60,809 bases of DNA from Phyllobates terribilis (taxonomy: Eukaryota). The notes beneath the pieces were generated by a model that worked only from the letters and a program-made list of their open reading frames with translations, had not been told where the DNA came from and ran no database searches. Numbering within the stretch: position 1 is the first letter of the stretch; each line of letters starts with the position of its first letter. Position numbers and translations under genes: made by a program. This document shows, one piece after another, positions 1-60,809 of this stretch. The stretch lies in assembly GCF_046119375.1 (NCBI RefSeq), contig NW_027367200.1, positions 1 through 60,809 of the forward strand. Direction: 5' to 3'.

Positions 1-526
1 TGCCCCTCCCTCTGTTGATCAGTTTACCGTTAAGCCAACAGAAGTTACCCACAGAACTTCGAACGGGATAAACTCAACCCATAATCCCCACCAATCTTAT
101 AGGATCAGGAAAGGATTGTTCATCACTTGGTCAGGTACGAAGAGAATGAAGGACCCAGAATTTTTCTAATAACGGCCATCATTCGGGCACCAGAAACCAG
201 AGTTTCACTAACATTGTATGGAACACATTTTAGACAGCAAGAATCTGTATTACGTGATGCGCAACAGTACAACCGAGGTTTTCAATGATGGCGAATTGCA
301 AAATAGCTACTAATTCAATTCAATTAGGTTGGCATAGATGAGTATAAGGAGTGGCGCTTCTGGCCGGAGCTGTGGACGTTGCGTAGGCGACGACTAATCG
401 CAGCAAAATGAGTTGACAGTAAATGATTTAGAGGGAGGGTATCCGACGAAAAAATCAAGTCCCGTTGGAAAAAAAATGAGAATCGTAATAATAGTTCATC
501 AGTGAAACGAAAAGTTGATGAAAGAC

Positions 527-1210
527 CTTCCAGGCTTTACTATTCCACTGACGTTTTCAACGATGTTTATAGAGGCTTCTTGTAGTGGAGACCCGACAAG
601 TTTACTGAACACCTAATGCAGAAATTAGACAATAAACATAGTATAAACAGATGAACTTATGGTTTCATACAAAAAATGTACAGTACAAATTTCTTACTGA
701 AAGTATGTCTTTAAGAGAATTCCAAAGAGTTGGAAGAGGCTTTCCATCAACTACTTTGCACTTAGCTTGCACACAAAGATTGTCATATCTCATCTCAATA
801 CAAGGTAACTCTATGCCAACTCTACATGCAAGAAAAATGGTTTAGTTTCCATTTATCAACAAATTGAAGATTTGTATGCAAAAACCAATGTGGTCAACTT
901 ACTTGTCAATTCTTGTTCTGAGTTTGTGCAATAGGTGCAAGTTGTCAGCTTCAACCTGTTTAAGAAGGCGTTCGACAAAGAGTTGGCGATCCAAAGGTCG
1001 GAGTTGAGTAACATCAATCATCCTTTTTCTTTTAGTGTTTGCATCTTCTTCTTCTTCATCAAATAGAAATGTTCTTGATCTTTGATATGTTGGCAATCTC
1101 TGGAGCTCAGCCCATTGTTGAATGAACTCATCATCAAGAACATCTTTTGAAGAACCGAACGATGATCTAAGGCTTGTTCTTAAAGCTTCTGCTCCAACCA
1201 ACTCAGACAT
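527..1210 (-). CDS. 5' part (exons 1-3) of a second PDR/ABCG transporter, tandem paralogue of 16010-25206; completeness unknown
   Basis: Exons 903-1210, 698-821 and 527-612 have GT-AG borders and splice in frame (...[14 protein letters not shown]...[19 protein letters not shown]...[24 protein letters not shown]...[14 protein letters not shown]). Exons 2 and 3 have the same sizes (124, 86 bp) as in the full-length copy. Exon 4 is not seen in 1-526. Confidence 0.8.
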
Positions 1211-1268
1211 AACTCAAACATAAAAACAATCTAGATGTATCATTACAATATATAGTTGTTTCTAAGCC

Positions 1269-1287
1269 AAGTTTGACTTTGAATGGG
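1269..1287. promoter_or_regulatory. Conserved 19-bp upstream block containing a W-box (TTGACT)
   Basis: AAGTTTGACTTTGAATGGG is identical at 1269-1287 and 25299-25317, about 60 and 95 bp upstream of the two PDR start codons, while the flanks differ by indels. Confidence 0.5.
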
Positions 1288-1560
1288 TGTATTCATTTGA
1301 GATAGAGGAGATATCTAATTATAACTAATGGTGTAGAGGAGGTATTCATTAAACAAATGAAAAAGTTATACTTATGTGCGTAATTGGTAAGCCACCACTT
1401 TTAATGGAAGTCGGAATTTTGGGGATTCTGTACATGAGACATCTCACTATCTTAAGAGTTAAGATCTCCAAGGAGTTTATTTGATGTCACTAGACTATGA
1501 TTCTCCAAGGGTTAATATTGGTACTCTTATTAAAAGGCGATTTCACTTTTATTGAATTAG

Positions 1561-2235
1561 AGATGTCTGACTGGATTCAAACACGAATTAGAGAGATTAT
1601 CCGGGAGTCATTTTGTCGCTTCCTCGCCCTTTTCTAAGTGTGGAACCCCAGCTCGGTCTCAAGGATGGTCGCCTCTCAGTGATGATTGGATCAAGATCAA
1701 TTTTGACGGTGATGTAAACTCTTCTGGAAATTTCATCAGCTATATCATTAGAAACTCCACTGGAAGTATTATTACTGCTCATCAAAACTTTGTCAATGTT
1801 TCTTCTCCACTCCAGGCGGAAGCCCTTGTCGCGTTGGTTGGTGTTAGGGCGTCCTTTGTCTTGGGTTGTCGGAAAGTTGTCATTGAAGATGACAACGTAA
1901 CTGTCATTCACTCTATTCGCCAAACTTGGAAGGTGCAATGGGATATTGCTAACATTATCAAAGACAGACATGAGCTCTTAAATAGTTTCCGGGCTTACAA
2001 GACCTCGATCATCAAAAGAGAAGTCAATGCTGCGGCCGACTTCATCACTAAAAGCTCTTGGACTTATGAAGACGTAGATTTCATTATTGACTTCCTGAAC
2101 AATAAGTTCGGAAACTCTAGAACCCTAGACTTACAGCTATCCCAAAGTAGGGTGCTGGACTTTGTAAAGATCATCCGCTCTGATGATTTAGGAATTCCGA
2201 TCTAAGAATTCATTTGTATCGCTTGTTAAAAAAAA
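1561..2235 (+). mobile_element. LINE (L1-type) 3' fragment encoding an RNase H-like domain
   Basis: Open frame 1561-2205 reads WSPLSDDWIKINFDG...QAEALVAL.G...VVIEDDNVTVI...KREVNAAADFITK, the plant non-LTR RNase H (RVT_3-like) pattern. It is followed by an A8 tract at 2228-2235. No TSD found. Confidence 0.7.
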
Positions 2236-2275
2236 GGGGACAGACCCCTACCACTCGTCCATCGCAATTTTGGTT

Positions 2276-2618
2276 GCGCAAGAGACATATTTTTTTTATT
2301 ATAGGTCAACAAAGGGAATCCTCCCTAATAAGGAGGCAATTCCGCATTATCATAATTTATAATGCTTATAAAATTCATAAGAAAACTATGGAGTAAAGGA
2401 TGTTGAAGACGCATCCTTTCTCGCAAGTCCTGATGTAGTTATCAGGTACATTACATAGATTACATACATATACTACACGGTCTAAATCTACATTCTGGGC
2501 TCTTGCAGATGCTAATAAATCTACAGCTTTGTTATTTTTCCTGAAACAGTGGAGGACTCTGATATCTTGGAATTGGCGACTTTCAGAAGCGATGTCCTTG
2601 ACGCGCAAGAGACATATT
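2276..2618 (-). mobile_element. 5'-truncated LINE insertion (~310 bp) with poly(A) tail and 16-bp TSD
   Basis: GCGCAAGAGACATATT occurs at 2276-2291 and 2603-2618, with a T-tract at 2290-2297. The minus frame reads KDIASESRQFQDIRVLHCFRKNNKAVDLLA, the end of an RNase H domain (consensus DI...F...H..RE.N..AD.LA). Confidence 0.8.
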
Positions 2619-4370
2619 GATATTTCGAATTTGTATCAGGACACAATAAAATAACTAAAAAACTAATATTTAAAGTTTTCAAGAGTGGAAAAAACAGTTC
2701 TTAATAAAAGATAACTTTTTTAATGATTAGCTTTCTATTTTATTATCTTAACTAGTGATTAGCTTTTATTTTAATTATCTTGACGTGCGCTCATGAGTAA
2801 TGACTAATAACGGATCTATCTAGAACTATTTATTATTATTATTATTTTAATATATTTTAAAAACTAAATATTTTATGATTATATGTATGATTCGATAATT
2901 TTTACGAATGAATTAATGCTAAACTAATTAATTGGTCAATTTCATGTCGTGTCTGCCTTCAAGTACGGATGATTTATGGTGGTTTATGATTTATATAAAA
3001 ATATTATAGGCATTTATTTCCTCTAAAAATACACGTAAAATAAAATTCTTCTGACTTTGCTAGGAATAAATTTCCGATTATAGCTGAGCGTATGAATCAT
3101 ATTCTAAGTTTTGGTTAATCCTCACAAAATTTTCTTCTTCAAGAGTCAATAGCATTATTTTTTTAGGTTTCTCCTGCCTCATAAAATTCTTATATATCCT
3201 ATTTTGTTTTGAAAAAAAAAAGTAACTTTGATACTTTACAACTTCTCATGCATGAGATCGACCATGCTGCGTGTGAATTTTGTTTCAATCCCTCTATATA
3301 TAAATATAAATTATTTTAAAATAATTTTATTGAATATAAATATATATCATTTTATCAATTTTTTTATTTTTATCACATTTATTCATATAAAATTATTACA
3401 TTAAAATTATTTTATTTTTCTAGACATTATTTTTTATATTTTCAATGATACTTTATTAAAGTTATTTAGATAAAGAAACTTAATTTATATAAAAATTTAT
3501 TTAAAGATATTTATTTATATTAGTATGAATTAAAGTTAATTCCAGCAAAGAACGTACCGACAAATAAGATTAGATTATTGTACATTCTTTCCTGACACCC
3601 AATCCGCTAAACGCATAATATAGTTAAGCATGATCATAAATCTCTGGACACATCTTAATAACGTGATTTTCTTCCATGATAAAGAGGTGTGTTCCGGTGT
3701 GAAGTGTCCTTATGGTGTTAAATGTGAAGAATGTTGAGTCATTAGGTTAGAAGATTGAGGGCTGAGATTAAAAGATGGTTTTTTTAAATGAATCCACGTG
3801 GTGGCATTTTTGTAATTAATGGTGAATTTTTTTTATTTTTACGCTTTCTGGGATATTTTTTTTATCCCCTTAAAACTGGACGATTGCGTGTTATATGTGT
3901 ACCCGAAAAACTTCGCACTTCACATGACACTTCATACGGGATCCTTATTCATACGATTTATAAGTTCAAGAGCAGATATAGTATAAATTATGTAATACTC
4001 GATTTAACATTATATCTCCTCTGTGCTTCTTTTTTCTTCCCATAAATTTTGTATTCATTATTCACATTTTCATAGAATCTTCTCGATATCTCTTGATGTA
4101 TATGGAAAAAACTAATCATGTTTAGTTTTATTTTATTCGTCTCGACGAGTACTTTAACAAAATATAAATTTCATAATTTTTATTAACTTCATTTTGGAAA
4201 TATTTATAAAAAAAATACATATCGGTATATGTGCAGGTAAAAAATAAGAAGAATAAAAAATAACGAGGAGAGGAATATAAGTGACAGTGAAATTTGAATG
4301 AGAATTGGGAATGGTCATTACAACAACATTCTATTATGGATGATTTATTTGATCGCACTACTGAAATTAG

Positions 4371-7300
4371 GTGGCGATGGGGCGTGAATCGCCGAACCGA
4401 GAACGTCGAATTGCTTTCGGACGTTCCAGTTCTACCCGGCGACAGACTGGGGCAAAACCAATCAGTGCCGACGTCCGTCACCCTCCTCGGTGGGGCGAGG
4501 GGTCGAGATCTGTTGGTTCATGGAGTCGTGCACCGGCAGTTGAGAGGTCAGAATTGTCGTCGGACTCGAAGCGTCGGATTCCTAAGGCAAAGCGTCAAAA
4601 GGAGGTTATCGTTTCAAGCGGCGAGGAAACACCGGTCCCGCGGGTCAATCGACGCGAATCCCGAGACTGTATGGCTCGAACATCTTGATTGCGATCGACG
4701 ATCCGGAAAACCGGAGATTACCTCCCAATGGAACCTCGATCGGGAAACGACTCAATCCCTAGTTTGGGTTCGAAGACTCGGGAGAAATCGCGCTCGGTCG
4801 TGGCGACCTCCGCCACGTCAGGTAGACGCAGAGTTCACGGACTCGCCAGCCCTTCCCGTAGCACGCTACGTCCTCCCCGACACGGTAATGACGCTCTTTT
4901 AGACGTTAAGGAGGATGCATCTTTTCGTTTGGCGAAGATGACATCAAACCCTTTCGTTCGAGCTATCCAAGATTACCGTCCTCTAGCTAAGTTTTCGACT
5001 CCTTCCTTTGAGTTATATGATGGAAAGTCGGATCCGGTAACCCATATTGCATCTTTTTCACATAAAATGGCTTTATGGATTGATCACAAAGCGCTATTAT
5101 GTAAATTGTTTCCTGCTAGTTTAGGGAGAACAACATTTAATTGGTTTCATATGCTTGAGCGCGATTCGATTGTGTCTTGGGATCAGCTAGCTAGACGCTT
5201 TGTAGATCATTTCATTGCTAACAGCCAGTAACCTATGTCGGTCGGCGGGTTGTTCAAAATTAAAATGCATAAGGGAGAGACGCTCAGGCAGTTCGCACCT
5301 AGGTTTATGGAGAAGCACGCTGATATGGATCACTGTCCGGATCACACGACGATCGAGGCTTTCTAGCAGGCTTTACCTGTGGCTAGTCGGCTGCGTGAGA
5401 ACCTTACCTTACAGGTTCCTCATAGTCTGGTCAAACTACAGGACAGGATCAGTCAGTACGTGAAGCTCGAGGACGATCACAAGGCATCAGGTGATAGGAG
5501 ATCAACTTCACTGGTTCAATTCCGAGAGCGAACTGACGGGACCAGAAGCGTAAGAACAAGAATAAGGCTCCTAAGGAGAGAGGACTACTCACTAATCCTC
5601 CCTCTTCAAAGTATGTTCACTTTGTCTACAAGCTTCCGATTCAGCAAATTCTGCCTCAGATTCAGAACAAGCATTTTTTCTCCTGGCCGCAGAATCAGCA
5701 GAACGACCCGAGGAAGCGCGATCAGTCAAAGAATTGCGTCTATCACAGGGAGAAGGGGCACAACACCAAAGGATGCTACTCACTGAAGCGAGCATTGATG
5801 CGCTGGGCACAGCAGGTTTTCATAGACGAGTTTCTGGGGCACGCGGTTCATGATGTTGGAGTTGAGATCGTCCCACCTATTGTCCGAGCTGATGAACAGA
5901 TTCAAGTAATCCATGTAATCGAGTCTGCAGTGCGACAGACCGGTGAACAGTGCCACGAGTATCGGAAACGATGTCACGTGTTGGAAGACCTCCATGCAAT
6001 GGGCACGTCTTCCAAGAAACCTCGGGTGTCAATTAATGATTGTCTATCGTTCTCGGGCGACAATCTTGAAGGGTTACAGCTACCTCACAACGATCCCCTG
6101 GTCCTATCCATCCATCTAGGCAGCTTTGATGTGAAGAGGATTCTTGTCGATTCAGGCAGTTCAGTAGAGATTATGTTCTTCAGTATGTTCAAGCAGCTGG
6201 GGAAGAAGCAGCAAGACTTAGTTCTAGTCTCTATGCAGTTGACGGGATTGGGTGCCACTGCGGTTTGGCCTCTAGGGATGCTGCGTGAGACAGTCACCCT
6301 AGGAGGGAAATCTATGTTGATAGATTTCCTCGTTGTAGACGTTCTTTCAAGCTACAATGTTATTCTTGGCCGCCCCTGCCTCTATTCCATGGAAGTTGTT
6401 CATTCTACTCTGCATTAGATGATCGTTTTCCCTCACTTAGGGGAGACAGTCAGGATCCGAGGTGACCGGCGTTCATCCCGACACTGCTTAGGCGTCGAGA
6501 GCAGGGTAGCTGACACGTTCGTAGTGCAGACCGAGCCTCAGATGTTGGAGGAAGTCGGGTCAGCACCGGCCGAGCGATTGATCGAAGAGCTTCAAAGAAT
6601 CCAAGTAAGTGAAACTGAACCTCATAAATTCTTTTAAATAGGAGCTAATGTTGTAGGAAATGAATTAGAATCCCTGGTTGGACTCTTGAAAAGAAATTTA
6701 GTTGTTTTTGCTTGGAATCCTTATGATATGCCTGGGATAAATCCTAGTATAGCTCGTCATGTTTTGAATGTGTAAGGAGACGTCAAGCATGTAGTTCAGA
6801 GGGCTAGACGATCGTTAGTACAGCATGCATATGCCATCTTAAAAGAGCTCAGGAAACTTCAAGAAGCGGACGCAGTTAAAGAAGTCAAGTTCCCGACATG
6901 GGTCGCTAATCCTGTAGTGGTAAAGAAAAAGAACGGAGATTGGAGAGTTTGTGTAGACTTTACAAATCTAAACAAAGCATGTCCTAAAGAATTTTTCCTT
7001 TGCCCAAGATAGATCATCTCGCCGACGCCACAACAGGTCACGAGCGCATGAGTTTCCTTGACACATATCGAGGATACCATCAAATCCCGATGGCGCAAGA
7101 GGACCGCGAAAAGACCGTGTTTCTAACACCAAGAGGCATATTCTGCTACAGAGTAATGTCCTTCGGTCTGAAAAATGTTGGGGCAACATTTCAGAGAATG
7201 ATCACAACGTTATTCTCCAACCTGATTGGAAAGACTTTGGAAGCCTATATAGACGATATGGTTGTGAAGAACAGAAAGAAAAGTTCACATTTGATGGACT

Positions 7301-9813
7301 TTCAAGCTGTCTTCTACATTCTGAAGCAATCGGGCTTGAGACTGAACGCTGAAAAATGTGCTTTCGGCATCAGCTCAGGCAAATTTCTAGGGCATTTGGT
7401 CACCAAGCGAGGAATAGAAGCAAGTCCGAATCAGATCAAGGCTATCCAAGCAATTCAAAATCCAAGAAATATCAATGAACTCCAAAGACTCACCGGAATG
7501 GCAGCCGCTCTCAACAGATTCATCAGCAAATCATCAGATAGATGCAGCGCATTCTTCAAATTGTTGAAAGGCGACCGCCTCTTTCAATGGGACGATGAAT
7601 GCGAGCAAGCCCTGAGTGAGCTGAAGAGATATTTGCAAGAGTCAACGATACTGCCACTCCCTCTCGACAATGAAGAATTGACGCTCTACTTGGCTGTTTC
7701 AGACCGAGCTACAAGTGCAGTTCTCATTCGAACAGAGAAGGGGCGACATCATCCTGTTTATTACGTCAGCAAGACGTTGTTAGGTCTTGAAACCAGATAC
7801 TCCCCTATGGAAAAGCTTTTGCTTTCTCTAATAGTCGCCGCTAGAAAGCTCGACCATTACTTCCATGCACATAGCATCAAAGTCGTCACGACATATCCAC
7901 TTAAGTCACTCCTACGACGCGCGGACTTATCAAGAAGGGTAGACAAGTGGGCAATAGATGTACGCCAATATGAAATCAAGTTCGTACCCAGAACTGCAGT
8001 TAAAGCGCAGGTGATGGCGGACTTCATAGCCGAGTTTTCTAACGTTGAGTCAGAAGTACCGTCACACGCGTGGCAATTGCAAGTAGAAAAGCAAGGAACT
8101 TGGGAACTCCGGGTCGACGGGGCAAAGAATCGAAGAGGAGCATGCGCTGGAGTGGTCCTGATTTCCCCGACCGGAGAAACCATCAAAACAACCGTGAAGC
8201 TGGATTTCAAAGCGACCAACAACGAAGCAGGGTACGAAGCCCTAATCCTAGGATTGATCGCAGCCAGTAGAGAAGGAGCAACGCCCGTCTCGGTTTCTTG
8301 GACTCCTAGTTGATCGTGAACCAAATTTCTGGAGACTATGGTGCCAAAAACTCTAGAATGCTCGCTTACCTCGAGAAAGATCAAAGCATCCTTTCGGGCT
8401 TCATAGAATACTCCGTTAAGCAAGTACCGCGAGATCAGAATGAGATAGTCGACACTTTATCCACTTTGGCACGTCGAGCGGACCCAGATCCGATTCGTTC
8501 ATCACCATCGAAACCTTGTCTATCCCAAGCACAGAAGGAGACAGCGCGCTTCCTCTCGACACGAAATCCAGCTGGATGGATCTGATCTTCGATTTCCTTA
8601 ACACCGAGAACCTTCCTGTCGATAAAAAGGAGGTGCTACTCCTCCGCCTTAAGGCAGCACTTTTTTGGATTTCACCTGACGGGATCTTACACCGACGCTC
8701 TTTTTCAGGGCCGTATCTACGGTGCATTCCCCCCTCGAGGGTAGATGACACTCTGTACGAGCTCCATGAAGGAGTGTGTGGGGTTCACGCAGCTGGCCGA
8801 ATGCTCACCAACATTGCCAGAAGCCAGGCTTTCTGGTGGCCTTACATGCAGAAAGATGTTGAGTGTTACGTGAAGAAGTGTGAAAAGGTCAGCATTTTGC
8901 TAAGCTCATACGACGGTTGGCTGGATATCTTCACCCACTTATGAGTCCTTGGTCGTTTGTGCAATGGGGACTCAACATTGTCGGGCCATTCCCCACCACT
9001 CTGGGAAACAAGCGTTTCATGGTGACAGTAACAGATTACTTCACCAAACGGGTGGAAACCAAAACTTTGGAAAATATACGGGATACAGATATCCAGAAGT
9101 TCATATGGAAACATATCACCCCCCGATTTGGGATTCCATGTGCATTAATTTCTGATAATGGGAGCCAATTTAGTAGTATTGCATTTAAATCTTATTGTGC
9201 AGGTGCATGTTTTAAAATTAAAAATTTCTACTCTTCTGTCTCTTATTCGCATGCGAATGGACAAGCTGAGGCCACAAACAAGACGATCGTGGACAGGATT
9301 AAGAAGCGTCTGGACTAGTCGAAGGGTAAGTGGGCGGATGAGCTAGCAGCCATTCTCTGGGCGCACCGCACCACTCCTAGACAATCCACTAAAGAGCCAC
9401 CATTTGCCCTCGCTTATGGCACTGATGTTGTTTCCTTTAGAGGTCGGGCTTCCTAGGGTTCAGACCGTTGCGTTCCAGCAAGGTGGAAATGACACGGCAC
9501 TCGAGGCCAATTTGGACTTCCTTCCGGAGAGGAGAGAAGCGGGCTCTATCAAGTTAGATGCCTATCAGAAGGATCTTGTCAAGGCGCATGAGAAGCGCAT
9601 TCGAGGGAGACCCATCATCGTTAGAGAATTTGTACTTTGTCAGGTCCTCGGGAACACGAGAGATCCAATAGAAGGGAAGTTTGGGCCCAACTGGAGGGAC
9701 CGTATAGAGTCCTCGAAGACCTAGGAAACGGCGGTTACAGATTGGAGGATATGGATGGCAAGGCGATTCCACCCACATGGAACGTTGCCAGTTTGAGGAA
9801 GCTCTACATGTAG
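4371..9813 (+). pseudogene. gag-pol polyprotein remnants of Tat element 1
   Basis: ORF fragments 4371-4688, 4689-5231, 5795-6418, 7000-8313, 8516-8944, 8917-9318 and 9404-9724 carry the canonical domains in order. Confidence 0.9.
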
Positions 9814-10516
9814 ACGCTAGAGGAGTACTCTTTTTCCTACTCTTCCGGATTTTTCCTAGAGGTTTTCCGGAGGAAAAGTTTTAACGAGGTCTCGGGGTAT
9901 TTCTTACCTTAAGACAATTAGTGTTTCTTATTCATCCTATTGCATGCTACATTGTTATGCTTATATTTGATTTTGTTATTTGGATCTTTGCATAAGTTAT
10001 TATCACAGGCATTGTTGATTATGTATGGATATTCATATTGTTTCCAAGAGCAACGCACTTTTGATTCCATGTGCGAATACCAATGGTGTCGCCTTGTGCT
10101 TTATATTATTATTATCATCTCATAGCGACAGGATCGGATTTAGTCTAGTCACATTGAGTGCTCACAACACCGGTGGATTGTGACCTACACGTCCTGCGTT
10201 GGGGCACAAGTAGGAGAGCCGTGACCGACGCCATACGCGATTACACATACGGTTAGCACATCCGATGTGAATACGGTCATTGTTAGGCGCAGCCGCTAAA
10301 TTATAATCCATAGTTCTTCACTCTAAATTCTCTTGGAACGGACGTTGGGAGCAATGTGACGATATCTAAATTCGATCCATTAGTTCATCAATCTTGGGTA
10401 GGCATCCGACTAACCGTGGCAAGGATAACGCCCCACCTAGCACGTGAGCTTATGTGGTTTTTAAGACATTATTTCGGGTCTTAAGTCCCCAGACATTCAA
10501 AACCCGATGGGCAAAT

Positions 10517-10874
10517 TGATGGAGGGATTTTTACTAATTTAATCTCAACGTTATATATAATATAAAGTTAAAGAATTAAATGCAAAGCAAGCTTATTCAT
10601 TAAGGGCAAAATAGGAAGAAATGATAAAAAATAATTAAAGCCGTAAATTTAATCTTTTAATTCCTTCTTCTTTCTCAGCAGTCATGTACGCATTCATTCT
10701 ACGCATAATCAAAAACATGTTCTACACAAAACCTTTGAATTCCTTAAGCAGTTACTGACTTGGGCGTCGGAGAGTTATTCAGGGGACTACACCCCGTCCC
10801 TTGATCTTCATTTGTTTTGCAGTCAACCAAGTTCGTCAGGGATTCGAGTTGATCTAGATCGTTCCAATTCAACA
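10517..10874 (+). repeat. Probable 3' LTR of Tat element 1
   Basis: Contains ACTGACTTGGGCGTCGGAG...TGTTTTGCAG, similar to the LTRs at 31981-32446 and 43051-43498, and ends in TTCAACA as they do. The start (TGAT after GATGGGCAAAT) is approximate. Confidence 0.45.
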
Positions 10875-13800
10875 AATTCATTACGATCAGGTTTGTGGAT
10901 CGGCAAAGCCATTCTATGGGACTAGAGACTTCTCCATCTGGCAAGTCAAAGTGAAGGTTGTCTTGATCAATGAGAAGTGTCATAGAGCCATAACTGGATA
11001 TTAGACATCAGACCGGAGGAAGGTGGAGATGGACGAGCAAGCACACTCGGAAATCGTGATACGATTGTCAGACGATGTAGCACGACAAGTAGTATCTCTG
11101 AATTCTACCAAGGACGTATGGGAAGGTTTAGAATCTCAATATCTTACTAAGTCCCTTCCTTCTAGAATTTCTTTGCTATGCAGATTATTCACATTTAAAA
11201 TGGACATTAACCTGACATTGAATGAAAACCTAGATAAGTTCCTTAGGATGACTCAAGATCTTGAGATGTGTAAAGACACCATAAAAGATGCTCACTAAGT
11301 TGTCATTCTTTTAAATCTTTTGCCTAGTCAGTTTGACACTTTAAAAGATGTTATTCAATATAGTTCTGAAAGTTTGACTAAATTGAAAATCATAGAGTCC
11401 ATTGCTGAGAAAAATGAGACCCTTAAGGTGTTTAAACTGAAAAATGAAAAGAGAAATGAACCTAAGCATGAAGTGTTAATGGCTAATGGTAAAGGCAAGA
11501 AGAAACATCTTAATAAGAAAGACAAAAAGGGTGACAAATATGATAAACATAATTCTTCTAAAAATGACAAGAAGATTTTCTATTGTGGTAAACGTGGTCA
11601 TCATATTAGAGATTACTACAAGAAAAAGAAGGATGATTCAAACAAAACTGAAAATGAACATACTGTTTCCGTTGTTGAATCTGGTGCCTTCTATGACTGT
11701 AAATTGCTTATGTGCTCTCATTCTGTGTCTAGTGTGAATGAATGGATTTTAGATTCAGGTTGTACTATGCATGTCACTCCATTTAAGTCTAATTTTATAT
11801 CTATACATGTTATTAATAGTGCAACTGCACTATTATGCTTGGTGATGATAGCACCCTAGACATTAAAGGAATAGGTAGCGTACCTATTTGCATGTTTGAT
11901 GGTAAGGTTAGGATTTTACAAAATGTTAGATGGGTGCCTAGTTTTAGAAGAAACCTAATGTCTGAATCTTGTTTTGATAATCGAAAGTATCGAATAGTCA
12001 CTCACAATGGAATAAAGGAGGTCATTAAAGATGGACTTACCATTATTAGAGGAATATTAAAGGGTGGATTATATCATATTGTAACTTCACCTGAAATAAA
12101 CCTCTCCAAAGTGAATGACTATGACTTTAGAAGAAACAAAACTTTGGCACACTAGACTTGGCTATATAGGAAATAAAGGCTTAGATTTTTTGTTTCGAAC
12201 TGGATCCTTAGATAAGAAATCAGCTGAATTAAAATTTTGTGAATCATGCATATTTGGTAAGAAAACTAGACATTCATTTCCTAAATCTGCTTATATTGCT
12301 AAAACTCCACTTGAATATGTTTATTCTTATTTGTTGGGTCTTGCTCAGGTGAATATTGTAGGTGGTAGGAGGTACTTCATATCCTTTATAGATCAATTCT
12401 CTAAGAAAGTTTGGGCCTATCTTTTATAAACTAAGGATAAGGTCTTTAGTATTTTTAAGGAATGGAAAACTAGTGTAGAAAACCAAGTAGGTATGCATCT
12501 GAAATGTTTAACAACAGATAATGGCCTTGAGTTTTGTAACTCTTCCTTTGATGAATATTGTAAGAAATATGGCATAAAAAGGCACTTGACAGTTCCAGGT
12601 ACACCCCAAAAGAATGGGACTGCCGAGAAAATGAATAGGACTTTGTTAGAAAAAGCTAGATGTATGTTGATGAGTGTTGGAATGAGACATTCTTTGTGGG
12701 GAAAGGCCATAATTACTGCATGTTATTTGTTAATAGGTCTCCTTTTCTCTTATTATCTTTAAGACTCCTCAACAGTTATGGACTGGTAAGGTACCTAAGC
12801 TAGACCGTATCAGGCTTTTTGGATGTACAGTTCACTCTCATGTGTCACAGGGTAAACTACATCCAAGAGCCTTGAAACGTGTCTTTCTAGGTTACCCTGA
12901 GGATGTTAAAGCATATAAATTATTCCTAATACAACCTGGGGGTTATAGGGTAATTCTGTCTAGAAATGTCACATGCAATGAAACTGATTTTTATTTCAAA
13001 GATGCACTAACACTCTCTAATGAGCAGGCAGGTATTGATCATGAAGCTTCCTTGGAAGTAGAAGCACCAAGGCAATTCTTTGAACCACGTGATCTACCAC
13101 CAGTACTGGAGAACGAAGAAGAAGTTGATATTGATCACTTCTCAAATGGATAAGGTGAGCCCAACTCCAGCTATGAAGGGACACCATTAAGTTCTCCAAG
13201 TGCACTAGCTGATAGTAGTGAGGAAAGTGACACAAATTCTCAACAATTAAGGGAGGAAACGATAGAAATGGAGGATAATACTAACTCTGGTTCTATTTCT
13301 AATCCCTCTCCCTTGAATGATCTCTCTATTGCATCCTCTAGTGATAATGTGCTAGGTATTGATAATCTTTTAAGCTCATATCAGTTAACTAGGGATAGAG
13401 AACCTAGGACTTTAAAAACCAAATCTGAAATATGTTGGTAATGTTGAGGATTATGTCACCACTGCATGTGCACATATTATTGAGTATGCCTTTTCCACTG
13501 CTTATGGGTTAATTAACAATTATACCCCTGAAACTTATGAACAAGCTATTAGGTGTAATCATGCTAAAAATTGGGGAAAAGCCATGAAAGAAGAAATTGA
13601 CTCTATGGTAGTTAATAAGACTTGGACTTTAGCTGCAAAACCTAATGATGCTAAACTCATAGATAGCAAGTGGATTTATAAAATTAAAGAAGGAACTAAT
13701 GAACCTCCTAGGTTACGAAGCTAGATTAGTTGCTAAAGGCTTTATCCAAAGGGAAGGTGTAGACTATAATGGTAATTTTACCCTTGTTGTTAAATATAAG

Positions 13801-15890
13801 ACTATGAGGTTGCTTTTAGCTATGTGTGATGTGTTTGGTTGGGAATTAGAACAAATAGATGTGAAAACTGCTTTTTTACATGGAGATTTGCATGAAACCA
13901 TTTATATGAGGCAGTCTAAGGGTTATGTAGATAAAACTAAACCTGACTTTGCATGCCTATTAAATAAATCAATTTATGGTTTAAAACAATCTCCTAGACA
14001 ATGGAATATGAAATTTGATTCATGTATGAAAAACTTAGGTTTTCATAAGAGCAGTTATGACACTTGTGTGTATTTTAAAATTGTTAAGTCTTCATTTACA
14101 TTATATGTATTATTGTATATGGATGATATTCTGTTAATGTCTAGCTCTAAGGTTCTTATTTGTGGTGTGAAAAAGGGACTTAAAGGCTAATTTTGACATG
14201 AAAGATTTAGGGAATGCTAAGAGGATTTTAGGAGTTAAAATCATGAGAGATAGGAAAACTAAAACCATGTGGTTATCTCAAACTGACTACTTAGTAAAGG
14301 TTTTAGATAAGTTTGGTATGACGGATTCTAAGCCTAATTTTATTTCTTTAGGTGGACACTTAGACTTAACTGAAGATCATTGATGTTGGATCTATTATGT
14401 ATGCCATGTTATGTACCAGACCTTACTTGTGTTTTGTTATTAGTGTATTGAGTCGTTTTATGTGTAATCCTGGTGATATTCATTGGAATGCTATGAAATA
14501 TGTGCTTAGGTATATTAATAGCATAAAAGAATTAGGTTTAGTATATTCTGAACATACTTCTAAGGATGAACTTGTAGGATTTGTGGACTCGGATTATGCT
14601 AGTAAAAAATAATGTGAAGTCTACTACTGCTTATTATTTTACTTGGGTTGGGAATTCTGTTTCATGGAAGGCCGGAAGGCCCAACAGAAGTATGTGGTGG
14701 CTCTATCATCCACAGAGGCTGAATATATAGCAGCTACTGAGGCTGCTAAAGAGGCAATTTGGTTAATTGGTTTACTTAATGAGATCTCTTGTAAGTCTTA
14801 TACTCCTGTTTTGCACATGGATAGTCAGAGTGCAATTTATCTGTGTAATGATCCTGTATATCACGAGCATTCTAAACATATAGATGTTAGACACCATTTT
14901 ATTAGGGATTTGATAGACAAGAAATCCTTAATGGTCAAAAAGATCAAAGGTGATTTGAATCCCTCTGACTTTGGAACCAAAGTTATTCCAGTTGATAAAT
15001 TTGCTTATTGCATGAATGTTTTACACATATGGGACACACATTGATTGGGCTACTGGATGACGACGGATGAGAGCCGCACTCCACTCCCTTCCCCGGTGGT
15101 TTAACTATGTTCTACAGTTAGGGTAATGAAATGTTTAAGTAAATCAAGGGGGATTTGTTGTGTAATTGATTCACTTAAGTGTAACACTTGTAACACAATG
15201 CTAGCTTAGGTCATGGGTCGTATTTAGGCCCAACAGAAGGGAGAAGCCCAACCCATGTCAAATGGAGTGATGCCTAGGTCGGACCAATTGTGGGCTTGTT
15301 GCTCCGTGTAACCTAATGAAGAGTTGAGGTATTTAACCTCCTCTTCGACACCGTAGCCTTCACTTGTTGTCTTGCTTTGTCGTTTCCACAAAACCCTAGT
15401 AGAGAGAGTTGTGAACGGTGATTGGTGATCTATGTCTTCTCCGGTGCGAGTTTGTTCAAATTTGGGCTAGTTCTTCGAGTCTCTCCTTTGTAGAGCTAAG
15501 CCGTTGGTGCGAAGCTCTCTTTGGTGGTGAACGGAGGCCTATTCTGGTGGCGCGTAGAAGCCACGGGCTGGTGTTCGGCTCCGTCGGTGACGCTCCAGAA
15601 GACGAAGGGTTTAAGGGAGTCTTCTTTCTTTCTCTTTGGTTGAATCTTGTGTGATTCTTTTGGCCGAGGCTAGTGCATGTGTTTACTGTGTATTGCTACC
15701 TTGTTTTGTATCCTCCTTGAACGCTTGATTTCATAGTGGATTGACACTCAATCTTGAGGTCCGCAGATGTAGGACTGTTTGTCCAAACTGCGTAACAAAT
15801 ATTGTATTTTGTGATGGCTGATTGAGCTATGTTACGATATTTTGGCTAAATCCACTTTGCATGTTCTTGTTAATTATATACTCCTGTAAT
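10875..15890 (+). mobile_element. Decayed Ty1/copia (Tnt1/Tork-like) retrotransposon, 5' LTR missing
   Basis: gag (FYGTRDFSIWQVK...RLSDDVARQV), protease (WILDSGCTMHVT), pre-integrase (LWHTRLGYIG), integrase (TDNGLEFC...PQKNGTAE), RT (YEARLVAKGF...DVKTAFLHG...YMDD) and RNase H (STEAEYIA...HSKHIDVRHHF, ending 15044). A PPT (AAGGGGGA) precedes TGTTG at 15156. The right end is approximate. Confidence 0.9.
15156..15890 (+). repeat. 3' LTR of the copia element
   Basis: Starts TGTTG right after the PPT and contains GATGTAGG...CCAAACTGCGTAAC, typical of copia U5. The exact 3' end is uncertain (between ~15797 and ~15891). Confidence 0.65.
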
Positions 15891-16009
15891 AGTTTTTAAT
15901 TAAACAATAAAGAAATATGCTTTGATTTGGACTTCTGGAACACATTAACAAAATAATTTACCCAAGGTTTACCAAATCAATTCATACATACAAGTTTCAA
16001 CATTTTTGT

Positions 16010-19000
16010 TCATCTTCTTTGAAAATTTAATTTGCTCATGAAAACTGCAAAGAGGGAAGCAAATAGAAGAGGATAAGCAATTAGAAAGAAGGCAACAAGA
16101 CCAAGTTGATCCCGATGGAACCCAAAGTAATCTTTCAGGAAACCAGACACTGTGTTGGTCAGATCATACACTGTTGTCTTCGTCTCTACATCTCCATACT
16201 GCGAATTAAGCATACCATTTAGCGTCCATGACGTTGGACATGCATAGTATAACCAAATCCACCACTTGGGAATCCTCTGCAACAACAAACCAGAAACAAT
16301 GTTTTAAGTTCAACTCACTAAGATTTAACATGCCTTAGAACAATTATAACTTTGTTTCCATCATAAAACCACTCCTTATATCAATGTTTATTTTAAACCA
16401 TTTCATTATTTCATTCTCTTAATATGGAGCAATCCAAGGCGTTTCATCTAACCAAATAAGCCTAATAAACAGAATATTTTGATCATTTTTATAAAATCCA
16501 TTTATATAATAAAGGAGAGTCCTCCTGTATTTGTGTCGGTCTGAGATTAAAATAACTGACATGTAGCTCCCACATTAACTTTATTTAAAATTTCATATTT
16601 TGAAAAAAGCCACATCATTTGCCATATTATTAAAAGTTACTAATTTTCACGAGCCACATCATCAAATCTATTAATTTATATATATTATGAATATTAAAAA
16701 TGTATTTTCAACAAAGATTCAGCACATTTTGTTGAGATTTTTTTGGATATACATATTTTTTTTTTGATTTACTTATAATTCACAGTAGGATTTTTAACTA
16801 ATTAAATATATTTTATAAGTTGTATATGAATCAAATATGGGTTGATTCTTTTATACATATTGTGGAAGATTTTTTAGTATAATTATTTTAGTTGGTTTCA
16901 TATTTAATTTGTTAAGATTTTTTTGTTTGCTTTAATTACTTATATTCCATAGTTAAAATCTTACTTACTTAATTATATTTTTTTCATACCAATCAAAGGT
17001 GTGCTTCTTCCTATGTATTCACGATTTATTAATATATTATTTTAGTTAATATGCAGATGTTGTGGTTTATTTTACAAAATCAAACTTGATATTATTTATA
17101 AGATCTATTTGTACATTAATAATAATCTCACTAAAATAAGAATACTCACCTCTAATTGAGTTTAGCTCAATTTTTTAATAATGATCTTATTAATATAATA
17201 TTATTCACCTTTAATTGAAAAAAATTTATTGTATGAGATTTAAGAGGTTTACTTATTATTTCTCAAAAGTGTGCCTTTGAATTGATATTGGAGCAAATAT
17301 TTAACTATAGACTTTTATTAATTTACATAACATGTTAGATATTTAGATGGTATTTTAAGTGTAATATTTATCCAGATACAAATTAGAGAATGAATCTGAA
17401 AATTCTAATAAAAAAAGATGATTATATTGATATTGTAACTATAAATTTGAATTTAAACGTACTAAAAAGATCAATGTAAACTCTATTTAATTGTAATTCA
17501 TATCTTGGTCAATATTAAACTATTTAAGATTGAATTTCAAATTATGAATATCAAATCACATAATATATAACCAATCAAAATCTATAAAATTATTTTTTAT
17601 TTGTCTACAGAGAGAAGCAGAGTACTCCTAACTACAAGTAAAATAACCTAAGTGACGCTCTAACATTAATTTCAAATATGTGTCGTCATTTCAGATATGT
17701 CACCACAATGAAGCAATTACTTAAACTATTTGATTTTTCAAAATGAATTATTTACTACTTTTTATATTTTTTGATTATTTAAATTTTTTTATACTTTTAT
17801 TTTTTATTTATAAAACTTTATCTCCTAAAATATTAATGATAATAATATCATATTGATCACTATATTAGATAATCAAATCCCTGAAATCTTATCAATTATA
17901 TTAAAATTATTATATATTAAGTCCCCAAAACCATATTAATTCATTAACAAGAAGATCGTATTATATTGACTAAAATGGTTATATTCTTTTATTTACTTTA
18001 ATTTTATAGATCACAGTCTAACATCTTTTATAACTTAGATAAATCTATTATATATACATTACTATATAGTATAGCATGCATATATCATGAATTATATGTA
18101 TGAAACTATAATAAACAATCTTAATTATAATTTTTAAGATAATATTATATTTTAGTTCTCTTCTATAGCCTATCACTAATGATGTGTATGACATAAACTA
18201 TAACGAACAATATTATTTGTATATTTTGAGATAATATTATATTCTTAGTTAAGATACTAACACTATTTATATTATATATATGGAATCAAAATAAAATTTA
18301 GGTATGTCTTTGTCATTAATCTTATATATTTCTTATATTATTTGATCAAATAGTTAAAGGACTATTCTAAGACATAAAACCTCAGATTGCTCTCTGATAA
18401 CATAATGTAATAATTGGGTGATTTTATTATTAAGTAAGGTTAAAAATTAAACCCAAAAAACTCATAGAACTACTAAATAAGTCCTAACACTGCTAACTTA
18501 CCGGAGCAGGAATGTAGAAGCCAGCAAAGAGACTGAACATTGAGAAGAATGGGGAAGAAATAATGGCGGCGACTTGGTAGTTAGGCGTGAGGGAGACGAG
18601 CATCATACCCATGTAGTTGAAGTACATTAAAGTTGAGAAAATGGAGTAGCAGTACCACAAGATCTTGTAGGCAGATGGAAAGTATCCAATCATTGGGTAT
18701 GTAATGATTGTGAACATGATTGCTTGTGCAAGAAGGTATGGGAGCTCGACCGCCACCTGTGCAAACGAGTAGGCCCATGGCGAGTACATCCCCGCAAACC
18801 TCTCTCGGTACACAACTTCTCTTTCTCTTGTCACAAATGGAAGAACATTTGTGCAGTTGTTGATCCCTAAGAAGATCACTGCTCCAAACATTGAGCCTAG
18901 TACTGTGAACAATGTTTGCTGGCTTTCTCTGTAATGATAAATCACAAATTTTAAGATATGTTTGACCTATCTATTTATATAGATCAGGTTCCGATGAAAT

Positions 19001-22000
19001 TAGACATGCTATCCAAATAATGAGCATAGAGTATTGAACTGTCGACATAGAAAATGAACTTATAAACCTACTAAAAAAACGGGGATAAAATAAAATTTGG
19101 AGTTATTTACATAATTGTCACCGGGTCATCTTTTTCTTCATTTTTTTTGTCTTTTTAGCAAGTTCATAAATTTATACTCTATTTTCATAATTAATGTTTA
19201 TAAATTGAATAGCTAAATTCAACTATAAAGTTTTCGTATTTTAAGATTTAATTGTAACACAAACTTATACTTACATATTTCTTGCTTGCTTCCAGAAGAG
19301 AAGTCCGAAAATGAGAGACGTGGCAAGAGTGTGCATGATACGCATCAGATTGTAGGAGGGACTTCTCCAGTAAGACAAGTTTAGTTTCCATAGACAAGAT
19401 TTGAATTGCTTCCATCCGTTTTGTGAGAATCGCGATTGGAAATGAAGATCTTCTGAGCCAGAAGGAGGTGTGCTGAGTTGCTTCACTAGCTCTTCAGTGT
19501 CCCTAGAAAATATGACAAACAAAGATTACTTGTATAGTATAATTGTCTACACTCCAGGTTTATAATCCCTTATAAGGATTAGAGTGTTGCCTAGAGATTT
19601 ACCTATATAAAGTGGAATTTTGATAAACTTGGGCAAAATCAAGTCCAACTTCAACTTCTGTTGAAATGGATGTGACCTCCAACATCCATGTTGAAGGATT
19701 GTAATTATCTTTAATCTTTGGGATTCCTGAGATACCCTGGTTATATAAATACAATGTGAGAAATGAAATATGCAACCAATTAAAAAATAAAAACACTTTA
19801 GATGTATTACTAACCTCAAAATATTCAATAACCTTTCGGGAATGCTGACCCAGAGGTCCTGAATAGATAATTTTCCCTCCAGTTTTTAATAGAATCAACT
19901 GCAACAAGAAGTCTCTATCTTCATCTTATAACCAAAACAAAATTCAAGAAGAATAACATATCAAACTAACCTCATCAAAAGCTTCAAAAATGTCAATGCT
20001 TGGTTGATGGATGGTGCAAACAACAGTTCTTCCAGTAGCAGCCACATTTTTTACTGCTCTCATAACAATGGCGGCTGATCTTGCATCTAATCCTGTTGTT
20101 GGCTCATCCATAAATATAATGGATGGGTTTGAGACAAGCTCAACAGCTATAGTAAGCCGTTTTCTCTGCTCTGTCGATAGGCCACTCACACCCGGTATAC
20201 CAACCAACGCGTCTTTGATCTCATCAAGCTCAATTGTTTCAAGAACTTCTTCAACAAATCGCTACAAAATTCATCATGCAAAAAAACTAAATTAGCATAA
20301 GTAATGGCTATGAACTATGTCAAAGTCTTTGAACCTAATAGACTGAGTGCACTATGAACTAATAAGTCTATGTCAAGGTCTTGCTATGCGAAATGAGCTT
20401 TATACTAATTCAACCCGCATTTCTATTAAAATAATACAAAATATCTTGCTTAAATTAGAATATCTAAATTGGAAAAGAAAAATCAAGGATATATATTTTT
20501 TGAAAGAAAATTTTAATTTTAGATTCTTGTTTTTTAACCCATGTTCAATTTTGTCAGAGTAATAAGAAAGTGTCATGTGTTACTTTTAATATAACTGACC
20601 CATCATTAATTTTTCATTCTGGTCTAGTATCATATATAAATATAAATAGATTAAAATGTGAACATACTTTTCTTATTTCCGAATCAATGTTGTGAGGCAG
20701 CCTAAGCCAAGCAGAGAAAACAATGGATTCCTCTACAGTAATTTGTGGTGAATGTATGTCAGCTTGTTCACAATAGCCTGATACACGCGCGAATGTCTCT
20801 TGAACTTTAGGAAAACCGGAGATTCGTATGTCTCCTTCAATGTAGCCACTGGTTTTTCTTCCGGAAAGAACATCAAGAAGAGTTGTTTTTCCAGCTCCAC
20901 TTACACCCATTAGTGCAGTAAGCACACCAGGCCTAAATGCACCTGTTATGTCACTCAGAAGCCGCAGCCTCTTCTCAGTGAAACCGCGCTCCTTCATTTC
21001 CTATAGTCCCAAAAACTTGAAGTTATATCAACTAAATAGAATGATGATGATGCCTTGTTTGTAACTGCATATTAGATAGATTACCATTGGGGTGTCAACA
21101 TAGTAGTTTACATTTGTAAATGCTACTGTAAGAGGTTGAAATGGCAAGACCATTCTTCCTGCCAAATGTAACATAAATGGTCAGGACATGTAATAGTCAT
21201 ATTACAAGTTATTAAGTATACTAACCATTTTCAGGTATCAATTTGGCTTCAACAGGATTCTTGCTAGGATCATGAACTCCTTGTAACCGAGCAAGCTTTT
21301 CGCGGGAGATAATGGCAGCAGGTGCTCCAGGAGCTAGACACAATTAGATACTTCAAATCAAATCAAAGAATTAGATAAGTTGAAACTTTTTGACATGAAA
21401 AAATTGCTGTTACCCTTGAAAAATGTCAATGCTAAAGTATAACCAATGTTGGCAAGTAAGGCAAAACCAAGCAAGGCACCAATTGAAATCCAGTAATAGT
21501 GATCAGCAAAATCTAGTCCGCGGGCTTGAAGTACTTGTCCACCTATAGTCGTGCTAGGAAGTATTTCCTACAAACAAGAGTATGACAACAAGACATAAAC
21601 CAACAGTTTTATTAGTTGATCTTAAATATATCTGCAATGATTTATTTTGATTGTTTGTAAGTTTAATGGCTAAGAAAAGCACACCTTTTGCCATCTTGGA
21701 GCTAGAAATTCATTGACAGCAACAGCAATCTCACCATATGAAAGTGGAGACACCCAAAATCCCCATTTTAACCATACTGGCATTGAAACTGCAAATAATC
21801 AACAACCAAATTATTACTATTATAAAAAGGAGTGAATATTCAAGAATTTATTGAAAAGCCTGTCATGAATCCTTACCTTTAGGGATTATGAAGCCACTGA
21901 ATATGAAAACAAATAGCATGAAGAAACTTCCAGCTGACATTGCACCAACCATTGTTTGGAATACAGCAGCGAACATTCTGAACAATGACATTGATGAGAA

Positions 22001-25000
22001 GTGCACAGTACTCAGCAACAGCATCTGCTTAAAGAACCTGATCATCATACACACCATGATTAGTTTCAAATGGCACAAAAAATGTGATAAAGTTTCCATC
22101 TTTATGTAAAGCCCACCTTCCAACTTCAGGGCTATATCCAATGACATAGTAAGTTATAGATGTCCAAACAACAGATTCCACCACGGATAACGGAATCTTC
22201 ATAATGGAGGCTGGGATAGTACAAGCCCAAGCTGGATATAAGTACAAATCTCTTTGTTTGAAGAATACTGGAAGCCTCATTACAGTGAGTCCAGCCTCAG
22301 GGAATCCATCAACAAGAAATACTATAAGTGTATAGAACAAGACTCCAAGGTAGTAATTTGAGTTCACAACATCCACTCCCAACCGAGTTCGTAGGAACAA
22401 AGTCATTGATATCAATGCAACAATCACTAGCTGCCCATCACAATACAAGTTGTTACACATATACTTACCATACAAAAATAGAATTAGGTTCCGCTGAAAT
22501 TAGACCTTAAAATGCGAATCGCTATTCAAATAATGAACATAGAGTGTTAAACTATGAATATAGAATATGAATTTGTGAAGCAACTAAAAACGAAGGGAAA
22601 AAATAAATTTTGACTCATTTACAAAATTGTCAGCGCGTCACTTTTTCATCACTTTTGGTCCTTTTTAGTAGGTTCACGAATTCATACTCTATGCTCACAA
22701 TTTAATACTAAATGTTCATAATAGGTCCGGCTGCGAAATTTTCGCAATTTATGGTCTAATTTCAGCAGAAACTTAGCATACAAAAATAATGTGTTAAGAG
22801 AGTATTGACTCACCTGAATGATCTTGAATACGTATACGAAAGAGTTCCTCTTCATTAAAAGATATTCCCTTGACATACAAGCCTTTAGGAGCTCCCACTT
22901 GGGCAAAGAATACACATTAAAGGAGATTGCTTTGTCGTTACGCTCTGATTTAATATATGGTTGAGAGATTTCAGTATAAAGTCTCCTTCCAACATTAGAT
23001 TCCTTGAATTTCTGACAAAACATATCAACTGAGACAAAATTGTAGCTTTGATCATTATGAAACCAGTACTGTTCTTGATCCTTCCTTGATATCACCTCTT
23101 GAAGAAAGTCGGCTACACCCTTTCTTTGTGGACATTTAAATCCACATTCCTCAAAGAAATCAAGCACAGAAATACGAGGTCCGTGGTAAATGATCTTTCC
23201 TTCAGCCATTAAAATTATGTCATCAAAGAGATTGAATGTCTCAGGAGCTGGCTGAAGCAATGCAATTAGAGCAGTGGCATCGGTTATATGAACAAGTTGT
23301 TGAATATATGCAACTATCTGAAAAGCAGTTGAGCTGTCTAATCCGTTTGTTATCTCATCCATTAGTAAGGCTTTGTTTGGACCAACAATCATCTCCCCTG
23401 CATAATTTATTTTGTGTTATATTACATAGTAAATATTGATGTTAGTTTGCATTAGCAATTACAATTACCTGATGTCAATCTCTTCTTTTGACCACCTGAT
23501 ATACCTCTTCTCATAGCGTCACCAGCGATGGTGTCAGCGCACACATCAAGACCAAGAATCTGCAATATCATCAACATGACAAGGACAAGATTGATTGACA
23601 AAAAATTGTATTAGTTAGAGTACGATCAATTACCTTTAAAATATAATCTGTTTGTAGTGTACTCTTTAACCCTTCAGCAGATATCGCCTGCTCAATGTGC
23701 AAACTTAGTAGTTGATTAAAAAACACAGAACCCATGAAATAAGGAAATTTTATCTCAGCTTACCTTCATATAGGCATCAATATCAGGATCTGGGATAATG
23801 CCTGCTTGTTTCTCCCTTCTGCATAGCTCAATCATGATCTCTTAAAGAGAATAATGCAAAACATCATATGTTACTATCAATAGTGTAATATAAATAATTT
23901 AATGTAACAAGAAAAGATTAAATATGGTACCTGCGCGGCTTCCAACTCCCTGACAACGAGCAGAAAATTCCAACGTTTCTCTGACTGTGATCTCAGGAAT
24001 GTGAAGGTCATACTGGCTCACATAAACTGAATTCTTCTGTGGAACCAGTTCATTCAGCTTGTAACCGTTGTAAGATATGTCTCCTGATACCTGTCAACAG
24101 TATTTTTATATGTGTTTGATCAAAGAGCATCATATCAGCAGAGTATAGAAAATGTATGGAAAAGGGTTCAATGGTAACCTTAAGAGAGTTGTTCATGTTT
24201 CCAGAAAGTGCCAACAAAAGGGATGTTTTTCCACATCCTGGTGGTCCAAGCAACAGAGTTAGCCTGTCAAAATATGCAAATTTCATAAATGTTTTGTTTA
24301 TGCAATTTTTCCTACATTCATATTTTTAGTTTTTTGAAACAAGGATCTAATGAAATTTGTTCCAAATTTTCATATGAGCATAACCTTATTTAGTAATAAA
24401 CTTCAAATGTGGTATAAAAAAAACTTATTTAGCACTAAACCAAGTTGATGATAGACCTTCCAGGCTTTATTAGTCCAGTGACGTTTTCGACGATGTTTAT
24501 TGTTGCTTCTTGTGGTCGAGACCCTACTAGCTTAGTGAATACCTGTTCAGAAGTTAATCAATTAAAATGAATGATTTATGGTTTACAGTAATGAAAAAAT
24601 ATACAGCATAAATTACTTACTGATAGTATGTCTTTCAGAGAATTCCAAAGAGTTGGAAGAGGCTTTCCATCAACCACTTTGCACTTTGCTTCCACACAAA
24701 GATTGTCATATCTCACCTCAATACAAGGTAACTTTATTCCAGCTCTACATGTAAAGAGAAAAGGTTGTTTTAACAAAAACTGGTTTACTGGTGAATTTTC
24801 TGCAAAAAATGTGTTAAAAAAAATGCATATGAAAATGGTGATGAACTTACTTGTCAATTCTTTTTCTGAGTTTGCGCAATAGGCGCAAATTATCAACTTC
24901 AATCTGTTTAAGAAGGCGTTCGACAAATAGATGACGATCCAAAGGTCCAAGCTGAGTAACATCAATCACCCTTTTTCCTTTGGTGTTTGTACCATTTTCT

Positions 25001-25206
25001 TCATCGTCAAACAGAAAAGCTCTTGATCTTTGATATGTTGGCAGTCTCTGAAGCTCTGCCCATTGTTGAAGGAACTCATCATCAACAGCATCCTTTGAAG
25101 AACCGAAAGAAGAATCGCTTCGAATACTCGAGTTTTGAAGCCTAAATGATGATCTGAAGGTTCTTAAAGCTTCTATTTCAACTGCATCAGCCAGCTGATC
25201 AGACAT
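16010..25206 (-). CDS. PDR3: Full-size ABCG / pleiotropic drug resistance transporter (PDR3/ABCG37-like), 22 coding exons, ~1431 aa
   Basis: Exons 24851-25206, 24621-24744, 24457-24542, 24179-24263, 23931-24090, 23764-23840, 23634-23687, 23469-23559, 22814-23397, 22117-22430, 21877-22037, 21685-21788, 21414-21567, 21226-21333, 21085-21158, 20668-21000, 19971-20261, 19815-19898, 19603-19736, 19275-19502, 18502-18928 and 16010-16276 all have GT-AG borders and sum to 4296 nt in frame. Motifs: Walker A GPPGCGKT and GVSGAGKT, signatures ISGGQKKR and LSTEQRKR, Walker [10 protein letters not shown] and [11 protein letters not shown]-terminal KLNFQRR. The subfamily label comes from remembered similarity, not a search. 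Confidence 0.95.
16497..16700 (+). mobile_element. 5' end of a non-autonomous Helitron in the last PDR intron
   Basis: A|TCCATTTATATAATAAAGGAGAG... aligns over about 200 bp with the 5' end of the Helitron at 53002-54516. The 3' hairpin/CTAG was not found. Confidence 0.65.
18987..19264. mobile_element. Tourist (PIF/Harbinger)-like MITE, family A, in PDR intron 20
   Basis: Starts GGTTCCGATGAAATTAGAC and ends ...TTAAGATTTAATTGTAACACAAAC; flanks TCA/TTA; body similar to 22487-22772. Confidence 0.7.
22487..22772. mobile_element. Tourist-like MITE, family A, in PDR intron 9
   Basis: About 33-bp TIRs (GGTTCCGCTGAAATTAGACCTTAAAATGCGAA / TTCGCAATTTATGGTCTAATTTCAGCAGAAAC) with a TTA TSD on both sides. 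Confidence 0.85.
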
Positions 25207-25298
25207 AACTCAACCTCGTGAAGTCTAAAAGTTTGATCATTTACAATATATTGTTGTTTCCATGCCATAGATGAAAAATGCATAATATACTACTTGAG

Positions 25299-25317
25299 AA
25301 GTTTGACTTTGAATGGG
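25299..25317. promoter_or_regulatory. W-box-containing block conserved with the paralogue promoter
   Basis: Identical to 1269-1287; TTGACT at 25303-25308. Confidence 0.5.
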
Positions 25318-26397
25318 ATAAAGCAGATTTTATTATAGATATTAATTATAAGTTATAACTCATGAAGACCATATAATGATGACATTAGACAAGTTGATTA
25401 GCAATACAAAGTACTCCATATAAAGGAATGATGATTAGCTATCCAAATGGTCCAGATACTATTTATGCGAATACATATCTCACAAACATACATAAAAAAG
25501 AATAAAATGAAACTTGAAGATCTTGTGCACCAAGCAAATCATATATGTATAGCTGTTTTCATATTTATTCTCCATTTAGCAATTGTTTTGTGTTGCAATA
25601 ACCATCTAAATATGTGGAGGGCTTTTTGCCTTCTTTTCCACCCAAAAAAAAATAACCATCTAAATATCTAATAAATCAAATGCGTATAAAAATTAGTTAT
25701 GGATGAATTAATTGAAAGAAAAAATGCATATGGTTGTTTTACAGCGTAATTTAAGTGTATGGTGTTCACGTCACATAAATGGAGCTCGGACAATGTAATC
25801 AATGATGTCAAACTAATAGGACCCTGACGATAGCGCTTAGCTCATCAACTATGATATACGTGCACAAGCCTTCGGCAATTAGAATACATACAATCCATAC
25901 TTTCTAATTTTCTAGTGTTTTTCTAAAAATAATACTAATTTCAAGGATACTTCTTATGCACGTAATATATCAGTACAAGTTTTATAATCACATAAAACAG
26001 ATCCTATCTTTTCTTAGTTAATCTATCGCTGTTCGTAAAACTTGTATTACGCGTGCAAGCTGAAGAGCTTATCAGTAGCGTTATCTGCTAAGCAACAACT
26101 GATTAATCCAAAACCATAGAAATTTAGAGCTTGTCATTAACGAAAACTCTGATCTCTGTCATGAACATGTTACATATCACATATGGATGGATGAGGTAAG
26201 AAAGGATGAATAATAAATGACAAGAATAAGCTGTACATAGCACCTACTACTTGTTTACCCAACTCCATTTTCATACACAACAAATCTGCCTGCAAACTAA
26301 AGGAGATCAAAACCCAGAAAACAAATTTTGGTAAAATGAGAAACAAAGATGAAAGCAGCACCTACCATCCACAAGAAGAATCAGAAACCAGACCCAG

Positions 26398-26430
26398 GAA
26401 GAAGAAGAAGATGAAGAAGAAGAAGAAGAA
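26398..26430. repeat. (GAA)n microsatellite in the kinase 3' region
   Basis: About 11 GAA units with one GAT interruption, directly visible. Confidence 0.9.
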
Positions 26431-26499
26431 AAAGGCGAAAATGAATATATAGCTATAAGTGAGCATGAATTCCTCTTGAAGGATTATATGACCCATTTC

Positions 26500-29400
26500 T
26501 CAAGTTTTTGTTGTCCTTTTCTTGCCTGAGGTGGTATCAGGTGTTGTATCGCTCTTGTCGGTATCAGAACATTCCTTCTGGGTTTCAATCTCTGCATTGC
26601 CAGCTCTAGTTCTACGCTGCCTCCGATCCTGCATTATATAAAAATTGATCATATAGATCAGTTATTACTATAGTGAAACAAGTTTTTCCCTTTTGGTCAA
26701 GTGCATCACAAAAGAGTTGATAGTATATAGTACTAAGAGTTAGTTATATTAGAAATTAGATCTTACAATGCGAAAACTTCACAGTCAGACCCGGTATACA
26801 AATAATGAACATAGAATATGAATGATTATCAACAGTTGATTATAGAATTTCCTTTTAATTAGTTAATTTCTGTAATTTCCTAGTAATTCCCACCAGCTAC
26901 ATTTTAGGATCCAGTTTCCCACTTTCTCCATTATCTCTTAGTTCCTGTCTTCCCTATTTAAGCCTTCAGTATCTAGTATGTAAATCAGACTTGAATATTT
27001 TTTCGGTAAAAAAATCAGACTTGAATATTGAATTATCACAAAATTGGAGATTCTCCACCAATTTCCTGGTTTTCCAGTGGTTTCCTAAGGGTTTGTTTGG
27101 TGTGTGTATGTATGAAGAGGTTTTCAATGATAAGTTTGTTTGGTTAAAAAGTCTTTTTTATAAAAAGACATGTACTTTTTGGATAAATTAGAGTATGAGA
27201 GATAAAATAAAAGGTAATTAGTTACATGTTTTTCGAAAACAAGAAAAATACTTATCTAAAATAAAGTCTTTATAAAGAATAAATACGGTTAGGGTCCGTT
27301 TGGTAAGAAAAGAAGAGAAAAAAGAAACTTTGAATTATTTACAAAATTATCACTGCATCACTTTTTCACCACTTTTTGTTTTTTTAGTAAGTTCACACAA
27401 ATTCATAGTGTAGGTTCATGATTTGAATAGCAAGGTTCGACTGCGAAGTTTCCGCATTTTAAGGTCTGATTTCAGCGTAAACTTCCTCATAGTACTAAGT
27501 GGTATAAAATGTGCATTTCAGTTACCTCTTTGGGTAAAGGGTATTCTTCGGATTCCAGCATACGTGCAACCTGGCTCATCTTAGGCCTCTTATCGGAGTC
27601 TGGATCTATACACCTCAATGCAGTCAAGAGCGCTCGTTTCAGAGCTTTTATTGACGGCTTTGTCTCTATTGTCGGGTCCACCACTTCCTCAAATTGCCTG
27701 CTACCAACCATCATTTTCAGCCAATCAACCAGGTTTACCTGCAACCATGACTAGGAATTAAAATCCATTCAACTCATAATAACCTAATTGTGCAATCACT
27801 CTATAAATAGTATGTACAAAAGATTTACTTACATGTATACAAAATGTTAAACGAGATAAGTCATGAAACACGCAAACTTTAAAATGTATAAGGAGGAAAA
27901 AGTAGAAGTCATGCAAAGAGAGAACAAAATTTGTACTAGAAAAATATATTTATGTACATAAATCAGCATTACCTCTTCTTGTGGGCGACCGTAGTCTACA
28001 GGATCTCTTCCTGTAATAGCTTCAAGAAGGACAACCCCAAAGCTGTAAACATCGCTCTTTTCATTCAGAAGGCCCGTGTTCGCATACTCAGGGGCCACGT
28101 ACCTGTATAATGTAAAGGAATCTAGTTATCATACATTCTATGTACTCCAATGCAAGAGGGAATGTAATTCGAAATGAACAAGATAAACAGAAAAAAAGTC
28201 TTTACGTACCCAAAGGTTCCCATGACTCTTGTTGTCACATGGCTTTGTGAAGCACCTAAAAGCTTTGCCAAGCCAAAATCTGAAACCTTTGCATCGAACT
28301 TATCATCGATTAAAATATTGCTAGACTTGATATCTCGATGCACCACCTTTGGCTCTATCGCTTCATGCAAATAAGCAAGTCTGTGGGAGAATGAATCATC
28401 AGCACACTTACGCAAATAATAGATGCATTTGTATGTGCAATTTGCAGTCTTGCATATGTTAAAGAAGAAAACGAAGAAGAAACAGTACAGAAAAGTTTGT
28501 TAGGATTAAAAAGATAAAAAAAAAAATCATTTAGGGAAATAATCAAGTAGATTCTACCCCATTATATATCATATTTGTTGACACATATCAGTACAAACTT
28601 ACGCCTTTGCAGTGCCAAGAAGAACTTTTATTCGAGCTTCCCATGTCAAATATCCATGCTGGCGCATAGCACCATGAAGCCACTGCTCTAAGTTTCCATT
28701 GTTGACATACTCATAAACCAACATTCTGGAGTAAAAAGCATCACTTCAGAAATTAACAAAAATTCCAATTTCTAGTTGCTATAGTTAACCAAGTCATACC
28801 TTTGAGTTCCTTCAACACAATATCCCAAAAGGCGAACCAAATTCTTGTGGCGTACATGTCCAATTGCTTCAACTTCCACTCGAAATTCCTTCTCAGCTTG
28901 TCCACTATAAAAAAGTTACAAAAATCTGAATAATACGTAACCATAACAAGTAGAGGAAATAATAATAAATACATTAATACTCACAGATTGTTAAGGATCC
29001 TCTTAACAGCCACAGGATTTCCATTAATCAGCTTGCCACGATAAACTACTCCATAACCACCTTCACCAAGAATATTCTCTTTCGAAAATCTATTCGTAGC
29101 AATTTCAAGATCTCTCAAAGTGAACCAATGACCCCAACCCAAATGTGAAAATTCAGGCAGACCATTTAAAGGAGAAGGAGCCGTTACAGGATGAGCTTTA
29201 AACGTACCAGAACCACCATCTTCTCCTGATTGGGACCCAGCTCCTTCTGTATGACGAAATGAACCAGACCTACTAGTATCTCCATTTCTCAATTTAGCTT
29301 TACCTTCAATTGATAATGAACTATTTGACTCAATGTCACCGAATTTGTCCTGAATTGAAGGAAGGTTTCTATCGTGTGTAGGGAAATTGTTCGTTGGGGT

Positions 29401-29622
29401 TTGCTGAACCCTAACTTCTTTAATCTCCTTGGATTCTGCAGGAATTTGAGTTGAAGGGAGGGTGTTGTTGCTTCTTCTTGCTCTTTTCAGTTTAGTAAGA
29501 CAGAGGATGGCTAATCCAAAGCAAAGAATGATTAACACTCCAATAATGATGGCGATTAGCTCCCATACTTGAAGCCCTAATACAGAGTTTTTTGATAGCC
29601 CGGAATTGAGATCATTGGCCAT
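26500..29622 (-). CDS. Receptor-like protein kinase with N-terminal TM anchor (At5g18500/At2g42960-like, RLCK-V), 7 coding exons, ~502 aa
   Basis: Exons 28985-29622, 28800-28904, 28603-28725, 28210-28380, 27973-28102, 27526-27738 and 26500-26628 splice in frame (1509 nt). Motifs: [59 protein letters not shown]; hydrophobic [21 protein letters not shown] near the N-terminus. Confidence 0.95.
26742..27483. mobile_element. Split family-A Tourist MITE (halves ~26742-26830 and ~27330-27483) with intervening repeat fragments in the last kinase intron
   Basis: The left piece has AGAAATTAGATCTTACAATGCGAAAAC...AAATAATGAACATAGAATATGAAT. The right piece ends TTCCGCATTTTAAGGTCTGATTTCAGCGTAAAC. Both match 22487-22772. 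Confidence 0.55.
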
Positions 29623-30962
29623 CTTTCTTGGCCAAAATGATACCTAATAGACAAGTGAAAGAAAATAGATTGTTCATCGAATGCTTGTGGCTTCAAGATA
29701 TATGCATAACAGTATATTACACATCAGCAAAGATAATGACCCTTCAAACTTCTCAAGCCTAGTGCTGAACTGAGCGTATACAACCATTTGACAGCTCAGC
29801 TTTGCTAACCAAGCAACAGCTAGTGAATTTTCAGCGTGGGCAGACTAATTACATTCATAAACTGGTCAAATTCAAACAAGTTTAATGAATTTTCTAAAAT
29901 TAAGAGGTCTATATAGCCCCATCCCTGCCCATAGCAGCACAAGTATGACCAATTTGTTGACAGGAAACATCAAATTTTAACACCAATGCAATTAAATCAA
30001 GTCAGGGCAAAAGCAAAATAGGACCAACTCAATAACCAAAAACATAAATGAGCAAGCTTTAAAATGGCATCAATTTGCCTACCTTCTAAAATGGAGTACC
30101 AAGGACACCTCCAGAACACCCAGATCTCAGTGAGCTAAAAAGTTACAGCACAAATGGAGCAAATGGAGAGGAACATATGCAAGATCTCTGAATTGCAACA
30201 GTTAAACATCTACAGAGAAACCTAATTTGGCAGATGCAGAGGTTATATGGTGAATAAGTGGATTTGGCTTGTTGGGTAGTTTTCGTGTTGGGGAGCAAAT
30301 GGAAAGCCGAATCTAAGCTGGAACAAAGCCTTGTCAGAGCACACCTGGGCTCTCATTAAAAACCCTAAGTACACATGAGCAAAAAAAACAATGACGCTAT
30401 AAGATTGACCTGTAAATTTTGACAGATCTCAAAGTTTGGGGTATTAGGAGAGAGAAAGAGATAGGAGTGGTGGTTTGGGAGGGATTATCGAAGAGAGGAA
30501 GACAGACAGGAAGGGAATGAGACAATTCGCGTAGCAAACGCTAAAAACAGTGAAAGTAAAGTGATTTGTGAATTCTGAAGTATACTTTATTCTCTCTCTT
30601 TTCTTGATTTCACAATATGTTTGATTGCTTATAGTAGAGTAAAAATGGGATTAGTATTTACATGTAATAATTAGGAAGATGGTTGTACATTTGTTCCGTA
30701 TGTATACAGTCATCAAGGTGATTAGGCGGGCTTAATGCAGAGTATCATATAGAATATCCTTGATATCCTCCGAGAGTTACATGGCATGATGGCGAGGAAG
30801 GCTAGATGTGTTTTCATATTTTTTTTGTTTATTTTTTTAATGAGAAAAATATTTGAATATTTTTTTGTGTTAAAGAAGTGTGGAGCCTCCTCCGTATAAG
30901 TTAAGTAAAAAATATTGAAATAGCTAGATTTAAAAAAGTAATCTAATCTATATTATCACATT

Positions 30963-31604
30963 CAGTGTTCTAAAAAACGCGCCTAGGCCCCGCCTAGGCG
31001 CTAGGCGGCACCTTAAAGTTGCAATTAATTGGTAGGCGTTTTCAGCTAGGCGATGAAAAAAATCGTCCGCCTACGAGGCAGTCTAGCGCCTAGGCTCCAC
31101 CCAGGCCCCGTCTAGGCGCGTTTTTTAGAACACTGGATGTAACAGAGGATGATTTAGATGAAGATAATCATGAGTTTGAGCTTGATGAGTCTGACAATGA
31201 GCAAGAAGTTAATGTTCAACTTGAGGAGGATAATGTGAATGAATAGATGGAGGATTAAATTATATTTCTATTTTATTAAGTTGAAATTTGCATTGAAAAC
31301 TGAATGATTTTTGCTTGTTGTGGTTTTGTAGATCTTCTTTATGAAGAATGCTATAAATTCTGTGAAATTTCGATGATTAATTAGCAAATTATATGCTTAT
31401 GCTAAAATGATATAATTAAATTATGAATTATTATGAAAATTATGAATCAATATATTTCTCTTTAACTTTTCATATAAGAAAATTATATTATAATATAAAA
31501 ATAAGTGTTATAATATTGATCTGTCTGAGCCTCACTTAGGCTCCCGCCTAGCGTCTAAGCCACCCTCACCACCTAGCACCCGCCTAGCGTTTTTTAGAAC
31601 ACTG
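30963..31604. mobile_element. Non-autonomous hAT element with 8-bp TSD and an extra internal right TIR
   Basis: Left TIR CAGTGTTCTAAAAAACGC at 30963; right TIRs GCGTTTTTTAGAACACTG end at 31135 and 31604. The TSD ATCACATT lies at 30955-30962 and 31605-31612. Subterminal CGCCTAG(G) repeats are present. Confidence 0.9.
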
Positions 31605-31980
31605 ATCACATTCATGTCAAAGAGAGCCCTGCTTCATCTTGAAAAATTATGTTTTATGTATTTATATTAATGGGTTGATTTGTTCATGTGTCAATAAGAT
31701 ATTTTTTCATCTTTTTAACGTCTTATACTACTGATTAAAAAATTAAAGCTAAAATCTCTCATAATTTCGATCAGTCATACGTGTTCTTCACAAGTTTTCT
31801 TCACGTCCAATGTTTCATTTTATAGGACAGAAATATGAGTAATATATATATTTAGAATCCTTCGTACTAGAGTTAAATCCTATATCTATTAAAAGTAATA
31901 TGCAGAGATTCGAATCCATATATGTGAGGGTATGCTAAGCAGTAAGCATATCTGTCCCACTAGATTAGAGGCTCCTTGAT

Positions 31981-32446
31981 TGTTGAAGTCCAAGTTTCTA
32001 GTAGAATCAACACGTTTTGACGAGAGGCTTAGATTCACTCTTGACTTTTTTAGCTGAGGGTAAAGACGGTCCAAGCTTCCAGAGTCCGAAGTGCTCGTCG
32101 ATCTGTCTGCAAAAGTCCTCGACGATGTACCTGCACGACCAAATCTAAGGGAAGGGGCGCTTCCTCTAGATTTGACTCTCCAACACTCAAGTCAGTAGCA
32201 GTTCAATAGAGGAGTAGGTGTTACGATTAGTGCTCGGGTATGGTAGGACAATGGAGTACTTTTGGCTCTGAATTTCGGCAGAGTTTTAGTACGTGTGAGA
32301 AAAGTGATCCCTCCTCCGTGTCATATACCTTTGTATTTATAGGAAAAGCTATTTGGGCCGCCATTTGATGGGCCTTTTTCCCTTTTCTCTTATTTCGGGC
32401 CATAAATCTATTAAAAACAAACCAGACTGAGGGACCTGCCCCAACA
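31981..32446 (-). repeat. 3' LTR of the Retand element
   Basis: On the element strand TGTTGGGG...CTTCAACA, 466 bp, with TATA-like CTATAAATA; aligns end to end with 43051-43498. Confidence 0.95.
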
Positions 32447-32765
32447 TCCAGCCCCACAAGGTCCTCGAGTACCTCTTACTCAAGGGTAGTGTGCCTTCGC
32501 TGGTCGAGGTGAGGTCTCGCGAGTCCGTGCTGATCCTTGATAGATTTATGCTCGACGAGGGTTTAGTATTACTTACCTGGAATCGGCTTCCTCTATACTG
32601 TTGATTAGATGCTCGACGAGGCGATGGACTGCCGTTCCTCGCCCACCTATGACGAGTTGCGATATTTGTGCCCCCACTCACTCTTTCTGGTACCGTTTTC
32701 CTTCTCGCGCCATTTTTTTGAATTTCCTAAAGAGAACTGTTTTTGGCGGGCTCCCACCTCCTCTT

Positions 32766-32820
32766 CGCCACGTGTCGTGTCAGGGTTTGCCGACACTTCA
32801 TCTTCCCCCTACTATAAAAG
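32766..32820 (+). promoter_or_regulatory. Internal antisense promoter: G-box/ABRE (GCCACGTGTC) and TATA (CTATAAAAG)
   Basis: CACGTG at 32769-32774 and TATAAAA at 32813-32819, followed by a CT-rich leader and ATG at 32993. Confidence 0.55.
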
Positions 32821-32992
32821 GGGACCCTTAGCCTTTTCCTTTGCTTTTTCACTGTCTCTCCAAACTTTCATTTCCTTCGCTCTCTCCTCTTCACCAGTTT
32901 CTCCGGCAATACTCCGATCTTCTTCCTCCGGCGTCCGCAGAACTTCCTTTGCTTCCTCTTCTTCGTCAACGTTCACTTCTTCGTCTCCATCC

Positions 32993-35854
32993 ATGGCGCG
33001 TCGTGGTTAGTACTTTCCGTCCTTCTCTTACCTTTTCGAATTTCATGCTAGTTCTTGATCTTGTTCTTGGCGTTTTGCTTATTTTGATCCTTCCCTATGC
33101 GCACTCGTATCTTGTATTCTTGTTTTCTTACGTAAATCTTGTTCAATCGAGAAATGATCAACTCCTTTCTACCTTGATGGTTAAAAACCGATCGTCGGGC
33201 CAACCTGCCCTTTTCAAATTCCTTATTGCCATTGATGGCGGAGGACAGACATTCTCGCCATTAATGTCTGTTTCTTGAAACTCTGTGGGAATTCTGTTTT
33301 AATGGCGGCGTGGGTTTTTGAAACGTCTTTTGGGGAAACACACCGCTTCTGTCAGAACTCTTTTCCCCCCTTTCTGTCTTATCACCATAAATGCCTCTGG
33401 TCGGCTCCATAGACAGGACTTTACCCTTTTGCCCTTCTCTCTTTTTGCCCATGTCTTTCTTCTTTTCTTTGTTCTTGGTCTCAGTTCTCGAGGTACCTCG
33501 CGAAGGTTCCACCCTCTCGTCCTTCCCTCTAGTCGACGAGAGTTAGTTTTTGAAATACACTCTATTTCTCTTCGCGGGGTAACTTAGGCCTCGAGGACTA
33601 ACTTTCTTTATTTTGTAACAGCTCAAAGCACCTCCTCGGTCCGAGACTCGGAGGTGAGTTTTCGAGAAACCGGCTCTTCCGCGGAGAACTCATCGTCAAC
33701 AGTATCCTACCGCCCTGTTTCCGGGGACGAGGACTGGGAAGCGCAATCACCGGACGAGGCTGGGCCTAGTACTCAAGAAGCCGCTCCCCCAGCTACGACC
33801 CGTATTTATGATACTTTTCCCCCAGCACCCAAGCCCGTAATGATCGACGATGTGGTTGTGCCTTCCGTTGTTCCCGCTCGATCCCCACGCGTGCTCATTC
33901 TTGATGGGCGTATCGCCCCCGTTCCTTGCATCGTCGAAGGGTATAACATAAGGGTCTCGACTTCAACGGCCAAACCCCGCTACTTAGTAGATTACGCGAC
34001 CGAGTTTCCTTTCCCTGCTGGGACGGTTTTGACTTTACCGATTAACAACGGGAAGATGCTCGACAACTACGGGCCTTACTTCCCCATTAGTCGCCATGCT
34101 CTGCTCACGGGCTTTCGACTACCACTCGCACCATTCATTCGAGACATTCTCGACGAGCTTCATCTTAGCCCGTCGCAAGTCCATCCTAACTTCTTGAGGC
34201 ACATGACTGCCTTCCAGCTCAGATGCCAAGAGATCGGCTATGTCCCCTCCGCTCATCTCTTTCGCGTTCTGTATAAGCCTAACATCTATACTTGGGGCTC
34301 GTTACCTGTACTTGCATGTACAGTCCTGTCCAGTATAGGATGCCTGGTAACGAGACTGGGTGGACTCGTCGATGGATTTTGGTTAAACCTCCTCGGGCGC
34401 ACAGGGTGAATCACCGCGTCCGTGTGTCTAGGGTCGCCGAATGGGAGACGATGTACTCGTCCGAACAGCTCCAAAAAGTTAGGGAGGATTTCTGTGCATT
34501 TCGCAAATTAAGTCCTAACCGATACAATGATATAGTGACTATTGACTTCCTGGCTCGGCGAGGGCTTAGCTTGATTCCTCCTCATAGTAGTAGGGGTTCT
34601 TTATACCAATGCTAACTCTTGTGCTTGTTACGCTTATGTACTTTCTGACTTGTTTTCTTGGTATTGCAGAGGAGTGCTTTGAATTTGTGAATATAGAGGA
34701 TGATGAGGACCATGTGGTGCCTCCACACCACCAACAATCTCACATCATTCAAACTCAACCCAACGCCGAGGAGGCCCGTCTCCCACCGATAGAAGTCCTT
34801 CCTAAGGACGACATTCCCATCTCCGAGCATCTAAAGAAGAAACGAGCTCAGACTTCGAAGAACACCTCTCACGCTCGTAAGAAACGCATCGTCGAGGGGA
34901 GGGCAGCCGACCCATCGAGCTCAAGAGGGACGACCATGAGCCCTACCCCCTGAGTGTCGTCAAGGTCCCCTCGAGTAGAAGCTCTGGAGGCTTCCTACTG
35001 ACCCTCGAGCTTTCCGACCAACTCCTCGGCCGGGTCATCCCAATTCCTTCGCCCCCTCCCATCATAAGGAACATGACCGAGGACGAGGCTGTTGTCGAGT
35101 CTCAGCTGGTGGCAGGGGTAACTTTCCTTGATCTTCTTGGTCTATGTCTTCCTTTGAAATTTTGCTAACAATCTTCTCCCTTTCAGGTTATCCACCTTGC
35201 CATGGCTGTCTTGGCAAAAAGTAACAACTGATCTCAGCGAGCATCGGCCGAGCTGAGGCAGAGTTATGGGGAGCTCGAAAGAACTGTCCAGGATCTAAGG
35301 ACATCTGTGAACCGGGTCCAAGAAGAGGCGGACAAGGAGAAGGCAGCCCTGAGAGCTTCTCTAGAGGTCATGGAAAAGTGTGTCAAAGAATTGGACCTCG
35401 AGCTGGAACTGGAGGCCAAGGAGAGGAAAAAGGAGGCCGAGGGGAAGAAAAAGGTGGAAGGCGAGCTTGAACAGATGGTGAGAGACCAGGAAAAGTTGCT
35501 CGAGCAAGCCTGCCAGGAGGCTATCAAGCACTACGCCTCCGGTCATCGTGAAGGAGCTCGGCAACGCTACCTTGCGACATATCAAGTGAACACCTTCTGT
35601 GAGGTAGCCAAACGCCAGGCGGCCGAGCAAGGTCTCCCGGACTTCCAGATTGACAACTCGAGGTTGTATGGATTCCCTCTAATTCCTACCGAGTATGTAC
35701 CACCCCCCTTGGAGCCTATGCGATGGATGATGATAGGACTCTTGAGGCGTGGAACGTGACTACCATCCCTCCGGTGAGTGATCCTGCTGAAGTTCATGAG
35801 AAGGAAATTCCGCAAGGTGGCCGAGCCTTTGCGAGAGTTGCTCGTGCGATGTAA
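32993..35854 (+). pseudogene. Spliced antisense accessory gene of the Retand element (Transposase_28/DUF390-like domain plus coiled coil), now frameshifted
   Basis: Predicted introns 33006-33621, 34587-34669 and 35118-35186 are all GT-AG and phase-compatible, and the latter two have GCTAAC branch points. Motif GFRLPLAPFIRDILDELHLSPSQVHPNFLRHMTAFQLRC; basic stretch LKKKRAQ...ARKKR; heptad-rich EEADKEKAALRASLEVMEKCVKELDLELE. The 3' end is approximate. Confidence 0.75.
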
Positions 35855-36399
35855 GCTGCAGCGAAGACCTTGGCGGCTCCTCCTCACACCTCTCCAGTCC
35901 CAAAACAGTGACAAGGATGTTTAGACATATGCTTGCTCGATTGTAATTTAACTCTGGTTTTTGCCACGGAACGTTTGTGAACCCATGTATGATTGTTAAC
36001 TTAATGTTTATTTTCTCTTATTTATTCTTGTCTTCCAAAACCTGGCCTGCCACCCCCTGCCTTTTCGACCATACATCGTATGCGAGGAAAGGTATTGCCC
36101 GAGGTTGTGGGTGTTAATAAGTAGATAAATGAGCGAAAATAAGACTGAACGTTGTATTGAATGAAATAGTGAGATAACATGACAAATTGCCACATGATAA
36201 CGTGGTCAAGTGCGAGTCGACATAAAAGATGTTCGTAAGACAAGTACATTGCATAAAGTAAAGTGTGTTGCAGTATCATGTTCTCGGGCTACATCATTTT
36301 TATAAATATGCGCGCTAGCCCTGTAACCCTTTGATATTGCTTTCGAGTGCCTTGTGTTTGTGGAAACTGCTTTCACTATGCATTATGTTGTTGCCCCTT

Positions 36400-37150
36400 A
36401 TATGAATAACTGTGACTGTTTCTGGGTTGTCGTGCCCCAAGTACGCAACCTTATATAGTAGTGGAGTCTGATCATCCCTGTGTTTCAAGGTATAAAAATG
36501 TGTTAATGCTCTTCGAGTCATGATCGGGAGATCGTCGAGTCATGCTCGGGAATAGCAAATAGATTAAGGTATGTACCTCGTACGTAACCGTGACTGGCTC
36601 GGGGTCGTCGTGCCCCAAAGACGCAGCCGTATATTGAATCTAGTCATCCCTGCAAGGCAGAGGGTAAAAAATGTATTAATGCTTCGTCGAGTCATGATCG
36701 GGAGAACATCGAGTCATGCTCGGGAATATCAAATAGATTGAGGGATGTACCTCGTAAGTAACCGTGAATGGCTCGGGGTCGTCGTGCCCCAAAGACGCAA
36801 CAGTATATTGAATCTAATCATCCCTGCAAGACAGGGGTAAAAAATGTATTAATGCTTTGTCGAGTCATGATCGGGAGAACATCGAGTCATGCAATAGAAA
36901 TAGATTGAGGGATGTACCTCGTAAGTAACTGTGACTGGCTCGGGGCCGTCGTGCCCCAAAGATGCAGCCGTATATGGTGTTTAGTATACTCATCCCTGTG
37001 TAAGGGGGTAAAATTGCGTTAATGATTGTCGAGGCATGCTCGGGATTAATGAACATCGAGTCATGCTCGGGTTTAATAAATAATTTTAAGGTGAGTACCT
37101 CGTAAGTTTCCGTGACTGGCTCGGGGTCGTCGAGCCCCAAGGACGCAGCC
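36400..37150. repeat. Tandem array of ~173-bp units (about 4.5 copies) in the Retand 3' region
   Basis: The unit anchor TCGAGTCATGATCGGG recurs at ~36513, 36687, 36860 and 37029 (degenerate), with a recurring GGCTCGGGG(T/C)CGTCGTGCCCCAAAG. Confidence 0.85.
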
Positions 37151-37390
37151 GAATGTTAGTTGCCATTGCTCTTATGTGGTCGAGTGAGTGTGGCTCTCTC
37201 CCTGGTACCATGTTAGTTGTCAAGGCCTCGACGAGCCTTAACTTACTGCCTCGCCTATTATGCGCGATTAATGTTATTCTGTGCCTAACATATATAAGGC
37301 GAATAGAGTATGTGCATCTACCCGAGTGCTGGAATATTAAATAGGTGTGAGTGAAATGGGAGTGTACCTTATTGGCGAGGCGTTTAGCTG

Positions 37391-40300
37391 TTAAGGATAG
37401 TGTTTGCGGAGTTGCATCACATTCCACGAGTTTGCGATGCGGTTCCCAGCACTATCCTTGAGTTTGTAAGCCCCTGGTGCTACCTCGGCCTCAACGATGT
37501 ATGGCCATTCCCAATTGGGGTCGAGCTTACCCCCTTCCGTCTTTCGCATCACCAAATCTCCCTTTACGAACCCCCGAGGTTTCACCTTTTTGTTGTAGTA
37601 CTTGGCTACAGTGGCCTTGTGGTTAGTCGCTCGTATGGTCTCTAGCTCACGCGTTTCTTCTCGAAGTTGCAACTCAAGCGCCATTTTCTCTATGTTCTCA
37701 ATCTCGTCATACTGGATGACCCTATCTGTCGGGAAAAGATGCTCAACGGGGACCACCGCCTCGACTCCATACGCGAGAGAGAAAGGTGTCTCCCCTGTGG
37801 CTTTCTTGACAATTGTCCGATTTTCCCATAGCACTAGGGGCAACTGCTCGGCCCATAGCCATTGAGCACCATCTAGTCGCTTCTTCAAATCTGTAACAAT
37901 GCTCTTATTCACTGCCTCGACTTGCCCATTGCAATGAGGGTGAGCCACCGAGGCAAACTTCAGCCTGATACCAAGATCCTTGCATCACTCGATGAGCTTT
38001 GGTGTATTGAACTGTGGCTCTCTATCCGTCACAATATCTTGCGGAAGTCCATACCGGCAGATGATGTTTTGCCACAAGAACTTTTGCACGGCTTGGACTG
38101 TCGTACGAGCTAAAGGTATCGCCTCGATCCACTTCGTGAAATAATCGATTGCGACAATGATGAATTCGAGTTGCCCTGGTGCTTTCGGTGTAAATGGGCC
38201 TAACAAGTCTAAGCCCCACATGGCGAAAGAGAAAGGCCCCGACATTACTTGCATCTCGACCCCTGGATGGTGACATGCCAGAGCGTGAGCGTGATAGGCT
38301 TTACACGATCGTGCGATGGCCATAGCGTCATCACGCATAGATAGCCAGAAATGCCCGTGGCATAGTGCCTTGAATACCAGGGATCGCCAACCCGCATGTG
38401 TCCCACACAACCCTGCATGCAGCTCGACCAACATTTTGTTGCCTTCTTCTTTCGACAAGCACCTCAGTTCCCGTGACATTATCCCTCATTTGTATAGTTC
38501 ACCTTGGCAAGCAAAGAACCGCGAGGCCTTGGTCTGAAGGCGCTCCCGCTCTCGTGGATCCTCTGGAATGTTCGTTTGCGCAAGGTAGTAGAGTATTGGA
38601 GTCCTCCAGTCCTCGACGACGGGTTGATCAATGGCCATTAGCTCTAACTGCTCGGAGATAGATTTAACGGAGGCGGTATTAAACTAGATCGGCCGAGATT
38701 TCCCCACCTGCCGCACGTCGATTAACTGTTCCCTAGACACAAGTTTGGCTAGCCCATCAGCCTGTTCGTTCTCGTCGCGTGGGATCGCAGTAATGAGAAA
38801 ATTCTTGAACATCCCACGCAAACGCGCCACATGCGCCTGGTATTGTGGTAGGGTGCGTGTTCGCGCCTTGTATACGCCCTGAACCTGCTGGACGACCACC
38901 TCGGAATCGCAAAAACACTCTATCTCCTCCACCTGCTCTTCGAGGGCGATCTCGAGCCCAATGACCATCGCCTCGTATTCTGCCTCGTTGTTTGTTGCCT
39001 CAAAATCGAGTGTTATCGCATGCTCGTATAGGTCCTCCTCGGGCGAGAACAGAGCTATGCCTGCTCCGCACCCATTATTGTTGACTGCGCCATCCATAAA
39101 AAGCCTCCACGGACTCGGCGATAAGCAAGAGGACCCTTCGCTGCCTCGGAAGCTGGTTTTGATGATGAAATCTGCTAATGCTTGGGCCTTAATAGACGGT
39201 CGAGGTTGATATTCAATGTCGAACTCGGAGAGCTCGACGACCCATTTCGTCATTCGGCCTGACAGGGTTGGTCGATAGAGTACAACTCGTAGCGGGAGGT
39301 CTGTGAGGACCTATATGGTGTGGGCGTGGAAATACGGCCTTAGCCGTCGTGCCGCCATGACAAGTGTGTAGACCGTTTTCTCGACTGGTGAGTAGCGGCC
39401 CTCTGTGGGTGAAAGAGCTTTGCTAACGAAATATATGGGCTTCTAATGCTCGCGGACAAGGACTGCACTGGCTGTCCTCGAGCTAGCTGCGAGATATACC
39501 TGTAACACTTCTCCGGGAACAGGCGACGAGAGGGTAGGAAGATTAGACAGGTGCTCTTTGAGACTTGTGAATGCCGCTTCGCACTCCTATGTCCACGCAA
39601 AGCTCTTTGGTTTCTTTAGTATATCGAAGAAAGGAAGGTTACGCTCGGCAAGCTTCGCGCAAAACCTCCCTAGATAATTCCCCGCTCCCATGAATCTCTG
39701 TACTTCGTGTACCGTTCGTGGTGGTTTCATGTCGAGCACTGCCTGAATCTTTGAAAGGTTCACCTGGATACCCCTCGAGTTGATCTGGAATCCCAAGAAC
39801 TGCCCCTCGGTCACTCCAAACACACATTTTTCGGGATTGAGGCTCATCCCATACCGACGCAGCGTGCTAAATACTTCTTGGAGATCCCTCGGGTGATCCT
39901 CCTGGTGCCTACTCTTGACCACAATGTCGTCCACATAAGCCTCGATAGTCTTGCTGAGCTGCTCTCTGAACACCTTGTCGACGAGCCTCTGAAAAGTCAC
40001 TCCCGCATTCTTGAGGCCGAAAGGCATAACTCTATAGCAAAAGGTCCCTCTGCCCAGCATCGGCGGGGTTCATTACAACTTGGTTGTACCCCGAATAAGC
40101 GTCGAGGAAGCTTAGCGCCTCATGCCCCACAGTATAATCGACGAGCTGATCGATTGAGGGGAGAGGGTAACTATCCTTCGGGCATGCTTTGTTCAGATCT
40201 GTGAAATCGACGCACATGTGCCACTTGCCAGTACCCTTCTTGGGGACCATCACCACGTTGGCCAGCCATGTTGAATACTGGATGGATTGCACGAATCTTG

Positions 40301-42996
40301 CTTTAAGCAGCTCGGCCGCTGCTACTTCGTTCTTTGGGCCTGCTTGCTTTCACTTCTTCTTCCTTTGGGGAGTAGCTTGGGGGTCGATGGCTAGGGAGTG
40401 AGTAATAATTTCTGGAGGTATCCCCTTCAGGTCTCGAGGAGACCAGGCAAAGACATCCCTCGAGGCCCCGAGCATAAGCTTTATCTCTGCCATTACCTTT
40501 GCGCGAAGGCCCTGGCCTACATACAGGTTTTTTCCGCCCTTGTCAAATGGTGATATGCACTGCCTACCCACATCGACGGCCTGTGAGAGGTCCTCGCTCC
40601 CCGAGCCTGACCTTCTCTCTTCTCGGGGGTCGAGGTCTGCTTCCTCCTCAGTTCTTAGTGACCCGGACAAGCAAAGGTGGTTTGTGTGAACTGGCTTCTT
40701 GTCGTTCTGCTCAGCCTGTATGTAGAATTTTCACTTTCCTCTTGGTTTCCCCTCACGATGCCTGTACCGCTCGCCGTTGGGAACTTCAGGCAAAAGTGGC
40801 TTATAGACACGACCGCCTCGAAACGCGTTAGGGAGTCTCGCCCAAGGATGGAGTTATATGAAGATGCCAAAGGGATGACTAGAAAGTCAATCGGGCAACT
40901 TCGTCGAGGGCCACCTTCATCCCCTAGTATCATGTCGATCGTTGCCACCCCCAGAGCCTTTATCGAGTCCCCAGTGAACCTGACGAGATTTGCTTTTGTT
41001 GGGCGAAGGCGTGAGGCATCCAACCCTAGTCTTTGATAGGCGTCCCAATAGATGATGTCTGCCGCGCTCCCAGTGTCCACCATCACCCTCTTGACGACCT
41101 TTGTCCCTAATTGGATGTGGGCGATGAGAGGGTCGGTCCTCTTGTTGACCCACTCGACGACGTCCGAATCTGTGAAGCTCAACTGGTATGGGTTTTGGGT
41201 CGATTCAGTAATAAGTAGTATCGGCTTTCCCGAGGGAAGAGGGGCGTTGTTGGCCCGCCTCAGATCTCGTCGACTAAGAGATCGGGGTTCGTGGCAGCCA
41301 GTTATTATTCCCACAAAGCCATCCGGCTGAGGGAATTGTGGTGGTGGGGGGACAGGTGGTGGTAGTTGGTTAGCCTGTCTTCCTTCTGCTCGTCGAGCGG
41401 CCATGACGCGTCTGTCCTCCTTAGCGCCTCGTTATACAGGGTTCGACACTCAGCGGTCGTGTGGGTTCGAGTGCGATGTTTTTCACACCACACTAGTCAC
41501 TGCGGCCTTGCTTGTCGCCCGCGGACTGGTCCTCTTTGCACTGTTGCCACCATTGCTTGTACCGGGAACTGGGTCTGATTTTGGTGGCCCTGGGCTTGGA
41601 GGGCCGAGACCCTTGGGTGCTGGTCCGCCTGACGTTTGGGCCCCCATGGTGCATTGCCCTTTTGAGCACCACCATGTGTATGCCCTTGCTTCTTCGAGGG
41701 CTCGGCCCCATTGTTCCGGCCCGTTATTTTATCGGACTCAATCTGCCCGTACGCCTTTTGGGGCATGCGATCGTAACTGAGATACATGTCCCTGTCGTTG
41801 ATCTTTCGACCAAGCCTGTCCTTGAAATCAGAGTCGTCGAGGAGACCCCCGAAGAAAGCTTGTCGAGCACCATCCTCGGTGAAATCATGGGCCTCAAGCG
41901 CTATAGTGGTGAACCTCTTCACGTAGTTCTCTAAACTCTCGCCCACCTTCTGCTTGACGCCCTGTGTTTGTAGCATTGTCACCTTGCGCTTCTTAGAGGC
42001 GCTAAAATGGGTTACGAAACGCTCCTCCAGGTCGTGGAAGTTTTGGATTATCCGTTTCGGCAGAGACAAGATCCATGAGAGTGCGGTTCCAGACAGAGTG
42101 TTCGGGAATCCCTTACACATGGTGGTGGCGTCAGCATTGCACGCCAGCATGGCGTACCTGTACCGGTTGATATGGTCTCGAGGGTCTTCACGACCAGAGT
42201 ACTCCTTCGAGGTTGGGTATTTGAAGTTGTCGCACACGGGGGTGTGGATAATATGATCTGTGAAGATGGTTGCCCCCCGTGAGGTTGATCCTTGGCTGAA
42301 ATGGTGGTCATGGTTAGGAGCAGGAAATGGGTTATACGGGGCTGGTGGGCGAGGCCCCATATGTTGCTCATGGCTATAATGTTCAGGTTCATAGCTGGTG
42401 TACGGGTGCGGGTTTAGGTGATGCTCGACGACATTTTGGACATAGACAGGTGGTAAGGGGTGTTCATGTTGTCTCTGCTCGTGCAACATGGATGGTATAT
42501 AAGGCTCATGAGCTCAGGAGGGCGGACACCGAGGTTCAAAAGGTTGCGCGGCCGGACGCAGGTTGGTTGTTTGTGGGGCCTGGGGTACGTGAGGGTGCAC
42601 GAGCTGATCGTCGGGGTACATAGGGGGAGCTGAGTGACGACCCTGGCCACGCGATCAAGCATTGCGATGAGGTTCAGGGTCTAGGCGGGTGAGCTCGCGT
42701 TCTCTTGTGACCCGTGACTCCTCGTTCAGCCTGGCCAGTGCCATCTCATCATGCTGACGCTGCCGTCCCTCTTCCTCTAGCCGCAGGCGCTGCTCGAGCA
42801 CCTCGTGTTGTCGTTTAGTCACTTGGAAACGTCTGAATTCATGGAACTCGGCCATGTCAGTGGTGATAGCGACATTGCGACTCCGCTGAGTGGTGGCCTC
42901 CGCAGATGCGTTACCCAGTCGTGAGCCAGCCTCTCGACGCCTCTCAGGGGCGCTGTTGTTGCGGCGTCTACTTTGTGTTGTGTTCTGGCTAGCCAT
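37391..42996 (-). pseudogene. gag-pol remnants of the Retand element
   Basis: gag (YSGREDPRDHI...FPNTLSGTALSW), protease (VMVDTGSAADII), RT (WHMCVDFTDLNKACPKD, YVDD), additional RNase H (WRLFMDGA...NNEAEYEA) and integrase (WGLDLLGP...NGQVEAVNK), broken by frameshifts and stops. Confidence 0.92.
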
Positions 42997-43029
42997 TCGA
43001 TACTCTGTGTTTGCTTAGTTGTGTGAGAG

Positions 43030-43049
43030 GTTCTCCACGATCGGCGTCA
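43030..43049 (-). other. Degenerate primer-binding site (tRNA-Lys-like)
   Basis: The element strand reads TGACGCCGATCGTGGAGAA 1 bp after the 5' LTR, resembling the TGGCGCC(C/G)..CGTGGG PBS of Tat elements. Confidence 0.55.
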
Positions 43050-43050
43050 G

Positions 43051-43498
43051 TGTTGAAGCCCAAGTTCCTTGTAGAGTCAACACGTCTCGGCGAGAGGCTT
43101 AGATTCACTCTTGACTTCCTTAGCCGAGGGTAAAGACGGTCCCAAGCTTCCAGAGTCCGAAGTGCTCGTCGATCTGTCTGTACAAGTCCTTGACGATGTA
43201 GGGGGGGGGGCTTCCTCTAGATTTGGCTCTCCGACGCTCAAGTCAGTAGCGGCTCAATAGAGGGGTAGGTGTTACGATTAGTGCTCGGGTATGGTAGGAC
43301 AACGGAGTACTTTTGGCTCTGAATTTCGGCAGAGTTTTAGTACGTGTGAGAAAGTGATCCCTCCTCCGTGTACTATACCTTTGTATTTATAGGAAAAGCT
43401 ATTTGGGTCGCCATTTAATGGGCCTTTTTTTCCCTTTTCTCTTATTTCGGGCCATAAATCTATTAAAAATAAACCAGACTGCGGGACCCGCCCAAATA
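43051..43498 (-). repeat. 5' LTR of the Retand element
   Basis: 448 bp, colinear with 31981-32446 except for a ~19-bp deletion; the terminal TG is mutated to TA. Confidence 0.95.
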
Positions 43499-45330
43499 TT
43501 GATAATAATATATTACTTATTTGACTTTGGTTTTTATCTACTGAAAAATATTCGCATTAAATAAAATATAGATACATATATATTGATCTCTCAAACCTGT
43601 TTTAGCGAAGTATATGGGATAGATTCTTATTGTGGTTCTCATAATAAGTTAGATACTTTAATGTTTTTTCTTGACCTAGTGCAACATTTTCATGAATTGA
43701 CCTCTTTCTAAAGTATAATTAAATTGAGGCACTAAATCCGTATATTGTCGTACATGTTATATCTCTTAAGAAAAAGGGATTTTATTATTTATTACTCATA
43801 GAGTTATGAATAAGACATCAAATATAGAAATTTATTTAATTAAAAGTTTATAAAATTATTATATTTTATTTATTTGTGATACTTTAAGTATATAATTCTT
43901 CATAAACAATTTAATGATTTATTATGTCTGGATATTGATAAAAGTGTTAAGAAATTAAATTCGAGGGTGAAAATAATAATCCCATCAAAATAAAAAAAAA
44001 GTGTTTTTAATCTTTTTTGTTGAGACGATAAATAGTAAACTTCGTACAAAAAGAGAGAAAACATGTATTGTCTCCATCTTGATTCCTAAAAATTTCTATA
44101 TACCTTTCCAAGTTAATTCAAAAGCATCTTATATCTTGCTCAGTATTCGATTCTGCCTCCTTTATTTTTTTTTTTTTTCTAAAGTTCGATTCTCCTTTAT
44201 GCTGTGACGAGCTATCGTGTTTGGTTTGTCGGGTAAAATGGAAACAATAGAATAATCTGATCTTATATTGTTGGTTTTGTAAATTTAGATTCGTCTGACA
44301 ATATTAGATAAATTTTATTTTTCATTTAGACGAAAGATGGTAGGTGAATTAAAAGGTAAATTTATGTAGATAAATTTTCTAATTAATTTTCAATATTGAG
44401 GATGAATTTTTTTATTCATTTCATGAAAACTTAATAAGATAGATGAATTGAGCTTTTAAATTCATGTAGATGAATTTTGGGGATAAAATGGTTATTTCAC
44501 AAGGACCATCTTTTTATTTAATTTTAAATACATTCATTTAGATGGATGTAGATTGTCGAATGGAGCTTACTGCAATATCAATGTATCATATATCAATGTA
44601 GTTAAATCCCTAAATCTATGTTTCATAATCCTACCTTTACATTTGAGCTGACCGACAGTGTTCTACTACTGATATTTGATATGGGTGTAAGAATAAACAA
44701 AAATGATAAGAACGGCTAAATGTGGCTTTATTTGAAGGTTCAGTGGATTGTAGATTGATCATATTATACTGTTTTTTTAGCGGCATACATGATTGCTTTT
44801 GTTCTTCGGTTCATATTATAAATTTTTAATGGCTGTTTGATGCTTTTTGGTGGTCAAAAATAGGAACAATTTTGCTCAAAAGGATATATGTGGGGAACAT
44901 AATCATTGATTTATTTTAGTTTTTGTTTTCTAATAATTAGACTTAATTTAAAACTTAGATACATGTAAGAATTATAATTTTATACAAATTGTTATATATC
45001 GTACTTATTTTTAAAATAATACTTGAACTCAACAAACAATAAATATTTAAAATATTTTATGTAATTTATATTTGTATGTATCTATATACTCAAAAAATCG
45101 GCATCACGTTGTAAATGATAGCTAGTACTATTTAATTCATATTTTGTAGCATATATGAACCCCTACAAGTATTTGAAATGTAGTTGAAAAACTGGTTTGT
45201 TGTGCAAAAAACTAAACACCACCCGTATAATAACATGTTGCGAAATCCGTTGATTTCCACACATCAAAATGTGTAATACTGGTAAAATACAAACATCAAT
45301 TTTTAATTGTAGATATAATTTAAAAGGTGA

Positions 45331-45634
45331 AGTTTTTGCTGAAATTAGACACTATAATGCGAAATTTTGCAGCCGAACAATGGTATTGAAATAATGAATA
45401 CAAAGTGTTAAACTATGGACATAGAATATAAATTTGTGAATCTACTAAAAGAACAGAAAGTGATGAAAAAGTGACACGGTAACAATTTAAAAATATCTCA
45501 AAATTTCTTTTCTTGTTTTTTTTTTGTATGTTCACACATTTATACTTTACAGTTTAACAGTTTGTATTAATTATTTGGATAATATTATTTTACTAGTAAG
45601 TTTTTTGAATTTAAGGTCTAATTTTAATAAAACA
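45331..45634. mobile_element. Tourist-like MITE, family A
   Basis: Starts AGTTTTTGCTGAAATTAGAC...AATGCGAAATTTTGCAGCCG and ends TTTAAGGTCTAATTTTAATAAAAC; body matches the other copies. Confidence 0.7.
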
Positions 45635-46231
45635 TAATTCTAGAAAGATAAACATTGTACATCTATTCAAAATAAGAAATATGTTTTGGAAAGGTAAAGT
45701 TCGATTTATGCTTCTCTAAAAATCTGAATCCATATGTTGAAAAAGATGGTCTTTGAAATTCCCTTTCATACAACTCTTTTTTTTAATTCAAGGGTTACAT
45801 TGTTATAGCAGTCACTTTCAACAGCGTGCCAATTTCTGTACTCTACCTTAATTGCTTGGGTAAGTATGGTGACCTCTTCTTCTCTTCTCAGCAATTGACC
45901 GTTGCAATTTTGTTGGTATTCTACAATGGAATTATCTGCAGCTGTTCTTATGCTTATCTACTTACTCCACATGACCACATACAATTCTACCCAAATCACA
46001 CCAACTACTTAAACTTTTATACCTGTCGTTTAACATATAGCATCGCACTGCACATAAATTTGACAGAAATAATAAATAACCATATATTGGTACATGGTTC
46101 GGGTTTGTCTAGTTTCGCCTGAAAAAAACAAGATCTACCAGAATAATTCATAATTTATACAGAGTTCTAAAACTATATGTGATTATGATGATTACAACTA
46201 TTACTATACATAGATGTGTCGACAGATTGAG

Positions 46232-49200
46232 TTACCGTTTTGAGAAAACCACCAAGATGAGCATAGACATTGAAACCATAACCTTGAAGCTTGAGCTCTC
46301 CCAGAAATTTTGTTTGTCTCCGCAATCACAAGCAACAGGAAATTGCTTTGTAGTCAGCTGATCTCTCAGTTCTTTTATTGCCTTATCTCGTCTCTCCCCC
46401 ATCTAAAAGAATAACACATGGGTATTATTGAATGTAAGAGAAAGAGTTTATTGATAGAATTGTAGATTTATACAAAGTTGACAAACAACTTAAGAGATAA
46501 TATCTCCTAGTGGGCGGAATGGTTATACTAAATATAGCTAAATAATTATAGATATATCTACAAGAATCTTCTAAATATATTAGTGTTATAAATTTGGAGG
46601 AAGTTTTTAAAATTTGACGACCTGTTATTCAAAACATGAACGTAGAGTATAAATTGTGAACAAAGAGCATGGATTTGTGAACTTATAAAAAAAATTATGA
46701 GAAAATGACACAGTCACAAATTCATATTCTGTGTTCATAATATAATACTCAGTGTTCATTATTTGGATTGCAAGGTTCAGCTGCGAAATTTAACATTTTA
46801 AGTAGACCTGCTCAAAGGTAGTAGGCCCGCCGGCCCAGCCTAAAATATGAGCGGGTTTGAATACAAGATTTTGCCCATCTGGGGAGAACAGGGCCCGCCC
46901 ATATAAATACGGGAGTATGGGTTCTGAAATTGTCCCGTTGGGCCCACCCAGCCCGTCCATATGCATGGAGAATGGAATAAGTTAACCTAATTTTCCTACT
47001 CCCGGGTGGTTTAGGCTTTTGAATCAATTACTTGATTTTAGTTATTTGACGGTTTTATTGCAGGTACCACGAAACTATATAGACTTTGAGTTTGATTTTC
47101 AAAGGTTTGATAATAGTGGGCGGGTATGGACACAAAAAACTAAAATCAAGTAAGTGTTGATTTAAGGTCTGATTTGAGCAAACCTAATTCTATTAATTTG
47201 ATTACTGTTTTGAAATGGTGAAAATGATTACCCTTGCAAGCTTTCTGGTCTGAGACCGAGATTCCTGGAGGCAAAACTCCAGCTTCAACACTCTTTTCTT
47301 AAGCTCCTGATCTGCCTTCTTGTGTTTCTCAAGCTACATGATAAAAGAACCATACTAATTGTTGATTTGATCAAATTAAAGAAAGCAATGAAAGCAGTAG
47401 TAACCACTTGTTTATATACCTGAGATTCCAACTCCATTGTTTTGAATCTCCAGTGAGCAGACAGAATCTTTATCTCATCTCTGAGTCGGCTAATCTCCTC
47501 ATCTTTGGCAGTCAAAAGCCTATTCATCTTCTCAAGGTTCTTTGGAGAAACTTCATCTAGTATTTTCATCAGCTCACACTCTTTGCTTGAACCGGCTTTG
47601 GCAATTGTTTGCATTATGTCATGCTCAACTCTAGCTACCTCATCTTTCAGTTGCTTCTGTGTAGATTCCCTTGCTTCTAGATTCTTCTGGAGATTGTTTA
47701 GCTGATCTTCCATTCTTTTGACACGGTCTTCTTGTTCTTTTAATGAGTTGTTCTTCATGTCAAGCTCTCTGAGAAGAGCTGTACATTGAAGTTGTGCTGA
47801 TTCAGCTGAAGCAGTACTAGCCTCTGCTGTTGCTTGTGTAAGTGTAAGTTGAGATCTGAGGTTATCCAACTCCACCAGGTACTGAAACATAATGAAAATA
47901 ATGTGTTTTTAGTAGATGACCAGGCCCGAAACTTGACTAAAACTGGTGAAAAAATGACGAATCAGAATTGGTCAAGCTCAAAAGAGTACAAGAAACATCA
48001 TACTAGTTCTCACTTTCCTGTACAAGGAATGAATCAAAAGATAACAAACAGAAATCAAGTATATAAGAAGTAGAGGGTCCAAAATAATCACACTTTTCTC
48101 TCACATTCATTATATCTCTAGATCTTTCATGTCCCACTTGAAATCTTTAAAGCACTTAGACCCTATCACATGTTTAGTATAAAGATGGAATTGGAATGTG
48201 GAGTTCATTTAAAGTAACACAAGCTTTTAAAGGATGTGCATCCTTTGATCTGAACTATGCCAGATTCCCAAAATTGACATATACTTTATATGGAGGTTTT
48301 AATACTAACATGAGACTCGTTGGCAGCTATATTCCTGCGGCAATCAAATATATTTATGGAGTAATTATCAACATATTTTTCCATTCACATTTTAATACAT
48401 CACGGTGGTCATAAATGGTTACCACCTATAGTATTGGACTGGTATTCAAGCTTCCATACTAAGTATTGCTAAGCTTTAATTATAGATCATCACTAGCTAA
48501 CCATATCCTTAAATGTTTGTTGGTTTGTCATAATCTATATTATCCCAGTTTGAGGTAGTGCAACGATGAGAGGCTTCCAAAAATGGCGAGAGCGGGAAAA
48601 CATGAACTCAAAAAATTCTATGCATAGAAAGGCTCAAATCTTGTTTCTTTTCAAATTTTGAATATCCTGGGAAACAGGGATAGATCATTTAATATTTTAA
48701 GCTAGTATAAACAAAGCATATAAAGCACTACAGTAGCATGGGGGCTTGGAACTCAACCTGTCTGCACCAAAAAACAAAGAATAAAAGCCAAAAAGGTACC
48801 TAGCCAATATGCTTGTGCATATACTGTACATGTGGACCAAACCACCTTAACAAGAGAAAACCACACATCAAGACAGATTATACACTAATTGAACAACTCA
48901 AAAACCATAATCGCTATTCTAATCTCTCAGAAATTATTGAAAACTAAACTTTAACAAATTATACTAAACAAATAAGAGTTAAGAAAACGCACAATCAAGG
49001 ACCTTAAAGAGTGGGACCTTTACCTTTTGAGCATTTGATGTTGATGCTTGCAATTGTCCATTTTCTCCTCCAAGCAGCTTTGCAAATTACCAATCTCATC
49101 TGCCAAGTTCTTAGCCTTGGCTTCTGCTTCCTGTTAAACACCCATCAAATTCCAAACTTAGTTCACCCAGTACGAAATTTTGAAGATCAAGGGACCCACA

Positions 49201-49514
49201 GTTTCAAAGGGACAATAGAGAAGAAGGACAGAAAATAATTGCAAATTATACAATTCAAACTTTCAAACTACAAACACAATTCCAAAAATAGGGTGGTACT
49301 TCAAACATGAGCCAGATCTCTTACTAACCTGCCTAGTTAGGGTTTCTTTAACATATGTCTGCTCCTGCAAAGCAAGGCGGCTTCGAACCTCCTTCAACTC
49401 GGCTGCCAAAGACACCACGTTCCTCCTGAAACTTTGCTTCTTTTCGCTCAGATCCTTCAGCAGAGGATCAACTTCGCTTGTCGATGGCAACCTATCTGCG
49501 CTCGGTGTAACCAT
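46232..49514 (-). CDS. NEAP: Nuclear envelope-associated coiled-coil protein (NEAP family), 5 coding exons; 1-bp frameshift in exon 2 as assembled
   Basis: Exons 49329-49514, 49024-49130, 47420-47881, 47232-47333 and 46232-46402. Motifs [64 protein letters not shown], and C-terminal [25 protein letters not shown]. The total of 1028 nt is one short of in-frame. Confidence 0.9.
46570..47185. mobile_element. Family-A Tourist MITE interrupted by a GGCCC-rich insert, in NEAP intron 4
   Basis: The body ends GGTTCAGCTGCGAAATTTAACATTTTAAG at ~46802, and the terminus TTTAAGGTCTGATTTGAGCAAACC+TAA resumes at 47161. The insert begins TAGACCTGCTCAA. Confidence 0.5.
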
Positions 49515-50519
49515 TACTCTTCTAAAGTGATCACCAACTCTTCTTAATCTAACAGGAAAAACAGTTTTTCATCCAACGATCAAAGACCAGTGAATTTGGT
49601 TGATAAACTGTATGGAGAGTCTGAATCTGATTTGGAGAGGATATTTTGAAGAGACAATCGCGGAGTGTAGAAACTCATTCAATCAACAATTGCATGTGAC
49701 TGCAGGTAGATGCGGGCATTTAATATTGACAAAATCTGCAAGTCAATATTCAATTTAAAAATGAGCTTACTCTAAATTACAGCAAGTAGATAAAGTTTTG
49801 AATTATGTTCAAGGATCATACGCAAATTCCAAAGGTTTACAAGATCTAACCAGAAAACAAATTCGAAAATCGAAAAAGAAAAGACTGATCTATCTAATTA
49901 ACTTAAGAAGTTCAAAAAGGAACGGCTTATTCCGTGCGAGCATTTAATGTAAAAGAAGTTGTCCTTCTCAAAGCTGAAAGGAACTATCGAGACAACAACG
50001 AAAAAATAACTCGCAAACTTACAAAGCAGCTGAAACTGATGATCTTCATGATTTCGCCATGGAAGAAGCTCGAACTAAATTCAGGAGCTACAGTCACAAA
50101 CAGAGATCCGACATGACTAATTACTAAGATCTAGAGAGGTGTAAGAGATGAATACGAAAAGACGAAGAAGGCGGAAGAAATTAATTGAAGAAAAGGGGCC
50201 AGTTGTGATGTAGTTGCCAGTAGGTACGGGCACCTCCGTAGCTGTGTATTGCGGTTCGGGTTTCAGGGCAAAGACAAAACCCGAAGCGAAAGTGAACCGG
50301 GTCGACCTTCCGTAGCGCGGCAAATACAAATTTTGGATGCCAATTGGACGGTGAGTGGTTTCTGGATCGTCCACGTGGAGGTTGGATATTTGGGCCCCAC
50401 ACCTGTTTTGAGTGTTTACTTTCTGTTTGTCTTACTTATGAGTGTACGAGTTTTGGGTTTTATAGTAATAGAGTCGAGGACTATAGTTTTGCTCCATTCT
50501 CGATCATTTAACTAATATT

Positions 50520-50807
50520 ATTCCCCCCGTCTCTTAATTATTTTTTCATTTGTCATTTCTGTTATTCTAAAATTATCTTTTCACATTCAATTTATAGAAA
50601 TTAATTTTCAACCTCTTTTCCAATTTCCAACACACGTTCACTTTATCCAATACAAATTCTCTGCTCTCAACACTACTTTATATTCATTCAATATCCAATT
50701 AAAACTCCTTCTCTCTATCTCTTTCCTCCACATTTATTATTCTTCACTTTTCTCTTAAATTCGTGATTTTGGTCAAACGGAAAAAAAATTAAGGGACGGA
50801 GAGAGTA
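50520..50807. mobile_element. Stowaway MITE (degenerate)
   Basis: TA-TTCCCCCCGTCTCTTAATT ... AATTAAGGGACGGAGAGAG-TA. Confidence 0.65.
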
Positions 50808-50814
50808 GTATATA

Positions 50815-51073
50815 TTTCCTCCGTTTCCAATTGTTTTTCCTAGTTTTTTTATGACAATATTTATCGGTTAAGGAAATCTTACTAATATCTCTCAATATGT
50901 AAGTAAGAACATAATCGTGAGTGGTCTTGTTTGATTTATTCTTAATAAATTCTTTAAAAATATTAAAATTTTAAAATTTTTGGGTTAATATATTTAGATA
51001 TATATACGATAGAAAATACGCATCGACGAATGTAAAAAAGGAAACAGAAAGTAGAAAAAGGGACAGAAAAAGT
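50815..51073. mobile_element. Stowaway MITE (degenerate)
   Basis: TA-TTTCCTCCGTTTCC ... GGGACAGAAAAAG-TA. Confidence 0.5.
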
Positions 51074-51149
51074 AGTTCACATGATAATATAGGTTAAAGA
51101 AATAAGATATTTGGTAAAAAAAAATGAAAGGAATATTTGGTAAATTATA

Positions 51150-51452
51150 CTCCCTCCGTCCCTATTTAAAGATCCGTTTGGTATTTTCTAGAAAATTTAA
51201 GGAATTGTGAAGAAGAAATTAAATAGGAGAGAGAAAAGTGAAAATTGTAATGATTAGAGGAGAGAGATAGAGAGAAGAAAAAAAAGGGGTAATTTAATGA
51301 AGAGAGATGGTGTGTAAAAGTGTGTTGGGATATGTAAAAGTGTATTGAAATGTAAATTTTGGGTTTAAAAAAATTCTAAAAATGACAAATAGGACTTATA
51401 TTATAGGACGTCGGATTAGGAAAGTGAGATCTTTATAAAGGGATTCAGGGAA
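51150..51452. mobile_element. Stowaway MITE
   Basis: Canonical TA-CTCCCTCCGTCCCTATTTAAAGATCC left end; degenerate right end GATCTTTATAAAGGGATTCAGGGAA-TA. Confidence 0.7.
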
Positions 51453-51597
51453 TAGTTATAAGGAGTTAGTTGAGTCGTAGTATTATTTATTGTCCGAGTT
51501 TGTTGAGTAATCAGTAATGTATTGAATATTCTTTGGGAATTGTACTTGTCCAAATACGTTGAAAGATTTAATGGGGTAAGAAATATTTATGGATTTA

Positions 51598-51801
51598 GGG
51601 TCTGTTTACCTAATGCACGTTTTTAATTATAATGAGATTTTTTAAAATAAATGTTTTTTAAATCTTGATTTCGTGTTAAAAAGTAGAAGAAAGTTATTGA
51701 AATTAAAATGACATATAATGTATTTTAGCCAACCGGTATTTTTCTAAAAAATTCACTATAATTAAAAATATCATTATAACGTACTTAAACGAACAAAGCC
51801 C
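51598..51801. mobile_element. Tourist-like MITE (degenerate)
   Basis: TTA-GGGTCTGTTT ... AAACGAACAAAGCCC-TTC. Confidence 0.45.
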
Positions 51802-52022
51802 TTCATAAAATAGATTTATTCTCCCAATTCCTTTTTCTGGTTTTGCAGTCATAAAAGTAATTTAGAGCAATGAACAATATATTATCCTTTTCACTATCAA
51901 TTAAATTTATGTATATAGGAAGAAAAAAATACAAAACTGGAGGTTCTTTCATCCACGTCAAAAAAATAACAAGTCGTAGGCCCTTTTATACATATCAAAA
52001 AATACAAGTCGGTTACACTCAA

Positions 52023-52608
52023 CACATAAACTTGTATTTGATTTTATATGCATTGTAAGCTGAACTTGAATGCATTTTAAAAAAAAATAAGAATGCATTT
52101 TCAACACATTTGAATGCAATTTGAATGCACTTTTGATACATAAGCATGCACCTTTAACACATGCACTTCCAACGCGTAAGCATGCATTTTCATCACATAA
52201 ACATGCACTTTTAATGATCAACCGCTAGAGCACCTCACCGACTGTTGAACCACCGTCGCCGCCCAATGGGACCACTGCCGAATTGTCGCAACCGTCACTA
52301 AACCGCCACCTAACTAATGTACCAATGTATCCAGAGAGTAATGCTTACATGTTGAAAGTACATTCATTAAAGTGCATGCTTACGTATTGAAAGTATATGC
52401 TAATGTGTTAAAAGTGTATGATTGCTTGTGTGTTGAAAGTTCTTGTATTATATATAAAGAGTGCATGTTTACGTGTTGAAAGTGCATGTGTTAAAGGTGC
52501 ATGCTTATGTATCAAAAGTACATGCATATGTGTTGAAAATGCAGCTTTTTGTTTAAAGCATTCAATTTCAACTTACAATGCGTATAAAATCAAATGCAAG
52601 TTTATGTG
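52023..52608. repeat. Long inverted repeat (foldback / Mutator-like MITE) with TGCATG-rich subrepeats
   Basis: 52023-52215 is the reverse complement of ~52360-52608 (e.g. CACATAAACTTGTATTTGATTTTATATGCATTGTAAG vs CTTACAATGCGTATAAAATCAAATGCAAGTTTATGTG), around a GC-rich spacer. Outer termini and TSD are not resolved. Confidence 0.75.
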
Positions 52609-53001
52609 GTGAATGTGCATTATGTGCGTGGGTATGTAGTAAAAGTGCATGCGAACTATACAGACATAAAAGGGCATCTTGCTTACATTCTTTTCGACAT
52701 GCATAAAAGGGGCCCATCGACATGCACAAAACGGCTCCCAACTTGTATGTTTTTTCAACATGCATAAAAGGTCATTTGACTTACATGTTTTGGAGCTAAT
52801 CTAACAGTCTAAGATTTTGTCTCATTTTACACCATAAGCACGCTTGTACCAAAACTACATCCAAATTATAAAAGCTTTGTAGTTGAATCTTGTTATCTAA
52901 ATAATGAATGAAATGTGATGTTGGGACAAATTTAATAAATACTCATTTTTTCATTCTTTTGGAGATTAATTCATATACACAATTTAATATTTTATTTGTG
53001 A

Positions 53002-54516
53002 CTAGTTGATCACCTGTGCCAGGCACGGGGTTTGATTAATCAATTGATAAAAATAATATTAAATATAATTTGTATCAAATTATGTTGAAATTATATTATC
53101 AATTATATTTTTGTATTAATAGCCATTCATGAAAATAAATAAATAAATAGTTGAATGATATGTATCTGATTTGTAATTTGTGTAATGATAAATATTAATT
53201 TATAGCTAGGTATATGTTTCAAATTTGTTATTTAATTGATAAAAAACTATATATGTGGATTCTAAAGTTAGATCTTAAATTACAATATCAACATATCTTG
53301 CAAATTAAAAATTTAAAAATTAAAAATAAACATCAAAGATGTATATCCCTAAACATGAAAAAAAATCAATCTTAAAAATATGTGATCTTAAAAATAATGA
53401 AATAAGTATAAAATCTATCTTAAAATAGAAATGAAAATTATAAGTAACAATAATTTATGTAAAAATACTCATTATTCAATTTAATATAACATAAAAAATA
53501 AATTGTGAAATACATATTGCATTGTTTTATCTTTATAGAAAAAGATGTTGATATAATTACTTTATTTAGTATTTTTTTTGTACAAAATACATCACTCAAT
53601 TTTGAATAACATAAAAATAAATCATAAGATACATATTGCATTGTTTTATCTTTAGTGATATATTTGTATGTAATATAGTACTAATTTGGGGAATAAAAAA
53701 ATCTAAGTTTAGAAAAGAGATTGATTAATGTTTTAATTATTAAGTAAGTTTAGACGAATAATCCAAATATAATGATTAATTAAAATTAAATTATAAATAC
53801 CTTATTAAGTTGTTCCTACAAATATGAGAATTAATTAAAAATAGTAATTTATAAAAATAGAATAATAGAACCAATAGGAAGAATATAGTTAACAGTAGAT
53901 ACAATTAGAAAATTACACTTAAGAAAACGTTGGCTAGAATAAAGGAGAGAGCTTCAAATAAGGTAGTTCTAATATAGAAATGATATAAATTATTGCATGT
54001 TTGATTCTTAGAGAAGAAATATAGTTCATATAATAAATATTATATGTTAAAATATATGTTTATATATGTTTAAAATGTTGTTATATATTTGAAAAATGAA
54101 AAATAATCTAAATTTATAAAAGGACTTTTACACATTTTAATAATTAATTTATTTTGAGAAGAATCATTTATATTTAATAAATTAAATAGATTAAAATAAA
54201 ACTATCATAGCAATTTGTTCCTACAAATGTGGTAGTTTATTTAAAAATTAAATGAGAGAAAATTTTAGGACCAATAAAAAAGGAGAATTAGCTAAAATTA
54301 AGGAGATATAGATTTAATATTCATAATAATATATATAAATTAATAACTTTAATAATGTGGCTAGTAAAAATTAATAGTTTTTAATGATATGTAAGATGAG
54401 GTGGCTTTTTCAAAATATCGAATTTTAAGTGAAATTAATGTGGGAACGACATGTCAGCTGTTTTAATCTCAAGCCGACACATAAGCAGGATAACTCTCCT
54501 TTAATATTTAGATAGA
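53002..54516 (-). mobile_element. Complete non-autonomous Helitron (1.5 kb)
   Basis: Minus strand: A|TCTATCTAAATATTAAAGGAGAG at the 5' end; GC-rich hairpin CCCGTGCCTGGCACAGG, 7 nt, then CTAG|T at the 3' end; no TSD; inserted at an AT dinucleotide. Confidence 0.85.
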
Positions 54517-55577
54517 TTTGAATAATAAGATTTGTGTATGAATATTCGGTTTAGTTTCAGTAAAAACTCCCTCTATATTATCACATAATTACCCATGTTA
54601 TTTTTTTTATTACAGCATAGGGAGTATATTGATTCTCCAATGTCAACTGAAATGCTTGAAGGAAATTTGAATACGAGTTTACAGAAGATATATACAAACC
54701 TACTCGAAGGAAATTTCTAATGTGAATATGCTGTACCTTGTACCTAACTTTATTTTATTTATGAACATATTTATATTAACCTCGACGACATGGTCCTGAT
54801 AACAAATAAAATCATCATCATGTATTGTATACAGTACACGGTCGTTGGTTGTTGCACACCAAATGCATGGCTTTGAAATATTCTCATAATAGAATACATT
54901 AATATTAGTACAAATTTGATAATGTTATTGTCATGGTTTATATTTTGTGAAACATGCACGCCTCATACATACATTAATTAACGCACAGATACAAATTGAC
55001 GTTGCATTATGCATGTGAGCATGGCATCGTTCAACTACCTGTCACCTAATAATTACACAACCATATATATTATATGAGGTAAATCAAAAGAAGATAAGGT
55101 GTTTATTTATGATTAAAGGGTTGCAGTGGTAACACCACAAGCCCACAAGAAGGAAGCTTAAATTTGGTATTATCTATCCAAAAGATGTAATACAGAAACA
55201 ACATAGTAATATTCTAATTTCTGATTATTCATCCCTAAAATTCAGTTAAGGTTGAGAGCAATTTACAACATCAGTTGAGAGCAACAACAAAAGCTGAGCT
55301 TACATTTGGAATGTGAGGCAAATCTCAGCAACAGCTTGTGCATTCCGTGAATCAGTAATCTGGGTTTTGTCAATTGTTGGGAGCCATTGAAGCTAAGCTC
55401 TGAAAGTGGTTCATTCAAGAATGCAATTCAAACTGCAACGACTCTTATTTGTTTGAATGCTTCTTATGGTCTCCTTCGCCCTACACAGAATGGGAATTTA
55501 AACGGGTCAGCCATCAATAATATGCCGGAGTTTTAGTCCGAATATGGTTTCTTTTCTTTTAACTCTATTTTTGTCAA

Positions 55578-56208
55578 GGCCCCGTTTGGTATCCATGTCT
55601 TAAGATATAAGATATCGGGTATGGGTATGAGATTGAGATCTTATATCTGCGTTTCGTATGATATAGATCTCGGTTGATATTTTTGACAGCAACAATAGTA
55701 TTCATCAACAAGAAGAAAAAAGTTTGGTTTGAAAGCAATATATAAAATGGATAAGAGTTAGGGCATGTTTGGTATTGATATCTAGATATCAGGTATGGGT
55801 ATGAGATATCAATCATACCCATACTTGTGTTTGGTATAATCAGTATATCAATATCAAACTGATAATGTTGTTTGGTATGTGGATAAGTATATCAGGTATG
55901 GGTATCAAAATGATATTAGAGTGTGTTTTTGATATCTCTCCAAAAATAAGTATATCACTCATGTCCATACCCATATCTTGATACCCATACCTTATATCTA
56001 GATATTAATACCAAACGAGCCCTTAGAAGGGGATATGAGTGGTATTCTAATAAAAATGAGTATATGGAGTATGTACAAAATGAGTATATATCAGGATATC
56101 AAGTATATCAACTTGATATCCATATATTGATATACCAAACACCAGGTATGGGTATGAGCCATTTCCATACCCATGCCTGATATCAGGATATGATTACCAA
56201 ACAAGCCC
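55578..56208. mobile_element. Tourist MITE containing a nested related Tourist MITE (55761-56022)
   Basis: Outer: CAA-GGCCCCGTTTGGTA...TACCAAACAAGCCC-TAA. Inner: TTA-GGGCATGTTTGGTATTGATATCTAGATATCAGGTATGGGTAT ... ATACCCATACCTTATATCTAGATATTAATACCAAACGAGCCC-TTA. Confidence 0.8.
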
Positions 56209-57448
56209 TAATTTTCGTCTGTAGCAAAAATATCAACATATTAGACAGCTATTCAAATGAGACCCCCCAGGCCCCAACTCCACCCATGTGCAAACAAGTG
56301 AAGGCCAATACTAGAAAAAAAACACCAAAAGGGGATTTCTATTCTTCACAAGACACAACCCATAATGGGCAAAGCCTATAAATGATAGAACTATAGAAGT
56401 ACAAGATGGTGGAAGCCTTATATGTTCTAGTTTATTGTTATAGAAACAGACTGTGTGAACAATAAAAATGTAGCACAAAATTAAATGGAATAAAAAAGAC
56501 ACATGCCAGGAATGGGTTATGTTTCAATAAGTAAAGAGAGACAGGAGAAACTCAACATTTGTGGTCCAGTAATTCAATACACATTTGCAGCTAAACAACT
56601 TGAGGCCTGGACAGAACTGAATATTCGTGGTTCAGTATTCTACTGCACCCAGGATTTACATGATTATAATCTTTCAAATGAAGAAAATGTTTTTCCTAAA
56701 AGCATATCTCATAAAGAAGTATATCCGTAAATGATGAGCGAGGAAGGATGAATCAAGGATTATAATTTAGGTGAAATTGACAAATTTCATGTTCAGGGTA
56801 AGCCAATTCAAAAAAATATAAGTCAGAAGTAGGTCAAAACAAAATCCAGCACAGAAAATCTATTTTCAAGTTGAAGCATCATTATGCACAACAGATCTAC
56901 TTCTACAGCTTCTATTGTCTGAAAACAATTATGCTGGGAAATATTTGCTGGCTAGTTTGGTACTTCGATACTAATAAGGTATTATAGTTGTATATTTGCA
57001 GCAGAAAAAGAAATTGGTATTCACTCAAGAAGAGATACTATCTAAGTTGAGAGTATCATCTCTAATAAAATATGACATGATTAACAGGTTTAAAGCTACA
57101 CCAATTCACTAACCGAGATGCACCAATCAGATGTGATTAACATAAAACTGTAAGATCACCACTATCTTCAAAACTTTTCAAGCACATCAGAAATACCTTA
57201 TTCCTCAAAAAGCCTTATGTCATACAGCCATTACTGTCACATACCAAAGCACTCAGATATCAATGAATATACAAAACATGTAGTTTCGTCTCATTTCACA
57301 GACTATCCACTTTAAGGAATCTCAGAACCAAAAATCAGCTCAAAATATAATCAATTAGCTAAGCAACAACAACAACAAGACAAGCAACTAACAAATAGCA
57401 TAAATGATTACGTGTGGTAGTTTGACATTATTTAGAAGCATACCTTCC

Positions 57449-58807
57449 CTACTCAGACAGACTGGCACAAGTGAACCCATCATGAACAAGCTGGTTGATT
57501 GCATCCCTGAGCTTTTCATAGTCAGCATCCTTATTGTAAACTTGATGCGAAATCCGAGCATACCCTGTTAGACAATCAGCTTCTCCTTCCTTGGGTGGAC
57601 GATAATAAATGGGAACCTCTATGTCAAATTTATCCCGGAGATGATCCCTCAAGTTCAAGGTATCCTGCTCATTCTCAATTCTGAAACAAGCAGGCAATCC
57701 AATCATGATCATACTAGCACACATATCAGGAGAGCATCCAAGATGTGTTTTCCATGCCTCTGCCAACATGTTTCCCTTCTCAATCACTTTCTCATGGTTT
57801 CTCTTCACTATCCCTTTAATCCCGCCCTCAAATCTATTAACAAACTCCAAGGCATCAGGAACAACCAGCTGTGAGCTATAATCCCTAGTCCCAATCCATG
57901 CACTCTCTACTGGTAAACCGTTGCCGTACTCATGAGAGACCACCGGATGATGCACGTCATCTAACTTATGGCCATCACGAACATACAAAAACGCAACAGA
58001 AGGTGGACAGAAGAACCACTTATGCAGATTACTAGCGTAGAAATCAGCCCCAATTTCTTTCATATCAACCCTAGTGCATCCAATTGCATGCGCTCCGTCA
58101 ATAAAAACCTGATCGACCCCCTCCTCTCTACAAATCCTCACCAATTCCTTCACAGGAAGAACCACACTAGGCATCGAAGTGATATGATCAATGACAGCCA
58201 ACCTGACCCTACGATTCTCCAATTTCGCCTTATTCAACGAATTTCGAAACTCAGCAATTATCTCATCATCAGAGAAGACAGGAAAGGGGAGCGGTACCTC
58301 AATCACATGACCTCCGGCGCGGGAAACGTACGCCTGAACAGATTTCTTAACAGCACCGTAAGCGTAATGGAGCATGACGGCAGCGTCGCCGCGCTGGAAC
58401 CTATTCTCATGGAAGGATCTAGAGACGTGCTGGAGAACGATTGCAGTAGCAGTAGTGGCGTTATCAACGAGTGAGATCTCGTGGAGATGAGCAGCGTTGA
58501 TGAGAGGGAGAAGGAGGCGGCGGGAGCGGTCGATAGCGGGACGGAGGAGGCGGAAGTAGAAGAGATCGGGCTGGCGGAGGAAGCGGAGCTGCCAGGTATG
58601 TTGAGCAGAGAGGACGGTGGCGGGACAGCAGCCGAAGCTGCCGTTGTTAACGCGAGCGACGATGGGGTCGTGGTGAGAGAACTCCTGGACGATCTCGGCG
58701 TCGGTGATTGGAGTTGAGAGCTTAGGCTTCTTGGAGACAGGGAGGTCGTGGTTGCCGTTGTGGTTGTTGGTGGTGCCGTTCTCGGAGGAGTGGTCGTCGG
58801 AAGCCAT
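57449..58807 (-). CDS. LCD: L-cysteine desulfhydrase (PLP-dependent, aminotransferase class V), intronless CDS, 452 aa
   Basis: Continuous ORF with ARVNNGSFGCCP, SLVDNATTA, LAVIDHITSMP, DGAHAIG, PLP-lysine motif SNLHKWFFCP and WIGTRDYS. The first ATG is at 58807 (the ORF track starts at an upstream TTG). Confidence 0.95.
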   Translation of the reverse strand: MASDDHSSENGTTNNHNGNHDLPVSKKPKLSTPITDAEIVQEFSHHDPIVARVNNGSFGCCPATVLSAQHTWQLRFLRQPDLFYFRLLRPAIDRSRRLLLPLINAAHLHEISLVDNATTATAIVLQHVSRSFHENRFQRGDAAVMLHYAYGAVKKSVQAYVSRAGGHVIEVPLPFPVFSDDEIIAEFRNSLNKAKLENRRVRLAVIDHITSMPSVVLPVKELVRICREEGVDQVFIDGAHAIGCTRVDMKEIGADFYASNLHKWFFCPPSVAFLYVRDGHKLDDVHHPVVSHEYGNGLPVESAWIGTRDYSSQLVVPDALEFVNRFEGGIKGIVKRNHEKVIEKGNMLAEAWKTHLGCSPDMCASMIMIGLPACFRIENEQDTLNLRDHLRDKFDIEVPIYYRPPKEGEADCLTGYARISHQVYNKDADYEKLRDAINQLVHDGFTCASLSE

Positions 58808-59292
58808 GGCGGTTAGGGCGGCGGAGGGAGTGAGAGAAGAGAGTGAAAATGAGAGGAAGAAAGCCAAAAGGGGAAAAAAGTGACAACCCCTGGAATTAAA
58901 AGGGGGAGAGATTTTGAGTGCGCCACATCAGGACACGGATAAAGGAGTCACCAATTATCTCCTACAGAAGAACTTTTTTTCAATATATAATCACTTTTAT
59001 AAACTTGTTTCCCAACCTAATCGCCCCTTTAAATTATTTCCCAATCTACTAATTCCAATTTTTGGTCTTTTCCAATATTTTTACTAAATTACAACTTAGT
59101 TTAATAGTTTTTCAACTTGTAGAATATTATCTGATCTAGAATTAGCTTATAATTCATTAATGATTTTTAGCAGTACTTGCTAGTTACTATCATACTCATA
59201 ATTTTATATTAAATATATGTGTTGGTGATTTTAGTGTCATCAACTTTATTTTGGTAGAAATGTGATTTACAATTGAGACCGATGAAATTACA

Positions 59293-59764
59293 TGTTAGGC
59301 TCGGATGCGAGTTAGGGAAGTGTGGACTGTGGAGTGCACACTCGTTGAGCTAATTTGTTTTCGACAACGAATAAGAAGCATCTTTCAAGGGGATTGTGCC
59401 CCCTTGCGTGGTCAAGGGCAGAGCCCCTTGCTAGGGTCATGTTCTGACATGTCGGTTAATGAACGGTTATGTCTGTTCGGTTGTAATCGCTGTAACCGCT
59501 TGTAACCTCGTAACTGCTTCTGAACCGAATTCTATATAAATACATAGGAATTTGGTCTTATTAAAAGACACAAAAATCTATATATGATTTCTCTCTGTTC
59601 CCGATTTGTTCTCTTGTGTCTGGAAATAAATTGTTCTTCTTGAATTATCCCGATAAGGATTTTGTGATACCCATACACAAATAGGGTCGAAATACTTTAT
59701 ACGAAAACTGAACTTACACGATTCAAGCAAGATATCCAAGATTATCATACCCGAATTTCTAACA
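59293..59764 (+). mobile_element. Solo-LTR-like sequence (472 bp)
   Basis: Termini TGTTAG...CTAACA are 6-bp inverted; internal TATA CTATATAAATA. No matching 5-bp TSD (TTACA / ACATG) and no PBS follows. Confidence 0.6.
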
Positions 59765-60809
59765 ACATGGACATAGAATCTTTGGACTTCTGGTGTTCTC
59801 GAGCTTCCTGATTTCTAGGGGTGGCTAATCCTCAACCAAGACTTAGACCAAGTTCAGCTCAAATCTATTTTGTTTCCTACCTCAGATCATAGTCTTTAGT
59901 TCCAAATGCGATGTTTGAGTGGATGGAGGTTTTATGATCATAAAACATGATATTTGTGATATAGTTTTCGATTAAGTAGCTTTCACTTAAAACAAACTTT
60001 TAATGGATTTAAAGAGGATTAGAAACACATAGACACACTGAATACATAAAAAGATTTAACACTCAGACATCTAAAGAAAAACTTATAAGTTTTAAACTTA
60101 AGAGTGATGGATTCTCCACATCACTTATAGAGTTTAGAACTCTCCATTTTTTTCCTAAGTTGCTCTCAACTTTCATCTTCTCTTTCTCTCTTATTTTCTT
60201 TGATGCCCTCTAGTGTATGTAAGGGGCCTATTTACAGAGCTTGTGAAGCATTTGATGCCTTTCAACAGTTCTGTTAAAGAAAAGTAAAAACATTCTGACA
60301 AAAATAAAAGTTAAAACACTATGAAAAGTAGTTCTAACAAATGCAGAGATTCTTCACATGGCATGTCAGTCTTGAGGTTAGTGAAAGATTCATTCTAATC
60401 CATGTTGATGTTGTGCAATCCCTCATCTCCAATGTTCATTTCTTATTCTTCACAATCTGCAAGCTCTTCTCTTATTTCTTCCATATGTTTTTTTGAATAA
60501 ACTTCATCCCAAGATATTAGAGTGTCCCATAAGAAATCTTGTCCATTAGTATCTGTTATTGACTCTGATAGACTCGATGAGTTCTTTGAAATAAGGACTC
60601 AAGGCGTTTGAGAGGATGACATTAGTATTCCCTACTTTCACTATGAAACATTCACTTTCATTGTACTGGTAAATATATTCATAGATGTAGAGCAATCTCA
60701 TGGCTCTAGCTTCGGTTGGATTTTTTAGATGTGGTTGCCGCCTTAAAATTGGATCTTTAGCAGATGGATTTGTTACTTGGAGAAACCTGAAAAGATAGTG
60801 TGGTGACCT

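Follow-up and report, generated by a model that had tools for sequence, protein, structure and literature searches.

The antisense TRP28 (PF04195) gene on the plus strand of a minus-strand Retand-type element (31981-43498) is very probably a spliced gene of four exons that opens with a coding micro-exon, judging from how splice sites and reading frame are conserved among the copies of its family. The element lies in the window (the whole stretch of 60,809 nucleotides analysed here), which is Caryophyllales-type plant DNA; the host looks like a plant of the Polygonaceae, and the organism label probably belongs elsewhere. Purifying selection acts in the family on all three large exons of the gene. 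Throughout its length the element is dotted with copies of the palindrome TCG-N-CGA, which makes self-recognition by the antisense protein more plausible, and from the sequence we put at even odds that this Retand protein, likely nuclear, binds the palindrome.

The anatomy of the element is as follows.

31976-31980, unstranded: left target-site duplication TTGAT, 5 bp, read from the sequence
31981-32446, minus strand: 3' LTR of 466 bp, TG...CA, with 416/446 aligned bases identical to the 5' LTR
32447-32460, minus strand: polypurine-tract-like stretch adjoining the 3' LTR, shared by all 8 other copies whose LTR pair is full
36030-36120, plus strand: conserved non-coding hairpin-forming block 3' of the antisense stop (alignment fold z -5.1 on the plus and -2.9 on the minus strand)
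36386-37157, unstranded: tandem array of ~174-nt units between the antisense gene and pol
37391-42513, minus strand: decayed gag-pol with gag, protease, RT, RNase H/aRH, integrase and SH3, from Pfam
43033-43049, minus strand: primer-binding-site-like stretch, read from the sequence
43051-43498, minus strand: 5' LTR
43499-43503, unstranded: right target-site duplication TTGAT, 5 bp, read from the sequence

Pfam gives the order gag-protease-RT-RH-integrase on the minus strand, with a weak protease match (E 0.034) in which the DTG motif is present. RVT_3/RNase_H matches fall at 38687-39310, between RT and integrase, and the RVT_3 match we take to be the additional RNase H (aRH). The position of 32447-32460 suggests that it serves as polypurine tract. 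A search of Rfam returned no match anywhere in the element. The two LTRs differ by a K2P distance of 0.071; plant DNA accumulates ~1.3e-8 substitutions per site per year, which gives a rough age of ~2-3 million years for the element. The region from pol to the 3' LTR measures about 4.9 kb, and both the array and the antisense PF04195 domain lie inside this region. The published Retand ranges are 2.9-6.6 kb from pol to 3' LTR and 315-1194 bp for the LTR, with a 5-bp target-site duplication and frequently a tandem array (PMC11963269), and the element, with its ~4.9 kb, its LTR of 466 bp, its TTGAT duplication and its 174-nt array, falls within them. Domain order, aRH, antisense TRP28 and sizes match the Retand lineage (Ty3/gypsy, Tat) as described in PMC11963269 and PMC6317226, and would place the element there by sequence. 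Pfam and the LTR anatomy agree with an earlier sequence-only reading of this DNA, which had proposed a Retand-type element with a separate antisense gene between the 3' LTR and pol. Membership in Ogre was considered and rejected, as an ORF of 893 codons spans protease to RH in a family copy and leaves no intron or spacer between protease and RT.

A search of the assembly at the DNA level gave 45 matches, and out of these 39 other loci were examined. Most counts below refer to a set of 33 copies that includes the window copy and leaves out L033, L038, L039 and L040 (rearranged or truncated) as well as L010, L014 and L034 (5' end missing). The splice-site counts refer to the 31 other full-length copies, with L025 also left out. 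The gene model comprises these features.

32767-32776, plus strand: G-box/ABRE-like motif GCCACGTGTC, its CACGTG core in 27/33 copies
32813-32819, plus strand: TATA box TATAAAA of the antisense gene, with TATAAA in 29/33 copies
32993-33005, plus strand: coding micro-exon 1 of 13 nt, ATG at 32993, length 3n+1 in 34/35 ATG-bearing copies
33006-33621, plus strand: intron 1, phase 1, GT-AG, with a highly conserved block at 33475-33600
33622-34589, plus strand: exon 2, encoding an acidic S/P/T-rich N-terminus and a globular domain of ~220 aa, with a frame break near 34290
34092-34277, plus strand: PF04195 domain (Pfam, E 4.6e-10)
34590-34669, plus strand: intron 2, phase 1, directly 3' of the globular domain, its donor moved from 34587
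34670-35117, plus strand: exon 3, a linker with a bipartite basic NLS-like stretch at 34831-34887, with a frame break near 34945
35118-35186, plus strand: intron 3, phase 0, GT-AG
35187-35911, plus strand: coding part of exon 4, a predicted helix of ~140 residues and then a short tail, ending at the family stop 35909-35911

Promoter motifs, TATA box, ATG and 13-nt first exon are all present as the sequence-only reading had described them. The leader of ~150 nt is free of ATG in 30/33 copies, and several diverged families keep the positions of both motifs, with the G-box ~40-50 nt 5' of the TATA box. This positional conservation of G-box and TATA makes an internal promoter likely. An ABA-responsive promoter needs an ABRE together with a coupling element; one conserved G-box/ABRE was counted in this promoter, and it is from that motif alone that a stress or ABA response might be read. 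Across the 37 copies that cover the start region, the GT donor is present in 37/37 and the ATG in 35/37. Among the 35 copies with ATG, 9 have a micro-exon of 13 nt, 9 of 16 nt, 16 of 19 nt and 1 of 20 nt, so that phase 1 is retained after it in 34 of them. Six loci of diverged families have a micro-exon of 7, 13 or 16 nt, and introns 2 and 3 lie at the same places in diverged families, which share ~53-73% identity in the exon 2 domain.

The remaining splice sites, too, are kept in most copies, beyond what chance would give [acceptors 1, 2 and 3 retained in 26, 29 and 28 of 31 copies, donor 3 in 29/31]. Introns 1 and 3 and the phases 1/1/0 stand as originally read, but the donor of intron 2 lies at 34590 and not at 34587: the former (GTAGGG) is retained in 28/31 other full-length copies and the latter in 20/31, with GC for GT in most copies of one subfamily. 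We therefore rejected the less conserved donor, a change that leaves the phase unaltered. Introns 2 and 3 contain 8 other GT/AG pairs, not one of which is conserved to 85%, while in intron 1, which holds the conserved block, 14/50 attain this level. An RNA-structure reading of that block was rejected, with fold z-scores of -1.5 and -1.0 against column shuffles. Gaps common to >=3 copies are multiples of three in 17/19 exon cases versus 10/53 intron cases (Fisher p 7e-8); private exon gaps are so in 8/71 only, as decay after insertion would lead one to expect. All three introns are present in 33/33 copies, and in 2/33 the spliced reading runs uninterrupted from the ATG of the micro-exon as far as the family stop (706 and 716 codons). 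The end of the gene was formerly set at 35854, and this had to be revised: the TAA at 35852-35854 is private to the window copy, and the family frame continues to the TGA at 35909-35911.

When subfamilies are compared pairwise, the proposed plus frame gives a dN/dS of 0.14-0.17; four other frames give 1.2-1.9, and the antiparallel shadow frame gives 0.27-0.28. In the plus frame dN/dS is low in 8/8 sub-regions, among them the N-terminal part of exon 2 that comes just 3' of the micro-exon. For the same pairs, dN/dS is 0.147 in the antisense gene, 0.073 in its domain and 0.097 in an open stretch of pol (101/105 pairs). The sequence-only reading had proposed looking in the family for an intact spliced ORF with dN/dS below 1; with open copies found and a dN/dS of 0.15, both are there. 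The window copy itself is dead and unable to make the protein, because it carries three frame breaks (near 34290, 34945 and 35712) and two private stops (35229-35231 and 35852-35854), in line with the loss of function already suspected.

The introns appear to be old. A distant TRP28 family, here family B, has a phase-1 GT-AG intron at the end of the domain. We scored 149 homologous proteins, of which 55 reach the domain end, and 28/55 stop within 30 aa of it, often after Gly and a hydrophobic run; in these homologous proteins, seen apart from their DNA context, the pattern suggests a phase-1 intron that has been read through. Of two named Euphorbia isoforms, one has 25 aa more than the other, a phase-0 insert immediately ahead of the coiled coil and approximately at the position of intron 3, in an alignment guided by X marks at both junctions. 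New retrotransposon copies are made from the gag-pol strand, on which antisense introns are not splice substrates. The antisense introns are thus kept through every cycle, because copying uses the opposite strand, where they are invisible to the spliceosome.

The Transposase_28-like domain seen in the sequence-only reading is confirmed by the Pfam match to PF04195, and it forms part of a globular alpha/beta domain of ~220 residues that is net basic and is modelled with a pLDDT of 80.6 and a pTM of 0.81. An HMM search for TRP28 homologues gave 360 matches at E <= 0.001; word-based protein searches with the family sequences gave no match. The domain has no PDB match by sequence, none by Foldseek and none in viral models, no match with a wide structure aligner (best Z 3.7) and no match to any solved DNA-binding fold; for a modelled domain, this lack of a match in fold searches does not prove a new fold. 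An Atlas search, started from a homologue, retrieved plant clusters that were either unnamed or PF04195, and no others. The basic stretch proposed as NLS-like is indeed bipartite, and was matched in 14/33 copies when read without frame correction. Exon 4 is predicted to form a single long helix, so that the earlier reading is supported as to a long helix but not as to SMC, an ATPase with an ABC-type head and a hinge, there being one long helix only and no SMC family among the Pfam matches. The order of domain, basic patch and coiled coil recurs in named Diospyros, Euphorbia and cotton proteins; in cotton, the TRP28 domain of a host gene is joined to a PHD-type finger. A pairwise BLAST of exon 4 against the Diospyros homologue was not significant.

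Identity with PMD (PF10536) was rejected on comparison of profiles, as hhalign of 83 TRP28 against 19 PMD sequences gave a probability of 0.1%, and PF10536 is not among the families listed for the 83 TRP28 members (25 of 28 families). VANC factors carry a VANC/DUF1985-type domain and act by sequence-specific binding and loss of methylation in trans; the domain is likewise not among the families listed for the same 83 members (25 of 28 families).

The palindrome that we consider as candidate target is found throughout the element.

31981-43498, unstranded: palindrome TCG-N-CGA, 25 internal sites and 2 per LTR, from motif counts

In the internal region the word CTCGA is found 88 times, against 26.5 predicted by dinucleotide content. 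It heads the 5-mers of six other copies, and neither the other Tat-type element of the window nor the host DNA has it among the top words. The half-site CTCG is strand-symmetric (108 vs 100 on the two strands). The palindrome is enriched in the window copy (25 observed vs 5.4 expected) and in 8 other copies (178 vs 34.1), with a peak only at spacer 1 and no comparable spacer among 0-12. TCG-N-CGA exceeds synonymous-codon shuffles in 7/7 coding sets, on both strands and in both of the oppositely oriented genes. Outside coding DNA it is found 65 times versus 6.3 upstream and 26 versus 3.1 in intron 1, as sums over 33 related and so not independent copies. At four-fold sites, the CG bases of the motif are kept at 0.63-0.75 vs 0.38-0.45 for other CG (15, 15 and 21 sites). 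TCGACGA and TCGTCGA double as CGA/TCG tandems, and the non-tandem TCG[GC]CGA is enriched too. Site numbers in 20 further TRP28 loci are 6-23 for the 13 closer and 0-4 for the 7 distant loci, and four very distant TRP28 loci have none. Family B shows weak enrichment (16 vs 10.2), a CTCGA ratio of 1.16 and a shifted word set, with no sharp replacement motif found in it; family B and the distant copies are more decayed. The weak palindrome in distant families fits a changed target.

In the mechanism that we propose, the internal G-box/TATA promoter would drive antisense transcription, the pre-mRNA would be spliced to a four-exon mRNA, and the TRP28 protein would enter the nucleus by means of its basic stretch and dimerise through the long helix. 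The dimer could then bind inverted CTCG half-sites, that is, TCG-N-CGA, along its own element, and an effect in trans might leave the family able to be expressed, for instance through protection against silencing. A specifically anti-silencing role is a tentative suggestion from sequence. The fullest form of the idea is likewise rather doubtful: the spliced antisense gene of Retand would encode an ancient dimeric self-recognition factor of unsolved fold, binding a palindrome that each family has seeded through its own genome, coding regions included, and guarding that family in trans against silencing, as an independently evolved counterpart of VANC in LTR retrotransposons. A nuclear accessory role would fit the work on maize gene23 of Grande, as given in the accessible text of PMC7264820.

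The protein of a genuinely spliced gene may instead act on RNA, the virus-like particle or the pre-integration complex (export, packaging, nuclear import or integration targeting), with the palindrome bound by a host factor or due to another cause, and this we regard as possible but on the whole unlikely. Rev-like or import roles have been proposed in reviews (available part of PMC7264820), an NLS with a long helix would be in keeping with a scaffold, ATLANTYS products are reported to have a chromosome-axis-like architecture (accessible text of PMC13547354), conserved hairpin-forming non-coding blocks are present, and family B has a TRP28 gene without a sharp palindrome. However, strand symmetry and fixed spacer suit a dimer on double-stranded DNA, the palindrome is strong in the 13 close loci but faint or missing in the 7 distant loci and in the other Tat-type element of the window, and with a promoter of its own the gene is uncoupled from the making of particles. 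It is improbable, though less so than the reading discussed last, that a nuclear regulator restrains the element by copy-number control or recruitment of silencing, or that the antisense transcript acts via double-stranded RNA. Roles for antisense RNA have been proposed (PMC7264820, in the part available), host genes have adopted the TRP28 domain, as in the cotton PHD fusion, and the TE-related host factor MAIN acts in silencing (PMC13547354, in its accessible text). A role of RNA only is ruled out by protein-level selection that is as strong within the domain as in pol; for a restraining protein, the sequence cannot tell the direction of the effect.

Least probable, and very much so, is a reading in which the exons are ORFs independent of one another and lineage-specific mutation or codon bias has produced the palindrome as a by-product. 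The palindrome does favour one codon frame in gag-pol, yet it is also enriched upstream and in intron 1. Intron 2, of 81, 84 or 87 nt, is stop-free in 13/13 copies examined of one clade, where read-through is possible, but its in-frame pN/pS is 0.70 vs 0.21 in the flanking exons, and on these values we rejected the notion that it is strongly coding in this 3n clade. Donors, branch points and acceptors are conserved, changes in the micro-exon preserve phase, and the introns are U-rich and vary freely in length modulo three, all of which argues for splicing over separate ORFs.

If the gene is spliced and starts with a micro-exon, surveys with ORF finders catalogued fragments of the TRP28 gene, and in tests on these ORFs the true N-terminus, the NLS or the helix was missing. 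With the exon model the whole protein is defined, and in the palindrome there is a concrete candidate DNA target. Should binding to the palindrome prove true, LTR retrotransposons would be shown to encode sequence-specific regulators of their own, as VANDAL DNA transposons do.

In the genomes of many flowering plants Retand elements are abundant, and a TRP28 ORF is retained by nearly all those that were active recently (PMC11963269). The survey of these ORFs (Vicient 2025, PMC11963269) found, as here, an antisense TRP28 ORF located between pol and the 3' LTR, for 97% of clusters, together with a lengthy stretch from pol to 3' LTR, a tandem array, predicted DNA binding and coiled-coil ('Smc') matches. 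It differs in that ORF Finder was used, separate ORFs were counted and the word 'intron' is absent, whereas our model is of one four-exon gene with a micro-exon, with selection measured and a candidate DNA target, and describes a fold unit of ~220 aa where the Pfam core has 69 aa. Gene23 of maize Grande (Gomez-Orte 2013, via PMC7264820) is also antisense, with its own internal promoter and a nuclear product; the accessible text of PMC7264820 mentions neither introns nor a target motif for it, and calls for a search for antisense and spliced transcripts. A bean Retand with extra ORFs has been described, with no splicing of them in the available part of PMC13392006. The antisense TRP28 ORF (PMC11963269) and, as far as the accessible text of PMC7264820 goes, its own promoter and nuclear product are already published. 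In the literature covered by our search, to which two key older papers (Gomez-Orte 2013 and Steinbauerova 2011) did not belong, neither introns in the TRP28 antisense gene nor such a motif are reported. The exon structure of this known gene is apparently unreported, and the palindrome is a testable candidate target.

Ogre shares with this element the Tat clade, an aRH between RH and INT, extra ORFs and a spliced intron inside the element, but the Ogre intron lies in sense orientation, between protease and RT, and PMD is found in the extra ORFs of Ogre (PMC6317226, in the part available), whereas the introns here are antisense and a family copy is open across protease-RT. The Arabidopsis ATLANTYS accessory protein, reported to resemble ASY2 and found from long-read transcripts (PMC13547354, bioRxiv 10.1101/2024.04.02.587720, both cited from their accessible text), has a globular domain and a long helix, so that the architecture agrees; its orientation and exon structure are not stated in that text of PMC13547354, and its globular domain may be TRP28. 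A possible analogy is with VANC of the VANDAL DNA transposons, a coiled-coil accessory protein that recognises short motifs accumulated in its own element (accessible parts of PMC12844716 and PMC13547354, with further background in that of PMC12859917). VANDAL belongs to another class of element, and TRP28 is without profile similarity to PMD, the domain that VANC is reported in these parts to resemble. The motifs of VANC lie, by the same accounts, in non-coding tandem repeats, whereas TCG-N-CGA, a candidate target from sequence, also runs through coding DNA. A short motif accumulated in the element itself is present here as well.

The window copy of the element looks mosaic over the antisense gene (32993-35911) when its parts are compared with the subfamilies: its 5' part and pol are similar to one subfamily, intron 3 and exon 4 to another. 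This pattern is what template switching would give.

We found that intron 2 (the equivalent of 34590-34669) has a length of 81, 84 or 87 nt in one clade of the family and is free of stop codons in all 13 of the 13 copies examined, that its translation is a hydrophobic run, and that pN/pS is 0.70 when it is read in frame. An isoform retaining intron 2 is possible in that clade, with support that is no better than chance.

Conservation in the element extends to non-coding sequence. A block within intron 1 (33475-33600) shows pairwise identity of 0.83-0.86, which is above that of the exons, and it contains CTCG half-sites and one full TCG-N-CGA palindrome; a folding signal was looked for in this block and none was found. 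Two further conserved blocks are hairpin-forming on the plus strand, one at 36030-36120 (alignment fold z of -5.1) and one at 33295-33395 (z of -3.4). Two-sided changes are few in both, and neither has a match in Rfam.

The whole window is flowering-plant DNA, with 94% identity between the gene at 57452-58927 and a protein from Rumex. The short contigs that carry the Retand-type family may be plant DNA within an assembly (G000) of foreign origin, and this would account for RNA runs under the assembly's own label having come up blank. On one contig of that assembly (G000:C4644:13113-21480) we also observed seven tandem PMD-domain matches spaced at about 1.3 kb.

Elsewhere in the window, two similar repeats (512-1165 and 24442-25113) are 85-88% identical and lie 23.9 kb apart, with ABC transporter exons and the following elements between them:

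about 4100-10400, second Tat-type gypsy element
11299-14190, copia fragment

A short inverted-repeat element lies in 30958-31600, with arms at 30958-30998 and 31100-31140 and a similar end near 31590; a sequence resembling it sits within the intron 2 position of the locus L095, near 3100.

The TRP28 domain is also found outside this family. In a distant TRP28 family (loci L104, L105 and L146-L160) the phase-1 intron at the domain end is kept and the second intron differs, an ATG lies shortly upstream of the domain, and the enriched words are CGACG/CTCGTC, not CTCGA. In a cotton gene conserved among Gossypium species (proteins P0075 and P0152-P0165), which is probably a domesticated copy, the TRP28 domain and a coiled coil are joined to a PHD-type finger.
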